64,000 nucleotides of DNA from Candidatus Omnitrophota bacterium (GTDB lineage Bacteria > Omnitrophota > Gorgyraeia > 1-14-0-20-64-10): positions 29,057 to 93,056 of the forward strand of contig JAHFFE010000005.1 of the NCBI GenBank assembly GCA_023248155.1, in the 5' to 3' direction. Below, piece by piece: positions 1 through 64,000 of this stretch. The position numbers and the translations under genes were made by a program. Positions within the stretch are counted from its first letter, which is position 1, and every line of letters starts with the position of its first letter. The notes below the pieces were generated by a model. That model searched no databases. It saw nothing but the letters and a program-made list of their open reading frames with translations, and was not told the origin of the DNA.

Positions 1-22
1 TGGCTGGTCTAATTTCATTCAG

Positions 23-3000
23 ATGGAATACAGCTGGAGGCTTTTTGCATTGGGAGGGGGGAATCATGTTTATCTAGCGATTTTCATCAACAATGCGATA
101 GACGCGATAGCGGATGAATCGGAAAGACGCGGAGAATCTTACCTGGGCAGAATCAATCTGCGCGCAGGTTCAACGGTTGAAGGATATTCTTTTATCGAAA
201 TCTCTGATAACGGTGCGGGTATCCCTCCCGAAATTCTTCCCGGGATATTTCATGAGGGGGTGAGTACAAAACCGAATGTCAATCTGCCTGAAAGGAGACG
301 ATTGGGAGGATTTGGGACGGCATTCGCGGGAGAGTTCTATTATGGCCCACACTTATTGAATAGGACCTCGGGATGGATTGAGATCGATACCCGAATGGCT
401 AAAGAGAAAAACTCACGTTTTGTAAAATACAGCCCCAGCTCCGGAACCTTGGCACCGTTGAATGTTTCAAGAGGAAGACGAACCGAGGTAGGGACATCGA
501 TCCGTTGGGTTTTTAGACATCTTCCCGCTGCCGGGCAGGAGGAGCGAACGCTTCCGGGTTCTTTTCGGCGGGAAGATTTAGCCAGTTATGACAGCGTGCT
601 TGAATTAGAGAGTCGGACTATTTTGGAAAAGCGTGCGCAGAAGGGATCAGGAGAACTGCTCTGGGTAGGAGGAACAGGGGTGGCTGGTTCCGGAAAGTCC
701 ACATTGTTCGACGCTCTCCATCAGAAACTGCAAGCGGCCGGAGCACATACCTTGCGATTGGGAGAGGATAATGTCGGTTTTTTTGATCTGACTACTCGAG
801 AAAGCTGGAAATCGTCCGAGCCAGTTCGCTGGAGAAATTATCGCGATTGGCTGCGCTGGGACAATATCCAAAAAACGCTGGACCAAATCCGTAAGGCAGG
901 CGTAGCGGCTGCCACGCAGGGTCCGCAAGCCATCTACCTGAAACAGATTTACGATCGTCCCTCTGGAACGGTGTCCGATCCGAAAGATCCCGTTTGGGTA
1001 TTCCCCGACACGATCGTGCTTTATGATGGAACCGCTCTTTCGGAAGGAGATCCGTATCCGCTGGGAATGTTCGACCACCTCATCCTTCTGGATATTTCTT
1101 ACGAGGCTAGTCTCAGGAATCAGATCGGCCGGGCAGAACGGCTGGGCCGCCAACCCGGACGAGTAGAGGAAATTACATCCCAGGTAAGTTTTCCTTTTTG
1201 GAGAGATACGGTTGCCAGAAATCATCCCGAAAGAGTAGCCCACTCCATTTATGACATGACCGATTTTAATCATCCCGTTCGCTTGAGTTATCAATCCGCA
1301 GGGCTGGAGGAGAATATTAAGAAGGTGGAAGGCAATCTCGCATTTGAGACCCATGTTTTGTCAGACCCCTTGTTTTTGGCTGTTTTCGGAGACGATTCTT
1401 CAGCCAACGTGATTCCATCGCCTGCGCTCATGAACAAGAGAGAACATGACCGCTCCAGCTTTCCGGGGTTCTCAGATATCCAGAGAGCGGTTGCTCAATC
1501 GTTGCCTGGAGCGGTTGAGTTGTTGGAGATTGCCAAGCGCGGGAATGTTATCGTGGCGAATGCTTCCAAACTTCTAGAAAATCCATCCGATCCTGAAATA
1601 ATTCCCGAAATTTCATGGGGAGGAACACGGGAAGAAAGGACTTTGAGGATTATTTGGGAGGAAAGACTGCATTTGCTGGACGACCGACTGGAATTGTCGG
1701 ACTATGAGAAATGGAAAAAGATAGGTAATGAAATATGGGCAACCAACCATCCGCGGGTGGTATCGGCCCGGAAAATAATTTTGGATTCCCGCAGGTGGCG
1801 CCCTCCGCTGGACAATGTAAAGATGATGTTTGTTGCGGCGGAAGTTCTGCCGCTCTTTTTTGTGGAGTTTCGAGATGAATTCTTCGAACAGCATGTTTGG
1901 CCTATTCTTCAGCAGGTTTTCAGTCCGGAGTCTTTGGAAGTGCTGCTCCGGCTTCGAGAAGAGAGCCGGCCTACTTCTGAGGAAATACAAAACCTTCTGA
2001 ATGCTGCCGCGGCAGTCAGCGCTCCTTCGGATTCCGCTGCTGGGCAGGAGGAAGATGTCAGAAAACCCGTCCGAGCATTCCTTCAAAAACAGCTGGGGCT
2101 CCAGGTGGAGGATTCCATCCTGGACAGGATTATTACCGATCCTACCCAAGGCAATGTTTCCACGCAGTTAGAACCATTAATTGAAACCCAGCTAAAAGCC
2201 GGTGATAAGGTCAGGGCAACGAAGCGAATTCCCGGGGTTGTTTCCCAGCTAGGGCCAATCATTAGTAAAGCAAAAAGAGAAGTTGCTGAAAAACAGGTCC
2301 AGAAAACCCGGCAAGAAATCGCTTGGGTTCGTAGTGTTGTTCTTCCTGGGATGCGGCAATTTTTTGAGGGAGGAGATCCGGCAGATCCTCTGGAATTTTA
2401 TCGGGCTGTCCGGGATTTTTCAGCCGCTGGAAAAGAATGGAAAGAGTTGGTCGATTCTTATTTGCGGCAGCTTCCTCCGCAACAATCGGGGATATCGCTG
2501 CAGGAAGAAGGATCTCTTTTTTCAGATTTTCTCAAATGGATGAACGACCGCTGGTTTATCACTCGGGGGCACCTTCTTTTTCCTGGCGATGCTGCACTCG
2601 TCAGCAATATGGGGGAGGTGATGGACTATTTAAAGATGGGCCGCATTGAGGAGACCCGTATTTATAACTATGCTGATCACGAAATTCCCGTTTATTTTGT
2701 CCGGGAAGATGAGCCCGTTGCTCACAATGTCACGCTGGCTGGCCATGGACATACCGGCTATATCTTCGTGCGCCACAGCGCTCTGGACGCGAAGAATGCC
2801 ATTCTGGAATCTATCGGCGCGCATGCAGACAACTTTTATCGGCTTTCCGATGCACAGATACGAGAAGAAGGGTACATTCCGGATATTTTTCGTCTGTCTG
2901 TCAAAGTGACCGGCAGTCTCTATCGGCGTATTGTTGCCAACCGTTCTACCATGCGAAACCACCTTCAGGAAAATCTGCTTTTTGAAGAGCTTCGCCACTG

Positions 3001-6000
3001 GATGGTTCATACCGCCATTGAAAATGCGGCCGGTTTCAAATTTTCTTCGGCGAACGACCAATTCTTTGAACTTTATGCACAACATTTATTGCGTCCAAAT
3101 GGAGTGCTTCGTTCTATTTTTAACAGTGCCGATGTTTTTCAAAGTCCTTTGGTAGAGTCACGCATGGAATTGGGCCTTGGAATTTATGAAGTGGAAGGAT
3201 CTTTTGGGCGAGCCGCCCAGTCTCTGGAAGATTTAGAATCGGTTCTCCAGGGCTGGATTGATATCTTTATCAATCTTGAAGATGTCGACGCCGGATACGA
3301 TCAGTACGCTTCGGACGCTGTTCTTGGGATCCGCCTTCTTGCAGACCAGTTAGGGATTTCAAATCCTTCGGAGCGATTGACCCCACAGAATTGGGATCAG
3401 CTTGATAAAAGACGGTTGGTTGAAATGGCTGGAGAGATCTACGAACGCTTGGAAGAGGCCTTCCAGGCATTGGGACTTCTTTCACAGGAAGAGTTTGTTA
3501 TTCCGCTTTCAGATGTGGCTACTCTTGTTTCCGAAAAGAAGATTTCTTCTTCTGCCGGGCAGGAGGAGGGCATTGAAACCATCCTGCTGATTGGCTCCGA
3601 TGAGGATGAGATAGCGCGGGTTCGGGGCATCGCCGAAGAAATTTTTCCTTACGCGGATATCCAGCAACTGCCGCTTCCGTTGCCAACCGCCATAAATTTC
3701 AGGCGACTCGATGTGGCGGTTTTGGTGGATTTCGATGAGAGCGCCAAAGAAACGCTGGCGCAGGCCTTCACGGCAAGGAAGATTGCCCATCTCATCGCGC
3801 CCGACCATTGGGATGAACGGCTGGAAGATTACGATCTGCGGGAAGCATTCGAAGGATTTCGTCCCAGCGGGCTGGAGGAAAAGGAAAACCCAGGACATTC
3901 GGCTTGGCTGCAAACAGACCGTTTGATTGATAATTTCCTTCGCGGGCACCCCGGCGGACCATTGACAGAAAAAGAGCTTGCCGCTGGGATCGATAGGCAT
4001 CCGCGGACCATGGCGAATCATAATTACAAAGATCGCGTTAGAGCGGAAAACACCCGGCGCGTTTCGCTGAATCCGCCGCTCCCTCCTATTTTCCTGGATA
4101 GAAGAGAAGTTATTATCACAGCGCTCCGGAAACATCCGGGCGGTTTTTTGACGGCCAAGCAACTTGCGAAGCTTACAACGTTAAGCACGACAGCGCTCGA
4201 CCATAACGGCTACAGGACACTCATCGATGAAGAAAATGCCGTACGGTTGAAGCGGGGTCCTTTCGTTATGCCGATTACTCTTACCGCCCGAAAGGCCATT
4301 ATCGCTGCTCTTCAGCGCCATCCGGGAGGGTCTCTTCGCTTGAACTGGTTAATTTCTCTCGCGAAGGTGGACCGAAAAACTCTCCGCAATCATGATTATC
4401 GAACGCTGATTAAAGAGGAGAACACGCGGCGCTCCCAACAAAAGCCGCCTCGGCCGGCCATCCAATTGCCCCGCGTTGGGAATCCATCCGTTGTTGTTGC
4501 CGCCGGGCAGGAAGAGCGGGTTTTGGAAACCCATCGGACTTCTTTTGAGATTAAGCTGGCGGATTTTGACGGAATCGAGGGAGGGATTTTAGTTGTAAAC
4601 GGGCAGAACCGATATTTTCGGTCAATCGAGAACCGATTTTTCCGCATTAACCTGGAGACAGGAGTTAGGTTGGAACCTCTTCCCAATAGGGATTTGCTGG
4701 CCGACATTCTGTTTGGATTGTCACAGCTTACCGCAGAGATGATGAACCGCCATCCGCCGCGATCAGTCGTTCAGATGGCACAAGAAAAAGGGCATGCGGT
4801 TGCGAACCCCTCAGTAGATATCACGCTGGACTATACGCCGACCCATGTCCTGGTTTCCGTAAATGGGGATAAAGCCTATCGAATTAATAGAAATCAGGCG
4901 GTTGACATCGAGTCTCTTCATGGGTTTGAGTTGGATAATGCGATAAAAGGAATGGTTGTGGCGTTTGCCATGGGTTCTATTGTTTTGGATGATGAGCTGC
5001 GCCCGCTGTTTCGGGGATTGAATAATACGCAGTTTTTCGCCAAGTTGCCCAGCGAAGTCCGTGCTGCCGGTCTGGAGGAGAATCCGGAGCCCACTGCGGT
5101 TCTGCCTTCTCAGGTTACTGGTTTTGATTTCGCAGGCCAGGATACGCCGGAACTTCAGCAGAGTAATGTGCTGGCGCTTCTTGAATTTCTTAAGGTGGAT
5201 GCGAACGGATTGGTTGTCAATGTTGGATCAGGGGTGCGGCCGCTCACCTTTGGGGATTCTTCTCGGCGCAAGCCGTTGAATCTGGATACGCAGCCATATG
5301 CGCGGCCAGCCGCCGATCGAGCCGGCGCGAACTATGCCGACGCGGATATCATTCAAATCGCCGGAGCGGCTTCTCCGGGGAATACGAATGCACTTCCCGA
5401 TGTTCTTTTGTTTTACCGGATGGGTTCGTTTGTCGATATCTATCATGGGCATAACGCTCAGAAATTCTGGCAGGCGGCATGGAAGCTCGTTCGTCCCGGG
5501 GGATGGATATTGCTGATGAATCCACCCAACCTGGAATTCCCCATCCAATCTCTGGATTATTCGTATCAGCAGGTGCTTTCTTCCCTGGTGTCCGGAAAGA
5601 AACCGTCGGAGGTACACGTCGTTTCACCCGATGGGACAATGGCGAATGCGTTGGCGATTGCTATTCGCAAGCCTGCTGCCGGGCAGGAGGAGAACGGTTG
5701 GCGGGATGTCGCTGGACGATTTTGGGGACGAGTCAAGGATTGGTTTGTTGCCAAACCGATTAATTTGGATGCGCGTCGCGACGCGATGAAGACGGGTGCT
5801 TCACTTGGATTATGGCGCCCGCCCGATCCGGCGGCAGTACCGCTGTTGACGCTGGATCAGGAGGGGCAGGTGGGTAATTTGATCCATGAAATCAATGTTG
5901 CGCGTTCTAATGCAGAACAAGGTCGAGGCGATCCCGCGTTTACATATGCTGCTGGCAAGACATTGATTTCCGCGCGGCAATGGGGTCAGGCACTGCAACG

Positions 6001-7879
6001 CTTGAAAGAAGAGGGAGTGCACCCAAGCCATCTCTCCAGAATTGAAACTGCATGGACCGCATTTGAGCGGATATTAGAGACCAAAGCGACTACGCCGACC
6101 CGCCAGCTTTTGTTGGAAGGTTTCCGAACCGGAATACGTGATCCGGAACATGCCTCTCTTTGGGAAATGGCGCATGTGCGTGCCCGTATTCTGAATCACC
6201 TCGGTGTTCCAGTGGACGGAGGGGCGGTTTATCACGATGCAGTCGCTCAACATATGAGCTTGGATCAATTAAGTCAACGATTGGCTGCACAGTACGCCGA
6301 CAGCGTTCCGTTGGTTGTCAGTGCGGGTGGGGAGTTGACTGCCCGGGGAGTGCCAGTTCAGTTGAGTGATTTGAGTTCTTTGTTGGGAAAATTATTGGTC
6401 AGAGAGGTATCCCCTGATACGGAAAGTCTCATGTTTTGGTCGGACAATCCGGCTAATGTGGTAGAAATTATAGGCGCGGAATCTGTTATTGGGGACTGGC
6501 ATGAATTAACGCTGCACAACGCTTTTATTGAAGCCAGAGAAAATGTGTGGCAGCGTCTGAGAAATCGATTCGGTCCATCGGCCCCGAAGCCCTGGCTTCC
6601 CTGGAACGCGTCTGAGTTTCCCAATGATTCAAATACTGTAACGGATTGGGAACAATTTCTTTATGATCGAGGAGAAGTGTCGGTTTTGTTTCATCGCCGC
6701 GAATTGTTGCGGTATGCCGTAAAAACTCGAATCGATGAGTTGAAAGCAGAAGGCCGTTGGAATCCAGCGCAATCGCTCGATGATTTGATACGCCGCATTG
6801 ATGAGATGACTCCTGACGAGGTAGAAGCGGGTATTCGAGAGGAGCAATCGGTTGTGGCTGCAAATATTGTAGAGCCGTTGGCTGCCGTTGAGCCAAATTT
6901 GGCCTGGATAACAAAGGATTCGCAACAGCCGTTGCGGCAATGGGCCGAATTGCTTTCCGGATTTGCGTTGTTGGAACCGGTAGTTTTACGCATAGAGGTG
7001 GGAGAAGCCGGTTGGCCCGTAATTAGATGGAGAAGTTCTCCCAAACAGTCATTCAGGACTTTAAGTTCCAATTCTGATTTGTATCGGGCGCTTAGTTCCT
7101 CCGGTTGGTTTCGGAATCTGAAATATCCCCGCTACAGCATTGGTATTGATCAGAGTGTTTCTGCTGAACGGCTGGAACAGGAGTTTGGCGAGACAAGCCA
7201 GTTATGGAGAACCACGGCAGATGAAGATGGTTTGATCCGTTATGATATTGCTCTTCGTGCCGGTCTGCCTGTTTACACCGCCGGGCAGGAGGAAAATCAG
7301 GTGCAGCCTCGACGGGAATTTTTACAGCGGGTAGGTCTGCCGGTTGGCTTGACGGCTCTTCGTTATTTTTCCGGACTATTCGTGAATGGAAATCCAAATC
7401 AAATGGTGGATGATCCGGAACTGGCTGGCCGGTTGAATATTGAAAAAGGCCGGAAGATAACGCTGGTTGCAAATGTCGACTCTGCTTTTGTTCAAACACC
7501 GAATCGGATTTTGGCGCAGCCAGGTGCGTTAATTCCACGCCAGTGGCAGGGAATTCCGGTAGAAGTTTTGCCACGAAACATCGAAGCGGCACGGATAAAG
7601 TTGGACGCGATCAATGCTGATGCGGCCGATGTCGCTCTGTTGAATTATTCGGTTGTTGGCTCTGAGGATATGACCGGATGGGATGAACTGCTGCGCTCGC
7701 GCGAAATTGCCGGATTGGCGCTATCGGAAGATAGCTTGAACAGCGTCAATACACTACTTCCAAGCGAACTCGCTACTTTACTGGGTGCCGTGCGGATGGC
7801 AGGTGGTCTGATGGTTCCGGTTGGAGTAGAGGTTTATATCCGCAGTACCGAAGAAAAACAGTTGTTGTTGGCCGCCTAA
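23..7879 (+). CDS. Giant multidomain protein, 2618 aa in the window and probably 5'-truncated at the window edge. It has an HK-type GHKL ATPase domain, a P-loop uridine-kinase-like domain, 3 wHTH-like repeats and a class-I SAM-methyltransferase-like domain, with a recurrent [AST]G[QL]EE motif.
   Basis: The ORF runs 7857 nt without a stop, and the frame stays open upstream to position 2. The N-box 'NNAIDA', the G1 box 'DNGAGIP' and a 'GGFGT' G2-like box indicate an HATPase_c domain. Walker A 'GVAGSGKST' lies at nt 678-704, followed by 'DHLILLDISYEASLRNQIGRAER', which resembles uridine kinase/PRK. 'VVNVGSGVRP' and 'LVRPGGWILLMNPP' resemble methyltransferase motifs I and post-I. Confidence 0.8.
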   Translation: MEYSWRLFALGGGNHVYLAIFINNAIDAIADESERRGESYLGRINLRAGSTVEGYSFIEISDNGAGIPPEILPGIFHEGVSTKPNVNLPERRRLGGFGTAFAGEFYYGPHLLNRTSGWIEIDTRMAKEKNSRFVKYSPSSGTLAPLNVSRGRRTEVGTSIRWVFRHLPAAGQEERTLPGSFRREDLASYDSVLELESRTILEKRAQKGSGELLWVGGTGVAGSGKSTLFDALHQKLQAAGAHTLRLGEDNVGFFDLTTRESWKSSEPVRWRNYRDWLRWDNIQKTLDQIRKAGVAAATQGPQAIYLKQIYDRPSGTVSDPKDPVWVFPDTIVLYDGTALSEGDPYPLGMFDHLILLDISYEASLRNQIGRAERLGRQPGRVEEITSQVSFPFWRDTVARNHPERVAHSIYDMTDFNHPVRLSYQSAGLEENIKKVEGNLAFETHVLSDPLFLAVFGDDSSANVIPSPALMNKREHDRSSFPGFSDIQRAVAQSLPGAVELLEIAKRGNVIVANASKLLENPSDPEIIPEISWGGTREERTLRIIWEERLHLLDDRLELSDYEKWKKIGNEIWATNHPRVVSARKIILDSRRWRPPLDNVKMMFVAAEVLPLFFVEFRDEFFEQHVWPILQQVFSPESLEVLLRLREESRPTSEEIQNLLNAAAAVSAPSDSAAGQEEDVRKPVRAFLQKQLGLQVEDSILDRIITDPTQGNVSTQLEPLIETQLKAGDKVRATKRIPGVVSQLGPIISKAKREVAEKQVQKTRQEIAWVRSVVLPGMRQFFEGGDPADPLEFYRAVRDFSAAGKEWKELVDSYLRQLPPQQSGISLQEEGSLFSDFLKWMNDRWFITRGHLLFPGDAALVSNMGEVMDYLKMGRIEETRIYNYADHEIPVYFVREDEPVAHNVTLAGHGHTGYIFVRHSALDAKNAILESIGAHADNFYRLSDAQIREEGYIPDIFRLSVKVTGSLYRRIVANRSTMRNHLQENLLFEELRHWMVHTAIENAAGFKFSSANDQFFELYAQHLLRPNGVLRSIFNSADVFQSPLVESRMELGLGIYEVEGSFGRAAQSLEDLESVLQGWIDIFINLEDVDAGYDQYASDAVLGIRLLADQLGISNPSERLTPQNWDQLDKRRLVEMAGEIYERLEEAFQALGLLSQEEFVIPLSDVATLVSEKKISSSAGQEEGIETILLIGSDEDEIARVRGIAEEIFPYADIQQLPLPLPTAINFRRLDVAVLVDFDESAKETLAQAFTARKIAHLIAPDHWDERLEDYDLREAFEGFRPSGLEEKENPGHSAWLQTDRLIDNFLRGHPGGPLTEKELAAGIDRHPRTMANHNYKDRVRAENTRRVSLNPPLPPIFLDRREVIITALRKHPGGFLTAKQLAKLTTLSTTALDHNGYRTLIDEENAVRLKRGPFVMPITLTARKAIIAALQRHPGGSLRLNWLISLAKVDRKTLRNHDYRTLIKEENTRRSQQKPPRPAIQLPRVGNPSVVVAAGQEERVLETHRTSFEIKLADFDGIEGGILVVNGQNRYFRSIENRFFRINLETGVRLEPLPNRDLLADILFGLSQLTAEMMNRHPPRSVVQMAQEKGHAVANPSVDITLDYTPTHVLVSVNGDKAYRINRNQAVDIESLHGFELDNAIKGMVVAFAMGSIVLDDELRPLFRGLNNTQFFAKLPSEVRAAGLEENPEPTAVLPSQVTGFDFAGQDTPELQQSNVLALLEFLKVDANGLVVNVGSGVRPLTFGDSSRRKPLNLDTQPYARPAADRAGANYADADIIQIAGAASPGNTNALPDVLLFYRMGSFVDIYHGHNAQKFWQAAWKLVRPGGWILLMNPPNLEFPIQSLDYSYQQVLSSLVSGKKPSEVHVVSPDGTMANALAIAIRKPAAGQEENGWRDVAGRFWGRVKDWFVAKPINLDARRDAMKTGASLGLWRPPDPAAVPLLTLDQEGQVGNLIHEINVARSNAEQGRGDPAFTYAAGKTLISARQWGQALQRLKEEGVHPSHLSRIETAWTAFERILETKATTPTRQLLLEGFRTGIRDPEHASLWEMAHVRARILNHLGVPVDGGAVYHDAVAQHMSLDQLSQRLAAQYADSVPLVVSAGGELTARGVPVQLSDLSSLLGKLLVREVSPDTESLMFWSDNPANVVEIIGAESVIGDWHELTLHNAFIEARENVWQRLRNRFGPSAPKPWLPWNASEFPNDSNTVTDWEQFLYDRGEVSVLFHRRELLRYAVKTRIDELKAEGRWNPAQSLDDLIRRIDEMTPDEVEAGIREEQSVVAANIVEPLAAVEPNLAWITKDSQQPLRQWAELLSGFALLEPVVLRIEVGEAGWPVIRWRSSPKQSFRTLSSNSDLYRALSSSGWFRNLKYPRYSIGIDQSVSAERLEQEFGETSQLWRTTADEDGLIRYDIALRAGLPVYTAGQEENQVQPRREFLQRVGLPVGLTALRYFSGLFVNGNPNQMVDDPELAGRLNIEKGRKITLVANVDSAFVQTPNRILAQPGALIPRQWQGIPVEVLPRNIEAARIKLDAINADAADVALLNYSVVGSEDMTGWDELLRSREIAGLALSEDSLNSVNTLLPSELATLLGAVRMAGGLMVPVGVEVYIRSTEEKQLLLAA

Positions 7880-7950
7880 AACCGCGCATTCTCCCCGCGA
7901 AATTGCCTTGCCCGGAACCTTCTTCCAGAGTACAATAATCTACTTATCCT

Positions 7951-8778
7951 ATGAATTTGAAGAGCTATTTGCACCAGCGCCAAAATCTGGTTAATAAGGC
8001 GCTGAATAGGTATCTTCCTTTACCGAAATCGGTCAAAGGGCCTGTTCATGAGGCGATGCGCTACTCCGTTTTAGGGGAGGGCAAGCGTATCCGCCCGGTT
8101 CTGGCTTTGGCTGCCTGCGAGGCGGCCGGCGGCACCGTTCCCCAGGCGATTCATGCCGCTTGCGCGTTGGAGATGATCCACGCCTATTCGTTGGTTCATG
8201 ATGATTTACCGGCGATGGATGATGACGATTTCCGACGGGGAAAGCCATCCTGCCACAAGAAATACGGCGAAGCGATGGGTATTTTAGCCGGCGATGCTCT
8301 GATGACATTTGCGTTTGAGTTGCTGACCCATTCGAAGGCGAAGCCGGCTACGCAGATTAAAGTAATTCGGGAGATTGCGCAGGCGATCGGTACCGAAGGG
8401 ATGATCGGCGGGCAGGTGGCCGATGTGGTGTTTGCTTCCGGCTCGAAAAAGGTCGATCCGAAAACGATGGATTACATTAACCGCCGCAAAACCGGCGCGT
8501 TGTTATCGGCGTCGGTGCGCGTCGGGGCTTTGCTGGGCGGGGCGAATGCAGCCACTTACCGGCGGTTTGCCAGGTATGGCGAGAATATCGGGCTGGTGTT
8601 CCAGCTGATTGATGACATTTTAGACAAAGACGGCGCGGTGCGCGGCTCCAGTGTGGAAGCGGTGCGCAAGCGCGCGGAACGATTAACCGACGAGGGAATC
8701 ACAGCGCTCAAGCCGTTCGGAAAACGGGCGGAACCGCTGCGGCAGTTGGCACGATTCCTCGTGACGCGAGGTTCTTAA
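7951..8778 (+). CDS. Polyprenyl diphosphate synthase (FPP/GGPP synthase family, IspA/CrtE-like)
   Basis: The first Asp-rich motif is 'LVHDDLPAMDDDDFRRGKP' and the second is 'FQLIDDILD'. Confidence 0.85.
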   Translation: MNLKSYLHQRQNLVNKALNRYLPLPKSVKGPVHEAMRYSVLGEGKRIRPVLALAACEAAGGTVPQAIHAACALEMIHAYSLVHDDLPAMDDDDFRRGKPSCHKKYGEAMGILAGDALMTFAFELLTHSKAKPATQIKVIREIAQAIGTEGMIGGQVADVVFASGSKKVDPKTMDYINRRKTGALLSASVRVGALLGGANAATYRRFARYGENIGLVFQLIDDILDKDGAVRGSSVEAVRKRAERLTDEGITALKPFGKRAEPLRQLARFLVTRGS

Positions 8779-8788
8779 AAGAGAAGCG

Positions 8789-10702
8789 ATGTCAAAACTG
8801 ATTGACCAGATTAATTCACCGGCCGATTTACGAAAATTGCGCCAGGATCAGATGCCGCAGGTGGCGCAGGAAATCCGCGAACTGATCGTTGAAAAGGTCT
8901 CCAAGTCCGGCGGGCATTTTGGCGGACCGATGGGCGCGGTGGACCTGGTCGTGGCGATGCATTACGCATTCAATACGCCGGAAGACAAATTGATCTGGGA
9001 TGTCGGTTATCAGGCTTACGCGCATAAAATCCTGACGGGGCGGCGCGACCGTTTTGGAACGCTGCGCCAGTGGCAGGGCATCTCCGGTTTTCCGCATTGC
9101 GAGGAAAGCCCCGAGCACGATATGTTTACGATCGGGCATGGCGGCACCTCTATTTCAACGGCGCTGGGTTTGGCGCGCGCGCGCGACCACCTGAAACAGA
9201 AACAGCAGATCGTCGCGATTATCGGCGATGGATCAATTCCGGAAGGGATGGCGCTCGAGGGTCTTAATCACGCGGGCCATCTCAAAACAAATATGCTGGT
9301 GATTTTGAACGACAACAACATGGCGATCGCACCGGCCGTCGGCGCGTTAACACACGCGTTCAACCGGATGATTGCCGACCCGATGTATAACCGCGTTCGC
9401 CGCGAAGTTCAGAACGCGGTTCAGAAAGTGCCGCGCGTTGGTTTCCGGATGATCCGCATGGCGAAACGGCTTGAAGAGTCGATGAAGAATTTATTGGTGC
9501 CGGGCGTTTTGTTTGAAGAGCTCGGGTTCCGTTATTTTGGACCGATCGACGGGCACAACATCGACGAGATGATCGAAGAGTTCCGCAACTTAAAAGATCT
9601 GCCGGGTCCGAAACTGCTGCATGTGCGCACTGTGAAGGGCAAGGGCTATGCGCATGCCGAGGCGCAGCAGTGGAAGTACCACGGCGTTACGCCGTTTGAT
9701 CCGCAGACCGGCGAAATTTTCAAGAAACCGGCCCCCGAAACGTTCACACAGCGATTCTCCAAAGTAATGGTCCGGCTCGGAAAGTCCGATCCGAAGATCG
9801 TGGCGATCACCGCGGCGATGCCCGATGGCACCGGCTTAGTCGATTTCTCGAAAGAACTGCCGGGACAATTTTATGATGTCGGCATGTGCGAACAGCACGC
9901 GGTTGGCCTGGCGTCCGGATTGGCCAAGGGCGGCATGAAACCGTTTGCCGTAATTTACTCCACATTTTTGCAGCGCGGATATGATCAGGTGATTCATGAC
10001 GCTTGCATTCAGAATCTGCCGGTCATTTTTACGATGGACCGCGCCGGCCTGGTTGGCGACGACGGCATTACGCATCACGGCGTTTTTGATATCGCTTATA
10101 TGCTGCCGCTTCCGCGCATGACTTTTATGGCGGCCAAAGATCTCGATGAACTTGAGGCGATGCTCGACTACTGCGCTCAATTTACCTCAGGCCCGATAGC
10201 GCTCCGTTATCCGCGCGGAACGATGCTGCGGTTTGATCCGGACTTGAAACTGACGCTGCCGGCGAAAACCGCGCCGATTGAACTGGGCAAGGCCGAGATT
10301 TTAGCGCGCGGTTCTGAGCTGGCGATCGTAGCGGTCGGCAGTATGGTTTATCCGGCGCTGGAAGCGGCGGCGCGATTATCCGCGAAAGGAATTTCCACGA
10401 CGGTGGTGAATGCCCGTTTCTTGAAGCCGATCGAGACCGAATTTTACGCGGCGCTGGCCAAAGAGCACCGCGCCATGCTGATTGTCGAGGAAGGGGTTCT
10501 TACCGGCGGTTTTGGCCCGAACTTGATGGCTCAATTATCCGGACAGGTCAACGGCACCGCGATGAACGCCATGGGAATTCCCGACAAGTTTTTTGAACAT
10601 GGCAAGCGCGAGATTTTACTGAATGAAGCGGGGCTGACGACCAATCATATCGAGCAGGCCGCCGAGCAATTACTCGACAGGAAGACGGCGTATGTTAGAT
10701 AG
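8789..10702 (+). CDS. dxs: 1-deoxy-D-xylulose-5-phosphate synthase
   Basis: 637 aa with a TPP-binding 'GDGSIPEGMALEGLNHAG' and a transketolase-like pyrimidine-binding domain and C-terminal domain. It overlaps the next gene by 11 nt. Confidence 0.9.
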   Translation: MSKLIDQINSPADLRKLRQDQMPQVAQEIRELIVEKVSKSGGHFGGPMGAVDLVVAMHYAFNTPEDKLIWDVGYQAYAHKILTGRRDRFGTLRQWQGISGFPHCEESPEHDMFTIGHGGTSISTALGLARARDHLKQKQQIVAIIGDGSIPEGMALEGLNHAGHLKTNMLVILNDNNMAIAPAVGALTHAFNRMIADPMYNRVRREVQNAVQKVPRVGFRMIRMAKRLEESMKNLLVPGVLFEELGFRYFGPIDGHNIDEMIEEFRNLKDLPGPKLLHVRTVKGKGYAHAEAQQWKYHGVTPFDPQTGEIFKKPAPETFTQRFSKVMVRLGKSDPKIVAITAAMPDGTGLVDFSKELPGQFYDVGMCEQHAVGLASGLAKGGMKPFAVIYSTFLQRGYDQVIHDACIQNLPVIFTMDRAGLVGDDGITHHGVFDIAYMLPLPRMTFMAAKDLDELEAMLDYCAQFTSGPIALRYPRGTMLRFDPDLKLTLPAKTAPIELGKAEILARGSELAIVAVGSMVYPALEAAARLSAKGISTTVVNARFLKPIETEFYAALAKEHRAMLIVEEGVLTGGFGPNLMAQLSGQVNGTAMNAMGIPDKFFEHGKREILLNEAGLTTNHIEQAAEQLLDRKTAYVR

Positions 10703-12632
10703 TACCGGCCTTCTTGAAAAAGAAGGTGTTTCTGTTTCTTCCTCTACGCTGAAGACCGCGATCACGCGCGTTACCCGCTTTCTGATGGATCAGCGCAAGC
10801 CGGACGGCCATTGGTGCGGTGAATTGGAAGCCGATACGACGCTGGAATCGGATACTGTCAAGATGTGGCATTTATTGGGCCGCGTCGATGCGGATCGCGA
10901 AAAGCGTTTGGTTGCCACGATTCTGAAACATCAAAATGCCGAGGGCGGCTGGCCGATCTACGCGGAGGGGCCGGCGGAACTGAATGCCACCGTGAAAGCC
11001 TATGTGGCGCTGCGGCTGGCCGGTTTTAATAATTCCGATCCGCGTCTGGTTCTGGCGAAAGAGGCAGTGCTTCGGCTTGGCGGGCTCGAGCGGATCAACA
11101 GTTTTGAAAAAACGTATCTGGCGCTGCTAGGTCTTTATCCGTGGAACCAGGTGCCGGCGCTTCCCGCCGAGATCATCTTTTTACCAAACTGGTTTGCGTT
11201 CAATATTTACGAAGTGGCCTACTGGTCCCGCACGATTTTAGTTCCGCTGATGGTGCTCTATTCGACCCGGCCCAAATGGGTTGAACTTGATTTTTCGGTT
11301 GATGAATTGTGGCAGGATCCTCGCCGCAAACAGGCGAAGATGACCAATTTTCAGAAGGGCGGAGCGGTTTGGCGGGTTTTCTTCCTGTTCTCTGATTGGA
11401 TGCTGCGGTTGCATGAAGCAGTACCGTTTAAACCGCTGCGCAAAGCCGCGCTTCGCCGCACCGATCGCTGGATGACGGACCGGTTGATGGAGACCGACGG
11501 TCTCGGCGCGATTTATCCGGCGATGATCAACGCTGTTTTCGCGCTGAAGGCGCTTGGTTATGGCGATGGCGATCCGGCGCTGGAACAGTCGATTCGTGAA
11601 GTGGAACGGCTTGAGCTGCCGGACGGTTCGGACGGTTTGAAATTACAGCCTTGTTTTTCGCCGGTCTGGGATACGGCGCTGGCGCTTTATATCGTCGGGA
11701 AAACGGCCGGGCGCGATGAAACGGCGTTGGAGCAAACCGCCGAATGGCTTCGGCAGCGTGAAATTCGCAGTTACGGCGACTGGCGCGTCAAGAACCGGAA
11801 GGCGCAGCCGGGCGGATGGGCGTTTGAGTACCGCAATCCTTTTTATCCCGACGTCGATGATTGCGCGCAGGTGTTGTTGGGTTTTCAATCACTCTATGGA
11901 AAAGCGCAGGCCGCTGCGTCGCCGGTGCATCAGCGTTCAATCACATGGATTCTCTCGATGCAGAACGATGACGGCGGGTGGGCCTCATTCGATAAAAATA
12001 ATAATTGTGAAGCGCTGAATCATTTTCCGTTTGCCGATCATAACGCGATGCTTGATCCGTCGTCCTGCGACATCACGGGGCGGATTCTGGAAATGTTTTC
12101 GGGGGCCGGGTTAACGACGCGGCATCCGCAGGTGCGGCGCGCCGTTGATTTTCTGCTGGCGCGTCAGGAGCCGGATGGAACCTGGTTCGGCCGCTGGGGC
12201 GTGAACTATATTTACGGAACCTGGCTGGCGCTGCGCGGACTTAAAAGCATCGGCATTGATTTGAATGAGCCGAGGTATCAGAAAGCGGGACAGTGGATTT
12301 TGAAACATCAGAATGCCGACGGCGGCTGGGGCGAAAGCTGCCGGTCGTACGATGATCCGTCATTAAAAGGGCAGGGTCCCTCGACGGCATCGCAGACGGC
12401 CTGGGCATTAATGGCGCTGATGTCGCTGGGGCTTCAGCAACTTCCGGAATTCCGGAAAGGGACGGACTTTTTGGTACGGACGCAGCAGGCCGATGGGAAC
12501 TGGGATGAATCCTGGTTTACCGGCACCGGCTTTCCGCGCGTTTTTTATCTTAAGTATCACCTATATCGGACTTACTTCCCCCTATTGGCTTTGGTGGAAG
12601 CCCAACAAGAACTCAAGGAGCAAGTAAACTAA
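10692..12632 (+). CDS. shc: Squalene-hopene cyclase
   Basis: 646 aa with multiple QW repeats ('[10 protein letters not shown]', '[10 protein letters not shown]', '[10 protein letters not shown]') and the catalytic 'DVDDCAQV' (DxDD) motif. Confidence 0.9.
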
Positions 12633-13756
12633 TGGCAATCGCATGGAGACAGGGATTATCGGTGGGCAGCTACATCTTCGGCCAGAAGCTGAAGGGCGTT
12701 GAAAAATTTCCATTGGTGTTAATGCTGGAGCCGTTGTTCCGGTGCAACCTCGAGTGCGCCGGCTGCGGAAAGATCCAGTACCCGGAAGATATTTTGAAGA
12801 AGCGGCTTTCGGCTCAGGAATGTGAAGATGCCGCCATGGAGTGCGGCGCGCCGATCGTTTCAATCGCCGGAGGGGAACCGCTGATCCACCCGGAGATGCC
12901 GGAGATCGTCGAGCGGCTCGTCAAGCGCAAGAAATTTGTTTATCTCTGCACGAACGCGGTTCTGCTCGCGCGCGAAATGAAGAAATACAAACCGTCGCCG
13001 TATTTCCGGTTCAGCATCCACCTCGACGGGCTGGAAGCGACGCATGACAAGTCGGTCTGCCGTAAAGGTGTCTTTAATCAGGCGATCGAAGGAATCAAGG
13101 CGGCGAAGGCGGCCGGGTTCACCGTTTCCACGAACACCACCATCTTCCTCGGCGCCGATCCCGGCGAATTCCGCCGGATGTTCGATCATTTGATGGATCT
13201 CGGCGTTGACGGCATGATGATTTCGCCCGGCTATCCGTACGAGAAAGCGCCGGACCAGCAGCATTTTCTGCAGCGCGAGCAGACGAAAGCGCTGTTCCGC
13301 CAGATTCTCGACAATGCCGATCCGCGCTGGCGCTTCAATCACTCCACGTTCTTCCTGGAGTTTTTGCAGGGTGAGCATGATTACCAGTGCACGGCTTGGG
13401 GCAACCCGACGCGCAATGTATTCGGATGGCAGAAGCCGTGTTATCTGATGAGCGACGGGTATGTCAAAACATTCAAAGAGTTGATGGAAGATACCAAGTG
13501 GGAAAATTACGGCACCGGCCGCGATCCGCGCTGTGCCGACTGCATGGTGCATTGCGGTTATGAAGCGACAGCCGTGATGGACGCGACCGCATCGGTGAAG
13601 AACATCATGCATACGATCCGGCCGTTTGGCTCAACGCGTTCCAAGGCGCCGGTCAGCTCCACCGAGGTTCCTCCTCCGCCGGCCCATTCTTCGTCGTCGG
13701 GACCGGTTCCGAATGTGACGCTGGAGTTTCAGCAGAAAAAGTCTTCGTCGGAATGA
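12632..13756 (+). CDS. hpnH: Hopanoid-associated radical SAM protein (adenosylhopane-forming HpnH-like)
   Basis: It has a '[10 protein letters not shown]' CxxxCxxC radical-SAM motif, and the start codon overlaps the shc stop ('taATGg'). The position directly after shc matches hopanoid clusters. Confidence 0.8.
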
Positions 13757-14259
13757 CGAAAACATCCGCCAATCCTGGATTGTCTCAGGATTGTCTTGAC
13801 GCGCTGCGGGCACAGCGGTTTAATTTCTTTTCCGGCGTGGCCGATTCGACACTGGCCTCGCTGATTGAACTGCTCTCGAACGATCCGCTCGGGTATGTTC
13901 CGGCGGCCCGTGAAGATCTGGCCATCGGAATGGCTTCCGGCGCTCATCTGGCCGGCCGCCGCGCCTGTGTGCTGATGCAGAATTCCGGCATCGGCTATTG
14001 CCTGAACGCGCTGACCTCGCTGAATATGATTTATAAAATTCCGCTGCTGCTGATTGTCGGTTACCGCGGTTACGAGGGCAAGGATGCCCCGGAACATTGG
14101 GTGATGGGCAAGCACTGCACGGCGCTGCTCGAGGAAATTGGCGTTAAGACGCTGGTTCCCGAGGCGGCCGATCTGCCGCGCGCGATCGAACAGGCTGCCG
14201 GTTGGATGAGCGGCAGTCAGCTTCCTGTGGCCGTTTTTGTGCGGCCGGGGATGCTCTAA
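13753..14259 (+). CDS. Phosphonopyruvate/sulfopyruvate decarboxylase-like TPP enzyme, alpha (N-terminal, pyrimidine-binding) subunit
   Basis: 168 aa. '[18 protein letters not shown]' and '[16 protein letters not shown]' match the TPP_enzyme_N fold of ComD/Ppd-type split decarboxylases. Confidence 0.6.
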
Positions 14260-14261
14260 TC

Positions 14262-14846
14262 ATGGTTCTTACTACACGGCAGGCGATTTTCGCAGTGGCG
14301 CGCCAGCTTACGAATCACGAGCGGGTAGTTTCCACTACCGGATATATTTGCCGCGATACGCATGCGGCCGGTGATCGTCCCGAAAATTTTTATATGATTG
14401 GATCGATGGGCATTGCGTCATCGACCGCGATGGGCATCGCGCTGGCTCAGCCGGGGGAAACCGTGGTGGTCTTCGACGGTGACGGCGCGGCGCTGATGGG
14501 CTTGGGCGCACTGCCGGCGATCGCGTCGGTAGCCCCTGAAAATCTGATCCATGTAGTCTTTGATAACGAAGCGTATGCATCGACAGGCCGTCAGCCGACC
14601 TATTCATCGTCGGTTGATTTGGCGGCATTGGCCCAGGCGGCCGGCTACCGGGTTGTCCGCAAGGTAGACACGGAAGCGGCATTGCTGAGCGCCTGGCAGG
14701 AAATTCGAAAACAGCGGGGACCGGTCTTTTTACTGGTGAAATGCGTTCCGGACGAGGGCGCCCCGATGGAACGGGTGGGGTTGGAGCCGGAAGCGATCAC
14801 AGCACGATTTATGGAGGCTATTCATGGTACGAATGAAAGATTCTAG
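14262..14846 (+). CDS. Phosphonopyruvate/sulfopyruvate decarboxylase-like TPP enzyme, beta (C-terminal, PP-binding) subunit
   Basis: It has the TPP-binding 'VVVFDGDGAALMGLGALP...N' motif. The start is placed at the ATG at 14262, which immediately follows the alpha-subunit stop; the tracked ORF starts at 14202. Confidence 0.65.
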   Translation: MVLTTRQAIFAVARQLTNHERVVSTTGYICRDTHAAGDRPENFYMIGSMGIASSTAMGIALAQPGETVVVFDGDGAALMGLGALPAIASVAPENLIHVVFDNEAYASTGRQPTYSSSVDLAALAQAAGYRVVRKVDTEAALLSAWQEIRKQRGPVFLLVKCVPDEGAPMERVGLEPEAITARFMEAIHGTNERF

Positions 14847-16137
14847 TCGGCGGGCGATCAAGCGGCGAATGAAACGCAGACGGTTCAAGCGGATCTCGAT
14901 TCAGCTCAAGCCATCGATGCGCGGTTCTGCCGGTAGAGGTTCTTACGCCAAGGGTTCGTCTTATTCGAAGAGTTCTTACGGCAAGTTTAAGGAACCGGTG
15001 GTTGCTCCGGTTCCGGTACCGGAACCGGTCGTGGCTCCTGTGCGCGCCGCGCCGCGCCGGCAAATTCTTTTATGCCCGGGTCCGGTCAATCTGACGCCGC
15101 ATGTGAAATCGGCGCTGGCAGGTCCGGATATCTGCCACCGCGAGAAAGAATTTTCATCGCTGCTGCAGTCGACACGCCTGAAATTGGTCCACGCGTTGGG
15201 CCTCGGTGACCGCTACACGGCCTGCCTCATTAACGGGTCAGGGACGGCGGCGCTTGAATCGGCCATCATGAGCTGTGTTGAGCCCGGCAAGAAATTGTTG
15301 GTGGTCAATAACGGCGTCTACGGATCGCGGCTGGCCCAGTTGGCGCGGCTTTACCAGATTCCGTTGCTGGAAGTCCGTTCTCCGCTGACGGAAACACCCG
15401 ATCTTTCGCGCGTGGCCGCTGTTTTGAAGCGTGAATCGTCGATCGGTACCGTGGCCGTCGTGCATCATGAAACATCGACCGGCATGCTGAACCCGGTTGA
15501 AGAGATCGGCGTTCTGGCCAAGAAGTATCGCAAGCGGTTTCTGGTCGACGCGATCAGCAGTTTGGGCGCCGAGAAACTTGATTTTACGAAAGCGCATATC
15601 GGTTTCTGCGTCGGTTCCGCCGGAAAAGCACTGCACGGTGCGCCCGGCCTTTCGTTCGTGCTGTTGTCGCAGGAAGAAGCGGCGCGTGTTGTGAAACTGA
15701 AACCGCGCGCGCTTTATCTGAACCTGGGAATTCAGCTGCGCGCCCAGGAATCGGGTGAGCCGTTGTTTACGCCGGCCGTTCCGCTTTATATGGCGTTTCA
15801 CGCGGCGCTCGAGGAATTAATCCGTGAAGGGATCAAGGGCCGCATCGTCAAATATCAGCAGCGGTCGGTCTTTCTGCGCCAGGGCTTCAAGAAGCTCGGT
15901 TTGAAATTCCTGCTCGATGAAAAACAGATGTGCCATTCATTGACGGCGATGTGGATGCCGGCTGGCAGATCGTACGACGCGGTTCACAACGCGCTGCGCA
16001 AGCAGGGGTTTGTGATTTACGCGGGTCAGAGCGAGCTGAAAGGTAAAATTCTCCGGATCGCCCATATGGGCCAGTTGTTCCAGGGTGATTTGGCGGAATT
16101 ACTCAAAGCGATGAAGGCGGTCTTAGCCGAATCGTAA
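14824..16137 (+). CDS. Class-V (AGXT/PhnW-like) pyridoxal-phosphate aminotransferase. The start is uncertain, because the first ~75 codons are basic and low-complexity.
   Basis: 'ILLCPGPVNLTPHVKSALAG' resembles the 'LLTPGP' N-terminus of 2-aminoethylphosphonate:pyruvate and serine-pyruvate aminotransferases. In-frame GTG codons at 15031 and 15040 and an ATG at 14917 are alternative starts. Confidence 0.7.
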   Translation: MVRMKDSSRRAIKRRMKRRRFKRISIQLKPSMRGSAGRGSYAKGSSYSKSSYGKFKEPVVAPVPVPEPVVAPVRAAPRRQILLCPGPVNLTPHVKSALAGPDICHREKEFSSLLQSTRLKLVHALGLGDRYTACLINGSGTAALESAIMSCVEPGKKLLVVNNGVYGSRLAQLARLYQIPLLEVRSPLTETPDLSRVAAVLKRESSIGTVAVVHHETSTGMLNPVEEIGVLAKKYRKRFLVDAISSLGAEKLDFTKAHIGFCVGSAGKALHGAPGLSFVLLSQEEAARVVKLKPRALYLNLGIQLRAQESGEPLFTPAVPLYMAFHAALEELIREGIKGRIVKYQQRSVFLRQGFKKLGLKFLLDEKQMCHSLTAMWMPAGRSYDAVHNALRKQGFVIYAGQSELKGKILRIAHMGQLFQGDLAELLKAMKAVLAES

Positions 16138-16139
16138 AC

Positions 16140-17126
16140 GTGCCGCCATCTTCATTGGGGTGGAGTCGTCCATGGATGCGCTGGGTCGGGTTAGTTATCG
16201 GCCTGGCGCTCTTTGCCTGTGTTCTGGCTGCTTCCGATTTACGCGGTGTTGGCACGCTGCTACTTGAATTCCGCTGGCGGTTCTTCCTGGTTTTCCTCTT
16301 TTATGCCTTTATTTTCGCGCTCGATACCTGGGGATGGAAATACGCGTTTCATCCGGATCAGCAGCGGAAAGTTTCCTGGTCCCAATTATTCCGTGTCCGG
16401 CTGGCCGGTGAGTCGATCAATTATGTGACGCCGGGGGCTTCCATCGGCGGGGAACCGGTCAAAGCGGTGATTCTTTCGAAACGGTACGGAATTCCGATGC
16501 CGGAAGGGATGGCCTCGGTAGTGGTGGCCAAAACGACGCTGGCTTTCAGCATGCTCTTTTTCTCGCTGACGGGTATTGTTTTGGCTTTGTTTTTGTATCC
16601 GCTTCCCGGTTTGCTCAAACGATGGCTCCTCGGTGTGATGCTGGCGCTTAGCGGCATGATGGTGCTGTTTGTTTTGGCGCAATTTCTCAAGCCGTTTCAG
16701 CGAGGCAGCCGGTTTTTTTCCTGGATTCATCCGCGCTGGTTCGCTTCATTGCAGGAAAAAATGCAGTTGTGGGACGGAGCGATTCTCCGTTTTTATCGTC
16801 AATCGCCAGCCAGTATTATCCGGTCGTTTCTATTTCATTTTCTGGGATGGCTCGCCGGCGCGGCCGAGGTTTTTCTGATTTTTAAGTTGCTGCACTTGCC
16901 GATTTCCATTCCAGCCGCTTTTTGCCTCGAAGCGCTCTGGGTTCTGTTGCGCAGCGGCGCGTTTATGATTCCGGCTTCGCTGGGAGCCAGTGAAGGGTTC
17001 ATGATATTGGTTTGCACGGGGCTGGGCATTTCTTCGGTGATCGGGTTGACGGTGGGATTGATCCGGCGTGTTCGTGAAATGGTCTGGATGGGTCTCGGTT
17101 TATTGGAATTCTCACGCGATGGCTGA
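16140..17126 (+). CDS. Polytopic membrane protein of the lysyl-PG-synthase-TM/UPF0104 family (HpnL-like)
   Basis: 328 aa with about 8 predicted TM helices. It sits in a hopanoid-cluster context immediately upstream of hpnA, and its stop overlaps the hpnA start ('ATGGCTGA'). Confidence 0.55.
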   Translation: MPPSSLGWSRPWMRWVGLVIGLALFACVLAASDLRGVGTLLLEFRWRFFLVFLFYAFIFALDTWGWKYAFHPDQQRKVSWSQLFRVRLAGESINYVTPGASIGGEPVKAVILSKRYGIPMPEGMASVVVAKTTLAFSMLFFSLTGIVLALFLYPLPGLLKRWLLGVMLALSGMMVLFVLAQFLKPFQRGSRFFSWIHPRWFASLQEKMQLWDGAILRFYRQSPASIIRSFLFHFLGWLAGAAEVFLIFKLLHLPISIPAAFCLEALWVLLRSGAFMIPASLGASEGFMILVCTGLGISSVIGLTVGLIRRVREMVWMGLGLLEFSRDG

Positions 17127-18117
17127 TAAACAAGCGGTTTTTATAACAGGGGCCACCGGTTTCGTGGGCGGGCATCTGGCGGCCCAGTTGGTCCGGCGCG
17201 GAGAAAAGGTGCGCGTCTTGTGCCGCAAGAACAGTTCGTTGAGAAATCTTGAGGGGCTTGCAGTCGAGCCGGTTTATGGCGACTTGCAGGACCAGGAATC
17301 GCTGGTCCAGGGAATGCAGGGCTGCCGCCAGGTTTATCATGTCGCGGCCGATTACCGGCTTTGGTCACCCGATCCGTCCGAACTTTATTTGAATAATTTA
17401 ATCGGCACGCGCAACATACTGCAGGCGGCCCGCCGTACCAAAATCCAGAGGATGGTCTACACATCGACGGTGGGGGCGCTTGGATTTACCTCGAATGGAA
17501 CTCCGGCCGATGAAGAAACGCCTGTTTCTCTGTCCGATATGATCGGCCATTACAAGCGGTCCAAATTTATGGCCGAAGTGGAAGTCCAGGCTGCGGCCGC
17601 CGGCGGGTTTCCGGTCGTGATTGTTAATCCGTCAACGCCGGTAGGATCGGGTGACTTGAAACCGACGCCGACCGGACAGATCATTGTTCAGTTTTTAAAC
17701 GGCAAGATGCCGGCCTATATGGATACCGGCCTGAACCTGGTGGATGTGGAGGATGTGGCGCAGGGCCATCTGTCGGCGATGGAAAAAGGCAAGGTTGGTG
17801 AGCGGTATATTTTAGGCAATCGTAATTTGACGCTGCACCAGATTCTAGAAATTTTGTCACAGATCAGCGGGCGGCCCGTTCCAAAGGTGAAGCTTCCATG
17901 GGTGGGCGCCATGGGTATCGCCGCGGTTTGTACCGGTGTGAGTTCCGTTACGAAACAAACGCCGCTGGTTTCTCTCGAGGCGGCCCGGATGTCGCGCAAG
18001 AAAATGTTCTTTAGTCAGGCCAAGGCCGTGCGTGATCTTGATTTGCCGCAGACACCGGTGGAAAAGGCGTTGGAAAAAGCGGTGCGCTGGTTTCGCGATA
18101 ACGGCTACGCCAAATGA
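17119..18117 (+). CDS. hpnA: NAD-dependent epimerase/dehydratase, hopanoid-associated sugar epimerase HpnA-like
   Basis: It has a Rossmann 'ITGATGFVGGHLA' motif and a YxxxK-type SDR fold. The start is placed at the internal ATG at 17119 (the tracked ORF starts at 17068). Confidence 0.75.
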   Translation: MADKQAVFITGATGFVGGHLAAQLVRRGEKVRVLCRKNSSLRNLEGLAVEPVYGDLQDQESLVQGMQGCRQVYHVAADYRLWSPDPSELYLNNLIGTRNILQAARRTKIQRMVYTSTVGALGFTSNGTPADEETPVSLSDMIGHYKRSKFMAEVEVQAAAAGGFPVVIVNPSTPVGSGDLKPTPTGQIIVQFLNGKMPAYMDTGLNLVDVEDVAQGHLSAMEKGKVGERYILGNRNLTLHQILEILSQISGRPVPKVKLPWVGAMGIAAVCTGVSSVTKQTPLVSLEAARMSRKKMFFSQAKAVRDLDLPQTPVEKALEKAVRWFRDNGYAK

Positions 18118-18289
18118 TAACTAGGGGTGCCGGGCATGGGGACCGTGGACACGCTCGGAATCGACTACCGATTCCGTCGCTCTGTCTGCGGCCTTGCCGA
18201 AGAACATTTGGATTTGGCCTCCGCCAAGGTCCACTTGCCCCATATCCCGGCCCGCCTCTTCGCTTTTATTCTCAGGCATGGGTATCTGA

Positions 18290-18910
18290 TTGACCGCCGA
18301 TCCCATTTTGATTGTTGCGGCGGTTTCTCAGGAAATGCGCGGGTTTCGTCCATCGGATGGAGTTCGTATATTAGTAACCGGGATGGGCCGTGCGCGCGCC
18401 AAAAGCCGGTTGGAATCGTATTTGCGCGGAACAGCCGTTTCCCGGATACTCTCCGTCGGGTTTTGCGGCGGGCTGGATCCATTACTAAAGGCGGGTCAGC
18501 CGGTTTGGGTCGAGAGCGTTGTAGGGCCGGGCGGGGCCCGTAGACAGGCAGCGGCCTGGAGCGGTAAAATAAACGGGTCTCTGCCGGGAACCACTCTGCT
18601 GACGGTCGACCGTCCTGTCCGAACCGCTTTGGAGAAAACCGCGTTGCGTACGCAGTTTGGCGCCGGTATCGTCGACATGGAAACAGCCGCGATAGCTGAA
18701 GTCGCAGCCGATCAGGGTATTCCCTGGAACGGGCTGCGCGTCATTCTGGATCCGGCAGCCCAGCCGCTGGAATTTGACTCCGCGCGCGCCGCGCTGTGGG
18801 CGCTGCGCCATCCATCGGGCTGGAAACGGTTAATCAATTTTTTGGAGCAATTGCAGGCTGCCGGCGATACGCTGGCCAAACATTTAAACAATATTACGGG
18901 ACCGTCTTAA
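18290..18910 (+). CDS. hpnG: PNP/MTA-nucleosidase-family phosphorylase (HpnG-like adenosylhopane nucleosidase)
   Basis: 'IVDMETAAIAEVAADQGIPWNGLRVILD' matches the conserved DME(S/T)AA...ISD core of the PNP_UDP_1 family, and the gene sits in hopanoid context. Confidence 0.6.
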   Translation: MTADPILIVAAVSQEMRGFRPSDGVRILVTGMGRARAKSRLESYLRGTAVSRILSVGFCGGLDPLLKAGQPVWVESVVGPGGARRQAAAWSGKINGSLPGTTLLTVDRPVRTALEKTALRTQFGAGIVDMETAAIAEVAADQGIPWNGLRVILDPAAQPLEFDSARAALWALRHPSGWKRLINFLEQLQAAGDTLAKHLNNITGPS

Positions 18911-18926
18911 ACAAGGAGAACCTCAG

Positions 18927-19931
18927 ATGGATTTGGATCGCGCCGCCTTATTGATTCAGTCGGAGTTTTCGTTTTTGCAGAGGGTTCATGCCCAGTGGAG
19001 TTTGACCGAGGGACCGCAGGATATGGAGCTGGTCGCGCATGCGCTGCGCGTGCTGTTGCACATGGGCAAGGCCGGTGAATCGCTTCCTGAATATCTGGCG
19101 CTGGTTAAGACGCAGCATACCGACGGCGGATGGGGCCGTGAATCATCCGAGCCGGAATCAGCCGCCTGGGTTTCGGCGTTTTGCGGCCTGATGTTGATCC
19201 GCGCCAACACATCGCTCAAGAACGAAGAGATCGAGAAGTCACTCTGGAGGTCGATCGACTATTTCCTGCAGCAGCAGTCTGCCGACGGCCGCTGGAAAGA
19301 CAGCGAGTGGGGCGACCTCGATACCACCTCGCACCCGGTCAGCTTTTTCAATGTCGTGCTGGCGCTGGGCACTCCCAAGATGAAAGACGCGGTCCGCGCT
19401 TCATGGCGTAAAGGACTGCGGTTCATTCTCGATAATCAGTCGGAAGACGGCGGCTGGTACGATCCGGTTTTTCAGCCGTCCGGCGTTGAAACAACGGCGC
19501 ACCTCGTGCAGGATGCCGTCATCGCGTCGCTGACGCTGCCCGACGGGCTTCCGGTCCGCCCGGCCTGCGAAAAAGGGCTGAACTGGATTTTAAATCATCA
19601 GGATGCCGACGGGTCATGGGATGAAAAGAACATGGACCACACGATGGACTGTACCCGTTCCACGATGTTAATTTCGCGATTGCTGCGGGCCGAAGAAAAA
19701 GCCCGGCCGGCCATTGAAAAAGCGATCGAGTGGACCGTGAAGTTCAAAAATGCCGAAGGATGGCCCGATTTTCCGGGCATGGAGACCAACCTGGAGCGGA
19801 CCTGCGACGGCCTTGATGTTTTGCTGAAGTATGAAGCGTGGCGTCAGGGAGATCCGATGGAATCGGCGCGCCGGTGGGGTTATGTGGCCGGTGAACCGGA
19901 ATTTCTGAAGGGTGCTTTAGCCGGCGTTTAA
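18927..19931 (+). CDS. Prenyltransferase/squalene-cyclase-repeat (alpha/alpha-toroid) protein, function unknown
   Basis: 334 aa with repeated 'QxxDGxW' motifs ('QQSADGRWKD', 'NQSEDGGWYD', 'NHQDADGSWDE') like the QW repeats of SHC/terpene cyclases, but only about half the length of SHC. Confidence 0.6.
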   Translation: MDLDRAALLIQSEFSFLQRVHAQWSLTEGPQDMELVAHALRVLLHMGKAGESLPEYLALVKTQHTDGGWGRESSEPESAAWVSAFCGLMLIRANTSLKNEEIEKSLWRSIDYFLQQQSADGRWKDSEWGDLDTTSHPVSFFNVVLALGTPKMKDAVRASWRKGLRFILDNQSEDGGWYDPVFQPSGVETTAHLVQDAVIASLTLPDGLPVRPACEKGLNWILNHQDADGSWDEKNMDHTMDCTRSTMLISRLLRAEEKARPAIEKAIEWTVKFKNAEGWPDFPGMETNLERTCDGLDVLLKYEAWRQGDPMESARRWGYVAGEPEFLKGALAGV

Positions 19932-20276
19932 ATGAGCGAACCAAAACAGCCGGTTGCTTCGGAGTCGGAACTTCCCGAAGGATCTTCCAAGCTGGTCACT
20001 GTGGACGGTAAGGAAGTGGCGCTGATTCGTGCCGAGGGCGCACTCTACGCCGTTGGTAACCGCTGTCCGCATCGCAGCGGGCCGCTGGTCCGCGGAAAAG
20101 TAGAACACGTCCCGGAGAATCCGGCCGATCCATCCTCCAAAACAACGCTGGCGGTTCGCTGCCCAATTCACGGCTGGTTGTTCGAACTTTCGACGGGCCG
20201 TTGTTTAACGCGGCCCAGCGCTTCGGTTCCAACTTATCCGGTTGAATGCGATAACGGACAGATTTGCATTGGTTAG
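19932..20276 (+). CDS. Small Rieske [2Fe-2S] protein (NirD-like)
   Basis: It has 'CPHRSGPL' and 'CPIHGW' CxH...CxxH Rieske ligand boxes. It is 114 aa. Confidence 0.75.
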   Translation: MSEPKQPVASESELPEGSSKLVTVDGKEVALIRAEGALYAVGNRCPHRSGPLVRGKVEHVPENPADPSSKTTLAVRCPIHGWLFELSTGRCLTRPSASVPTYPVECDNGQICIG

Positions 20277-21630
20277 TATTATTCTGGCGGCCGGCGTCGG
20301 TAAACGGATGGGGGCAACTGCCGCGCCAAAATGTCTTTCATCCGTCGGCGGGCAAACGCTGCTTCACCGCACAATTGATTCTCTCCGTCTGTCCGGTGTT
20401 TCAGAAATCGTCATTGTCGTTGGTTATGAAAAAGAGCAGGTTATCAAAGAAGCCCGCGCTTGCGCGCACGGCACCCACATTCAGTTTCTGGTTAATGATC
20501 GTTACCGCGAAGGGGCGATCCTTTCTTTGTATGCGGCCCGAAAATTCCTCGACCGGCCTGTTCTGATTATGGACGCCGACGTCCTGTGTCCTCCCTCGGC
20601 ATACGAACGGTTGATCCGTTCCGTTCACGGCAACGCGCTTTTGGTAGATGGTTCGTCTTCCGATACAGGCGAGGAGCAGCTGGTGTTTGGAAAGGCGGAC
20701 CGTGTTTTCCAGATTACGAAGCGGCCGGATGAATCGTTGAAGCGGTCGATGGAATCGTACGGTGAATCAATTGGGTTCCTTAAGTTGTCGGCGGACGCGG
20801 CCCAAACGCTGGGCACGCTGCTGGATCAGAAAATAAACGCCGGCATTGTTTCCATCGAACATGAGCAGGCTTATCCGGACCTGTTTGAGCGGCACGCGGT
20901 CGGCTGTGAGCAGGTGGATGGAATTCCCTGGACTGAAATTGATACGCCCGAGGATCTGCTCCGCGCTCAGCAGGAAATTCTTCCGTTATGGACCGCATCT
21001 CCGTGCCTGAATCGGCAGATTTCGGCCTTGTTTTTTCCGGTCATTGTTCCTCTTCCTCTGACGCCGAACCAATGGACGCTGATTGCGATGCTGCTTGGTC
21101 TGTCGTCGCTGATTTTCTTTGCGTGGGGTAGTCTTTGCAGCGATTTAACCGGTGCACTGTTGTTTCAAGCGTTTTACATCGTCGATAACTGGGACGGGGA
21201 AGTGGCCCGCCGTAAGAACCTTTCGTCACGGTTCGGCGGCTGGTTTGATTTTCTATCCGACGGCCTGATTCAGATCGGACTGCCGCTGTCGTTTGCCTGG
21301 GGGCTTAGCCGCACAGGCGCTGCTGATTGGATATGGATCGCCGGCGTTGCCGGCGCTCTAGGGGTATTTCTCGATTTTATCGCGACCGGCTGGGCCAAGG
21401 CGCGCGGTTTCGGCCCTGCCATTTTTGGTGATTCGCTGCGGCGGGGCAATCATTCTGGGTTTCGTTACTGGATCGGGGTGAATATGACCAATGAAAATTT
21501 TTCATGGATTGTTCTGATCGCCATGGCGTTCAACGCGAAATGGGCGCTGTTGCTGGCGATGTCGATCGGCTGCCAGGTCTATTGGATCCGGTTTTTGTCG
21601 TCGGAATGGCGTCGACTTAAGTTACAATAG
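20242..21630 (+). CDS. Bifunctional nucleotidyl(cytidylyl)transferase / CDP-alcohol phosphatidyltransferase fusion
   Basis: The N-terminus 'IILAAGVGKRMG' is a sugar/alcohol-phosphate nucleotidyltransferase P-loop. The C-terminal membrane domain 'DNWDGEVARRKNLSSRFGGWFDFLSDG' matches the CDP-alcohol phosphotransferase D-G-x2-A-R...G-x3-D-x3-D signature. The architecture resembles IPCT/DIPPS fusions. The true start may be the TTG at 20269. Confidence 0.75.
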   Translation: MNAITDRFALVSIILAAGVGKRMGATAAPKCLSSVGGQTLLHRTIDSLRLSGVSEIVIVVGYEKEQVIKEARACAHGTHIQFLVNDRYREGAILSLYAARKFLDRPVLIMDADVLCPPSAYERLIRSVHGNALLVDGSSSDTGEEQLVFGKADRVFQITKRPDESLKRSMESYGESIGFLKLSADAAQTLGTLLDQKINAGIVSIEHEQAYPDLFERHAVGCEQVDGIPWTEIDTPEDLLRAQQEILPLWTASPCLNRQISALFFPVIVPLPLTPNQWTLIAMLLGLSSLIFFAWGSLCSDLTGALLFQAFYIVDNWDGEVARRKNLSSRFGGWFDFLSDGLIQIGLPLSFAWGLSRTGAADWIWIAGVAGALGVFLDFIATGWAKARGFGPAIFGDSLRRGNHSGFRYWIGVNMTNENFSWIVLIAMAFNAKWALLLAMSIGCQVYWIRFLSSEWRRLKLQ

Positions 21631-21634
21631 TCTT

Positions 21635-22855
21635 ATGAGCGATCCACAGATGTTTCGCAAGGGGTTTGGTCTCAAAGATCAGGTGCGCGATGATCTGGAA
21701 CAGGATTATCGCAGCATGATCGTAGAGACAGTCCGCACCCGCGGCAACCGGCTTCAGGTCGGTGATCTAACCTTTTTAATTGCCAAGGAATTCGGTTTCT
21801 GTTACGGCGTCGAGCGGGCCGTCGACTATGCCTATGAAACCCGCAAGCAATTCCCCGAGAAAAATATTTATCTCACTACCGAGCTGATCCATAATCCGCG
21901 CGTGAATAATTGTCTGCGCCAGATGGGCATCGGCTTTTTAAACGGCCCGGGACCCCAGGATAAGAAGATCGGCGAGCTGAACGCGCAGGATGTTGTAATC
22001 ATTGCCGCGTTCGGAACGCAAGTCCAGGAGATGGAACAGCTTAAGGCCAAAGGATCCATTTTGGTGGATGCCACCTGCGGATCGGTGGTGCTGGTCTGGA
22101 AGCGCGTCGAGCAGTACGCGAAAGACGGATTTACGGCGGTGGTGCACGGCAACTACCGGCATGAAGAAACCCGCGCCACAGTTTCACGCGCCACGCAGTT
22201 TCCCCAGGGCAGATATCTGGTTGTCTGGGATAAGGACGAAGCGAAGCTGGTGTGCGAGTATATCCGGACCGGCAAAGATAAGGAAGCGTTCATGGCCCAC
22301 TTTGCTTCCAAAACTTCCGAAGGGTTTGATCCCGATAAAGACCTTTTACGCGTCGGCGTGGCCAACCAGACCACGATGCTCTCCAGCGATTCGCTCGAGA
22401 TCGCGCAGATGCTTAAAGAGGCGATGGCTGAGCGTTACGGGTCTGAGCAGCTGGCCGGTCATTTTCGTACTTTTGATACCATCTGCAGCGCCACGCAGGA
22501 TCGCCAGGACGCGATGATGGAATTGGTTAAGAACCATCTGGATATCGTCATTGTGATCGGCGGTTTTAACTCCAGCAACACCAGCCATCTTTCTGAAATC
22601 GCCACGCAGCACGCGCCGACGTATCATATTGATGATTCCAACTGCATTTTGTCCGATAAAGATATTCGCCATAAGCCGGTAGGGAAGCCCGTCTCCATTG
22701 TGACTTCCGGATGGCTGCCGACTTCCGGGCCGCTGACCATCGGTGTTACGGCCGGCGCTTCCACGCCGAACCGCGTTATCGGCGATGCCATTGAGCGGAT
22801 CATTCAACTTCGCGGTTATTCCACGGATCAGCTCAAATCAGCGCTCTCTTCTTAA
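21635..22855 (+). CDS. ispH: 4-hydroxy-3-methylbut-2-enyl diphosphate reductase (long form)
   Basis: 'FGFCYGVERAV' and the 'NSSNTSHL' conserved IspH/LytB motifs are present. An ispH paralogue is typical of hopanoid clusters. Confidence 0.85.
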   Translation: MSDPQMFRKGFGLKDQVRDDLEQDYRSMIVETVRTRGNRLQVGDLTFLIAKEFGFCYGVERAVDYAYETRKQFPEKNIYLTTELIHNPRVNNCLRQMGIGFLNGPGPQDKKIGELNAQDVVIIAAFGTQVQEMEQLKAKGSILVDATCGSVVLVWKRVEQYAKDGFTAVVHGNYRHEETRATVSRATQFPQGRYLVVWDKDEAKLVCEYIRTGKDKEAFMAHFASKTSEGFDPDKDLLRVGVANQTTMLSSDSLEIAQMLKEAMAERYGSEQLAGHFRTFDTICSATQDRQDAMMELVKNHLDIVIVIGGFNSSNTSHLSEIATQHAPTYHIDDSNCILSDKDIRHKPVGKPVSIVTSGWLPTSGPLTIGVTAGASTPNRVIGDAIERIIQLRGYSTDQLKSALSS

Positions 22856-22913
22856 GAACCGCTTATTCTGTTAACCACCCTTGACAAAGCCGTACCGCAT
22901 CAACCACACTTCT

Positions 22914-23187
22914 AGAGCCGGTTTCACAACCTCCCGTGGCCGCGCTTAAGCAGAATGACGAGCCAGACAAGGCGCGAGGAGGCCGGCGTAGTCAAAGTAC
23001 TACGGCAACGACGAGCAACGCAGTATGGCGAAGTCAGGATGTTAAGCCCGAAGGGTTTCGGCGGCAGGCCGCCGTCTCCTGCGGCGCTCTTCCTCGGCGG
23101 ATTGCTGTGAATACGCCGTCGTCATCGCTTCTTGGATACGGCGGGGCCTGGCGCTCGAAACGCGGTTCACGCGAGGTTGTGAAACCG
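22914..23187. other. Perfect 20-bp long-range inverted repeat enclosing about 235 bp of GC-rich non-coding DNA between ispH and gspE
   Basis: 'agagccggtttcacaacctc' (22914-22933) is the reverse complement of 'gaggttgtgaaaccggctct' (23168-23187). An internal 'ggcggcaggccgcc' hairpin is present. Confidence 0.5.
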
Positions 23188-23208
23188 GCTCTTAGTTAAG
23201 GGGGATGA

Positions 23209-24840
23209 TTGATGTCGGTCAAGCGCAGTGCCGTTCGAATTGGAGACCTTCTGATTAAAGAGGGGGTTATTACCTCTGATCAGTTGGAGCAGGCTTTGGC
23301 GGCCCAGAACCGTTCAGAAAATGAGCCGCTGTGCGCTGCCTTGTCCCGGCTTAATATTCTTTCCGAAGAAAAATCGCTTCCTATTCTTGCCCGCCAATTG
23401 GGCATGGAAATCATTTCTGTTGATCAGCAAAAAATTTCAGCCGATTTATTAAAGCTGGTTCCCGCGCGCATCGCGACTCGCTATCATATTTTGCCGGTTT
23501 CCCGGGAAGGACAGTCGCTGCGGGTGGCGACAGCGGACCCTCTCAATATCAAGGTTTTCGATGAGCTTCAGATGCTGACGCATTGTACGATTCTTCCGGT
23601 ACTGGTATTGGGACAGCAGTTGACCGAGGCTATCCGTCACTATTACGGGGTTGGCGCCGATATGGTCGAATCGATGGTGGACGATGGAGAACTCGCGAAG
23701 GCCGCTGAACTAAGAGAAGCCGCTGAAGATCTCGACAAGATCGGCGGTGAAGCGTCGACAGTCAAATTCGTCAACCAGCTTTTATTGGAAGCGGTGCGTG
23801 ATCGCGCGACCGATGTTCACCTGGAACCCTATGAAAAACGGCTGCTGATCCGCTACCGGATTGACGGTATTTTGTACGAGGTTCCTGTTTCCGCCGACAT
23901 GAAACGATTTCATTCAGGCATTGTTTCCCGCGTTAAAGTGATGTGCAATCTGAACGTGGCCGAGCATCGGCTTCCGCAGGATGGCCGCACCAAGGTCAAG
24001 GTGGGCGGCCGTGATTTGGATTTGCGCGTGTCCATCTTGCCCGCTGCGTTCGGCGAGTCGGTCATGATCCGTTTGCTGTCCACGAATGTGGTCTTAGGTC
24101 TGGAACAGATCGGGTTGCTGCCGGACCACCTGGCCCTGTTGGAAAAAATGGTGGTCAAACCGCACGGCATTGTTTTCGTGAGCGGACCCACCGGCGCCGG
24201 AAAAACAACCACGCTGTATGCCGCTCTGGCGCGCATGAACGACCGCAAGCGCAAGGTCATTACGATTGAAGATCCGATTGAATATTTAATGCCGGGCATC
24301 ACCCAGATTCAGGTCCATCCGAAAATTGATTTTACATTCGCGGCCGCGCTGCGTTCCGTGCTGCGCCATGATCCGGATGTGGTGATGCTCGGTGAGGTGC
24401 GCGATTTTGAAACCGCGGAGACTGCCATTCGGACCGCGCTGACCGGGCACCTCGTTTTTTCAACGCTGCATACGAACGACGCGGCCGGCTGCATGACCCG
24501 ATTGCTTGATATGGGCATCGAGCCGTACCTGGCGGCTTCTTCGTTGGAATGCGCGATCGCGGTTCGGTTGGTTCGGTTGATTTGTCCCGAGTGCCGCGCG
24601 AAAGGGTGTCCCCAGTGCCGGCAGACCGGCTATAAAGGCCGAACCGGTATTTTTGAGTTTCTGGTTCTCGATGAGGATATCCGGGCATTGGTCCTGCGCC
24701 GGGCATCCGCCGGTGAAATTACAAAGATGGCTTGCTCAAAAGGAATGCGCACCCTTCGTGAAGATGGGATGGAAAAAGTTCGGCGCGGCCTGACCACGAT
24801 TGAAGAAGTGATGCGCGTTACCGAAATGGACGCTTCTTAA
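23209..24840 (+). CDS. gspE: Type II secretion ATPase GspE (PilB/GspE family) with N-terminal T2SSE_N domain
   Basis: Walker A 'GPTGAGKTT', Asp box, His box and the tetracysteine 'CPECRAKGCPQC' are present. It is 543 aa. Confidence 0.9.
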   Translation: MMSVKRSAVRIGDLLIKEGVITSDQLEQALAAQNRSENEPLCAALSRLNILSEEKSLPILARQLGMEIISVDQQKISADLLKLVPARIATRYHILPVSREGQSLRVATADPLNIKVFDELQMLTHCTILPVLVLGQQLTEAIRHYYGVGADMVESMVDDGELAKAAELREAAEDLDKIGGEASTVKFVNQLLLEAVRDRATDVHLEPYEKRLLIRYRIDGILYEVPVSADMKRFHSGIVSRVKVMCNLNVAEHRLPQDGRTKVKVGGRDLDLRVSILPAAFGESVMIRLLSTNVVLGLEQIGLLPDHLALLEKMVVKPHGIVFVSGPTGAGKTTTLYAALARMNDRKRKVITIEDPIEYLMPGITQIQVHPKIDFTFAAALRSVLRHDPDVVMLGEVRDFETAETAIRTALTGHLVFSTLHTNDAAGCMTRLLDMGIEPYLAASSLECAIAVRLVRLICPECRAKGCPQCRQTGYKGRTGIFEFLVLDEDIRALVLRRASAGEITKMACSKGMRTLREDGMEKVRRGLTTIEEVMRVTEMDAS

Positions 24841-24849
24841 CAGCCCGCC

Positions 24850-26058
24850 GTGCAATTTTTCTACCGCGCCAAACAAGATTTTAAGACCGAAGCCTCGGGC
24901 GTTGTCGAAGCGCCCGATCTTTCCGCCGCGGTAACGCATTTGAAACAAAAAGGCCTCTATCCTCTGGAAGTTACTCCAATGGAAGGCGAAACGTCGCTTC
25001 GGCTGCTTGGTTTAAAACAAAAAGCGCTTTCCCGGTCGTCGTTGGCGTTATGGGCGCGTACCCTGAGCCAGGGATTGTCCGCCGGCTTGAGTTTGATGCA
25101 GTCGCTGCATCTGTTGTCGGAACAGGAACAGGGCCGTCCGCTCGGCGCTATCGCTAAACTGCTCGGAGAGTCGATTGTTTCCGGGCTGAGCTTGGCCGTG
25201 GCGATGGAGAAGATGGATTCTGTTTTTCCGGTGATGGCCATTCGTCTGGTGGAGGCCGGTGAAGCCGGAGGCGCTCTGGAAGAGGTGCTCGATTCATTGG
25301 CCGATCAGATGGAGCTGGAAGCCGAGCTGATCGCCAAAATTCAAGGGGCGTTGTTTTATCCGTTGTTTGTTTTGCTGGTAGGCGTTGGAACCGTCGGGAT
25401 TTTACTCTGGGTGGTTATCCCCAAATTGGCGGTTCTTTTCGTAGAAACGGGGCAGCCGCTTCCATGGGCGACGCGCCTGATGATTGAATCGGGCGGTGTT
25501 TTGTTTTGGTGCGCGGCAGCGCTGGGCGTTCTGCTTCCGATTTTGTATTGGACCAGTCGCCGCATGGGGATTACCATTCCGTGGATGCGCTGGTTGATGC
25601 GGTTTTTAAACCGTTTACCGCTGGTGGGGCCATTGATCGTTCAATCCGAATTCGCCCGGTTGTCGGCCGGGTTAGGGTTGATGCTCGGGCACGGGCTCCC
25701 TCTGCCGGAGTCTCTTCGGCTGGTTTCCGGAACGCTGGGCAGCGACCGGTTGCAGCGGCAACTGCAACAATCTCAGCAGTCGGTCATTGAAGGGATGAGT
25801 TTGTCGGCGGCGCTTAAAAAGAGCGGCATCCAGGAACCGTTCTTCATGACCATGGTTGGCATGGGTGAAGCGCAGGGTGATCTGGCAAACACGTTCAACC
25901 AAGCCGCGGAACGATACCGCCGCGACGTGGATCGAAGCGTAAAAATATTAAGTTCTCTGATTGAGCCGGTGATGATTCTGTTGGTGGGGTTGGCCGTGGG
26001 CGCGGTTGTTTTTTCAATGCTGTTGCCTATATTTCAGATTAATTTCGCGGTAGAATGA
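24850..26058 (+). CDS. gspF: Type II secretion inner-membrane platform protein GspF
   Basis: 402 aa with two T2SSF repeats and 3 TM segments. It immediately follows gspE. Confidence 0.85.
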   Translation: MQFFYRAKQDFKTEASGVVEAPDLSAAVTHLKQKGLYPLEVTPMEGETSLRLLGLKQKALSRSSLALWARTLSQGLSAGLSLMQSLHLLSEQEQGRPLGAIAKLLGESIVSGLSLAVAMEKMDSVFPVMAIRLVEAGEAGGALEEVLDSLADQMELEAELIAKIQGALFYPLFVLLVGVGTVGILLWVVIPKLAVLFVETGQPLPWATRLMIESGGVLFWCAAALGVLLPILYWTSRRMGITIPWMRWLMRFLNRLPLVGPLIVQSEFARLSAGLGLMLGHGLPLPESLRLVSGTLGSDRLQRQLQQSQQSVIEGMSLSAALKKSGIQEPFFMTMVGMGEAQGDLANTFNQAAERYRRDVDRSVKILSSLIEPVMILLVGLAVGAVVFSMLLPIFQINFAVE

Positions 26059-26076
26059 ACCAACTCTAGGGGACTA

Positions 26077-26496
26077 ATGAAAAAAACATCCGGGTTCACA
26101 TTAGTTGAATTGCTGGTTGTAGTGACCATCCTGGGCATTTTGGTCGCGATGGTGGTTCCTCGTTTGGCGGGCCGGACAGAACAGGCTCGGCGCGCGCGCG
26201 CCGATTCTGATATCAAGGGAAGCCTGGCTCTGGCTTTGGACCTGTTTGAATTAGATACGGGAAAATACCCCACCTCGGAGCAAGGGCTTGCCGCGCTTCG
26301 TGCTCAACCGCCTACGGTTGAAAACTGGAGAGGCCCTTACCTGAAGCAAGATCCAATCGATCCGTGGAATAATCCTTACCGCTACGCTTATCCGGGCACT
26401 CAAAATCCTCAAGACTATGATCTTTTTTCTTTAGGGCCGGATGGAGTTGAATCGACTCAGGACGATATCACCAATTGGAGCAAATCCTCCGGGTGA
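26077..26496 (+). CDS. gspG: Type II secretion major pseudopilin GspG
   Basis: The prepilin leader is 'MKKTSG^FTLVELLVVVTILGIL'. The GspG signature 'DPWNNPYRYAYPG...DYDLFSLGPDG' is present. Confidence 0.85.
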   Translation: MKKTSGFTLVELLVVVTILGILVAMVVPRLAGRTEQARRARADSDIKGSLALALDLFELDTGKYPTSEQGLAALRAQPPTVENWRGPYLKQDPIDPWNNPYRYAYPGTQNPQDYDLFSLGPDGVESTQDDITNWSKSSG

Positions 26497-26885
26497 AGAG
26501 GGGCTTCTCCCTCATTGAAGTTCTTCTGGCATTTGCTGTCCTTACCAGTTGTTTAACGGTCGTCGCGACGGCCTTTTCCCGCCATATTACCGCCTTGCGG
26601 TTTCTGCAGGATTCGCTGATCGCGGATCCTCTCACGGAAAACGCGCTTATTCATGAAGCGCTTAAGGAGCAGGTTCAGTTTCCGGATGAGGGCGTTTCTC
26701 CTGACCTTAAATTTGAGACGCGATTATCGCGCGCCGATCTGCCGTTGGAGGATCCCGCGGTGCAAGGCCTTTTCTTCGAGGAGATCATAGCCCGCACGGA
26801 GTGGATGCAAGCTGCGGCGCCGAGATCGATAACGGCCTCCATCGGTTTTCCGAAGAAAAAAAGCACGGAACCCAGCCCATCGTGA
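26475..26885 (+). CDS. Minor pseudopilin (GspI/H-like)
   Basis: It has a 'RG^FSLIEVLLAF' class-III signal peptide. It is 136 aa. Confidence 0.65.
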   Translation: MEQILRVKRGFSLIEVLLAFAVLTSCLTVVATAFSRHITALRFLQDSLIADPLTENALIHEALKEQVQFPDEGVSPDLKFETRLSRADLPLEDPAVQGLFFEEIIARTEWMQAAAPRSITASIGFPKKKSTEPSPS

Positions 26886-27508
26886 GAAATCCGATTCGTC
26901 GCAAAAAAGGGTTTACCTTGATGGAGCTGGTAATCGCGGCTGGTTTAACCGCCATGATGGCAACAGCGGTGGTCGTGGTTCTGGGCCGCGGGTTAACCGC
27001 CTGGAAAAGAACCGACGGCCGCCTGCAAAAAATCTTTGAGCTCAAGAAAAGCGTATCGTTGTTCGAAAAAGATCTGCGCAATGCCGCCATGTTTGACCCG
27101 CTGCCTTTTGAAGGAAAGCCGGGCGAATGGATTTTCGCCTCTTCTCAGGCACCGGACCGTTTAAGCGCCGTCGGTTACCGGCTGGCGCCCGCGCCGGGCG
27201 GAGGGATGGTTCTTGAGCGAACCGTCCAACTGCTTGACCGAGAACCGCAGCCGGTCGCCGTGAAACAACTGCTTTCCGGCGTTAAAGAAGCCCGCGTTCA
27301 ATACGCCGCTTTCCGCGGTGAGCAGGAAAAAAAGAATTTGGAATGGATGGACGCGTGGGACAGCGCCGTTCAGAACAAACAGATCCCGAAGGGAATCCGT
27401 TTGACATGGGTTGTTTCTCAGGGCAGCGCGGGGCCTGATATTTCTTTTTCCGAAGAGATATGGATTCCACAGGGAGAATGGGGAGTTATTCCGAATGAAA
27501 CGGCCTAG
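26882..27508 (+). CDS. Minor pseudopilin (GspJ-like)
   Basis: 'KKG^FTLMELVIAAGL' prepilin motif. The start is placed at the GTG at 26882, overlapping the upstream stop in GTGA fashion; the tracked ORF begins at 26801. Confidence 0.65.
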   Translation: MRNPIRRKKGFTLMELVIAAGLTAMMATAVVVVLGRGLTAWKRTDGRLQKIFELKKSVSLFEKDLRNAAMFDPLPFEGKPGEWIFASSQAPDRLSAVGYRLAPAPGGGMVLERTVQLLDREPQPVAVKQLLSGVKEARVQYAAFRGEQEKKNLEWMDAWDSAVQNKQIPKGIRLTWVVSQGSAGPDISFSEEIWIPQGEWGVIPNETA

Positions 27509-28388
27509 TCAGTCGGGATCCATCTTGATGCTGGCTTTGTGGGCCACCGCGCTGTTGGCTTCGATCGGCGTGGCTCAAGCGACCCGCCTTTCTCTGCAGT
27601 ATCGGTGGGTCGATCGTCTGCGTGAGGGAAACCAGGCCCGCTTGCTGGCGGTTTCCGCGTTTCAATTGGCGGCGCACCGTTTAACGACGGCCGATCCGGT
27701 CACGGATAACGCTCAATACGACGCGCCGAAAGAATCGTGGGGGCAATTGTTAAAAAAGCCGCTGCAGCTTTCTTCGGGGACCATTCGCTATCAGATTACC
27801 GATGAACAAGCCAAAATTCCGATCAACGCGGCGCCCGCTGATTATCTGACGCGGCTGCCCGGGTTTTCACAGGCGGCCGTTAACCAGGTAATAACGGACC
27901 GCGCTCTCGGAAAACGGATCACGCATCCGGGGCAGCTGCCTTTACTGCCCGGTTTTGACGCGGATCAGTTAACACCGCTGATGGCGTTGGCAACCGTCTA
28001 TGGCCAAGGTCCGGTCAATCTGAATACGGCATCGTCCGAATCGCTTTCTCTGCTGGGATTTTCCGCCGGATTAATGACCCCGTTGCTGCAATACCGTTTG
28101 GGACCCGATCAGCAGGCAGGAACCGCTGACGACGGGGTTTTTGCCGAGGCCGGCACGGCCGGGGTTGAAACCGCGTTAAAAAGTTTTTTTGGCCAAGGTT
28201 TTTCACTGCCGGAGCCCGACAAACAAATCATGGACGGATTATTCTCGGCGAAACCCCCATTGCTTGGCGTGCGCTCTTCGGTGTATGCTATTGATGCGGA
28301 GGGAGTGACCCGCCGGCGCGCGGTGGTTCGAAAAATTTCAGCGATCGTTGATTCCGGTGGAACCGTGAAAGGATGGCATGAAAACTAA
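27495..28388 (+). CDS. gspK: Minor pseudopilin GspK-like
   Basis: The N-terminus 'SGSILMLALWATALLASIG' is hydrophobic and GspK-like, the protein is about 300 aa, and the gene sits in operon position. The start is placed at the ATG at 27495. Confidence 0.6.
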   Translation: MKRPSQSGSILMLALWATALLASIGVAQATRLSLQYRWVDRLREGNQARLLAVSAFQLAAHRLTTADPVTDNAQYDAPKESWGQLLKKPLQLSSGTIRYQITDEQAKIPINAAPADYLTRLPGFSQAAVNQVITDRALGKRITHPGQLPLLPGFDADQLTPLMALATVYGQGPVNLNTASSESLSLLGFSAGLMTPLLQYRLGPDQQAGTADDGVFAEAGTAGVETALKSFFGQGFSLPEPDKQIMDGLFSAKPPLLGVRSSVYAIDAEGVTRRRAVVRKISAIVDSGGTVKGWHEN

Positions 28389-29856
28389 GCCCGCTGTTTC
28401 CGCGGCAAAAGTGGTTACCACGGTAAGCGTGCACGGCAATTGTTTGAAAGTGCTTCAGGTTGAATTAGCAGGCTCATCCTCCTCGATTGATTTTCCAAAC
28501 GCGGACGCGCTGAAGGTGTTAGGCGTTAAAGCGCTTCGTCTGTCCGAATTAAAAGAACCGGCCATCGCGCAAGCATTGCGAGGCATGGTCGATTCATTGC
28601 CGGTGCGCACGCGGGAATTGGTCGGTCTTTTGCCCGCCAGTGAAATATTAACGCGCTATGTCACACTTCCTTCCCAGCAGACTTCCGAATTATCCGCCAT
28701 GGTTCGTTATCAATTGGACGGCGCGCTTCCGTTTTCCGTGGAAGATTGCGTCCTGTCAATTAAGGTGCTGGAGCAATCGAATGGTTCAACGCGTGTGCTG
28801 GCCGCGGCGGTGCATCGGCCCGTGGTTGAACGGTTAATTCAATTGTGCCAATCGGCCGGCCTGGTATTAACGGAGATTTCCGCCTCAGGGGAGGCCGTCG
28901 GATATTTGCACCGTGCCTGCTGGCCGGCGGGTGTGCCCCGAATCACCGGGGGATGGCTGGCCGCCGAGCTATCGTCGGACGGTTTGGATTTGACTGTTTT
29001 TTCCGGAAATTCGCTGGTCTATATGCGGCAGATTACGCACGCGGTCGATGATGCCGAAGAATTCGTCCGATTGATCAAAGAAACACAGCGCGCTTATGAA
29101 CGGGAGAATGTGGGGCCGTCCGTCCAGTGCGTTACGCTGGGCGGCGCCGCCGTGTGGATGTCCACCTTGCCTCTGGAATCGTTCGAGCGAGAGTTGGGAA
29201 TTCCCGTGCATCGGGTTGATTCGGAAGAACAATCCATTTTAGGCAAATCATTGAAGGGGATTACGCAAGAATTCGGACAATCCATTTCTTTCTCCGATTT
29301 GTTGGGAGCCGCGTGCGGCACCCGCTCCGTCAGTCTCGATTTGCTTCCGCTGGAGAGCCGCCTGGTCCGCGCGCGCGGACTTTTCTTCCAAGAAGTCCAA
29401 AAGACGGCCGCGCTGGGATTACTCTGTTTAACGATCGGTCTGTCGTGGGGCGGCGTTCATCGGGCTGGGCTTTGGTGGCAATTAAAAGAACTGCAGCGGC
29501 AAACCGACAGCATTAAGCCGCGCGCCGCTCGGGTTCAATCGATGGCGGAATCCATTCGAACGCTGGCGGCGGCTCGGGAAGACTATCTATTCCAGCTGGA
29601 ATCGATTCGCCGTGCCACAGACCGGCTCTCTTCGGGCATGACGCTTCAATTTCTGGGATTGGAATCGGGCCGGTCGCTGGTGCTGCGCGGAACGGGGCCG
29701 GAATTATCCGCGGTTACGGCCTACGCCTCTTCGCTGCGTGACAGCGCGTTCTGGTCGGATGTGGCGCTCAATTCGGCAAAAAAACAAACGAGCGGCGATC
29801 GCGTCGAATTTGAATTCACGTTGAAACCTGCCGTGGAACCCCGAAAAAAACAATGA
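28378..29856 (+). CDS. GspL/PilM-PilN-like bitopic assembly protein (actin-like cytoplasmic domain, 1 TM, periplasmic domain)
   Basis: 492 aa with a central TM 'AALGLLCLTIGLSWGGV' and an operon position between gspK and gspM. Confidence 0.6.
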   Translation: MKTKPAVSAAKVVTTVSVHGNCLKVLQVELAGSSSSIDFPNADALKVLGVKALRLSELKEPAIAQALRGMVDSLPVRTRELVGLLPASEILTRYVTLPSQQTSELSAMVRYQLDGALPFSVEDCVLSIKVLEQSNGSTRVLAAAVHRPVVERLIQLCQSAGLVLTEISASGEAVGYLHRACWPAGVPRITGGWLAAELSSDGLDLTVFSGNSLVYMRQITHAVDDAEEFVRLIKETQRAYERENVGPSVQCVTLGGAAVWMSTLPLESFERELGIPVHRVDSEEQSILGKSLKGITQEFGQSISFSDLLGAACGTRSVSLDLLPLESRLVRARGLFFQEVQKTAALGLLCLTIGLSWGGVHRAGLWWQLKELQRQTDSIKPRAARVQSMAESIRTLAAAREDYLFQLESIRRATDRLSSGMTLQFLGLESGRSLVLRGTGPELSAVTAYASSLRDSAFWSDVALNSAKKQTSGDRVEFEFTLKPAVEPRKKQ

Positions 29857-30374
29857 ATAAAACAGCTTCGTTTCTGGGGTTGGCGATTTTCTTCTTCGTT
29901 GGAAGCATGGCGCTGGTTTTTTCCGGACAACGGTTTATGGAGTCCTGGAATCGGGATCTGCGGAGTTTAGAAGCGGGCCAGGAACGGTTGCGCCGCCAGG
30001 AAGGATGGCTGTTAGTTCAGGATGAAGTGAAGAAATGGCATGATCAGGCGTGGGGTAATTCGTCGGGTTTAAGCGGCCAGCGCGCTTATTGGTTTGGGTT
30101 GGAAGGGTTTCAGCAGATGGCGCAGTCCCAGGGTCTTGCCGTCACCGAAATTCGCCCCGCGATTCTTCAAGCCGGATCTAAACAGGAACCCCTCTACCGC
30201 TTGGACGCGAAAGTAACCGGGCCCATGGATAACATGGCTCTTTTGTTGAAACAGCTTCCCGAACGGATTCCCGGTGTTCAGTTGGAAAGCGTTCAGTTCT
30301 CGCCGTTGGAAGAGGGGCAGATTCAGGGGTTAATTCGTCTGATGTTGAGGGGAGATCCGTCCGTTGCCGGATAA
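29853..30374 (+). CDS. GspM/PilO-like bitopic protein
   Basis: 173 aa with an N-terminal TM 'FLGLAIFFFVGSMALVF'. Confidence 0.5.
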   Translation: MNKTASFLGLAIFFFVGSMALVFSGQRFMESWNRDLRSLEAGQERLRRQEGWLLVQDEVKKWHDQAWGNSSGLSGQRAYWFGLEGFQQMAQSQGLAVTEIRPAILQAGSKQEPLYRLDAKVTGPMDNMALLLKQLPERIPGVQLESVQFSPLEEGQIQGLIRLMLRGDPSVAG

Positions 30375-30867
30375 ATCAGCGGCTGATCTGTTATCGATTC
30401 AGCAGCTGGAAGATAATCGCCGCACCTTAAGCCGTGTCCGCGTGTTATTCTGGATTCTGCTGCCTATTTTGCTGGCAGCAGCTGTTTTGGAATCGTTCGT
30501 CTGGATGAAATCAATTCGCCGAAAACCGGAACCGCTGGCTCCCTCGATCGATGATTTAAAGAAGCCGCTGCCTGAAATCCCGGCACTGGTATTGTCGTCC
30601 GCTTTGTTTGAAATCAAGAAAACGGCTGTACCGGTCAAGCCGCCGGTTGAAACGGCTCCGATGCAGGTGGCTACCGAGCAGGTCCAATGGAAATTGCGCG
30701 GAGTGATCATGGCCGGGAATAAGCGGGCCTCCTTAGAAGATCCGAAAACGCAGCAAACGGTTTGGGTTTCCGAGGGTGACCGCGTCGGAAATTTTGTCGT
30801 GAAGAAAATTGATTCCAACGCTGTCTTGCTTGAACTGGAAGGGAAGGATTATGAAATCCGAATCTAG
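30364..30867 (+). CDS. GspC/PilP-like protein
   Basis: 167 aa with an N-terminal TM. The C-terminal beta-rich segment 'TVWVSEGDRVGNFVVKKIDSNAVLLELEGKDYEIRI' is PilP/GspC-HR-like. Confidence 0.5.
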   Translation: MPDKSAADLLSIQQLEDNRRTLSRVRVLFWILLPILLAAAVLESFVWMKSIRRKPEPLAPSIDDLKKPLPEIPALVLSSALFEIKKTAVPVKPPVETAPMQVATEQVQWKLRGVIMAGNKRASLEDPKTQQTVWVSEGDRVGNFVVKKIDSNAVLLELEGKDYEIRI

Positions 30868-32653
30868 ATTAAGCAGGGCGCGCCGATTTACTGCCATCGG
30901 GCTGGCCGTTTCCCTGGTTCTGCTCCTGACCGGCGATTCTTTTTCGGAAGAAACAAAAAAAATTACCATGAATTTTCAGGGGTTGGATATTGTCGAGGTC
31001 TTGAAGATTTTGGCCGAGCAATCCGGGTTTAATTTGGTGGCCGGCAAGAATGTCAGCGGCCGCGCGACCCTTTTCTTGAAGGATGTCGATCCATGGGAGG
31101 CGCTCGAGGTTGTTGTGGCTGCCAACGAGTTGGCCTATGAAAAGAGAGGCGATATTTTGACGGTAATGAGCCAGCGGGACTACGAGCTGATCCACGGTCA
31201 GCCGTATCAGGATCGCCGGGCGGTCCGCTCTTTCGCGCCCCGCTATGCGAAAGCGGCCGATGTCAGCCGGGCCTTGGCTCAAATGAAATCGAATGTCGGC
31301 CGAGTGATCGCTGATGAAGCAACCAACACGCTGATCCTCATGGATACGCCGGACCTGGTCGAGCAGATGCTGAAGATTTCACAGCAGATGGACCAGCCCG
31401 TCGAGACGCGCGTGGTATCCCTTAATAATGCGCCGGTGAAGGGTCTTCTTCCATCGATACAGGAGTCCCTCACCAAAGGGGTTGGCCGGTTGTCGGCCGA
31501 TGAACGCAGTAATCAGCTGGCGATCACCGATTACCCGGCGCGCCTCAATGAAATCGTTCGGATGGTGAAGGCTTTCGATGAGCGATCCAGCGAAGTCCTC
31601 ATCGACGCCAAGATCGTTCAAGTCACTCTCTCCGATAAATTGCAGTTGGGGATCGACTGGCAGACTTTCATCAGCAAGCAGCTTCAGCTCCAGGGGGCTA
31701 CCGCGCTGAATTTAACCACGGGCGCCATTGCCACCTTCAACGCGTTGGATGGAGCTCAAACCGGTTCTGCCAAGGTGGTGATCGAAGCGCTGCGTACTTT
31801 CGGAAACACCCGCATTTTGTCCGAGCCCCGGCTGCTGGTGGTCAACAACCAGGAATCTAAAATTCTGGTTGGTTCCAAAGAACCGTATGTAACCACCCAG
31901 ATTTCGCAGACCGGAACCGGCACTTCCGTTACCTCGGAGACGGTCAACTTTATTGATGTAGGTGTTAAATTATTCGTGACGCCGACCATTACGCGGGATG
32001 GTTTTGTGCTGATGAAGATTCGCCCGGAAGTTAGTTCGAGAACAGGAACCTTAACGACCTCAGAGAAAAACGAGATACCGATTGTTGAAACGGCTGAAGC
32101 CGAGACCGTTTTATTGGTGCAGGACGGTGGAACCGTAATTTTGGGCGGATTGATTAAAGATGAAGAATTGCTGGACGAACAGCGGATCCCATTCCTGGGG
32201 GATCTCCCTGTTCTGGGTATCCCGTTTCGTTCCCATAGCAAGACCGTTAAGCGGACTGAACTAATCGTTCTTTTGACTCCGCGCATCGTCACCGGGCAAC
32301 GAGGAGAAACTTTTTTCGCCACGCCCGAGGCGCAAGATAAAGCTCAAGCCCCCCAGCTTTTCACATCCGGCCCTGAAACAGAAGAACTCTACGCACGGAC
32401 ACTGGAAGAGGGAATTCAGCGAGTGTCCCGGGTGCAGTCTTTGCTGGGCGCGAAGAAAGGAACGGTTCAGATGAAAGTGACGCTCTTCCCGGATGGGCGC
32501 ATCCAGGGGTTTCCCGAGGTACTCTCTTCCGATGACCCCAGCTTGATCGAGCTGGCTAAAACAGCTATTTTGGCTGCCGCCCCGTTCCCGGCGTTTCCCT
32601 CTGATTTGGAGCAGATTCCAAAGACATTCACAGTTCCCGTGCAGTACGAATAA
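30851..32653 (+). CDS. gspD: Secretin GspD with an unusual C-terminal TonB_C-like domain
   Basis: It has a signal peptide, N0-like and secretin_N domains, and a secretin core ('NNQESKILVGSKEPYV...FIDVGVKLFVTPTITRDGFVLMKIRPEVS'). The C-terminus 'GTVQMKVTLFPDGRIQGF...PFPAFP...FTVPVQYE' is TonB/TolA-C-like. The start is placed at the ATG at 30851. Confidence 0.85.
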   Translation: MKSESRLSRARRFTAIGLAVSLVLLLTGDSFSEETKKITMNFQGLDIVEVLKILAEQSGFNLVAGKNVSGRATLFLKDVDPWEALEVVVAANELAYEKRGDILTVMSQRDYELIHGQPYQDRRAVRSFAPRYAKAADVSRALAQMKSNVGRVIADEATNTLILMDTPDLVEQMLKISQQMDQPVETRVVSLNNAPVKGLLPSIQESLTKGVGRLSADERSNQLAITDYPARLNEIVRMVKAFDERSSEVLIDAKIVQVTLSDKLQLGIDWQTFISKQLQLQGATALNLTTGAIATFNALDGAQTGSAKVVIEALRTFGNTRILSEPRLLVVNNQESKILVGSKEPYVTTQISQTGTGTSVTSETVNFIDVGVKLFVTPTITRDGFVLMKIRPEVSSRTGTLTTSEKNEIPIVETAEAETVLLVQDGGTVILGGLIKDEELLDEQRIPFLGDLPVLGIPFRSHSKTVKRTELIVLLTPRIVTGQRGETFFATPEAQDKAQAPQLFTSGPETEELYARTLEEGIQRVSRVQSLLGAKKGTVQMKVTLFPDGRIQGFPEVLSSDDPSLIELAKTAILAAAPFPAFPSDLEQIPKTFTVPVQYE

Positions 32654-32745
32654 TCTTTCCACACCCTTGATTTCCGGGTTATTTTCAGCCAAACTTCCTT
32701 TGTAAGTTGATGCGCAGATTCACAAACTGAAAAAAGCACACTTCA
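32646..32745 (+). promoter_or_regulatory. Conserved ~100-bp upstream cassette, copy A, preceding S8 protease 1
   Basis: 'acgaataatctt...cccttgattt..ggg.t.ttt.agc...gttgta...gatgcRcAgATTCACAAACTGAAAAA.GCACACTTC' aligns in register with copy B. Confidence 0.55.
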
Positions 32746-32845
32746 ACCGCTTCTGGTTCTCCCAATAGGGGGAATGGGAAGCGATTTTTATGGGGACTAT
32801 ATTGAGCGATTGCTTTAGTTTTTGATCGAAAGCCTGGGGTGCCTG

Positions 32846-35800
32846 ATGGTAATTCTGAAATTTGGCATATCAAAAAATTGGAACAGACTGATCTCCGTTG
32901 CTTTGATCTTTTCTGTCTGTTTCTCGCCCGCATCTCCGGGTGCCGCCGAGGAAAACAAAAGGGGATCATTCTCAGAGAAAACTCCAGCTGCTGTTACTAA
33001 AATTAACGATCAGGGCGATGTAGAGACCAAAGATTCGGCGGATTCTGATGGAAACGACGCATTCCTGCCGGATGAGCTCATTATTAAATTAAAAGACGGT
33101 AAGACACCGAATGATATTGAAGACCTCAATAAGCAGTATGGAGTCATCTCGAATACCAAGCTCTTTGGCGAGAACGCCTCTCCGGAAGACCACTTAAAGG
33201 ATCTCAGGAAAAAATTACAGGAAAAAGAAACTACTCATGAGTCCTGGTATTGGCAGATTGACAAAAATTCCGAAGAATACAAGGAGTATGTGGCCAGGCT
33301 TGAGAAAGAAAAAGAAGAGCTTAAAGAGAGAATCCAGCATTTTGAGCAGAGACTTAAAAGAGCTTCTGGCTATCAGGAAGCCGCCAGAGCTCTCGAGAAT
33401 ATTTACAAATTAAACTTTGCCCAATCCGCAGATATTCCAAGCATCGTTAAAATCTATTCTGCTAATCCTGCGGTAGCCTATGCCGAACCCAACTACAAAG
33501 TAAGCACGAACCAGATTCCCAATGATCCTCGATATCCCGAACAATGGGGTCCTGACAAGATCCAGGCACCGCTTGCCTGGGATGTCACCACAGGTTCCAG
33601 TCAAGTAATCGTTGCTGTTATTGATACGGGAGTAGACTACAACCATCCGGATTTGTCTGCCAATATCTGGAGCGACCCAATCACCGGACAGCATGGATAT
33701 GATTTCTTCAATAAGGACAACGATCCGATGGACGACAACGGTCATGGTACCCACTGCTCCGGCATTGCCAATGCGGTGACCAACAACAGCGTTGGTATTG
33801 CCGGTATCTCCTGGAACTCCAGGATTATGGCAGTTAAATTTCTGAGTGCTTCAGGGTCTGGAAGTATTGACGACGGTGCCTCAGCCATCCGCTGGGCCGC
33901 CGATCACGGCGCCGATGTTCTTTCCAACAGTTGGGGTGGCGGCGGCTATTCCGAAACCGTTAATCTTGCGATTGAGTACGCTCATTCTTTGGGCTGTGTA
34001 GTTGTGGCTGCCGCTGGAAATGATAACACCAATCAGATTTTTTATCCGGCCGGCTATGAGCATGTCATCTCCGTTTCGGCAACCGATCAGAATGATGTCA
34101 AAGCCTATTTCTCCAATTATGGATATTGGGTGGATGTAGCCGCTCCCGGCGTTTCAATTCTATCGACGGTACCTTCTTCGAGCGTGTCGTTGGGGGATCC
34201 TTCAGGGTATAAGCTTCTCAACGGTACTTCGATGGCGTGTCCGCATGTAAGCGGTCTTGCTGCTCTTATTGTTGGGAGCCATCCCGAATTTTCTGATGCA
34301 GATGTATTGAGTGTGTTGAAAGCGACAGCGGATGATATTTTGTCTGCAAATACATCTTATATTGGGCAGGGCAGGATCAATTGCCGCAAAGCGTTGCAAG
34401 TCACTAAACCACCCCCCACGGGAGCGCTTGTCACGGAAGGAGTTTTGTCCGGCAAACGAGTGATACGGGGGATAGCCGGCGGGAGCGATTTCACTGGATA
34501 CTCTCTTTATTATGCCCCAGGACGGGACGCCGTCTCAAGCAGCTGGACGCTCATTGCCCATGCCACAGGTGCTGTTCAGGATGATTTTTCAACACCTCAA
34601 AAAAACGACGGTATCTTATATGCTGATTTTGACACCACTCGGTTAAGCGATGGAAACTACACGCTGAGACTGGTAGTGGAAGGACAAAATAACCTGAATG
34701 TGGAGTACAGAACCAATATTCAATCGAAGAACATCACGGTAGCATTCCCATTGAATAACGACATTCTGAAAAAAGGAGAAACATTTACCATCCGTGGAGG
34801 TATCCTCGGATCATTCTTGGATTATTCCATTGAATATGGTGAAGGTAATAGTCCGACAGTCTGGAAAACGGCAGGAATAACGCTGCTTCATCAGGGGTTG
34901 GGTGAAAATTACGATGGTAATCTTGCGTCCTGGGATACCTCTGTGCTAACCCCCGTCGCTTACGGGCCAGGAAATTTCTACACATTAAGGATCACTGTCA
35001 GAAGGTCATTTGGCGTTATGACGAGTTTTGTTCGTATGGTTTATTTGGACGATAAACTCAAGAGAGGTTGGCCGCAATATATTCCGGAGATAACTGATTA
35101 CATGCCGATTGTGACTGCCGATTTGGATCATGATGGCAGGAAGGAGATTATTATAGTTCAACCGCCTGGTCTGCCGGGTAATCCGACATTACTTTTTGTC
35201 TATAATACTGACGGTTCCTTGCGGTGGTCAAGGCGGTTCAACAAGGATTACAGCGACGGCCAATTCGCTATTCCAGTGGTTGGAGATATGGATGGTGATG
35301 GTTTGCAGGAGATTTTCTTAGCCACACGAAGCGATTCGGATGTTTTTGGCAGTGAAATCCAGGCGATCCGATCAGATGGGTCGGATTTTGGTCACGGATG
35401 GCCTGTTTTTGTGCCCTCTGGCGGCTGTTCCATGCTTGTGAGTGATTTGGACAGGGATGGAAATGTCGAGCTCGTTGTCCGAACGGCCTATCCAACTTAT
35501 GATATAGGAATAGGCGCTCAGTACGTTACCAGCCTGTATATTATCAATAGGCAAGGCCAAATTGGTGTATCAGTTCCTATGCCTTTTGATCATAACCCTG
35601 CAGATCCGCCCAACTTTTCCCATCCCCAGTTTTTGGCTATCGGTAATTTTGATGACGATCCACAAATGGAGATTGTCACGCATTGCCAGGGAGTGAAGAT
35701 CGCTGTTTTTAATATGGACGGATCCATGTTGCCCGGTTGGCCGGTTCGGGTGGGGGAGGCTTTATGGGGGCCTCCCGTCGTGGGTGATGTTGACCGCGAT

Positions 35801-38800
35801 GGCTACGATAACATTGTAGTCGGAACTTTCTTGTGGGATACCTCCGCAGGGGGCCTTTTCGTGCTGGATAAAGACGGCCATACTTTGCCTGGATGGCCTG
35901 TGCTGGCAGATGGCAGTTTTTATACATCTCCCGCTTTGGGAGATTTGGATGGAAATGGATATCTTGAGATTTGTATAAGCCTTGGAAAATGGACATATCT
36001 TTTTGACTATCGCGGGAATAGGTTGCCCGGATGGCCGCGAGAAACCAACGATTATTCCAATTTTTTTAATTCCAATCTTCTTGGGGATGTTAACGGAGAC
36101 GGGAAGGTCGATGTGGTGGCTCGGGCAGGAGGATTTCGATCCGCTGTTGTTCGAACAGGGGATACTTCCACCAGCGGCGGCATTTACGCGTGGAATCTGG
36201 ATGGATCACCCATTGATTTGAATCCTTACTCGAGTAATGTGAATCTTTTTACCGAGTCTTTTTTAGTGGCGTTTGTGGGCACATTCGCGGAGGTGCCTGG
36301 AATTCTTGATGATATTGATAATGACGGAAAAATTGATCTCATCGCCGCTTCAAGAGTCGATATAAAGTGGGTGTCCGATGAAGAGCGAATGGCCGGTGCG
36401 GCTGCTGAGTACAAAAAAAGAGGTTCTATTTACGTATGGAGCCTGGACGCGGCGTATAACGCATCTAAAACTCCCTGGCCTATGTTCCAACATGACAATG
36501 CATGCACTGGCCGTGATCTAGCCGACAAGGATCTGTCGAAACATCCCGACGATCTTGCTCCTCCGAATGTTTTCATGACTGCGCCGGCCCATGATGCGAT
36601 TATTGCCGGAACGATAGAAGTTTCGGCCGAGGCATCTGATAATGTCGGTGTCTCTGGAGTTCAATTTCAGCTGGACGGAGTAAACCTGGGAGACGAAGAC
36701 ACGGAGGCTCCTTATTCGACGGTTTGGGATACGTCAACTTCTGATGCCGGTTATCATACGCTGGGTGCGGTTGCCAGAGACAGTGCCGGCAACAGTGCCG
36801 CATCCATCCTGATCGCGGTAACGGTTAACAGCGTGCCGGTTCTGAACCCCGTTGCGGATCAGGCGGTGCGGGAGATGGATCGGTTAGAGTTTACGTTATC
36901 GGGTACCGATGACGATGGCGATGCTTTAACCTATTCCGCTGATAATCTTCCGGCCGGTGCCAGCTTTAATCCGACCAGTGGTCTTTTTGCATGGACTCCT
37001 GATTATACGCAGGAGGGAGCTTACTCGGTGTACTTTACGGTGAATGATGGGGTGGATGTATCGAATACTCAAACAGTTAATATCACCGTAGAGAATGTTA
37101 ATCGCTTGCCAGTGCTAAACGCGATCCCGGCGCAAACGGTGGATGAAGGAAGTCCGATCTCTGTGACGCTGAGCGGTTCGGATTTGGACGGAGAATCGCT
37201 GACGTACTCCTCTGGAAATCTTCCGACCGGCGCTGTCTTGAACGCCTCTACGGGTTTGTTTGAGTGGACGCCTGACTATACGCAGTCGGGGTCTTATTCG
37301 GTGAGCTTCACGGTGAGTGATGGGACAGCGGTATCGGATACTCAGACAATGAACATCACCGTGCAGAATGTGAATCGCTCTCCAGTGTTGAATGCGATTC
37401 CCGCACAAACGGTGGATGAAGGAAGTCCGATCTCTATTACGCTGAGTGCTTCTGATTTGGACGGAGAATCACTGACGTACTCCTCCGCAAATTTACCGAC
37501 TGGCGCTGTTTTGAATGCCACGACCGGTTTGTTTGAGTGGACGCCTGATTATACGCAGTCGGGGTCGTATTCGGTAAGTTTCACCGCCAGTGATGGGACG
37601 GCGGTATCGGATACTCAGACAGTTGATATCACCGTAGGGAATGTCAACCGTTCTCCCGTGTTGAACGCGATTCCGGCGCAAACGGTTGATGAAGGGAGCC
37701 CGCTCTCGGTAACGCTGAGCGCTTTGGATGCTGATGGCGAATCGCTGACGTACTCCTCTGGAAATCTTCCGGCCGGCGCTGTTTTGAATGCCACTACCGG
37801 TTTGTTTGAATGGATGCCCGACTACACGCAGTCGGGGTCTTATTCAGTGGACTTCACCGCCAGTGATGGAACAGTGGTGACGGGTGCTCAAACAATAAAC
37901 ATCACGGTGCAGAATGTGAATCGTTCACCGGTGTTGAACGCGATTCCTGCGCGAACGGTGGATGAAGGAAGCCCGATCTCTGTGACGCTGAGCGCTTCGG
38001 ATTTGGACGGAGAATCGCTGACTTACTCCTCTGGAAATCTTCCGGCCGGCGCTGTTTTGAATGCCACTACCGGTTTGTTTGAATGGATGCCCGACTACAC
38101 GCAGTCGGGGTCTTATTCAGTGAGTTTCACGGCCAGTGATGGGACGGCGGTATCGGATACTCAGACAGTTGATATCACCGTAGGGAATGTCAACCGTTCA
38201 CCGGTGTTGAACACGATCCCTGCTCAAACAGTGCCGGAAGGGAATCCTTTGGAATTTGTATTCTCAGGGACTGATCCGGACGGAGACGCGTTGACTTATT
38301 CGGTGGGTTCCTTGCCGGTTGGCGCGGTCTGGGATGCTTCTACGCACACCCTTCGTTGGACTCCGACTTATACGCAGTCAGGGCCTTATTCGATAACTTG
38401 TACTGTTTCGGATGGGTCATTGAATGCTTCTGGAACGATGAGTATTACGGTACAGAATGTGAACCGTTCACCGGTGCTTAGCGCGATCCCGGCAAAGACG
38501 GTCGATGAAGGCAGCCCGATCTCTGTCACGCTGAGCGCTTCAGATCCAGACGGAGAATCTCTGACGTACTCCTCCGCAAATTTACCGACCGGCGCTGTGT
38601 TGAATGCCTCTACGGGTTTGTTTGAGTGGACGCCGGGGTATACCCAGGGAGGTCCGGGTTTGGGCACTCCGTATACGATCCAGCTGACGGCCAGCGATGG
38701 CCAGCTGTCTGACACCAAGAGTTTTTCTGTTAACGTCAAAAATAAGAACGGTCCGCCGGAGCTGGCCTTGATCGGGAAGAAAACGATTAACGAGAACGAG

Positions 38801-39304
38801 CAGTTGACGTTTACGGTTTCTGCGACAGAGCCGGATAACGAGAGCATAACATTCAGCGTAAAGAAACTTCCATCCGGCAATTTGCCTTCGGGCGCGTCAT
38901 TCAAAGTAACAACGAAGGTTTTCTCGTGGAAGCCGACATTCTCGCAGTCGGGGACCTATCATTTGGAGTTTAAAGCAAAAGATCCGGGCAATCGTGCGGA
39001 TACCGAAGATGTGGAGATTGTTGTCAATAATGTAAATCGGCCGCCGGTTCTGAATGCGATTTCCAATAAATCGGTCAAGAAAAACCGTTCATTAAGTTTT
39101 ACAATTTCAGGATCGGATCCCGACGGCGGTACGCTGACGTATGCGGCGAAGGATCTGCCGTCCGGCGCGCAGTTTAACGCGGCCACCCGTCAGTTCAGCT
39201 GGACTCCGACAACAACTCAGGTCGGAAGTTATGTGGTGAAGTTTACGCTGACAGATGGTACGGCAACTGTGGAGAAGAGCGTAACGATCACGGTAACAAA
39301 TTAA
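32846..39304 (+). CDS. Giant secreted subtilisin-family (S8) serine protease 1, with signal peptide, I9 propeptide, S8 domain, FG-GAP repeats, an Ig-like domain and about 10 cadherin-like (~95 aa) repeats
   Basis: The catalytic triad motifs are 'VAVIDTGVDYNHPDL', 'HGTHCSGIA' and 'GTSMACPHVSGLA'. FG-GAP repeats include 'DLDHDGRKEII' and 'VGDMDGDGLQEIF'. The start is placed at the ATG at 32846; the tracked ORF starts at TTG 32822. Confidence 0.9.
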   Translation: MVILKFGISKNWNRLISVALIFSVCFSPASPGAAEENKRGSFSEKTPAAVTKINDQGDVETKDSADSDGNDAFLPDELIIKLKDGKTPNDIEDLNKQYGVISNTKLFGENASPEDHLKDLRKKLQEKETTHESWYWQIDKNSEEYKEYVARLEKEKEELKERIQHFEQRLKRASGYQEAARALENIYKLNFAQSADIPSIVKIYSANPAVAYAEPNYKVSTNQIPNDPRYPEQWGPDKIQAPLAWDVTTGSSQVIVAVIDTGVDYNHPDLSANIWSDPITGQHGYDFFNKDNDPMDDNGHGTHCSGIANAVTNNSVGIAGISWNSRIMAVKFLSASGSGSIDDGASAIRWAADHGADVLSNSWGGGGYSETVNLAIEYAHSLGCVVVAAAGNDNTNQIFYPAGYEHVISVSATDQNDVKAYFSNYGYWVDVAAPGVSILSTVPSSSVSLGDPSGYKLLNGTSMACPHVSGLAALIVGSHPEFSDADVLSVLKATADDILSANTSYIGQGRINCRKALQVTKPPPTGALVTEGVLSGKRVIRGIAGGSDFTGYSLYYAPGRDAVSSSWTLIAHATGAVQDDFSTPQKNDGILYADFDTTRLSDGNYTLRLVVEGQNNLNVEYRTNIQSKNITVAFPLNNDILKKGETFTIRGGILGSFLDYSIEYGEGNSPTVWKTAGITLLHQGLGENYDGNLASWDTSVLTPVAYGPGNFYTLRITVRRSFGVMTSFVRMVYLDDKLKRGWPQYIPEITDYMPIVTADLDHDGRKEIIIVQPPGLPGNPTLLFVYNTDGSLRWSRRFNKDYSDGQFAIPVVGDMDGDGLQEIFLATRSDSDVFGSEIQAIRSDGSDFGHGWPVFVPSGGCSMLVSDLDRDGNVELVVRTAYPTYDIGIGAQYVTSLYIINRQGQIGVSVPMPFDHNPADPPNFSHPQFLAIGNFDDDPQMEIVTHCQGVKIAVFNMDGSMLPGWPVRVGEALWGPPVVGDVDRDGYDNIVVGTFLWDTSAGGLFVLDKDGHTLPGWPVLADGSFYTSPALGDLDGNGYLEICISLGKWTYLFDYRGNRLPGWPRETNDYSNFFNSNLLGDVNGDGKVDVVARAGGFRSAVVRTGDTSTSGGIYAWNLDGSPIDLNPYSSNVNLFTESFLVAFVGTFAEVPGILDDIDNDGKIDLIAASRVDIKWVSDEERMAGAAAEYKKRGSIYVWSLDAAYNASKTPWPMFQHDNACTGRDLADKDLSKHPDDLAPPNVFMTAPAHDAIIAGTIEVSAEASDNVGVSGVQFQLDGVNLGDEDTEAPYSTVWDTSTSDAGYHTLGAVARDSAGNSAASILIAVTVNSVPVLNPVADQAVREMDRLEFTLSGTDDDGDALTYSADNLPAGASFNPTSGLFAWTPDYTQEGAYSVYFTVNDGVDVSNTQTVNITVENVNRLPVLNAIPAQTVDEGSPISVTLSGSDLDGESLTYSSGNLPTGAVLNASTGLFEWTPDYTQSGSYSVSFTVSDGTAVSDTQTMNITVQNVNRSPVLNAIPAQTVDEGSPISITLSASDLDGESLTYSSANLPTGAVLNATTGLFEWTPDYTQSGSYSVSFTASDGTAVSDTQTVDITVGNVNRSPVLNAIPAQTVDEGSPLSVTLSALDADGESLTYSSGNLPAGAVLNATTGLFEWMPDYTQSGSYSVDFTASDGTVVTGAQTINITVQNVNRSPVLNAIPARTVDEGSPISVTLSASDLDGESLTYSSGNLPAGAVLNATTGLFEWMPDYTQSGSYSVSFTASDGTAVSDTQTVDITVGNVNRSPVLNTIPAQTVPEGNPLEFVFSGTDPDGDALTYSVGSLPVGAVWDASTHTLRWTPTYTQSGPYSITCTVSDGSLNASGTMSITVQNVNRSPVLSAIPAKTVDEGSPISVTLSASDPDGESLTYSSANLPTGAVLNASTGLFEWTPGYTQGGPGLGTPYTIQLTASDGQLSDTKSFSVNVKNKNGPPELALIGKKTINENEQLTFTVSATEPDNESITFSVKKLPSGNLPSGASFKVTTKVFSWKPTFSQSGTYHLEFKAKDPGNRADTEDVEIVVNNVNRPPVLNAISNKSVKKNRSLSFTISGSDPDGGTLTYAAKDLPSGAQFNAATRQFSWTPTTTQVGSYVVKFTLTDGTATVEKSVTITVTN
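37090..38490 (+). repeat. Intragenic tandem array of about five near-identical ~285-bp units (95-aa cadherin-like domains) within protease 1
   Basis: The unit 'NVNRSPVLNAIPAQTVDEGSPISVTLSASDLDGESLTYSSGNLPxGAVLNATTGLFEWTPDYTQSGSYSVSFTASDGTAVSDTQTVDITVQ' recurs at about 37090, 37375, 37660, 37945 and 38230. DNA identity between units is high; units 2 and 5 are nearly identical over more than 110 nt. Confidence 0.85.
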
Positions 39305-39305
39305 C

Positions 39306-39405
39306 ACGAATAATCTTCTTCCGCCCTTGATTTTTGGGCTGTTTTAAGCGATAGTTCCGTTGTAACAGGATGCACATATTCACAAACTGAAAAAGGCACA
39401 CTTCG
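39306..39405 (+). promoter_or_regulatory. Conserved upstream cassette, copy B, preceding S8 protease 2
   Basis: It is collinear with copy A from the stop-codon-proximal 'acgaataatctt' through 'ttcacaaactgaaaaaggcacacttc'. Confidence 0.55.
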
Positions 39406-39583
39406 GGGAACTGAAGGTCGCAAAGCCGCGGGTCCGTCCAGAGCAGGCTGGCGGATAGTCGGGCTACCAGGCAAAAGAAAATCAGGCTGGCAAGCGATCT
39501 TGGGATTCCCATGAACAGGGAAACCGGGATTTTTTATTTAGGCTGAATTTCGACTGTTTCAAAAAGGTTAACGGGGGGCTCAG

Positions 39584-42500
39584 ATGAAATTGACCAACTT
39601 CCGGAAGTGCAGCTGGAATCGATCCCCGTCTCTGTTTCTGGTGGTTTCCCTGTGTTTCTTGCAAATGCCGGTGACTTTCGCGCAGGCAATGGTCGATGAA
39701 GCTGTTCCGCCAACGAAAGCAATGACAGACGGATCTTTTGTTCCCGGCGAGCTGATTGTGAAGCTCAATGAAGGAAAGACCATGGAAGATTTGGCGGATC
39801 TGAATAGCGAATTTAATATCGTTTCAAGCGACCGGCTCTTTCAACATCTTGAGGCTTCTTCCGGGGATATCGGGAAGATGAAGAAAAAACTCAAAGAATT
39901 GAATGGCTTTCATGAGTCCTGGTACTGGCAGTTCGATAAGAATTCCAAAGAATACAAGGATTACCTGGCTAGACTTGAACAGCAGAAGAAAATTCTTGAG
40001 GCCGAGATCCAAAAAGCCGAACAGAGGCAGCAAATCTCCGATAAAGCCATCCAGAACAATCGCCTGGAAGATATCTATAAACTGGAAGTGGCCGAAAAGA
40101 CAACCGATATTTTGGCGATGGCCAGGACTTATTCAGCCCATCCCGCGGTGAAATATGCCGAGCCCAACTACGAAGTGAAAGTCAATTTCGAGCCCAATGA
40201 CCAGTACTGGACCAGCTCGGGAAGCTGGGGACAGCCCTACGACGATCTCTGGGGCCTCAAAAAAATCAAAGCGAATCTCGCCTGGGACAAGAGCAAGGGA
40301 GAGGGGATCATCGTCGCCGTGATTGACACCGGCGTGGATTATAATCACGAAGACATTAAAGACAATATGTGGATTAATCCCGCGGATGGGACATATGGGT
40401 TTAATTTTACCGCCAGCGGGGAAAGGGCTTATTTGATCCGAGATCCCATGGATGATCATGGTCATGGCACCCACTGCGCGGGAACCATTGCCGCCATTCA
40501 GAATAATGGTGTCGGCATTACCGGCGTGGCGCCGAGGGCGCGGATCATGGCCATTAAAGGTCTAAATAGAGAGGGGTCTGGCAGCGCGAGCAATCTTTCT
40601 GAAAGCGTCATTCAGGCCGTTCAAAGCGGAGCCGATGTCTTGAGCAATTCGTGGGGAGGAAGCGGGAGAAGCGATGTTTTTGAAGATGTTTTCAGGACGG
40701 CTCAGCAGAGTGGTGTCGTTTCTGTGGTGGCGGCAGGTAATGATAATGTAGATGCTTTGGATTTTCACCCCGCGTATTTGCCATCCGTCATTACGGTGGC
40801 GGCTTCCAATCCCGATGATGTTCGATGTTCTTTTTCCAATTACGGGGCTAAAGCCGATGTCTCGGCTCCGGGCGGCGACAGCGCCGGAACGAACGATGGA
40901 GACAATTTTTGGGGACGCAATATTCTGTCGCTTCGTTCCGATAACAAGGGTGACCCGACGGATATGTATTATCAGCCGCCCGGCGCGCATGAGCAGCAGG
41001 TGGTGGGCGGTAAATATTATCGGGCGCGCGGCACGTCCATGGCCTGTCCGCACGTCGCCGGAGTGGTGGCGCTGATTTTATCTGAACATCTTGATTTTTT
41101 GAATAAAGATCTGAATTTAGGCTCCCAAACCGGCAAAGTTCTTAGTATTTTGAAGGCGACCGGCGAACCCGTTTCGGAATCCAACCCGTTAAAATTCGTA
41201 GGTCCTCGGGTAAACGCATACGCAGCTCTTCAAGTCACACAGGAGCTGCCGGTAGGCATTTTAAAATCGATCGACGGTGAGCAATCTCCTTTGCCGCTTG
41301 TCCGCGGCATCGCTGGCGGGGCTAATTTCCTTCGATATGCGGTTTATTATGCCCATGCTGAGGATCCAACCTCCTGGAATCTGGTGACCGAATCGTCGAT
41401 ACCTGTTTTGGATGATCTGGCGACTGCCGATCCGGATGACGGGATCCTGAGCGACGCTCTTACCGTGGATAAGACCGGCTCGTACCTCGTGAGGTTGATT
41501 GTTTATTCCGTGGATGGCAAGCAGGTGATATCCCAAGTATCGTTTACGATTCCCAATGCGATTACAGCGCCGCTTTCCAACGACTTTATCAGCAGAAATA
41601 CAACGGCCGCCATCAAGGCGGATCTTAAGGGTGTTTATCAGGATTATGTTGTTGAATGGGGTGAGGGGAAGACCCCCCTGGAATGGAGAATCGCCGGAAT
41701 TACTCGTCTTCATCCCGGGCCGGGGGCGGATTTTTCAGGTGACATCGCTCTGTGGAATACCGCGCTCGTTCCATCGAGTTCTTATGCCAACGGCAGTTTC
41801 TACACGATCCGGGTAGGAATTCAAAAGTCGGGCGGCTGGGTTTACTCGTACAAAAACCTTATTTATCTTGATGCGGTTATGAAGCCCGGTTGGCCGCAGT
41901 ATATTCGGCCCGCCTGGTGGGATTTAAAGGCCGAGGATCAGGAACGGTTTAAGCAAGGAGATACGACCGATGTTACGGCAGCGGATCTTGACGGCGACGG
42001 GCAAAAAGAGATCATCGTTTGCGTTGCTAAGGTCAGAGATGAACAGCAGGGGAGCCTCTCTGTTTATAACAGCGACGGTTCTTTGCGCTGGTCAATAACC
42101 GTAGAAGATCTTCAATACACTGTTCCGGTCATTGGCGATATTAACGATGACGGAAAACAGGAAATATTCCTCGCGAATTCTTCTACGGAAGACAAGCTTT
42201 ACGGTTTCAAGTACGACGGCGGTGTTTTTCCGGGTTTCCCGGTCTCATTGGAGCGTTCCTCGTTTTTTATGATGGCCGATTTAAAATCGCCCGGAAACGC
42301 CGGTAAACGCCTCATCGGGATTTCTAAATTCTCCTATAGCGGAGAAGGTAAAACAGCGGTCATCTTGAAAAAAGACGGATCCGTTCAAAAGAAATTTAAA
42401 TTTACTAAGGGATCGAATTTAAGCGAAGTAATCCGATCACAGATCCCTGCGGTAGGCAATTTTGACAATGACCCGGAACTCGAGATTGTTGCCGTACAAG

Positions 42501-44296
42501 CCAACGGTGTCCAAGCGTTTAACCCCAACGGCACTCTTTGCGCGGGCTGGCCTTCTTCGGCCAATCAAATGCCCGAAGGTTATGATATTTACGGGTGCCC
42601 GGCCGTGGGAGATATCGATGGCGACGGATATGATAATGTGGTTGTGGCCGCTTTCAAAACACGTAGAGTGTCGGCAACCGGCGGTTTCAAGATTCTCAAT
42701 GAAGACCTGGCTGTTTTTGCTTTCGACAAGAACGGAGGCATCATGCCTGGCTGGCCCGTGCTGATGAATCAATTGTCTGACCTGATGACAAAGATGCCGT
42801 ACAGCCGCTATCAGTCTCCCGCGCTTGCGGATTTTAATGGAGACGGAAAACTTGAGATCGCGTTCGGCGTGGGGCCTTTTCATTATTTGTTCGACTACCG
42901 AGGCAATGTTCTTCCGGGCTGGCCGAGAAGCGTGCCGGCTCCGAGTATTCACCATGTGCAGATGGCCATTGGCGACGTGGACGGCGATGGAACGCCGGAT
43001 CTGATCTCTTCTGCCGGTGGTTTGCAAAAAGAGATCTTTACGGAGGAATCCTTGAGCACCACAGGAGGAATTTTTGCCTGGAAATTTGACGGGACACCCA
43101 TTGATCTTAATCCGGATCCGTCTATGGATTTCCTCCCGACCGAATTTGAAAGCAAGCCGCCCTTGACTCTTTCGGATATCGATGCGGATGGAAAAATAAA
43201 TATTGTTGCCAGTACTACGCAGGATTTCGTATTTGCCGAACATCAAGTCGCTCCAGTCAGCAAGCAGAGGCGCTCCATTAATGTCTGGGGATTGAACACC
43301 GCTTACGATGCCTCTACGATGCAGTGGCCTATGTATCAGCACGACACCATGCGCACGGGCCGTTACGTGAGTTCGGTTGAGGTTACTCCGGATCCTAATC
43401 CTGATCCGACACCCGTGCCAACCTCGAAGCCGGCTAAACCTTCTAGCCTGGGTGCGACTGCTGTTTCTGTTTCTCAGATCAACCTGGCATGGGCAGACAA
43501 CGCTAACAACGAGACGGGCTTTAAGATATACCGAAGCCTCACGGACTCGAATTATGTTGAGGTGGCCACGGCGTCTGCCAACGCGGTTTCATTCAGTGAT
43601 TTGAATCTTAACGCCGATACCCGATATTATTACAAGGTCTCGGCTGTTAATGCCGCCGGAGAATCGGCCAAATCCAGCAAGGCGGATGCCCGGACGAACG
43701 CGGTTCCGCAGCCGCCGGCTAAACCGTCTAACCTGGGTGCGACTGCTGTTTCTGCGTCTCAGATCAACCTGGCATGGGCAGATAACGCTAGCAACGAGAC
43801 GGGCTTCAAGATATATCGAAGTCTGACGGACTCGAACTATGCCGAGGTCGCTACGGCGCCTGCCAACGCGGTGTCATTCAGTGATGGGGGTCTGAACTCC
43901 GGCACCCGGTATTATTACAAGGTCTCGGCTTTCAATGCCGCCGGAGAATCGGCTTTCTCAAGCCAGGTTTCTGCGGTGACAATGTCTGTTACAGATCCAG
44001 CCCCTGCTCCGGATCAGGTTCCGGCGAAACCGGATAATCTTGGAGCACAGCAAATTTCAAGTTCCAGGATTCGGCTGACTTGGACGGATCGTTCGAGCAA
44101 CGAAACGGGTTTCAAGATATACAGAAGCATATCCCACAGGGCGCAGGATTCTATCTTGGTCGCTACCGTCTCGGCCAATGTCACGCACTACACCGATACC
44201 GGCCTTGATCGCGGACACCGCTATGGTTACAGGGTTTCTGCCGTTAATGGATCGGGTGAGTCCGAAAAAGCCGGCCCTGTCTATGAAAGGCTATAA
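39584..44296 (+). CDS. Giant secreted S8 serine protease 2, with signal peptide, propeptide, S8 domain, FG-GAP repeats and 3 C-terminal fibronectin-III domains
   Basis: Triad motifs are 'VAVIDTGVDYNHEDI', 'HGTHCAGTIA' and 'GTSMACPHVAGVVALI'. The FN3 repeats show 'TGFKIYRS...YYYKVSA'. Confidence 0.9.
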   Translation: MKLTNFRKCSWNRSPSLFLVVSLCFLQMPVTFAQAMVDEAVPPTKAMTDGSFVPGELIVKLNEGKTMEDLADLNSEFNIVSSDRLFQHLEASSGDIGKMKKKLKELNGFHESWYWQFDKNSKEYKDYLARLEQQKKILEAEIQKAEQRQQISDKAIQNNRLEDIYKLEVAEKTTDILAMARTYSAHPAVKYAEPNYEVKVNFEPNDQYWTSSGSWGQPYDDLWGLKKIKANLAWDKSKGEGIIVAVIDTGVDYNHEDIKDNMWINPADGTYGFNFTASGERAYLIRDPMDDHGHGTHCAGTIAAIQNNGVGITGVAPRARIMAIKGLNREGSGSASNLSESVIQAVQSGADVLSNSWGGSGRSDVFEDVFRTAQQSGVVSVVAAGNDNVDALDFHPAYLPSVITVAASNPDDVRCSFSNYGAKADVSAPGGDSAGTNDGDNFWGRNILSLRSDNKGDPTDMYYQPPGAHEQQVVGGKYYRARGTSMACPHVAGVVALILSEHLDFLNKDLNLGSQTGKVLSILKATGEPVSESNPLKFVGPRVNAYAALQVTQELPVGILKSIDGEQSPLPLVRGIAGGANFLRYAVYYAHAEDPTSWNLVTESSIPVLDDLATADPDDGILSDALTVDKTGSYLVRLIVYSVDGKQVISQVSFTIPNAITAPLSNDFISRNTTAAIKADLKGVYQDYVVEWGEGKTPLEWRIAGITRLHPGPGADFSGDIALWNTALVPSSSYANGSFYTIRVGIQKSGGWVYSYKNLIYLDAVMKPGWPQYIRPAWWDLKAEDQERFKQGDTTDVTAADLDGDGQKEIIVCVAKVRDEQQGSLSVYNSDGSLRWSITVEDLQYTVPVIGDINDDGKQEIFLANSSTEDKLYGFKYDGGVFPGFPVSLERSSFFMMADLKSPGNAGKRLIGISKFSYSGEGKTAVILKKDGSVQKKFKFTKGSNLSEVIRSQIPAVGNFDNDPELEIVAVQANGVQAFNPNGTLCAGWPSSANQMPEGYDIYGCPAVGDIDGDGYDNVVVAAFKTRRVSATGGFKILNEDLAVFAFDKNGGIMPGWPVLMNQLSDLMTKMPYSRYQSPALADFNGDGKLEIAFGVGPFHYLFDYRGNVLPGWPRSVPAPSIHHVQMAIGDVDGDGTPDLISSAGGLQKEIFTEESLSTTGGIFAWKFDGTPIDLNPDPSMDFLPTEFESKPPLTLSDIDADGKINIVASTTQDFVFAEHQVAPVSKQRRSINVWGLNTAYDASTMQWPMYQHDTMRTGRYVSSVEVTPDPNPDPTPVPTSKPAKPSSLGATAVSVSQINLAWADNANNETGFKIYRSLTDSNYVEVATASANAVSFSDLNLNADTRYYYKVSAVNAAGESAKSSKADARTNAVPQPPAKPSNLGATAVSASQINLAWADNASNETGFKIYRSLTDSNYAEVATAPANAVSFSDGGLNSGTRYYYKVSAFNAAGESAFSSQVSAVTMSVTDPAPAPDQVPAKPDNLGAQQISSSRIRLTWTDRSSNETGFKIYRSISHRAQDSILVATVSANVTHYTDTGLDRGHRYGYRVSAVNGSGESEKAGPVYERL
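43423..44290 (+). repeat. Three tandem FN3-coding repeats (~288-bp period) at the 3' end of protease 2. Units 1 and 2 are about 90% identical at DNA level.
   Basis: 'ccggctaaaccttctagcctgggtgcgactgctgtttctg...' at 43432 repeats at 43720. Confidence 0.8.
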
Positions 44297-44323
44297 TAGC
44301 TTCAGTTGCCATAGGTGACACTT

Positions 44324-44368
44324 TCTTTGTAGACTGATGCATAGATTTACAAACTGAAAAATGCATAC
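44324..44368 (+). promoter_or_regulatory. Conserved upstream core, copy C, preceding S8 protease 3
   Basis: 'ctttgtagactgatgcatagatttacaaactgaaaaatgcatac' shares the 'tgatgcRYAgAtTtACAAACTGAAAAAtGCAtAC' core. Confidence 0.5.
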
Positions 44369-44391
44369 TGTTTTTTAACGGGGGGGCTCAG

Positions 44392-47300
44392 ATGAAATTA
44401 ACCAACTTCCGGAAGTCCAGATGGAATCGATCCCTGTCTCTGTTTTTAGTAGCCTCCCTGTGCTTTTTGCAAATGCCGGTGACTTTCGCGCAGGCGATGG
44501 TTCCGGAATCCGCCGATCCCACTCAGATTGAGCCATCAGAAGATCTTCCAGAGTATGTTCCCGGCGAATTCATAGTGAAGCTGAAAGAAGGGCACACGCT
44601 GGCCGAGTTGGACGGCCTGCGGGTGGAAAACGGGATATTGAGCGCAGAACCAATTTTCCCGAAGGTAGCTTCTCCGGAAGAAAACTTGGCGGAACTTAAG
44701 CAGAAGCGGGCGGGTCTGGATAACCCGGATCATACGTCCTGGTTTTGGTGGTCGAACAAAGAATCGAGCGAGGCGAAAAATTACGAAGCGCGCAACGCTC
44801 GAGAGAAAGCTCGGTTAGACGCGGCGATCGCCGCGCAAACAGCGTTGGTCCAGAAACTAGTGGATCGCAAAAAGAGGGCACCCGAGGGATCGGTAGTACC
44901 TTCGTTGGAGGGGATTCATCTGCTGAAAGCCGCTTCCGACGCGGATGTTTCTTCCTTAGTAGCGATATTCCAGTCTAATCCCGCGGTGGACTATGCGCAA
45001 CCTAACTACAAACAAAAAATCCTCCAGGTTCCCAATGACGAATTCTATTCGATCCAGTGGGGTCCGCAGAAAATACAGGCCGATCTTGCCTGGGACATCA
45101 CCACCGGATCAGAGGATGTCATCATCGCCGTCATTGATACAGGGGTGGACTACAACCATCCGGACTTGGCGGCCAATATCTGGAGTGACCCAATCACCGG
45201 ACAGCATGGATATGATTTCTTCAATAATGACAATGATCCCATGGATGACCATGGCCATGGCACCCACTGCTCCGGTATTGCCAACGCGGTGACCAATAAC
45301 GCGATCGGTGTCGCCGGGATATCCTGGAATTCAAAGATTATGGCCTTAAAATTTTTATCTGCCGCCGGTTCGGGAGACACAGTGGATGGCCTTCGGGCCA
45401 TCGAATGGGCTGTCGATCATGGCGCGGATGTTCTCTCCAATAGCTGGGGAGGAGGGCCCTACGAGCCACCCCTTCAGCTGGCTATTGATTACGCGGATGC
45501 TTCGGGGTGCGTTGTCGTGGCAGCGGCTGGAAACAGTAATACCGATCGGGTTTTTTATCCTGCCGCCTATAATCATGTCATCTCTGTTGCGGCGACAAGT
45601 CGCAATGACCAAAGGGCTTCCTTTTCCAATTATGGCCCCTCGGTCGACGTGGCGGCTCCCGGTGTCGCCATTCTTTCCACGGTTCCTTCTTCGGGCGCGG
45701 CGCTGCGAGATCCGAGCGGCTACCGGTTGCTCAGCGGTACTTCGATGGCGTGTCCTCATGTCGCGGGCCTCGCGGGCCTGCTTCTCGCGGGTCGGCCGGG
45801 ACTTTCAACTCAGGAGGTTGAAAGCGTTCTGAAAGCAAGTTCGGATGATATATATGCGCAGCAGATCCCTGACCCCCTTACCGGTGCTTCTGTGCCGCTG
45901 AATCCGCTCTATATCGGCCAAGGCCGCATCAACGCCAGGAAAGCTGTGGAATTGATCCAAGGCCTGCCGATTGGAGCTCTTGTCACGCAAGGCCTATTGA
46001 CCGGTCCGGTGATTCGGGGATTAGCGGGCGGGGCCAATTTCGCGCGGTATGATCTTTATCATGGAAAGGGAATAAATCCCGCTCGAAGCGAGTGGGTGTT
46101 TATCCATGGTTCTACGGTACCCGTGCTGGATGATCCGGCGACTCCGGCGGCTAATAACGACGGCATCTTGTATGCTGATTTTGATCCAACGACGCTGGAA
46201 GAAGGGAAAAACACCTTAATTCTCGTGATCCAAACGCTGGATGGCCGCGAAATAGAATACAGGACGAGTGTCATGGCCATCAATTTTACCGCTCTCTTTC
46301 CGCTCAACAACGATATTCTGAGGAAAGGCGACAGTATTACTGTTCGCGGATCTATCCTGGGTTCGTTTCTGGATTATACAGTCCAGTACGGTGAGGGCAA
46401 GAATCCGCAGGTTTGGAAAACGGAAGGAATATCGCTGCTTCATCCGGGAGCCGGCAGAAACGTCGAGGGGGATCTCGCGTCCTGGGATACGTCTGTTGTG
46501 CCGCCGACGTCGCTGCTGTTTGGGAATTTTTACACATTAAAAATCAGCGTGACGAGAGAATCCGGCGTGAAGGACTATTTCATTTATATGGTTTATCTGG
46601 ACGATAAATTGAAACAGGGATGGCCGCAATACATCCAAAAATCTTCTTCCGGAAGCGCTGACTTCGCGGACATGAAAACAGCGGACCTGGATCAGGACGG
46701 CATCAAGGAGATCATTACGGTTCGCGCTGGAACCGAAATGGTTCCGATTACGGCTTTGTTTGTCTATCGTCTGGACGGATCTCTGAAATGGTCGAAGCAA
46801 TTGGACGGTTTTGGGAACGGGAGTATCGTTCCCTTGATTGGAGATATAAACAGGGATGGCAAAAACGAAATTTTTGTGAGCGTGCGTGATCCAGCCAGCC
46901 CGAGTGCCGATAAAATATATGCGTTTAACGGCGATGGAACTAATTTTGGCACGGGTTGGCCGGCCACGATAAGGCTTGGGCTCGCGACGCTTCTCATGGC
47001 GGATCTCAATCAGGACGGGAAAAATAAAATTGTCGCCCGGTCGCACAACAGTGAGTTGATCGGCGGCCGCGAGAAGGAGTTCCTGTTTATCCTCAATCAA
47101 GCGGGTGTTATCGAGAAGGAGATCGAGTTTCCGAATCAGTCGCGGAGTTTTTCGCGGTCACCTTTTCAGTCGGTTGGAAATTTTGATGACGATCGGGAGC
47201 TTGAAATTGTCCTGGTTTCTGGAACCGGATTAGCCGGTTCTTCTGAATCCGCTGTTTTTGTTTTTAATCCCGACGGTTCGCTGGTTTCCGGCTGGCCTGC

Positions 47301-50300
47301 CCGAGTCGATGGAGTCATTCAGGGGTCGCCCGCGGTGGGTGACGTGGACGGCGATGGCACTGACAATGTGGTTGTGGCGGCTAACCGGGGCGGTGTGTAT
47401 GTTTTTGAAAAAAATGGTAGTCTGATGCCCGGCTGGCCTGCGTTGAGAGACGAGTCTTTTCAAACGCAGCCGGCTTTGGCTGATTTTGATCGGAACGGCG
47501 ATCTTGAAGTTTCAATCGGTGTTGGGCGAGTCGTCTATCTTTTGGATTCGTTCGGCCGCATACTTCCAGGATGGCCGCAGAACATGGTCTTGTTCGAGAA
47601 TGAGGTTATTGCTGTTGTCAGCACCGTAATAGGCGACATCAATGGCGATGGAAATGCGGACATCATTACTGCTGCTGGGGGTTTGCGCCCTCTGGTCGTC
47701 CAATCTGGAGCATCTTCTTTCAGCGGAGGGGTTTTTGCCTGGAATTTTGACGGGACACCGATTGATTTAAATCCGGATTCAGGATTTAACCGTAATCTTT
47801 TTACGGAGAATGTGGCGATCGTGCCGCCGGTCATCGATGATCTGGATGGAGACGGGAAAGTGGAGCTGGTGGCCAGCTCGACCGATGATAAGGCATGGGA
47901 TATTCTGCGGGATCATAAAACAAAAAACAGGCGGTCTATTTATGTGTGGGGCCTGGATGCTGCCTATGACGTTTCCAAAATGCCGTGGCCCGCGTTTCAG
48001 CATGACAACGCGCACAGCGGTCGAGTAATTGTCCCCAGGCCTTTGGTCCCTTCGGCCCCGGCGAATTTCTCGGCAGAGGCAACATCATTTTCCAGCATTA
48101 TTCTGAGATGGACGGATACGGCCGATACTGAGCAAGGGTTTAAAGTATTCCGGAGCCTCAATGGAACCGACTATACGCAAATTGCCAGGTTGGGGCGTGA
48201 TGTAACTTCATATCTGAATCGGGGTCTTGCGCCTACGACCCCCTATCATTATAAAATCACCGCTTATAATACAACCGGTGATTCCGCTCCGGCCGGTCCG
48301 ATGAGCATCACGACGCCGGAATTACCACCGGCCGCGCCGTCAGCTCTTTCGGCTCAGGCAGTCTCAGGCACGCAGATCAATCTTAACTGGACCGATCAAT
48401 CCAGCAACGAGACCGGCTTTTATCTCGTTCGGAGTGAGAGCGGAGCGGGCGGTTTTAGTCGAATTGCTACGCTTTCGGCCAACATCACCTCCTATGTGGA
48501 TATAAGCGGCCTGACTCCCCTCACCACCTATCAATACAAAGTGCAGGCGTATCACCTGGGCGGATCATCGGAGTTTTCCGAATTGGCGAGCGCCACAACG
48601 CTGGAGGCGCCTCCTCGGGCTCCAGAAAATCTTCGAGCTCGGGCTGTTTCACCGACTCAGATCGATCTCACCTGGCGTGATAAGTCCGATAACGAGACCG
48701 GCTTTAAAGTTTATCAGAGCGTGGATGAGACCAACTTTGTTGAAGTTGCCAACGTGGATTCGTCTGATGTTAGGGCGCATTCTATTAGCGGCCTGAATTC
48801 CAATACCCGCTATTTTTACAAAATCACGGCTTACAACAGCATGGGTGAATCAACGCTTGTTGGGCCGGTGAATGCAATGACGCCGAATTCACCTCCAGCG
48901 CCGCCCGGTTCTCTTCATGCCACTTTGCTGGTTACGCCAACTTCCGCAGACCGAATCCAGCTGACCTGGGTGGATCAATCCAACAATGAGCAGGGTTTCC
49001 GCGTGTTTCAAAGCAGGGACGGGGGAGTCAGCTTCAATCGAATCGCCAGCCCCTCAGCCAATGTCACTACTTACACGACCCGGGCGCTGGCGGTCAACGC
49101 CACCTATCATTATCAAGTCATTGCATATAACAATGGGGGCGAATCAGAGCCTTCGGGTTTGGCGAATGAAACGACCCGGGAGACTCCGCCTGAGCCGCCA
49201 ACCTCTTTTCGGGCCCAGGCGGTTTCACCCACCCAGATTGATTTGGCGTGGCGGGACCCATCCGATAATGAGGCTGGTTTCAAAGTATACGACGGCAGCC
49301 TTAATCTGATAGCCGCGCTGGGAGCTGATGTCACCAGTTACAGCCATCTGAATTTGACACCCAACACGCGCTACGACTACAAGGTGGTTGCTTATAATGA
49401 CCTCGGTGAGTCAGCGGTTGTCGGTCCTGTGAATGCCACGACGTTCAACACACCACCTCAAGCGCCGACCTCTTTGAGTGCCACTGTTTTGGCCACCGGC
49501 AATGAGATCCGATTGACTTGGACCGATCAATCCAATAATGAGCAAAACTTCAAAGTTTTTGAGAGTGTGGATGGGGGTGAGTTTACCCAAATCAGAAGCC
49601 TCGGGGCGAATGTCACCACTTATACAGCCGGTAGACTGGCGATCAACAAAACCTTCAGCTACAAAGTCCAGTCTTATAACAATGGGGGAGCGTCCGAGTT
49701 TGCCGGTCCTGTGAGTGCCACGACACGGGACGTACCGCCTGCACCGCCGACTTCTTTGCGTGCACGGTCGGTTTCAACGACCCAGATTGATTTGACCTGG
49801 GCGGACCAATCCAATAACGAGACCGGTTTCAAGGTTTTTCAGAGTTTGGATGGAATTACTTTTTCTCAAATCGCCACTCTTGGGGCCGATGAAAGAGTCT
49901 ATTCCGTAAACGGCCTTACTGTCGGCACTCGTTATGACTACAAGGTGACTGCTTACAATGACATTGGCGAATCGGCACCGGCTGGCCCAGTGAACGCAAC
50001 GACGGTGGACGTTCCGCCTTCGCCGCCCGCTTCTCTTCAGGCCGTGTTGGTGGTCACATCGACTTCGGCCAACCAGATCCGGCTTACCTGGGCGGACCAA
50101 TCCAATAACGAGACAGGCTTCCGGGTGTTCCAGAGCACGGACGGGGGAGTCAACTTTGATCGAATCGCCAGCCCTGCGGCCAATGTTACCACCTACACGA
50201 TTCAAAATCTGGCGCTCAACGCCACCTATCATTATAAAGTTCAGTCCTACAACAGCGGTGGAACGTCCGAGTTCGCCGGCCCGGTGAGTGCCACAACCCA

Positions 50301-50868
50301 GGACGTACCGCCTCCACCGCCAACGTCTCTTCGGGCCCGGGCGATTTCCTCCAGCCAGATCGACCTGACGTGGCGCGACCGGTCCAGCAACGAGACGGGC
50401 TTCCGGGTGTATCGTGAGACCAATGGTGTGCTGAGCGAGATAGCGGTCCTCGGTCCCGGTGTCACTGGTTACAACCATGTAGGTCTTACTGAGAACACCC
50501 AGTATTACTACAAGGTGGTTGCTTACAATAGCATTGGGGAATCAGCGGCTGTGGGTCCTGTGAGCGCGACGACATTAAAGACCACCCCAGCATCTCCCAG
50601 CAATCTGTCAGTTGGCAGCGTTACGGTTTCTGCCATTAAGCTGAACTGGCGTGATAATGCAAGCAATGAAGAGGGTTTCAGAATCTACCGCAGTGCCGAT
50701 AACATTACCTTTACTCGAATCAAACAGGTTGCCACTATGAACTTGCAAACCTACAACAACACCGGTCTCGCTCCTCAGACCACTTACTACTACAAGGTCA
50801 CCGCTTATAATAGCGGCGGAGAATCCGATTTGGCCGGGGCTGTTTCTATCAGTGCCAGGACCTCATGA
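44392..50868 (+). CDS. Giant secreted S8 serine protease 3, with signal peptide, propeptide, S8 domain, FG-GAP repeats and about 10-11 tandem FN3 domains
   Basis: Triad motifs are 'IAVIDTGVDYNHPDL', 'HGTHCSGIA' and 'GTSMACPHVAGLAGLL'. The N-terminal 37 aa are nearly identical to protease 2. Confidence 0.9.
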   Translation: MKLTNFRKSRWNRSLSLFLVASLCFLQMPVTFAQAMVPESADPTQIEPSEDLPEYVPGEFIVKLKEGHTLAELDGLRVENGILSAEPIFPKVASPEENLAELKQKRAGLDNPDHTSWFWWSNKESSEAKNYEARNAREKARLDAAIAAQTALVQKLVDRKKRAPEGSVVPSLEGIHLLKAASDADVSSLVAIFQSNPAVDYAQPNYKQKILQVPNDEFYSIQWGPQKIQADLAWDITTGSEDVIIAVIDTGVDYNHPDLAANIWSDPITGQHGYDFFNNDNDPMDDHGHGTHCSGIANAVTNNAIGVAGISWNSKIMALKFLSAAGSGDTVDGLRAIEWAVDHGADVLSNSWGGGPYEPPLQLAIDYADASGCVVVAAAGNSNTDRVFYPAAYNHVISVAATSRNDQRASFSNYGPSVDVAAPGVAILSTVPSSGAALRDPSGYRLLSGTSMACPHVAGLAGLLLAGRPGLSTQEVESVLKASSDDIYAQQIPDPLTGASVPLNPLYIGQGRINARKAVELIQGLPIGALVTQGLLTGPVIRGLAGGANFARYDLYHGKGINPARSEWVFIHGSTVPVLDDPATPAANNDGILYADFDPTTLEEGKNTLILVIQTLDGREIEYRTSVMAINFTALFPLNNDILRKGDSITVRGSILGSFLDYTVQYGEGKNPQVWKTEGISLLHPGAGRNVEGDLASWDTSVVPPTSLLFGNFYTLKISVTRESGVKDYFIYMVYLDDKLKQGWPQYIQKSSSGSADFADMKTADLDQDGIKEIITVRAGTEMVPITALFVYRLDGSLKWSKQLDGFGNGSIVPLIGDINRDGKNEIFVSVRDPASPSADKIYAFNGDGTNFGTGWPATIRLGLATLLMADLNQDGKNKIVARSHNSELIGGREKEFLFILNQAGVIEKEIEFPNQSRSFSRSPFQSVGNFDDDRELEIVLVSGTGLAGSSESAVFVFNPDGSLVSGWPARVDGVIQGSPAVGDVDGDGTDNVVVAANRGGVYVFEKNGSLMPGWPALRDESFQTQPALADFDRNGDLEVSIGVGRVVYLLDSFGRILPGWPQNMVLFENEVIAVVSTVIGDINGDGNADIITAAGGLRPLVVQSGASSFSGGVFAWNFDGTPIDLNPDSGFNRNLFTENVAIVPPVIDDLDGDGKVELVASSTDDKAWDILRDHKTKNRRSIYVWGLDAAYDVSKMPWPAFQHDNAHSGRVIVPRPLVPSAPANFSAEATSFSSIILRWTDTADTEQGFKVFRSLNGTDYTQIARLGRDVTSYLNRGLAPTTPYHYKITAYNTTGDSAPAGPMSITTPELPPAAPSALSAQAVSGTQINLNWTDQSSNETGFYLVRSESGAGGFSRIATLSANITSYVDISGLTPLTTYQYKVQAYHLGGSSEFSELASATTLEAPPRAPENLRARAVSPTQIDLTWRDKSDNETGFKVYQSVDETNFVEVANVDSSDVRAHSISGLNSNTRYFYKITAYNSMGESTLVGPVNAMTPNSPPAPPGSLHATLLVTPTSADRIQLTWVDQSNNEQGFRVFQSRDGGVSFNRIASPSANVTTYTTRALAVNATYHYQVIAYNNGGESEPSGLANETTRETPPEPPTSFRAQAVSPTQIDLAWRDPSDNEAGFKVYDGSLNLIAALGADVTSYSHLNLTPNTRYDYKVVAYNDLGESAVVGPVNATTFNTPPQAPTSLSATVLATGNEIRLTWTDQSNNEQNFKVFESVDGGEFTQIRSLGANVTTYTAGRLAINKTFSYKVQSYNNGGASEFAGPVSATTRDVPPAPPTSLRARSVSTTQIDLTWADQSNNETGFKVFQSLDGITFSQIATLGADERVYSVNGLTVGTRYDYKVTAYNDIGESAPAGPVNATTVDVPPSPPASLQAVLVVTSTSANQIRLTWADQSNNETGFRVFQSTDGGVNFDRIASPAANVTTYTIQNLALNATYHYKVQSYNSGGTSEFAGPVSATTQDVPPPPPTSLRARAISSSQIDLTWRDRSSNETGFRVYRETNGVLSEIAVLGPGVTGYNHVGLTENTQYYYKVVAYNSIGESAAVGPVSATTLKTTPASPSNLSVGSVTVSAIKLNWRDNASNEEGFRIYRSADNITFTRIKQVATMNLQTYNNTGLAPQTTYYYKVTAYNSGGESDLAGAVSISARTS
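48040..50860 (+). repeat. About 10 tandem FN3-domain coding repeats (~285-290-bp period) in protease 3
   Basis: The recurrent protein pattern is 'PP.PP..L.A.AVS.TQIDLTW.D.S.NETGFKV(Y/F)QS.DG..F..IA.LGA.VT.Y...GL...T.Y.YKV.AYN..GES'. Confidence 0.8.
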
Positions 50869-53800
50869 AGGACAAACTTCCAAAGCGTTTTGTTTCTTTT
50901 CTTTTAGTTGCTTTGTTCTGCCTTTTGCAAACCCCGCAATTTTCAACGCCGGCGGTTGCTGATGATTTGAGTCTTTCTGCGCGCGCGGTGATGAAAAAAT
51001 TTCTCCAAAGGCACAGCCATCCGTCAGAAGAGGTTTTTTTGAACTCTGTTCCCGGGGAGCTGATTGTAAAACTCAAAGAAGGGCACACTCTGGCAGAACT
51101 GGATGGCTTGAAACAGAAATACCGGATCCTTAGTGATGAACCCGTTTTTCCACCGGTTGTCTCTCCGCAAGAAAGCCTTGCTGAACTGAAAAAGCAACGG
51201 ACCGCGTTGGAGAACCCCGATCATTCCGGCTGGTACTGGTGGTCGGACAAGGAATCGAAAGAATCGAAAGATTACGAGACGCGAATCGCCCAGCAGAAAG
51301 AGAATCTGGACAAGGCGATTAAAAACAAAGAACAGTTGATCGATCACTTGCAAGCCCGCCAACAACGTGCCCCCGAGGGAAGCTCGGCTCCTTCGTTAGA
51401 AGGGATCCATTTGCTGAGAGCGGCTGAGGACGCGGACATTCCCTTGCTGGTAAATAAATTTCAAGACCACCCTGCAGTGGCCTATGCTGAACCCAATTAC
51501 GAAATGAAAATCAACGCTCTTCCGAACGATACTTATGTGGATCCCGACGGGGACGGGGATTGGGAGACAGCACCCTGGATTCCGGCCTCCAGTTCGGTGA
51601 TCTACGAGGCACTTTGGGGCGTCAGGAAGATTGAGGCGGACCGGGCCTGGGATTTGTTTGCTCAGCAGGGGACTCAGCCCGGTTTTGAACGAGCGGGGCA
51701 TGGAGTAGTGGTGGCGATCATCGACACCGGTATCGATTACAGGCACCCTGATTTGGCGGCGAACATCTGGCCGGGATTAGGTCACGATTTTGTTAACAAT
51801 GATGATGACCCGATGGATGACAACGGTCATGGAAGCCACTGCGCCGGGACGATTGGGGCTGTGGGAGGCAATGGAATCGGGATTATCGGCATCGCTCCCG
51901 GGGTTCAACTGATGGCTGTCAAAGGACTTAATGCGGAGGGTTCGGGAAGCAATGATCATTTAGCCCAATGCGTGCGCTATGCCACAGACAATGGAGCCGA
52001 CATTTTAAGCAATTCTTGGGGTGGGCAGGGAACTTCCAGCTTGTTTAACGAAGTATTTTCCTACGCGCAGGCTCATGGGGTGATCTGCGTTGCGGCGGCT
52101 GGTAACAATAACGCAAGCGTAAACGGTTTTACACCTGCCAATGTGCCTGGCGTCATTACCGTGGGGGCCAGCGATTCCCATGATCAGAAAGCCTCTTTTT
52201 CCAACTGGGGAGCCCGAGTCGATCTGTCTGCTCCCGGCGGGGGTGTTGCATCGGAGTTGGGCGGTAATGATTCCGACATCAGGAACATTCTTTCTACTCT
52301 GCCGGAAGGGGTGACGATTTCCGAAAACCATGAACTTCAGGTCAGCGAAGGCTATTACCGGTTGGCTGGAACCTCGATGGCTTGCCCCCATGTCTCCGGC
52401 GCGGCGGCTTTGGTATTAGCAAGACGTCCGGGCACAAGGCCTGATGAGATGAGAACCCGTTTAAGGGCCACCGCGGATGCCTATCCGGTTGCTCCGTCTG
52501 TTCCGCTGGGTACCGGCCGCTTGAATGCTTACCGCGCGGTTGATGCGGAGCCTTTTCCGTTTATTCAAGTCATCGGTTCCGAGCAAACAGAAGGGGCCGG
52601 AAACGGCGATGGAATGATTGAAGCCGGCGAAGAGCTTCGACTGGTTGTCAAGGTAAAGAACTTTTGGGCCTCGGCCTCGAACGTTAGTGTCACGGTCCGA
52701 TTGCCGGAAGGAACGCCTCTCTCAGTGGTTTCCGGTTTTACGCAGCTGGGTACTTTGGCGGCTGGAGAACAGAAAGAAAATTCTGATCAACCCCTGGTTT
52801 TAAAAGTTCGGGACGATTTTCGGCTGACGGGGGAATACCCGGTTTTGTTCGATCTGCTGGCGGACGGACATCTTCGGACCGTTTCGGGTTCTGTGCGCCT
52901 GGGTGTTTTGTTTTTGCCTCTGCCGGAGGGAGCGAATCCTTCCTTGGCTCGATTATCCGGACAAAAGCTGGTCTATCAGGATGACCGTCGTTTAAACAAT
53001 TCCTACCATGACTTGTATGAATATGATTTAAGCCGGAAGGTGGAGCGATTACTGCTTGCGTACCCCGGGACTCCGGAAGAGGAAGATATTCGTATCGATG
53101 AACTGGCTTATGAAAACGGCAAAGTGATTTTGGACCGGATGCATCTTCCCCTGGATGTGGAGGATTACCAGAGAACGCTCACATTGTTGCGTTCCGATAA
53201 CGGACGAGAAAAAACGATTGTTAGGCTGCGGCAGCCTTCTGATCCGGATTCCTCACCCCTTGATTTTCCGTATCATCCGGTTTTTCGGGATGGCCGGTTG
53301 GCTGCTATCGACTACGGTACGGTAAGGGGCCAGATTGTTCAGAAGGGATTGGCTGTTCGGAACGTGTCGGCCCAGGGTTCCACGAGTCTTTTTTTGAAGG
53401 AGGATTTTGATGGAAGAGGGGTTTCCGCCTTCGATCTCTCCGGCAACCGTCTTGTGGCGGCGGCGCAGGATGAGACGTCCGGCCGGACCGACATCCTGCT
53501 CTATGATATGACCACGCGTCAGTCTCAAACGATCGCGTCGGAGTCTCGGCCTCTTACGATCGTAAGTGGCCTAAGCGTAGATGGAAATTTTGTAGCGTGG
53601 AGTACGATTGCGTTTAATCTGTCTATCGGGCCACCCGGCATTCCCCTTCTCGGGCTGACATTCAATTTTCAAATTTTCGTTCATGATCTGCGCAGTCACG
53701 TGACCCGGGTTCTCGCGCGCGTCGATAACGGCAGTTTCTTTAGTTTTTTTTCACCCCCGTTTGTTCGGGACGGCTGGGTGGTTTGGGCCGATCCCCGGGC

Positions 53801-54809
53801 CGACCCTGCGAAAATTTCTTCGGATATCTACTTATACGATTTGTCAACGGATCGAGAGATCCGGTTCGTTTCCAGTTCGAAAATAGAACACGATCCCGGC
53901 ATTTCCGATGGGCTGGTTTATTGGCAGGAGGGAATTCGCTTAAGCAAGATTTGCCTGGCAAAACTTCCGGAAAGCCACCCGCCTGTTCTCGATCCGCTAA
54001 CGCAGCAAACCGTTGATGAGGAACAATTATTAAGTTTCACGCTTCACGCCACGGATCCGGATGGCGGGCAGATCCGATTCTTGGCCGATTCTCTGCCGCG
54101 GGGCGCCTCTTTGGATCCCGAAACCGGTCTATTTTCCTGGACTCCCGATTATACGCAGGCGGGTTCTTACCCCGTCATATTTCGGGCCGACGACAACCGG
54201 GCCTCCGTTACGCAGAGCGTTTCGATTCTGGTCCGGAATATTCCTCGTCCGCCTGTGCTGGCCGCCATTCCGGACAAATCGGTGAATGAAAACATGACAC
54301 TCTCATTCACCATTTCGGCGACGGATCCGGACGGAGAAGTGATCAGCTACAGTGCTGACGATCTTCCGGATGGGGCGCAGTTTAATTCAGCGCAGAGAAG
54401 ATTTTCATGGAAACCGAACTACAACCAGTCCGGTTTTTACGTAGTGAAGTTTATAGCGAAGGATCCTGGAAATTTGGCTGATTCTGAAGTTGTTCAGATT
54501 ACGGTCAACCATGTGAATCGTCCGCCAGGTCTCAATAGTATCGGAGTCCCCGGAAGAGGTGGGGTTGCATTGAAAGGCGTTCGGGCTACCCGGACATTGA
54601 CTTTTACCGTGAATGGGTCCGATCCGGATGGGGATGCGCTAACCTTCAGCGCTTCAGGATTGCCTGCGGGAGCGTCGTTTGATCCTCAGACGAGAACATT
54701 TAGCTGGACTCCGACCGCTCGGCAGGGCGGCGTTTACAATGTGGTCTTCCGGGTATCCGACGGCATCCGAACGGATTCTCAAACCATCAACATCATTGTC
54801 ACCGCATAA
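50865..54809 (+). CDS. Secreted S8 serine protease 4, with S8 domain, a PD40/TolB-like beta-propeller and 4 cadherin-like repeats
   Basis: Triad motifs are 'VAIIDTGIDYRHPDL', 'HGSHCAGTIGA' and 'GTSMACPHVSGAAALV'. Its ATG overlaps the protease 3 stop ('ATGA'). Confidence 0.85.
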   Translation: MKDKLPKRFVSFLLVALFCLLQTPQFSTPAVADDLSLSARAVMKKFLQRHSHPSEEVFLNSVPGELIVKLKEGHTLAELDGLKQKYRILSDEPVFPPVVSPQESLAELKKQRTALENPDHSGWYWWSDKESKESKDYETRIAQQKENLDKAIKNKEQLIDHLQARQQRAPEGSSAPSLEGIHLLRAAEDADIPLLVNKFQDHPAVAYAEPNYEMKINALPNDTYVDPDGDGDWETAPWIPASSSVIYEALWGVRKIEADRAWDLFAQQGTQPGFERAGHGVVVAIIDTGIDYRHPDLAANIWPGLGHDFVNNDDDPMDDNGHGSHCAGTIGAVGGNGIGIIGIAPGVQLMAVKGLNAEGSGSNDHLAQCVRYATDNGADILSNSWGGQGTSSLFNEVFSYAQAHGVICVAAAGNNNASVNGFTPANVPGVITVGASDSHDQKASFSNWGARVDLSAPGGGVASELGGNDSDIRNILSTLPEGVTISENHELQVSEGYYRLAGTSMACPHVSGAAALVLARRPGTRPDEMRTRLRATADAYPVAPSVPLGTGRLNAYRAVDAEPFPFIQVIGSEQTEGAGNGDGMIEAGEELRLVVKVKNFWASASNVSVTVRLPEGTPLSVVSGFTQLGTLAAGEQKENSDQPLVLKVRDDFRLTGEYPVLFDLLADGHLRTVSGSVRLGVLFLPLPEGANPSLARLSGQKLVYQDDRRLNNSYHDLYEYDLSRKVERLLLAYPGTPEEEDIRIDELAYENGKVILDRMHLPLDVEDYQRTLTLLRSDNGREKTIVRLRQPSDPDSSPLDFPYHPVFRDGRLAAIDYGTVRGQIVQKGLAVRNVSAQGSTSLFLKEDFDGRGVSAFDLSGNRLVAAAQDETSGRTDILLYDMTTRQSQTIASESRPLTIVSGLSVDGNFVAWSTIAFNLSIGPPGIPLLGLTFNFQIFVHDLRSHVTRVLARVDNGSFFSFFSPPFVRDGWVVWADPRADPAKISSDIYLYDLSTDREIRFVSSSKIEHDPGISDGLVYWQEGIRLSKICLAKLPESHPPVLDPLTQQTVDEEQLLSFTLHATDPDGGQIRFLADSLPRGASLDPETGLFSWTPDYTQAGSYPVIFRADDNRASVTQSVSILVRNIPRPPVLAAIPDKSVNENMTLSFTISATDPDGEVISYSADDLPDGAQFNSAQRRFSWKPNYNQSGFYVVKFIAKDPGNLADSEVVQITVNHVNRPPGLNSIGVPGRGGVALKGVRATRTLTFTVNGSDPDGDALTFSASGLPAGASFDPQTRTFSWTPTARQGGVYNVVFRVSDGIRTDSQTINIIVTA

Positions 54810-54833
54810 AATAGAATATTGATTTTTTACCGC

Positions 54834-54872
54834 TTGACAGTAGAGAAATGTCTATGTAGACTAATCTCTATG
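54834..54872 (+). promoter_or_regulatory. Putative lexA promoter with an overlapping palindromic operator
   Basis: The -35 'TTGACA' is at 54834-54839, followed by a 17-nt spacer and a -10-like 'TAGACT'. The inverted repeat 'GTCTAtgTAGAC' lies within a 30-bp imperfect palindrome 'tagagaaatgtctatgtagactaatctcta' immediately upstream of the ATG at 54870. Confidence 0.4.
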
Positions 54873-55517
54873 AAGAACAAACAACTCCTAACCCCTCGGC
54901 AGCAGCAGCTTTTGGAAGTCATCCGTCAGCAGATCGCGAAACGGGGAATTCCTCCCTCGATTCGCGAAATGAAGGAGGCGATCGGCGTGAATTCATTGCG
55001 CGGCGTCACGATTCATCTGGATGGGCTGGAAGAAAAAGGTTACATTGAGCGCAGCCGTCAGGCGCGTTCGATCCGTATTTTGAATCCACAAAACAGCGGT
55101 GTTGAAGACGATTCGTTCGTTACGCCGGTTCCGTATATGATTCCGGTCGTGGGCCAGATTGCCGCCGGACAGCCGTTGCTGGCCGAACAGCATGTTGAAG
55201 AACGGCTGGCGGTTGATCCGCGCTGGGTCCCGGGTCCCGGTTGTTTCGCGGTCCGCGTGCGCGGTGAAAGCATGATTAACGCCGGAATCAATGACGGCGA
55301 CTATGTCATGGTTCGTCCCCAGCAGGATGCGCAGAACGGCGAGGTAGTCGCAGTTCTCATTGAAGGTGAAGCCACCGTCAAACGATTTTACCGCGAAAAG
55401 AACGGAATGATTCGTTTGCAGCCTGAAAACCCGGCCATGGAACCGATGATTTACAATCCGAAAAACCAGTCAATTCGTATCATCGGCAAGGTCGCCGGCC
55501 TCTTCCGCAAGTTTTAA
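54870..55517 (+). CDS. lexA: LexA repressor (wHTH + S24 autopeptidase)
   Basis: An Ala-Gly cleavage site 'IAAGQPLLAEQHV' is present. The S24 motifs are 'RVRGESMINAGI' (Ser) and 'TVKRF' (Lys). The start is placed at the ATG at 54870; the tracked ORF starts at TTG 54819. Confidence 0.85.
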   Translation: MKNKQLLTPRQQQLLEVIRQQIAKRGIPPSIREMKEAIGVNSLRGVTIHLDGLEEKGYIERSRQARSIRILNPQNSGVEDDSFVTPVPYMIPVVGQIAAGQPLLAEQHVEERLAVDPRWVPGPGCFAVRVRGESMINAGINDGDYVMVRPQQDAQNGEVVAVLIEGEATVKRFYREKNGMIRLQPENPAMEPMIYNPKNQSIRIIGKVAGLFRKF

Positions 55518-55576
55518 GGGGAGCTTCTTGACGAAACGGCTTTGCATTGGTACTGTGGATAAAACAGGAGTTTCTG

Positions 55577-55804
55577 ATGCCTAAAGCCTTTGTCATGATT
55601 GATGTTCACCCGGGAAGGGAGTCCGACACGCAGTTGTTGGTTAAGAATATGCCGGGTGTTACCTTTGTCTATCAAGTAACCGGCAGCCACGACATGATCG
55701 CTTTCCTGGACGCCGAACCATACGAAGAATTGGCCGTCATTGTTTCCAAAGTTCGTCGTTTAGATGGCGTACGCGCCACAGATACCGAGCTTGTTCTTCG
55801 TTAG
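55577..55804 (+). CDS. Stand-alone Lrp/AsnC-type RAM (ligand-binding) domain protein
   Basis: 75 aa, 'MPKAFVMIDVHPG...VYQVTGSHDMIAFL' matches the AsnC_trans_reg C-domain fold. An AGGAG Shine-Dalgarno lies 7 nt upstream of the ATG at 55577. Confidence 0.6.
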   Translation: MPKAFVMIDVHPGRESDTQLLVKNMPGVTFVYQVTGSHDMIAFLDAEPYEELAVIVSKVRRLDGVRATDTELVLR

Positions 55805-56460
55805 TGCGTGATTCGGATATTCACGCGGCAATTCGCGCGCTGCGTGTTTTTTCCCGTCAGCGCCCTTTGCCGGCAGTTGAACGAGTCACCGGTTCAAAGC
55901 CAGATCCTTTTCTGGTACTGATTTCCTGCCTGTTGTCTCTGCGTACCAAAGATGAAGTAACGGAGCCCGCTTCCGAACGGTTGTTTGCCAGAGCACGAAC
56001 ACCCCAGCAGTTACTCAGCCTTCCTCTGCCAAAGCTCCGTAAATTAATCTATCCGGTTGGTTTTTATAAAACCAAAGCGCAGCGCATTCATCAGATTTGT
56101 TACCATTTGATCGGCCGTTTCCAGGGCAGGGTCCCTTCGACGATGGAAGAACTGCTGACGCTGCCCGGTGTGGGCCGGAAAACAGCCAACCTGGTACTGA
56201 CGCTTGGGTTTCAAAAGCCCGGTATTTGCGTTGATATTCATGTGCACCGGATTTCAAACCGCTGGGGGTATATCAAAACAAAAACTCCGGATGAGTCGGA
56301 GACCGCGCTTCGCAAAAAATTGCCGGCGCGTTATTGGATGGAATATAATTTGCTGCTGGTTGGGTTCGGGCAGGATGTGTGCCGGCCGGTATCCCCCTGG
56401 TGCAGCCGCTGCCCGGTCGCAAAAACCTGTTCCCGCGTCGGCGTCACCACCTCCCGCTAA
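55804..56460 (+). CDS. HhH-GPD superfamily DNA glycosylase (endonuclease III-like) with a 4Fe-4S cluster loop
   Basis: It has the 'LPGVGRKTANLVL' helix-hairpin-helix motif and a C-terminal 'C-x6-C-x2-C-x5-C' cysteine cluster ('CRPVSPWCSRCPVAKTC'). Confidence 0.7.
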   Translation: MRDSDIHAAIRALRVFSRQRPLPAVERVTGSKPDPFLVLISCLLSLRTKDEVTEPASERLFARARTPQQLLSLPLPKLRKLIYPVGFYKTKAQRIHQICYHLIGRFQGRVPSTMEELLTLPGVGRKTANLVLTLGFQKPGICVDIHVHRISNRWGYIKTKTPDESETALRKKLPARYWMEYNLLLVGFGQDVCRPVSPWCSRCPVAKTCSRVGVTTSR

Positions 56461-56841
56461 ATATTTTACGCTTCCGTTTTATCGAGACAGTCCGGGAGCG
56501 GGTCCGTGAACGCGCTCGAAATCGACTACCGATTTCTCGCTCCGGTTTCGGCCTTACCGAAAACCCCGCTGAAACGGCCTCAACAGGGTTCACGCGACCC
56601 ATCTCCCGAACTGCCTCTTACCGATTTTTGCGTGAGCGATTCCGTGCAGGATAAGGCTGAGCAGGCACTGGAAACCCTGAGCGGGCATGGTTCTCCGCCA
56701 ACGGCGGAGAGAGCGAAGGGTTGACCGTAGTGCAGCGAGACTCGCAGGGGCGAGCAAGCGGCCTGCGAACGCCTTGCCTGACGGAAGCGTGAACGCAGAG
56801 AGGCAACACCCCTTTGCGGCTCTCGAATAACCGGCTCTAGC

Positions 56842-57849
56842 TTAGGTTGATTGTGAAGGAATGAAGGGGAGCGGGGTGATTTTGGCGAGTGCCATGCCGG
56901 AGGCTGTCTGCACCATGCAATCCGAAATGTCCGCTCCATATTGTAAAAATCCCAGCGCGATCCCTTTTTGCAACGTCGGTGAGTAAGCGCTCGAGGTAAT
57001 TACACCGACCTGCTGAGAATTTGATAGAACCGGCGTTGAAACCACCGGCAGATCGGTTCCTTCCACCGTAAACCCGGCCAGTACTCGCGGCGGGTGAGCC
57101 CGGTATTTAATCCGCGCGACGATTTCCTGCCCGACATAACATCCTTTTGTGAAACTGACCATTTCTTCGGAGCCTAGTTCGTTCAGGATTGTTTGCGCGG
57201 TGATTTCTCGTCCGGGCCAGGGCACTCCGGCCTCAATTCGAAGCGCGTCGAATAATGAGAATTTTTCGGGAGTTGCTCCTGTTTTCTTGAGTAATTTGTC
57301 GGATCCATTGGCTGACATATAAAGATGCAGTCCCGGAAGCCCAAGAATATCCCAGCGCATCGCAAAAATAACGTCGGATCCCTCTGGAACATTCTTGCAG
57401 TGCAGCAGCGATGCGCCCGGCCAATCGAGGAATGGACATAGTTTTCTGGCTTGTGTCAGGCTGTCGGCGCCGTGAATGGCGGCCAGGCAGTAATCGTGGG
57501 AGGCGTCGCGGATTTCCACCGCTTCTGAAATCAGGTACTGTTCCAGCGCTAGTTTGGCCGGAACAGTGCTTTCGGGGGTGAGTTCCAGCAGCAATTCTTC
57601 GGGCCGCGCATGAACGATCGCGTAAAAAATAATTTTTCCCTGACGATCCAGCAGGCATGCCGGTTTCGCTTGTCCGGCTGGGAGCCCTTTGATATCATGG
57701 GTCAACAATCGGTGCAGAAAAATTACGCGGTCTTTCCCTTGAATGGAAAGAAAACCGCGTGGAAAAGGCACCCAGAGTCCCATAAAAAAATTATACCATT
57801 TTATCGGAGCCGCATTGGTCGACCTTAAACGGATTGAACGGATTGGCAC
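56842..57849 (-). CDS. ygfZ: YgfZ/GcvT-like folate-binding Fe-S cluster repair protein
   Basis: It has the 'KGCYVGQEIVARIKYR' YgfZ signature. The true start is probably the internal Met ('MGLWVPF', ending near 57783). Confidence 0.7.
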   Translation of the reverse strand: MPIRSIRLRSTNAAPIKWYNFFMGLWVPFPRGFLSIQGKDRVIFLHRLLTHDIKGLPAGQAKPACLLDRQGKIIFYAIVHARPEELLLELTPESTVPAKLALEQYLISEAVEIRDASHDYCLAAIHGADSLTQARKLCPFLDWPGASLLHCKNVPEGSDVIFAMRWDILGLPGLHLYMSANGSDKLLKKTGATPEKFSLFDALRIEAGVPWPGREITAQTILNELGSEEMVSFTKGCYVGQEIVARIKYRAHPPRVLAGFTVEGTDLPVVSTPVLSNSQQVGVITSSAYSPTLQKGIALGFLQYGADISDCMVQTASGMALAKITPLPFIPSQST

Positions 57850-58114
57850 CGACGCTTTGCGCGTCCACTGGGCCGATGGGCACGAAAGTTTGTATACCTG
57901 GTCCGTCTTGCGCGCGGCTTGTCCCTGTGCGATGTGCCGGGATTTGAAGGAAAAACCGCCGCCGGCGCTTCCTCTGGAGATCCAGCCGGTAGGCCGCTAT
58001 GCGGTGGCGATCCGCTGGGATGACGGTCATGCGACCGGTATTTTTTCGTTCGACTATTTGCGTTCTTTGTGTGCTTGTGAAGCCTGCCGTCCAACAGAAA
58101 TGGATGAGGGGTAG
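57743..58114 (+). CDS. DUF971-family small protein (gamma-butyrobetaine hydroxylase-like N-terminal domain)
   Basis: It has 'LRVHWADGHESLYTWSVLRAACPCAMC' and a second CxxC ('CACEAC'). The start is ambiguous, with ATG at 57743 or TTG at 57815; the ATG choice overlaps the divergent ygfZ-like gene. Confidence 0.55.
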   Translation: MERKPRGKGTQSPIKKLYHFIGAALVDLKRIERIGTDALRVHWADGHESLYTWSVLRAACPCAMCRDLKEKPPPALPLEIQPVGRYAVAIRWDDGHATGIFSFDYLRSLCACEACRPTEMDEG

Positions 58115-58123
58115 GATAATTTC

Positions 58124-59071
58124 ATGTTCATGACTGCGATGTGGGGTGGGCATCCATTGATCCAATGGATCGGTTTTAGCGTTTTGGTGATGGCCATGCT
58201 GGCCATCGACCTCGGGTTCTTTCACAAAAAAGCCCATGCCGAATCGTTGAAAGAGGCCGGACTCTGGAGCCTCGTTTGGATTTCCACGGCGTTGGTATTC
58301 AACGCCTGGGTATTCCATTCGTTCGGCCATCAGAAGGGGATGGAGTTTCTGGCCGGCTACCTGATTGAGAAAGCGCTCAGCGTCGATAACCTGTTTGTAT
58401 TCATCGCGATCTTTTCTTTTTTTGCGGTAGAACCGCGCTATCAGCATCGTGTTTTGTTCTGGGGAATTCTGGGGGCGCTGGCGCTCAGGGCTGTTTTTAT
58501 ATTCGCCGGACTGGCGCTGATCGAGCGGTTTCAATGGATTTCGTATCTGCTGGGACTGCTATTGATTTATTCCGGCGTTAAATTTCTGAAAGAGGAAAAC
58601 GAAGGCGAGATGCAGGCCGATGAAAGCGCGCTGGTTAAACTATTTCGCAAGTTCATTCCGATGACGGCCGATTATCGCGGCCAATCTTTTTTCGTGCATG
58701 AAAAAGGCCGTTTTTTGGCGACGCCTCTCTTATTGGTTCTGGTGGTGGTGGAGTTTACGGACGTGGTCTTTGCTCTGGATTCGGTTCCGGCCGTAATGGC
58801 TGTTTCCAGGGACCCGTTCGTGGTCTATACCTCAAACGTATTCGCGATCCTGGGCTTGCGTGCTTTGTATTTCGTGCTGGCGGGGATTATGCCGATGTTC
58901 GTTTATTTAAAGCAGGCGCTCTGCGCGATTCTGGTGTTCGTCGGTATTAAAATGATCGTCCATCATTATTGGAATATCCCGATCAGCCTGTCGCTTGGCT
59001 TTATCGCTTCCTGCCTGATTCTGGCGATTGGTTTGTCGATGCTGCACAATAACCGCAAGGCCTCTCTGTAA
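58124..59071 (+). CDS. TerC-family integral membrane protein
   Basis: 315 aa with about 7-9 TM helices. 'KALSVDNLFVFIAIF' and 'FALDSVPAV' are TerC-like motifs. Confidence 0.7.
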   Translation: MFMTAMWGGHPLIQWIGFSVLVMAMLAIDLGFFHKKAHAESLKEAGLWSLVWISTALVFNAWVFHSFGHQKGMEFLAGYLIEKALSVDNLFVFIAIFSFFAVEPRYQHRVLFWGILGALALRAVFIFAGLALIERFQWISYLLGLLLIYSGVKFLKEENEGEMQADESALVKLFRKFIPMTADYRGQSFFVHEKGRFLATPLLLVLVVVEFTDVVFALDSVPAVMAVSRDPFVVYTSNVFAILGLRALYFVLAGIMPMFVYLKQALCAILVFVGIKMIVHHYWNIPISLSLGFIASCLILAIGLSMLHNNRKASL

Positions 59072-59143
59072 TTAAGAGATAAATTCAGTTAATTTTAAAA
59101 CATATATCCTGATTTTGCTGTATACTTCAGTGAACCTTAAAAA

Positions 59144-61549
59144 TTGATGCGTTCACTCAAATTCCAATTTTTAAACCATCCTCTCTTAAGGGGAATAGCG
59201 TTGATTTTAGCGCTTTCCCTGGTTTTTTCTGCGCCTGCTTTTGCGTTGCGCCCAACGGGTCTTGAAGAATCAAAGTCAAAGATTGAGCTTCAGAATGCCT
59301 TACTCAATTCTTCTGGTTTGGAGGAAAATGGCTCTACTCGTAGGGAATGGATAGGGAAATTGGGCATAACCGGTTTGGTAGCACTTGTTTTTATATGGAC
59401 AGGGGTCCTCAGTTTTCGTGACATGGTTGGGAGAGATACTCTTCCCAACCCACAATTTGTTATTTCACCGCATCAACAAATAGGCCCTTTACCGGTTATA
59501 CAACCGTCTCCGAAGGATCTCTTGCGATTGAGTGACACGCTGGCGCAACAATTGGCAGAGGATCCCGGATTCTTCGGTTGGTTTGCGGGAGTCTCTGATC
59601 AGGAAGCGGCTCAGACTCAACAGGATATGGCTTTTTATATCCGGTATCTGGAGTACCGCAATCAATGGTTGTTGCAGCATCTGGCGCGTACTCAAGGGAT
59701 AAAACTTTCGGAAGAGGACCAAAAAGAGCCGATTGATCCGCATTATGCCGACTATTATAGGGATCAGATTTCCTCAGATCCCAATCGGTTGGAGCGTTTT
59801 AAAAGAACCCGTTCTGAAATATATCTGGACATTGCCGCACAACCTTTTCCGGATGCGATTGATTTTGAGGGAAAGATTGGTCTGGATGAAAGAGCGTTTC
59901 CGAGAAGTACTCTTCGGCTTTTAAATAAATTAATGGAACACAAAGAGCGGTATCTCTCTCTCGAAAAGAAACTGGCGACTGTCCCATCGGATCAGAAATT
60001 ATCCGTTGTTTTAAGCCGCCTGCCTGTTCTGTTTCGAATGGTGCAGGAGGGAGCTATTTCGACAGAGACGGCAACTGCCGAATTGAAAACCGCGCTCGGC
60101 TTGGTCGGAGCAGATAGGCTCTCTTCTTATTTTAGCGCGCTGATCGACTGGACTGCGTTGAGCCGCACAGAAAGAGACCCCAAAAAGATTCGGCCTGTTT
60201 TGAAAGAGTTGGCAGAATTGTTGCGGGCCGATAATTTCTTTCTGGATCCTTATCTGATAGCCCGTCCGCAGGACGAGGATCCTTATTGGGACAGTTTGGT
60301 TTTCAAGATAGTTCATGTAGGAAAAATCGGGGAGAAAGAGGTCCACTTCCTTCAGCGAATTCGCGGCGGATTATCGCGCGGACAAAAAATAACCCAGGCA
60401 GGGTACCATCATTATGCCTTGGGCGATCAGAAAGAGATATCGGTTGTTCTTATGGATCAACTGTGGGATACCGCCCAGCTTGTCAAAAGTGGAATTGATG
60501 ACGGGTCTTATGCCATCGTCGATTGGTCCGATTTTGCAAAAAGTCAGCGTCTTCAGACCGGCATTGCAAGAACGCTTCGCCAATTTGTACAGCAGGCTGA
60601 GTTGCCTTCCGATAGGCCATCTCTTTGGCGTCTGGCAGTTTATAATTCAGCGCTACATGAGCATACGCATGCTTTAGGGAATTCGAGCGAATATTGGACC
60701 AATTTGGTGGAGCTTGCCGTGGGGCATTCGGGAATGCAGATGCCGCACCTTCATAGCCAGATATACGACTCTGATGTGCCGCCGCATTACAAAAAGGCTT
60801 CAAATCAAATACTCGATGGTTTAAAAGATTGGAGAATTAATCCGTTGGAGGTTGACAGCGTTTCCCAACTGCGCGGTGGGGCGGGGGCTTTGTTGCGCCG
60901 AGAGGGTAGAAATCTTTTCGATTATTTTTCATTGCCGGCTGTTCAAGAAGATCTGAAACAGTTGAGAGAGGATCTCGAAAAAATTCCTCCGCCGAGAGAG
61001 TCGTTGTTGAACAACCTGGTTCAGGCCATATCCCCAAAGAAATCGGGTGCCGGACTGGAAGAGTTTTTCTTGGAAAGCGCTGTCGCGTGGCCGGAAGTCC
61101 GAAGTGGTCTTCTGCGGAAAGGATGGGTGGCCGTTCCAGGCGGATATCTTGTCGAAACCCGCCAGATTTCTTCTCAAGAGCCGTTGATTATGCAAACTGG
61201 TTTAGAGGAGCCCGGGGGCCTTCCTGCGAGCGTACCGGTTATCCGGACTAATGAAACGACAGTTGATGGGATGCTTATGTTCCTTCTGGAGCAGTCTGGA
61301 CAAAATAATTTCAATGTGGTTTTTTCAACGGCTTATTTCGATCTCGCGCAGGCAAGAACTGCCGTTCCATCCAGCGGGCTTAGACCCGGCTCTGTTCTTG
61401 TCAGGCCTGGATTGGCAATTCAGGCAAATCAGTTAGGGGCCGCGCTGATCATTTCGAAGGAAGTAGGAACGATTTATATAGTTCAGATGACAGAATTTAC
61501 CTCTCCCGATTGGGATGCGCCGCTGCTCTATATCCAGGCGCAGGTTTAG
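59144..61549 (+). CDS. Secreted/membrane-anchored 801-aa protein with an HEXXH zincin-like motif and four [ST]G(A)GLEE motifs. Function unknown.
   Basis: The signal peptide is 'LILALSLVFSAPAFA', and a TM segment 'LGITGLVALVFIWTGVLSF' follows. 'ALHEHTHALGN' carries the HExxH motif. The GLEE motifs are 'PTGLEES', 'SSGLEEN', 'GAGLEEF' and 'QTGLEEP'. Confidence 0.7.
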   Translation: MMRSLKFQFLNHPLLRGIALILALSLVFSAPAFALRPTGLEESKSKIELQNALLNSSGLEENGSTRREWIGKLGITGLVALVFIWTGVLSFRDMVGRDTLPNPQFVISPHQQIGPLPVIQPSPKDLLRLSDTLAQQLAEDPGFFGWFAGVSDQEAAQTQQDMAFYIRYLEYRNQWLLQHLARTQGIKLSEEDQKEPIDPHYADYYRDQISSDPNRLERFKRTRSEIYLDIAAQPFPDAIDFEGKIGLDERAFPRSTLRLLNKLMEHKERYLSLEKKLATVPSDQKLSVVLSRLPVLFRMVQEGAISTETATAELKTALGLVGADRLSSYFSALIDWTALSRTERDPKKIRPVLKELAELLRADNFFLDPYLIARPQDEDPYWDSLVFKIVHVGKIGEKEVHFLQRIRGGLSRGQKITQAGYHHYALGDQKEISVVLMDQLWDTAQLVKSGIDDGSYAIVDWSDFAKSQRLQTGIARTLRQFVQQAELPSDRPSLWRLAVYNSALHEHTHALGNSSEYWTNLVELAVGHSGMQMPHLHSQIYDSDVPPHYKKASNQILDGLKDWRINPLEVDSVSQLRGGAGALLRREGRNLFDYFSLPAVQEDLKQLREDLEKIPPPRESLLNNLVQAISPKKSGAGLEEFFLESAVAWPEVRSGLLRKGWVAVPGGYLVETRQISSQEPLIMQTGLEEPGGLPASVPVIRTNETTVDGMLMFLLEQSGQNNFNVVFSTAYFDLAQARTAVPSSGLRPGSVLVRPGLAIQANQLGAALIISKEVGTIYIVQMTEFTSPDWDAPLLYIQAQV

Positions 61550-61791
61550 CGGATAAGCTTGTTGATCTGGCGGGCTAGCGCGAAATCTTTTTGCGTGAGT
61601 CCGCCGGCGGAGTGGGTCGTGAGCGTCAAGCGGACCTTCTTGTAGCGGATGTCGATGTCGGGGTGATGATCGGCCTTTTCTGCAAGCCGTGCCACTTGAT
61701 TCACGAACCGGATGGCCGCAGGAAAACCGCCAAACTCAAACTGCTGTTTGATTTTTCCGTTCTTTCGATCCCACCCGGCAACTTTCTGCAT
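61546..61791 (-). CDS. phhB: Pterin-4-alpha-carbinolamine dehydratase
   Basis: It has the 'EKADHHPDI' PCD/DCoH signature. It is 81 aa. Confidence 0.8.
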   Translation of the reverse strand: MQKVAGWDRKNGKIKQQFEFGGFPAAIRFVNQVARLAEKADHHPDIDIRYKKVRLTLTTHSAGGLTQKDFALARQINKLIR

Positions 61792-63263
61792 TAGTATTTC
61801 GCCATGCCCGGCTCGATATCATCGGCCCAGGCATCAATTCCGCCGTGCAGTGATTTGATTTTCTTGAAGCCGGCCGAACGCAGCAGTTCCAGCGCCCGCA
61901 TACTGCGCATGCCGTGGTGGCAATGCAGCACAATTTCATCGGCCGAATCCAATTCGCCCATTCGCTGCGCGAACTGGCCCAGCGGCATCAATTTGGCGCC
62001 GCCAATGCTGCAGATATCAAACTCGTGCGGCTCCCGCACATCAATCAATTTCAGTGCCTTGTTGGAGTCCATTCGCTGCTTGAGTTCTTTGGCTGTGATT
62101 TCCCATGACTGATTTTCCTGCTCGGCAGCCGCCTCGCCTCCGCGCGTGATGCCGCAGAACTGTTCGTAATCGATCAATTTCGTGATCGTCGGATTCGGTC
62201 CGCAGAGCGGGCAGGTCGGGTTCTTGCGCAGTTTCAATTCGCGGAACTTCATCTTCATCGCGTTGAACAGCAGCAGGCGTCCGATCAGCGGTTCGCCGTT
62301 GCCCAGAATAATTTTAATCGCTTCGGTTGCCTGGATCGTTCCGACAATTCCCGGCAGTATGCCCAACACGCCGCCTTCGGCGCAGGAGGGAACCAAACCC
62401 GGGGGCGGCGGTTCCGGATAAAGGCAGCGGTAGCAGGGGCCTTTCTTGGCATCAAATACGGAGGCCTGCCCCTCGAACCGGAAAATAGATCCATACACAT
62501 TCGGTTTGCCCAGCAGCACGCAAGCGTCATTAACAAGGTAACGGGTTGGAAAGTTGTCGGTTCCGTCGATCACGATGTCGTAATCCTTGATAATATCCAT
62601 CGCGTTTTCCGAGGAAAGCCGGGCTTCATGCGTTTCGATCGTGATGTAGGGATTGATTGCCTGCAGGCGCGCTTTGGCCGCCGCGATTTTCGGCTTGCCG
62701 ACATCTTCAGTGGTGTAGAGTACCTGCCGTTGCAGGTTCGTAAAATCAACCACATCAAAATCCACCAGCCCGATTTTTCCGACACCGGCCGAAGTCAGGT
62801 AAAGGCCGAGCGGGCTTCCCAGTCCGCCGGTTCCGATCAACAAGACGGAGGCGGCTTTAATTTTCTTTTGTCCCTGTACGCCGACTTCCGGCATGATTAA
62901 GTGGCGGCTGTACCGTTTTACTTCATCGTTTGAGAGTGTGACCGAATCGGCGGCCCCAGGTTCCAGCGATCCGCCGGCGATTGAGGGAACGATCGTCAGC
63001 GCATCTTTTTCGGAGACCGGCGTTTGCAGGCCCTGGCGCGTCCGGATGTCGTCATCGTTGATGAACAGGTTCACGAAAGAGCGCAGCTGCCCATCGGCCG
63101 CGTAGAGGTGCTGTTTTAATTCGGGATATTGTCCGACCAGCTGATCAAGCACTTCCTTGACCGTTGCGCCCGATAGCTTCAGCGTTTCCTGCTGTCCGAC
63201 GAACCGCTGCAGCGCCGTTGGAATATAAACCGGAATGAGATTAGAGCTTCCAGAATTCTTCAT
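61791..63263 (-). CDS. Fusion protein with an N-terminal ThiS/MoaD-like ubiquitin-fold sulfur carrier (ending in an internal Gly-Gly), a ThiF/MoeB/MoeZ-type E1 adenylyltransferase and a C-terminal rhodanese domain
   Basis: The N-terminal ~95 aa end 'IVPSIAGG' before a linker. The E1 domain has the Rossmann loop 'LLIGTGGLGSPLGLYL' and 'CYRC...CPLC' zinc tetrad. The rhodanese active-site loop is 'CHHGMRS'. Confidence 0.75.
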   Translation of the reverse strand: MKNSGSSNLIPVYIPTALQRFVGQQETLKLSGATVKEVLDQLVGQYPELKQHLYAADGQLRSFVNLFINDDDIRTRQGLQTPVSEKDALTIVPSIAGGSLEPGAADSVTLSNDEVKRYSRHLIMPEVGVQGQKKIKAASVLLIGTGGLGSPLGLYLTSAGVGKIGLVDFDVVDFTNLQRQVLYTTEDVGKPKIAAAKARLQAINPYITIETHEARLSSENAMDIIKDYDIVIDGTDNFPTRYLVNDACVLLGKPNVYGSIFRFEGQASVFDAKKGPCYRCLYPEPPPPGLVPSCAEGGVLGILPGIVGTIQATEAIKIILGNGEPLIGRLLLFNAMKMKFRELKLRKNPTCPLCGPNPTITKLIDYEQFCGITRGGEAAAEQENQSWEITAKELKQRMDSNKALKLIDVREPHEFDICSIGGAKLMPLGQFAQRMGELDSADEIVLHCHHGMRSMRALELLRSAGFKKIKSLHGGIDAWADDIEPGMAKY

Positions 63264-64000
63264 CGAGATAACGAGAGCCTCCGTCGGGAAATATCATGAC
63301 AATGACGCCATGGTTGATTTTTGAAGCAAGCGAAAGTCCGGCGGCCATTGCCGCTCCGGATGAGATGCCGACCAAAATGCCTTCCTCCGATGCCAGCCGC
63401 TTGACCATCCGGTAGGCATCCTCGGTCTGAATTTCCAAATTGATGTCCGCGAATTTTGGGTCATAGATGCCCGGAACGATCGAGGTCTCCATATGCTTGA
63501 GACCTTCCAGCCCGTGGAACGGGGAATCGGGCTGAAACGCGACGATCTGAACGGCCGGGTTCTTTTCTTTCAGAAACCGGCCGGTGCCCATCATCGTTCC
63601 GCTGGTGCCCAGCCCGGAAATAAAATGGGTGACCTGTCCGTCGGTCTGCTTCCAGATTTCAGGACCGGTCGTCGCGTAATGCGCCTGCCAGTTGGCATCG
63701 TTGCCGTACTGATCCGGATAAAAATAAAGAGAGGGGTTTTCTTTGTGCAACCGGCGCGCTTCACGAATCGCTCCATCGGAACTTTCCAGCGGACTGGTTA
63801 AAACGATTTCGGCTCCAAACGCCTTAATGGTCCGGTGCACTTCGGGACTGGCATTGGACGGAATGCAGAGTTTGACTTTATAGCCCTTGGCGGCGCCGAT
63901 CATCGCGTAGGCGATGCCGGTGTTTCCGGAACTGGCGTCGAGCAGCGTCATGCCCGGTTTGAGCAGTCCGTGCTTTTCAGCATCGGCGATAATGTTCGCC
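63241..64000 (-). CDS. Cysteine synthase / O-phosphoserine sulfhydrylase (CysM/CysK-like), partial; the gene continues beyond the window end
   Basis: 'SSGNTGIAYAMIGAAKGYK' is the PLP-binding region of the tryptophan-synthase beta fold. The gene is translationally coupled, with a 23-nt overlap, to the downstream ThiS-E1 fusion. Confidence 0.7.
   Translation of the reverse strand, partial: ANIIADAEKHGLLKPGMTLLDASSGNTGIAYAMIGAAKGYKVKLCIPSNASPEVHRTIKAFGAEIVLTSPLESSDGAIREARRLHKENPSLYFYPDQYGNDANWQAHYATTGPEIWKQTDGQVTHFISGLGTSGTMMGTGRFLKEKNPAVQIVAFQPDSPFHGLEGLKHMETSIVPGIYDPKFADINLEIQTEDAYRMVKRLASEEGILVGISSGAAMAAGLSLASKINHGVIVMIFPDGGSRYLDEEFWKL

Follow-up and report, generated by a model that had tools for sequence, protein, structure and literature searches.

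A c-di-GMP-I riboswitch leader, intact in one copy and truncated in two others, upstream of paralogous S8 protease genes in an Omnitrophota bacterium

Introduction

Why should the same non-coding cassette of about 100 nucleotides (nt) recur in front of three consecutive genes for large secreted proteases? The question is raised by a locus of a Candidatus Omnitrophota bacterium (assembly GCA_023248155.1, contig JAHFFE010000005.1), analysed here as a window of 64,000 nt (positions 29,057 to 93,056 of the forward strand of the contig; coordinates below count from its first letter). Members of the uncultured phylum Omnitrophota are ultra-small and may live as predators or depend on hosts. A preliminary description of the window had proposed that the cassette begins at the stop codon of the preceding gene, that it is a transferable regulatory module duplicated with each protease gene and that it might bind a dedicated regulator coordinating protease expression. 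Here, we argue with a probability of roughly 0.8 that the three leaders descend from one c-di-GMP-I riboswitch architecture, which is intact in copy 2 and deleted in copies 1 and 3.

Results

Organization of the secretin-protease locus

The leaders are embedded among the following genes.

30809..32653, plus strand: secretin gene (GspD-like with a TonB_C-like tail; Pfam Secretin, 8.5e-47, and Secretin_N)
32846..39304, plus strand: S8 subtilase gene 1 (~2150 aa; Peptidase_S8, FG-GAP, He_PIG, Big_9 and cadherin-like repeats)
39584..44296, plus strand: S8 subtilase gene 2 (1570 aa), directly downstream of the intact riboswitch
44392..50868, plus strand: S8 subtilase gene 3 (2158 aa)
50865..54809, plus strand: S8 subtilase gene 4 (1314 aa), without a leader

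The secretin gene is the final gene of a type II secretion operon, and its homologs carry protein names from Omnitrophica/Omnitrophota MAGs. The start of gene 1 is most likely the ATG at 32846, in frame with a TTG at 32822; it was chosen by reading frame, a GGGG Shine-Dalgarno-like run upstream and the resemblance of the encoded N-terminus to those of genes 2 and 3. A protein identical to the gene 2 product is encoded on contig L001. Identity between genes 2 and 3 is 90% around the start codons (−16 to +110) but only 39% over the entire proteins. Gene 4 has no leader, and its start and the gene 3 stop codon overlap, so that the two genes are presumably co-transcribed. No dedicated regulator gene adjoins the proteases, the sole DNA-binding gene nearby being lexA at 54819. 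A search for gene 2 and gene 3 orthologs along with their leaders was uninformative: the best match was only 53% identical and lay on a 3-kb contig with a 21-nt spacer.

Three copies of the cassette in the window

Copies 1 (32646-32745) and 2 (39306-39405) form a gapless blastn alignment of 99 nt with 79.8% identity. Copy 3 (44324-44369) is 82% identical to copy 1 across 50 nt, and its alignment with copy 2 covers 34 nt at 85%. A 23-nt core with at most 3 mismatches occurs three times in the window, always on the plus strand (0.00 expected from 100 shuffles). The 13-mer ACAAACTGAAAAA is likewise present three times against 0.18 expected, each time upstream of S8 protease gene 1, 2 or 3. Alignments and shuffle counts thus bear out the three copies of the preliminary description. 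The spacing to the start codon does vary as reported there, the corrected figures from cassette end to start codon being 100, 178 and 23 nt for copies 1, 2 and 3 instead of 100, 179 and 24 nt. The proposed beginning at the upstream stop codon applies to copy 1, whose left boundary consists of the last codons and the stop codon of the secretin gene (ACGAATAA), but not to copy 2, which begins after the gene 1 stop codon and is non-coding. Here, the left edge just past the stop codon is a non-coding duplicate of the secretin 3′ end (ACGAATAATCTT, 12/12 identical).

Being short, repeated, non-coding and intergenic, the cassette shares some properties with mobile repeats, and a dispersed repeat or MITE remnant had been named as an alternative. 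However, there are three copies only, in one orientation and all before paralogous genes; terminal inverted repeats were not seen when the sequence was read by eye, and the 5′ part of the cassette is an ancestral spacer of the locus, as described below. An exact-pattern scan for YACAAACTGAAAAANGCAYAC across 185,579 species genomes and the JGI metagenomes returned no related copy. The matches, 8 per collection, were chance 21-mers in unrelated taxa or came from a coding sequence of phage type (MTDEELLYKLKNAY...); similarity never reached past the pattern itself. With no further copies in these exact-pattern scans, an origin as mobile repeat is effectively refuted.

Copy 2 contains an intact c-di-GMP-I riboswitch

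39306..39405, plus strand: cassette copy 2, with promoter-like TTGATT (39327-39332), a 17-nt gap and GATAGT (39350-39355)
39385..39472, plus strand: intact c-di-GMP-I (GEMM-I) aptamer, RF01051
39403..39421, plus strand: antiterminator strand (UCGGGGAACUGAAGGUCGC), formed by the P1a 3′ half and junction and complementary to the terminator 5′ arm
39496..39539, plus strand: intrinsic terminator of copy 2, hairpin 39496-39531 overlapping the UUUUUUAUUU tract

The covariance analysis suggested for the three copies gave a match to RF01051 in copy 2 at 39385-39471 (58.2 bits, cut-off 35, E=8.6e-9; Rfam). Present are P1a with a GGAA tetraloop, P1b, the ligand-contact G and the CGCAAAGCC motif. CGCAAAGCC and the 3′ UACC line up with the RF01051 consensus, and an unpaired G is found at model position 11. 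We take the ligand-contact residues to correspond to G20, A47 and C92 of Vc2. Copy 2 is complete, comprising promoter region, aptamer, antiterminator and terminator. Neither copy 1 nor copy 3 had any Rfam match even at E≤10: both lack a complete aptamer with its two hairpins and the P1 3′ strand, model positions ~1-19 being all that is left, and both are remnants instead of members of the class.

The cassette core aligns base for base with model positions 1-19 of RF01051. On this alignment, the invariant core ACAAACTGAAAAA(G)GCACAC corresponds to the P1 5′ strand, the A-rich joining region and the start of P1a, and the cassette reads as a promoter region joined to the opening ~20 nt of an aptamer from a known c-di-GMP riboswitch class. 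Its most conserved part, formerly considered a candidate operator for a dedicated protein regulator, is assigned by the Rfam covariance models to the first ~20 nt of the aptamer. Of the regulatory module thought to be duplicated with the protease genes, promoter and 5′-UTR RNA leader are retained; its self-contained nature is not.

A close relative, L018 (SRR22388058), carries the ortholog of the copy 1 leader with an intact aptamer (64.9 bits, RF01051). Comparison of copy 2 and L018, the only two intact aptamers compared, showed that 26/26 predicted pairs are kept, with 4 one-sided changes that each still pair and 0 two-sided changes. P1a is capped by GGAA in copy 2 and by GAAA in L018.

Copies 1 and 3 align as deletion products

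32646..32745, plus strand: cassette copy 1, composed of the post-secretin spacer with promoter-like hexamers, a short 5′ leader and an aptamer stub
32726..32743, plus strand: aptamer stub ACTGAAAAAAGCACACTT of 18 nt (P1 5′ strand, A-rich joining region, P1a start)
32748..32791, plus strand: intrinsic terminator of copy 1, a 16-bp hairpin (32748-32783) followed by ATTTTTAT, without antiterminator partner
44324..44369, plus strand: cassette copy 3, ~30 nt of pre-aptamer leader and the 17-nt stub ACTGAAAAATGCATACT (44353-44369)

Copy 1 has an 87-nt deletion at 32743/32744. It lacks exactly 87 alignment columns found in both L018 and copy 2, the flanks are collinear, and the missing nucleotides are the remaining aptamer including the antiterminator strand, together with the linker. 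One G at the ligand-contact position is absent as well. Two further assemblies, L001 and L027, obtained from separate samples, have an identical deletion. Copy 3, which has a T at the position of the ligand-contact G, aligns with copy 2 on either side of a gap spanning aptamer and terminator. Its stub is followed by GTTTTTTA, possibly a leftover of the terminator U-tract, and then by a ribosome-binding site common to copy 2. By these alignments, copies 1 and 3 are deletion products of an ancestral full riboswitch leader from which the aptamer, or aptamer plus terminator, has been removed. The distance to the start codon varies because the deletions took out the aptamer in copy 1 and both aptamer and terminator in copy 3. 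For copy 3, it is the comparison with its paralogs that suggests descent from a full leader; no gene 3 ortholog preceded by an intact riboswitch was found.

Among distant relatives (L020-L026 with secretins at most 64% identical and L028 with 73%), there was either no riboswitch match or no downstream protease. In L020, AAAGGCACAC located 10 nt upstream of an S8 gene is a possible third independent stub, a candidate that would fit recurrent riboswitch loss. A second aptamer fragment was considered in copy 1, where GATCGAAAGCC before the gene 1 start resembles GGTCGCAAAGCC. We treat this resemblance as fortuitous, given that the string overlaps the ribosome-binding site and no other part of an aptamer follows.

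Conservation between copy 1 and L018 was compared with a neutral benchmark of 72.8% identity at four-fold degenerate sites of the adjacent secretin gene. Identity amounts to 24/24 positions in core and stub, 58/69 upstream, 42/48 in the terminator (88% identical) and 39/54 past the terminator. The 13-nt core is unchanged in 4/4 copies (copies 1-3 and L018), including the two without aptamer. These values bear on the view that the leaders resemble each other through recent gene conversion or segmental duplication of tandem paralogs, copies 1 and 3 being functionless remnants. Such an origin is suggested by the non-coding secretin 3′ end at the left edge of copy 2 and by the 90% identity around the starts of genes 2 and 3, whose proteins share 39%. 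The ligand-contact G, lost in copy 1 and T in copy 3, also behaves as expected after aptamer loss. However, identity at 24/24 positions of core and stub, where neutral sites have diverged by ~27% (p ~5e-4), is left unexplained unless the deletion is very recent. The good conservation of the copy 1 terminator is left unexplained, too. We regard this view as possible but rather unlikely; it is compatible with descent from one riboswitch leader and does not exclude it.

Expression platform and predicted switching

In both intact leaders, the duplex between P1a and the terminator 5′ arm is strong (−25.8 kcal/mol in copy 2 and −27.4 kcal/mol in L018) and was matched by only 1/2000 shuffles in each case. 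Folds of partial transcripts take up the antiterminator pairing, which is favoured over the aptamer-intact fold by 9.5 kcal/mol in copy 2 and 4.4 kcal/mol in L018. The minimum-energy fold of the full-length leader consists of aptamer plus terminator, and therefore the switch logic depends on folding kinetics. The terminators of copy 2 and L018 are only 53% identical, yet complementarity to the aptamer is kept in both.

In the proposed mechanism, the ancestral leader would have comprised the post-secretin promoter region, a short 5′ leader, the aptamer, the antiterminator/terminator and a ribosome-binding site with the S8 gene. The terminator 5′ arm would pair either with the P1a 3′ half, permitting read-through, or with the terminator 3′ arm, causing termination. 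An aptamer occupied by c-di-GMP would keep P1a closed and let the terminator form, such that high c-di-GMP would mean less protease transcription. According to this model, the leaders of copy 2 and L018 are predicted to be OFF switches in which c-di-GMP leads to termination, and gene 2 should respond to c-di-GMP.

A different outcome is predicted for copy 1, as it lost the antiterminator strand and kept the terminator. Folding yields a hairpin (−26.3 kcal/mol) and nothing that competes with it, and transcripts originating from its own leader or from the upstream secretion operon would terminate whatever the c-di-GMP level. Gene 1 would thus reside behind an unopposed terminator. Long-range pairing of the 5′ core with TTTTAGTTT, a U-rich element conserved past the terminator in both copy 1 and L018, was no better than in shuffled sequences (80/1000 and 163/1000, respectively). 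The reading frame of gene 1 is intact over ~2150 codons, a poor fit to permanent silencing. The gene may be expressed via terminator read-through or from an unrecognised promoter.

Transcription of genes 3 and 4 probably continues from gene 2 by read-through and so would be indirectly controlled by the copy 2 riboswitch. Perhaps they also have an unregulated internal promoter. A promoter-like TTGCCA, 18-nt gap, TAGACT is found at 44306-44335 near copy 3, and the remnant before gene 3 could be a relic or an internal promoter. A coordination of protease expression by the three copies, as initially envisaged, is unlikely since the responses are predicted to have diverged through the deletions.

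Promoter candidates upstream of the aptamer

Copy 1 contains the hexamers TTGATT (32667-32672) and CAAACT (32690-32695) separated by 17 nt, as well as TAAGTT at 32703-32708. The arrangement of TTGATT, a 17-nt gap and CAAACT, GATAGT or CATAGT is positionally conserved and aligns with TTGATA, a 17-nt gap and TAAACT in relative L024. Alternative overlapping hexamer pairs exist, among them TTGTAA, a 17-nt gap and CAAACT, which would start transcription within the aptamer. From the position-conserved hexamers we place a candidate sigma-70-type promoter in the cassette; inspection of the leaders by eye gave no convincing match to sigma-54 or ECF-type promoter motifs. In alignments, the 5′ ~65 nt of the cassette are homologous to post-secretin spacers of relatives without a riboswitch. 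This part of the cassette is thus the ancestral spacer found behind the type II secretion secretin gene in Omnitrophota relatives, and it bears the putative promoter.

The same region might be read as promoter and operator for a dedicated protein regulator or an alternative sigma factor, with the copy 2 riboswitch as an add-on. Conservation of the ~65 nt before the aptamer (58/69 between copy 1 and L018 against 0.728 at neutral sites) and hexamers that hold their position even in relatives without a riboswitch are in line with this proposal, and an invariant 13-nt core in leaders without aptamer fits a DNA-level role as promoter-proximal or start-site element. Against it, the core coincides with RF01051 positions 1-19, so that its conservation is explained without a protein, and conservation of the stubs could reflect recent deletion or gene conversion (90% versus 39% for genes 2 and 3). 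Neither a palindrome nor a direct-repeat operator was seen by eye, no dedicated regulator gene adjoins, and copy 3 lacks the upstream 50 nt and hence the best −35 candidate. Control by a dedicated protein regulator is thus clearly improbable, and a riboswitch leader that differs among the paralogs through deletion is the reading we prefer.

Discussion

The presence of an intact c-di-GMP-I riboswitch directly upstream of an S8 protease gene makes c-di-GMP, sensed directly by RNA, the likely control signal of large secreted proteases encoded beside a type II secretion operon. What is gained is a testable hypothesis on when Omnitrophota cells deploy these proteases. The locus represents a natural deletion series with one leader intact, one without aptamer and one without aptamer and terminator. 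L018 shows one of the deleted copies in its ancestral form, and the series is useful for studying riboswitch loss and the parts that survive it. It also calls for caution in annotation, given that conserved repeats before paralogous genes proved to be riboswitch stubs.

Beyond descent from one riboswitch leader, it is conceivable, if rather doubtful, that the deletions were adaptive. They would have rewired the locus into terminator-locked, ligand-gated and uncoupled proteases, with the ~20-nt stub kept as an essential start-site or early-transcript element. If true, this would be a natural case of regulatory subfunctionalisation through riboswitch truncation.

Comparison with known systems

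Well-known examples of the c-di-GMP-I (GEMM-I, RF01051) class are Vc2 of Vibrio cholerae, Cd1 of Clostridioides difficile and Bc1 of Bacillus thuringiensis. Copy 2 and the L018 leader share with this class the two hairpins, the GNRA tetraloop, CGCAAAGCC, the ligand-contact G and a downstream intrinsic terminator. They differ in their Omnitrophota host and in their targets, very large secreted S8 proteases beside a type II secretion operon, and two paralogous leaders of this one locus are deletion remnants. Our literature search found no paper tying a c-di-GMP-I riboswitch to Omnitrophota.

GEMM-Ib riboswitches for cyclic AMP-GMP are distinguished by G20A at the specificity position (PMC6274999). 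Their Geobacter representatives have the same aptamer fold, and the copy 1 stub AAAAAAGCAC compared with the intact AAAAAGGCAC superficially suggests a G-to-A exchange. In contrast to GEMM-Ib, copy 2 and L018 have a G at the specificity position, and therefore c-di-GMP is their expected ligand. We rejected copy 1 as a G20A variant: it has no aptamer, and thus its apparent G-to-A change reflects decay and not a new specificity.

A functional parallel comes from C. difficile, where class I c-di-GMP riboswitches are OFF switches, including Cdi-1-12 upstream of the protease gene zmpI (PMC6200980). In both cases, a class I riboswitch is linked to a secreted protease that is turned off as c-di-GMP rises, the direction being a prediction in our locus. 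The zmpI product is a zinc metalloprotease, whereas the enzymes described here are S8 subtilases from another phylum.

In Omnitrophota, gspD/E/F secretion loci followed by very large S8 peptidase/adhesion-domain genes have been reported (West-Roberts et al., bioRxiv 10.1101/2023.11.21.568195), in a paper with no mention of riboswitches or c-di-GMP. The window and its relatives have a matching layout, although the proteases found here, with 1,300-2,200 aa, are below the giant class. Set beside these systems, what is new is the host and the gene context of a known riboswitch class, together with its instructive decay among paralogs.

Results

Three copies of a ~100-bp cassette precede S8 protease genes 1, 2 and 3 at the places assigned in the preliminary description, copies 1 and 2 aligning gap-free over 99 nt at about 80% identity.

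Features of the protease leaders
32646-32745, + strand: cassette copy 1 (ungapped alignment with copy 2)
39306-39405, + strand: cassette copy 2 (ungapped alignment with copy 1)
44324-44369, + strand: cassette copy 3 (~50-nt core region common with copies 1 and 2)
32667-32695 (copy 1) and 39327-39355 (copy 2), + strand: candidate promoter hexamers, lining up with TTGATA, 17-nt gap, TAAACT in the related contig L024
39496-39531, + strand: terminator hairpin of copy 2, followed by a U-tract, 3′ of the aptamer

A 23-nt core, with up to three mismatches allowed, has exactly three sites in the window, all on the + strand (0 expected), and the 13-mer ACAAACTGAAAAA has three against 0.18 expected. When the whole window was scanned with Rfam at curated thresholds, the sole match was a c-di-GMP-I riboswitch aptamer at 39385-39471 (58.2 bits; curated cut-off 35). 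The opening nucleotides of this copy 2 aptamer, ACUGAAAAAGGCACACUUC, are the conserved core that had been taken for part of a transferable regulatory module. Regulatory leaders with a 5′-UTR RNA element are retained from that reading; an operator or self-contained module is not, since the core is the 5′ edge of an aptamer. Copies 1 and 3 yielded no riboswitch match in the Rfam search even at E≤10; in both, the aptamer is reduced to a stub of its first 17-18 nt. A 9-nt direct repeat, CAGGCTGGC, occurs at 39444-39452 (loop and 3′ arm of the second aptamer hairpin) and at 39483-39491 (linker before the terminator).

The genes 3′ of the cassettes encode S8 subtilases bearing long adhesion-type repeat arrays and come after the secretin gene, the last of the type II secretion operon. 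For gene 1, ATG 32846 is the likeliest start codon; a fourth protease gene, whose start overlaps the stop codon of gene 3, has no leader. The product of gene 1 (32846-39304) has 2160 aa in the window, against 1978 aa for L001 (3785-9721), a near-identical contig; the window gene carries identical hairpin-containing segments at 37817 and 38090, 273 nt apart. The length difference points to copy-number variation of Ig-like repeats or to assembly collapse.

Copy 1 lacks exactly 87 columns found in both copy 2 and the related contig L018, with both flanks collinear in the leader alignment (A2). Because the same deletion is present in L001 and L027, assemblies from two different samples, it is real and fixed in this population. 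Pairwise alignment of copy 3 with copy 2 runs through ...GCAYACT and picks up at TTTTTTA, which may be a leftover of the terminator U-tract, before continuing into the ribosome-binding site and start codon. The ligand-contact G is absent from the copy 1 stub and is a T in the copy 3 stub, as expected with the aptamer gone.

Addition of only the terminator 5′ arm to the copy 2 fold changed the minimum-energy structure, the arm then pairing with 39403-39421 (3′ half of the first aptamer hairpin plus junction). The duplex of first hairpin and terminator arm reaches −25.8 kcal/mol in copy 2 and −27.4 kcal/mol in L018, energies attained by 1/2000 shuffles in either case, and at the same transcript length the antiterminator is favoured over the aptamer-intact fold by 9.5 and 4.4 kcal/mol, respectively. 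The L018 fold switches likewise, using its own sequences; although the terminators of the two leaders share just 53% identity, each keeps complementarity to the aptamer hairpin. As modelled, this layout is standard for a transcriptional OFF switch. The antiterminator would form in the absence of ligand and permit read-through; bound c-di-GMP would hold the aptamer closed and let the terminator form. Judging from folding, we put the OFF direction at roughly 60%.

The copy 1 terminator, a −26.3 kcal/mol hairpin followed by AUUUUUAU, folds unopposed. With this strong terminator kept and the antiterminator strand lost, gene 1 should be attenuated whatever the c-di-GMP level; that its reading frame is intact suggests continued expression at some level. 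Copy 2 would gate gene 2. Copy 3 has neither aptamer nor terminator. With just 95 nt separating gene 2 from gene 3, and with gene 4 overlapping gene 3, transcription of both distal genes may start at the copy 2 leader, which would keep them under indirect regulation.

Identity of copy 1 and L018 by segment (neutral benchmark: four-fold degenerate secretin sites of the window and L018, 72.8% identical)
5′ of core: 58/69
Core plus stub: 24/24
Terminator: 42/48
3′ of terminator: 39/54 (about neutral)

Judged against the four-fold sites, stub and terminator have been under constraint through most of the window-L018 divergence. Either the copy 1 deletion is recent, or stub and terminator keep a role. 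At the DNA level, genes 1 and 2 match each other best in the leader. Over the stretch from −16 to +110, covering ribosome-binding site and signal peptide, genes 2 and 3 (39568-39694 versus 44376-44502) share 90% identity, whereas their proteins share just 39% overall, which suggests gene conversion, or strong constraint, at their 5′ ends.

The promoter candidate best supported by phylogeny consists of TTGATT, a 17-nt gap and CAAACT/GATAGT/CATAGT. It would put the transcription start about 20-25 nt 5′ of the aptamer; as further hexamer pairs overlap this region, that start is inferred. Past the copy 1 terminator and before the start of gene 1 there is a −10-like TATATT (32798-32803; TATCTT in L018) with a weak −35 only (TGGGAA), a possible gene 1 promoter that would be independent of the terminator.

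Secretin homologs put the window in Candidatus Omnitrophota. In L018 (secretin 87% identical) the same cassette directly follows the secretin stop codon and leads into an intact aptamer (64.9 bits), then into the same terminator hairpin as stands after the copy 1 stub. Contig L019 (67%) breaks off 162 nt past the stop codon of its secretin; in this stretch Rfam matches the final 24 nt alone (3′-truncated, c-di-GMP-I clan, E=0.27), which may hint at a riboswitch. No riboswitch was found in farther relatives (secretin ≤64%, plus one at 73%), where a porin, PilZ-domain proteins or, after a short spacer, a protease come next to the secretin on its 3′ side. Because the first ~65 nt of the cassette align with the post-secretin spacers of these riboswitch-less relatives (A5), the 5′ part is the ancestral intergenic region of the locus, with its putative promoter. 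In contig L020 (secretin 64%) an 84-nt spacer (8138-8222) opens like the cassette (TAATTTTTTCCACGCACCC), and AAAGGCACAC, 10 nt 5′ of an S8 protease start codon, could represent an independent third stub of the riboswitch.

Discussion

The cassette is a known kind of element, to which the deletion series among paralogs adds modest interest. The riboswitch class and the phylum's layout of secretion locus and huge genes are likewise known. Among the papers covered, the Omnitrophota literature nowhere mentions c-di-GMP riboswitches, and a c-di-GMP-I riboswitch tied to type II secretion-linked S8 proteases appears undescribed.

The GspE-like type II secretion ATPase (23209-24840) has an MshEN domain. 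The 24-residue c-di-GMP-binding motif described by Wang et al. 2016 (PMC5013675) is matched by residues 10-33 (RIGDLLIKEGVITSDQLEQALAAQ); where a second, tandem motif would be expected (residues 40-63), the sequence is degenerate. Given the fitting motif, c-di-GMP may act on the secretion machine besides its likely substrates. In contig L026, from another Omnitrophota relative, two PilZ-domain genes (9621-12028) stand directly 3′ of the secretin, where proteases stand elsewhere; their products being c-di-GMP receptors, they give the secretion locus a second connection to c-di-GMP.

Elsewhere in the window are a very large ORF (23-7879; 2618 aa), a cluster for making isoprenoids and hopanoids 5′ of the secretion operon (7951-22855; including polyprenyl synthetase, DXP synthase, squalene-hopene cyclase, radical-SAM/DUF3463 (HpnH-like) and LytB) and, in the same orientation as protease gene 4 and 10 nt past its end, lexA (54819-55517; LexA DNA-binding domain and Peptidase_S24).

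Class I c-di-GMP riboswitches of C. difficile, including that of the ZmpI protease, were measured as OFF switches (PMC6200980). The behaviour predicted for copy 2 resembles that measured for the ZmpI riboswitch.

Follow-up and report, generated by a model that had tools for sequence, protein, structure and literature searches.

In a window of 64,000 nucleotides of Candidatus Omnitrophota DNA (the whole stretch analysed here), the pentapeptide [AST]G[LQ]EE recurs in two large proteins, an HExxH protein of 801 residues (the target) and a giant, and the question is what this motif does in them. Omnitrophota are uncultured, ultra-small bacteria with a presumed predatory or parasitic life, and they stand out by very long proteins whose function is unknown. 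An earlier note on this DNA had proposed a common recognition system, in which either both proteins are substrates of one enzyme or the target is itself the cognate enzyme. The target ORF was confirmed at 59144..61549 of the forward strand and encodes 801 residues if begun at TTG; the likely true start is the ATG at 59147, which is also that of the identical database protein P0001. The features that the note had ascribed to it (signal peptide, four motif copies, hydrophobic segment and HEHTH) were all located, as listed here with residues in the 801-aa numbering:

59147..59245, forward strand, residues 2-34: signal-peptide-like N-terminus (MRSLKFQFLNHPLLRGIALILALSLVFSAPAFA, then LR), with a basic n-region and an AxA site, ending AFA/LR
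59255..59269, forward strand, residues 38-42: motif copy 1, TGLEE, then S; part of the N-terminal tag LR-x-x-G[LQM]EE-S
59312..59326, forward strand, residues 57-61: motif copy 2, SGLEE, then N; RR-E-W plus a hydrophobic segment begin 4 residues on
59360..59428, forward strand: hydrophobic segment LGITGLVALVFIWTGVLSFRDMV, hydropathy 2.10 over 19 residues
59513..61048, forward strand, residues 124-635: central domain of a four-member family, with blocks DPGFF, VLxRLPVL and HExxHxxGxxxE
60656..60691, forward strand: HEHTH-ALG-NSS-E, candidate zinc site (H505, E506, H509, G512, E516), invariant in 4 homologues
61049..61063, forward strand, residues 636-640: motif copy 3, AGLEE, at the boundary between central and C-terminal domains
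61064..61546, forward strand: C-terminal domain of type A, about 165 aa, alpha/beta, always C-terminal and ending ..LLYIQxQ[AV]
61196..61210, forward strand, residues 685-689: motif copy 4, TGLEE, then P, within the folded C-terminal domain

The N-terminal segment reads MRSLK..LLRG / IALILALSLVF / SAPAFA, then LR, and contains a 19-residue window with a hydropathy of 2.27. With its basic n-region, hydrophobic h-region and A-x-A signal peptidase site, it is predicted to direct Sec-dependent secretion, and the same design (signal peptide, then A-L-R) recurs in P0002, P0004, P0006, P0016, P0022 and the full giant, P0031. Motif copy 1 aligns with the GMEES, GLEES and GQEES of P0002, P0016, P0022 and P0031. 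Past copy 2, an RR pair at residues 66-67 is followed by the strongly hydrophobic segment (residues 73-95), which could anchor the protein in the membrane or represent a Tat-like h-region. The motif copies bracket the N-terminal tag and part the HExxH domain from the C-terminal domain. An alignment of 16 proteins places the onset of the C-terminal domain at copy 3 in most of them, and the G-L-E-E of this copy is invariant in 4/4 members of the HExxH family, that is, at the end of the domain in homologues of 24-31% identity. Copy 4 is a degenerate structural look-alike inside the C-terminal domain: it sits in a high-confidence part of the AF2 model of the target, and the corresponding residues of relatives are G-[LVI]-x-x-P, of which only the G and the P are near-invariant.

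The giant contributes the following features:

1..7879, forward strand: giant class member, 2618 aa in the window (full protein P0031, 2736 aa)
530-544, 1298-1312, 2039-2053, 3554-3568, 3866-3880, 4502-4516, 5066-5080, 5678-5692 and 7280-7294, forward strand: motif copies of the giant, which delimit modules

Its ORF (23..7879) has nine in-window copies of [AS]G[LQ]EE and no in-frame stop 5' of nt 23, so that the reading frame leaves the window; with the part outside it, the full protein gains a signal peptide and a further two copies, 11 in total. HATPase_c and P-loop kinase modules were found between the motifs, and the final module, which follows nt 7294, shows homology to the P0022 C-terminus (E 6e-20). 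Comparison of target and giant by BLASTP and hhalign disclosed no similarity except the motif. The description of the two proteins as otherwise unrelated does not wholly hold, since the N-terminal tag and the Cys-free composition are common to both. The frequency of G[LQ]EE exceeded by far that expected from composition both in the target (4 observed, 0.042 expected; Poisson P 1e-7) and in the giant (9 observed, 0.166 expected; Poisson P 2e-13), and 0/20,000 shuffles reached the observed count for either. In the 20.2 kaa encoded by all 33 large ORFs of the window, 13/14 matches fell in these two proteins, and the sole match in the remaining 16.8 kaa was a DGLEE in LexA, where -1 is not a small residue; none was present in any of the other five frames. 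These figures exclude chance and bear out that the motif is rare, specific to the two proteins and a link between them. At the related loci L001 and L003-L006 it was likewise confined to proteins of the class described below, and absent from the flanking housekeeping genes.

The full HMMER search showed that target and giant are two members of a modular protein class that, by the source names of its members, is specific to Candidatus Omnitrophota, with about 20 proteins of 200-2600 aa carrying the same motif at domain boundaries. Class members are apparently exported, as judged from N-termini that are predicted to be Sec-type signal peptides ending A-x-A/L-R. The N-terminal tag runs from this signal peptide through A-L-R and G[LQM]EE-S to a short predicted helix (about 15 residues) and a second motif; independently folding modules follow, and the C-terminus is taken by a conserved domain of which a few alternative types exist, with [A/S/T]-G-[L/Q]-E-E in an exposed linker at every module boundary. 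In P0004, for example, a GDP_Man_Dehyd domain (83-409) is flanked by motifs at 39/46 and 456, a HATPase_c domain (565-676) is followed by one at 681, and a GNAT domain (1730-1849) lies between those at 1706 and 1874. Both in this protein and in the window giant, the motifs are 5-50 residues outside the Pfam domain envelopes and never within them, so that, as in processed polyproteins, independent modules are parted by a recurring short linker motif. A logo built from 85 G-x-E-E instances in 21 proteins gave A49/S18/T11 at -1 and L48/Q27 at +1, with G/P/N enriched at +4; the linker flanks are of P/A/S upstream and G/P/N downstream. The class is also poor in Cys, with zero residues in target and giant and 0-0.3% in the class members of L005, versus 0.25-3.2% in ORFs that are not secretion-associated. 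The type A C-terminal domain, present in about 17 proteins of 200-2600 aa, was modelled by AF2 with a pLDDT of 77-94 in the target and had no match in Pfam, NCBIfam, PDB or Foldseek searches. Together with a second C-terminal domain and the HExxH domain, it makes up three previously undescribed families defined here. Many class modules look like cytoplasmic, nucleotide-dependent enzymes, which would be odd in exported proteins unless they acted inside another cell. The motif can be used to list class members per genome and to split them into modules for structure prediction; 176 complete genomes of the phylum are reported in a 2026 preprint (bioRxiv 10.64898/2026.06.07.730766).

The genome scan recovered a single locus. 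Word-index searches of proteins, for which the target, the giant and the C-terminal-domain alignment were the queries, brought up nothing beyond the query or a single protein, and metagenome contig scans with the C-terminal domain and the HExxH family yielded zero relatives, as did the viral contig scan. A phage or mobile-element origin was rejected in view of the absence of viral matches. No gene neighbours were conserved across seven loci.

The Gly, Leu and Glu residues of the motif are encoded differently among the four copies of the target, so that it is the peptide that is under selection; P0004, too, retains G-L-E-E under varied codons in its N-terminal copies and in those of the C-terminal domain. 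By contrast, the internal GQEE linkers of any one giant gene were near-identical at the DNA level, reading GCC GGG CAG GAG GAR in the window giant (GGG in 8/9 copies versus a 26% background), where the linker DNA forms a 21-nt dispersed repeat of 7 copies, and TCC GGC CAG GAG GAR in 6/6 linkers of P0004; therefore, part of the conservation reflects recent duplication or gene conversion and not per-copy selection. Moreover, L001 contains a tandem 516-nt duplication with a motif-coding 18-mer at both borders, and module order varies among related giants. From these observations we infer that motif-coding DNA may also serve as a recombination point for module duplication and shuffling, and they illustrate how linker-coding DNA can drive module duplication. 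The same observations are compatible with a passive inter-domain linker that is read by no factor and has been spread by recombination at its coding DNA. Such a linker, however, would be expected to drift in sequence and length, whereas G-L-E-E is kept under varied codons in the target and P0004, does not vary over the four divergent HExxH homologues and recurs across genomes with different codon usage, and we regard this explanation as unlikely.

The homogeneity of the giant linkers also bears on the idea that the selected feature is the nucleic acid, i.e. a Shine-Dalgarno-like CWGGAGGA that pauses ribosomes between domains, with GLEE or GQEE as merely its translation. Indeed, 8/9 giant copies read GGG CWG GAG GA, which contains GGAGGA, and the first Glu is GAG in 8/9 (40% background). 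Yet GGAGGA is found in only 1/4 target copies, one of which reads GGT CTT GAA GAA; conservation extends to the Gly and to the small residue at -1, which add nothing to the Shine-Dalgarno core, and nothing special was seen on the reverse strand or in other frames, so that we find this idea hardly credible. Internal translation starts after the Shine-Dalgarno-like DNA were also rejected, as a consistent in-frame start codon is absent.

A shared recognition system is the most economical explanation, given that one and the same pentapeptide stands at the module borders of about 20 Omnitrophota proteins that have little else in common, and in this respect our results support the earlier proposal. 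Selection at the peptide level and retention of the motif in unrelated contexts across species would point to one common factor that reads it in trans, which would most likely be an endopeptidase parting the modules after export, in polyprotein style. We believe, tentatively and with somewhat less than even confidence, that the motif punctuates the modules of this lineage-specific class and is read in trans, most likely by such a module-separating endopeptidase, and that the target is best seen as a member carrying the sites. Pro follows EE in about 14% of the copies, which argues against a cut directly after EE. The absence of conserved gene neighbours and the cytoplasmic look of many modules weigh against such processing as well.

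Under this reading, some freed modules would start with a twin-arginine-like or anchor segment. P0013, P0017, the 897-aa protein of L005, the L003 giant and, in two places, P0022 have a motif followed after 4-20 residues by RRxF and a hydrophobic stretch; in all, seven proteins carry such segments 4-20 residues past a motif, two of them about 190 aa from the C-terminus. The location of these segments just past motifs hints at module liberation. TIGR01409 scored the equivalent segments of P0022 and of the L005 protein at 21.1 and 15.6 bits, respectively (cut-off, 16.7), and did not match the STRREWIGK segment of the target, which is internal and not N-terminal. By this profile, which describes S/T-R-R-x-F-L-K plus a moderately hydrophobic h-region at the N-terminus, the target does not qualify as a Tat substrate, and the Tat-like segment is a lead for the class and not a finding for the target.

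As to the central domain, HMMER detected three homologues, P0002 (E 6e-64), P0013 (2e-11) and P0017 (6e-6), among 1.84 billion cluster representatives, and we conclude that it is a new lineage-specific family of four detectable members within the broader motif class. HExxHxxGxxxE is invariant in the target, P0002, P0013 and P0017 (alignment A3; 24-31% identity), including H505, E506 and H509. The earlier note had held that the lack of a third zinc ligand would speak against a protease; E516 is a candidate for it and is invariant together with G512, although the spacing matches no standard zincin subclass exactly. The target family resembles zincins of the HExxHxxGxx[HD] (metzincin-like) or HExxH...E (gluzincin-like) types in having HExxH in a predicted helix, then a Gly and, 7 positions past the second His, an acidic residue, both invariant, and differs from the metzincin pattern in a spacing that is one residue longer. 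Searches against Pfam, NCBIfam and PDB gave no match other than a sub-threshold DUF3810 at E 0.056. The AF2 model built with an MSA was confident for residues 130-400, and its pLDDT fell below 50 over 436-560, which makes fold comparison around HExxH uninformative; a single-sequence AlphaFold model (pLDDT 39) was useless. With Foldseek, no PDB or viral structure matched below E 0.004, and neither a meaningful fold nor a zincin came up; the best PDB match (E 0.17) was not a zincin. The zincin fold implied by the earlier note did not emerge from these comparisons; the domain is probably a zinc-binding, zincin-like module anchored near the membrane.

These data also bear on the reading in which the target is the cognate enzyme, which would then be a zincin, exported and anchored in the membrane, with [AST]G[LQ]EE as the site where it cuts both itself and other class members. 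The invariance of HExxHxxGxxxE in 4/4 members is consistent with it, as are the class N-terminal tag, which would take the target along the same route as its putative substrates, a strong hydrophobic anchor that is absent from the giant, and the location of the homologue P0013 10 kb from a 3419-aa motif protein in a second MAG. Viral polyprotein proteases and gingipains are likewise flanked by their own cleavage sites, and with class proteins devoid of Cys a class-encoded protease cannot be a cysteine protease. Nevertheless, the target matches no peptidase family, profile or solved structure, its model is unreliable around HExxH, its gene lies 50 kb from that of the giant among neighbours that are not conserved, and three homologues contrast with class proteins from more sources. 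None was detected from the L005 MAG, although three class proteins are encoded there in 24 kb, an argument weakened by the 50%-identity clustering and by MAG incompleteness. The target behaves as one more motif carrier, and its role as the cognate enzyme, which the earlier note had entertained, is distinctly unlikely. A fuller scheme, in which the motif is the cleavage code of a polyprotein system of exported, Cys-free effector-module chains, the HExxH family, flanked by its own sites, is the dedicated exported metalloprotease and some pieces are re-targeted by twin-arginine-like N-termini, seems to us very doubtful.

Among known systems, MARTX toxins are very long secreted proteins whose unrelated effector modules are parted by short conserved linkers and cut for release, and many of these modules are enzymes that need a cytoplasm. 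MARTX proteins contain their own cysteine protease domain, which cuts after Leu, and leave by type I export without a Sec signal peptide. The likeness to the Omnitrophota class is in the long multi-module proteins with short conserved linkers, which in the class are putative cleavage sites, and in the many modules that look like cytoplasmic enzymes; in contrast, target and giant have no Cys, which precludes a built-in cysteine protease, and show Sec-type N-termini. Gingipain-type polyproteins and other type IX cargo join a signal peptide to catalytic and adhesin modules and end in a conserved domain common to many unrelated cargo proteins, and proteases of the same family process the gingipain precursors at a simple site that recurs, namely a single Arg or Lys. 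The layout of signal peptide, modules, common C-terminal domain and recurring site is similar in the Omnitrophota proteins, but the phylum is another and the recurring site is a five-residue motif; their C-terminal domain, alpha/beta by prediction, had no match in sequence or fold, and no type IX genes were seen within the window.

The position of these conserved C-terminal domains, which in that alone are like the sorting domains of other systems, would also suit a docking site (a handle for a secretion chaperone or translocon) or a site of Glu-Glu modification instead of a cleavage site. The tag LR..G[LQM]EES right after the signal peptidase site resembles a sorting signal, and a type II secretion cluster lies within the same window. 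Against this, the repeat of a sorting signal at every module boundary is hard to explain, class genes are unlinked to secretion genes in other loci and no conserved modification enzyme is encoded nearby; we consider a docking or modification site quite unlikely. Several established motifs were rejected as well: sortase LPxTG, prepilin-peptidase and signal-peptidase I sites because of unsuitable flanking residues, a helix N-cap because +4 is rich in G, P and N, and the G3 box of Ras-like GTPases (DTAGQEE) because A/P/S prevail from -2 to -4, where the Asp of DxxG is not conserved, and the motif lies between domains. A literature search for the strings AGQEE and AGLEE returned Ras peptides only, and the motif strings had no mention in the literature searched, including three Omnitrophota papers.

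Giant proteins of Omnitrophota have been found to adjoin type II secretion loci, and their post-translational cleavage is suspected, with cleavage points stated to be unknown (West-Roberts et al., bioRxiv 10.1101/2023.11.21.568195). The boundary pentapeptide is a concrete, testable candidate for cleavage points in Omnitrophota proteins. The phylum is the same, and the window shows the arrangement described there, in which a type II-like secretion cluster is followed by very large S8-peptidase proteins; the motif proteins (0.2-3.4 kaa), on the other hand, are smaller than those giants, without the many transmembrane helices and away from secretion genes, and the S8 giants of the window have zero motif copies.

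In cyanobactin precursors, the site G(L/V)E(A/P)S is read by the subtilisin-like protease PatA and is repeated in one precursor. These precursors differ from the class in being small ribosomal peptides and not multi-domain proteins. The likeness, a lead only and maybe a coincidence, is in a short G-L-E-x-S element with an S8 reader: copy 1 of the target has the sequence GLEES, and the window encodes four S8 proteases.

The open reading frame at 59144..61549 (+) is real, and its ATG at 59147 is the start of an identical database protein (P0001). The earlier note had remarked that the motif [A/S/T]-G-[L/Q]-E-E occurs four times in this HExxH protein and recurs in the giant protein encoded at 23..7879 (+); the reading frames, the motif counts and sequence shuffling bore this out. 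The features of the HExxH protein are as follows (801-residue numbering):

residues 2-34, signal-peptide-like N-terminus, ending AFA/LR
residues 38-42, motif copy 1, TGLEE
residues 57-61, motif copy 2, SGLEE
residues 66-67, RR
residues 73-95, strongly hydrophobic stretch
residues 505-509, HEHTH
residues 636-640, motif copy 3, AGLEE
residues 685-689, motif copy 4, TGLEE

Along 5980 bases, an ENA contig of the same population (L002) was identical to the window apart from a cluster of five substitutions at 61409-61502 (61409 being L002 3389). The first changes codon 756 from GGA to TGA, so that the C-terminal domain loses its final 46 residues; the difference reflects strain variation or else an error of assembly.

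The portion of the giant protein within the window carries nine [AS]G[LQ]EE copies. From composition, 0.042 copies were expected in the HExxH protein and 0.166 in the giant (Poisson P = 1e-7 and 2e-13, respectively), and in 20,000 shuffles of each protein the observed count was never attained, so that the enrichment is far above chance. The motif is also specific to these two ORFs within the window: of the other 31 large ORFs (16.8 kaa), just LexA had a G[LQ]EE, one copy that lacks a small residue at -1, and the remaining five reading frames contained no motif. Similarly, in the related loci L001 and L003-L006 it was confined to proteins of the class described below and absent from the flanking housekeeping genes. 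One locus of an Omnitrophota MAG (L005) holds three class members within 24 kb, with class genes at 1891-7301 (-) and 9917-13942 (+).

In the giant ORF no stop precedes nt 23, and the window's left edge (1-22) truncates the frame. The full protein (P0031, 2736 aa) has 118 extra residues, made up of a signal peptide, its only hydrophobic segment, and then LRATNAGQEES and SPAGQEER, which brings the motif copies to eleven. Its HATPase_c and P-loop kinase modules are each bordered by motifs, and the C-terminus of the database protein P0022 is a homologue of the last module, which lies past the final motif (E 6e-20). Directly downstream of the giant gene lies a hopanoid/isoprenoid gene cluster (7951-22855, +) that encodes polyprenyl synthetase, DXP synthase, squalene-hopene cyclase, a radical-SAM protein with DUF3463, a member of the phosphorylase superfamily, a second cyclase-like protein and IspH/LytB.

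A word-index search with the HExxH protein returned nothing but the protein itself. HMMER, run in full over 1.84 billion cluster representatives, yielded 22 matches, with the same motif dotted through every relative. These matches divide the protein into a central domain (residues 124-641), found in P0002, P0013 and P0017, and a C-terminal domain (residues 630-800), found in about 17 proteins of 200-2600 aa and always C-terminal. A third type of C-terminal domain, ending ..LGIP..L..SA, is common to two L005 proteins (897 and 807 aa). Three of the domain families, the HExxH domain and two C-terminal domains, are previously undescribed. At the N-terminus of most matches, a signal peptide and A-L-R are followed, after a few residues, by G[LQM]EE-S and then by a predicted short helix and a second motif; the N-terminus of P0022 matches that of the HExxH protein. 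The two window proteins, described earlier as otherwise unrelated, thus share their N-terminal design. An hhalign search of the giant for a module related to the HExxH domain found none. Both lack cysteine entirely (801 aa, and 2618 aa within the window), against 0.25-3.2% in the ORFs of the window not associated with secretion; at a 1.2% background the probability of this is 6e-5 and 2e-14, respectively, and L005 class members have 0-0.3%. Their genes have a GC content of 48-51%, below most neighbours (53-59% in the genes for hopanoids and for the type II secretion core). By the names given in the sources, class proteins belong to Candidatus Omnitrophota, with one MAG labelled 'uncultured Planctomycetia'. 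These results show that there is a lineage-specific class of proteins with common terminal tags and almost no cysteine.

The motif consensus was drawn from 85 G-x-E-E instances in 21 proteins. Around the G at position 0 and E-E at +2/+3, position -1 is A (49), S (18) or T (11), and position +1 is L (48), Q (27) or M (3). The flanks are rich in A/P/S at -2 to -4 and in G/P/N at +4, a composition that indicates an exposed linker and not a helix cap. Along the class protein P0004, Pfam envelopes and motifs alternate:

83-409, GDP_Man_Dehyd, flanked by motifs at 39/46 and 456
565-676, HATPase_c, flanked by a motif at 681
1730-1849, GNAT, flanked by motifs at 1706 and 1874

In the HExxH protein, copies 1 and 2 frame the N-terminal tag, and copy 3, invariant in the four family members, divides the HExxH domain from the C-terminal domain. 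Copy 4 lies within the confidently modelled C-terminal domain, where relatives read G-[LVI]-x-x-P, and we treat it as a structural look-alike. The motif therefore marks module boundaries.

At the DNA level, the four copies of the HExxH protein use varied codons (Gly GGT/GGT/GGA/GGT; Leu CTT/TTG/CTG/TTA; Glu mixed), which shows that selection acts on the peptide. A Shine-Dalgarno-like pause signal, GGAGGA, might instead lie behind the motif; the giant copies fit it, but just one of the four in the HExxH protein does. Within each giant gene the internal GQEE linker DNA is almost identical: GCC GGG CAG GAG GAR in the window giant (GGG in 8/9 copies against a 26% background), forming a 21-nt dispersed repeat of seven copies, and TCC GGC CAG GAG GAR in all six copies of P0004. 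In the giant P0006, a 172-aa module is tandemly duplicated (L001 5508-6564, period 516 nt, 86-88% identity) and has the 18-mer that codes for the motif, GC[GT]GCCGGGCAGGAGGAG, at either end, with a decayed copy nearby encoding AAGQEGG. Linker DNA bounds this duplication and thus also acts as a recombination point for module duplication. Such recombination raises copy number, but leaves the conservation of the motif across species and codons unexplained.

Considering boundary position and peptide selection, a shared recognition system, as the earlier note proposed, is likely. We infer that a single trans-acting factor common to the class would read the motif, most likely an endopeptidase that parts the modules after Sec export. 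A cut directly after EE is unlikely, because Pro follows in about 14% of the copies. A hint at cleavage, short of evidence, comes from seven class proteins with RRxF plus a hydrophobic stretch 4-20 residues past a motif, two of these segments lying about 190 aa from a C-terminus: such an internal signal would make most sense if a cut at the preceding motif exposed it. One P0022 segment passes TIGR01409 (21.1 bits, cut-off 16.7) and two others fall narrowly below, one of them, from an L005 protein, directly following AGLEE. The segments of the HExxH protein and the giant did not match this model, and that of the former looks more like a membrane anchor.

The candidate enzymes are the HExxH domain itself and the S8 proteases encoded at 32822-54809. 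Gene linkage and phyletic data back neither, and in the HMMER scan the HExxH family was far rarer than the class; the part of the earlier proposal that made the HExxH protein the cognate protease is unproven. Four family members have in common DPGFF, VLxRLPVL and an invariant H-E-x-x-H-x-x-G-x-x-x-E, which resembles a zinc site and offers a candidate for the third ligand. The domain had no match in Pfam, NCBIfam or PDB (best DUF3810, sub-threshold, E 0.056). An AlphaFold model built on 11 sequences was confident at residues 130-400 and 660-800, with pLDDT <50 around the HExxH site, and with this model Foldseek retrieved no zincin. Since no family, fold or structure match supports a peptidase, zincin membership is plausible rather than established. 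A TerC-family membrane protein gene (58124-59071, +) ends 73 nt upstream and runs in the same direction, and the gap contains neither a clear terminator nor a clear promoter; the pairing is not kept in L003. TerC proteins have been linked to metal loading of exported enzymes, and this neighbour might be relevant to an HExxH protein that is exported.

The class resembles a known kind: secreted, modular, polyprotein-like proteins in which one linker site recurs. Its closest functional analogues are MARTX toxins and gingipain-type or type IX cargo; by organism, the closest are Omnitrophota giant proteins beside type II-like secretion loci. Many class modules are nucleotide-dependent (NAD-dependent dehydratase, GHKL ATPase, GNAT, P-loop kinase), reminiscent of multi-effector toxins. 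Outside a cell these enzymes would serve no purpose, which is suggestive given that the phylum has been called predatory or parasitic (PMC10066038). Searches of the literature by motif strings and through Omnitrophota papers found no description of the motif. West-Roberts et al. (bioRxiv 10.1101/2023.11.21.568195) state explicitly that the cleavage points of Omnitrophota giant proteins are unknown; through the motif, their processing becomes directly testable.

The Omnitrophota arrangement is present in the window (23209-54809, +) for its S8 giants, but these lack the motif: directly after a type II-like secretion cluster (GspE, GspF, pseudopilins, PilM/GspL-like, secretin) come four very large S8 subtilases of 1314-2160 aa with FG-GAP, Ig-like, PKD, cadherin-like and fn3 repeats. 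About 110 nt before the second giant subtilase gene (39584..44296) there is a c-di-GMP-I riboswitch (RF01051; 39385-39471, +; 58.2 bits, gathering score 35), and its position suggests that c-di-GMP controls a secreted protease of very large size. Finally, at 61791-63951 (-), a ThiS-ThiF-rhodanese fusion (490 aa) adjoins a PLP-dependent cysteine-synthase-like gene and, in L002, also a NifU-like gene; the locus has the look of a pathway in which a sulfur carrier protein provides the sulfur for cysteine or cofactors.
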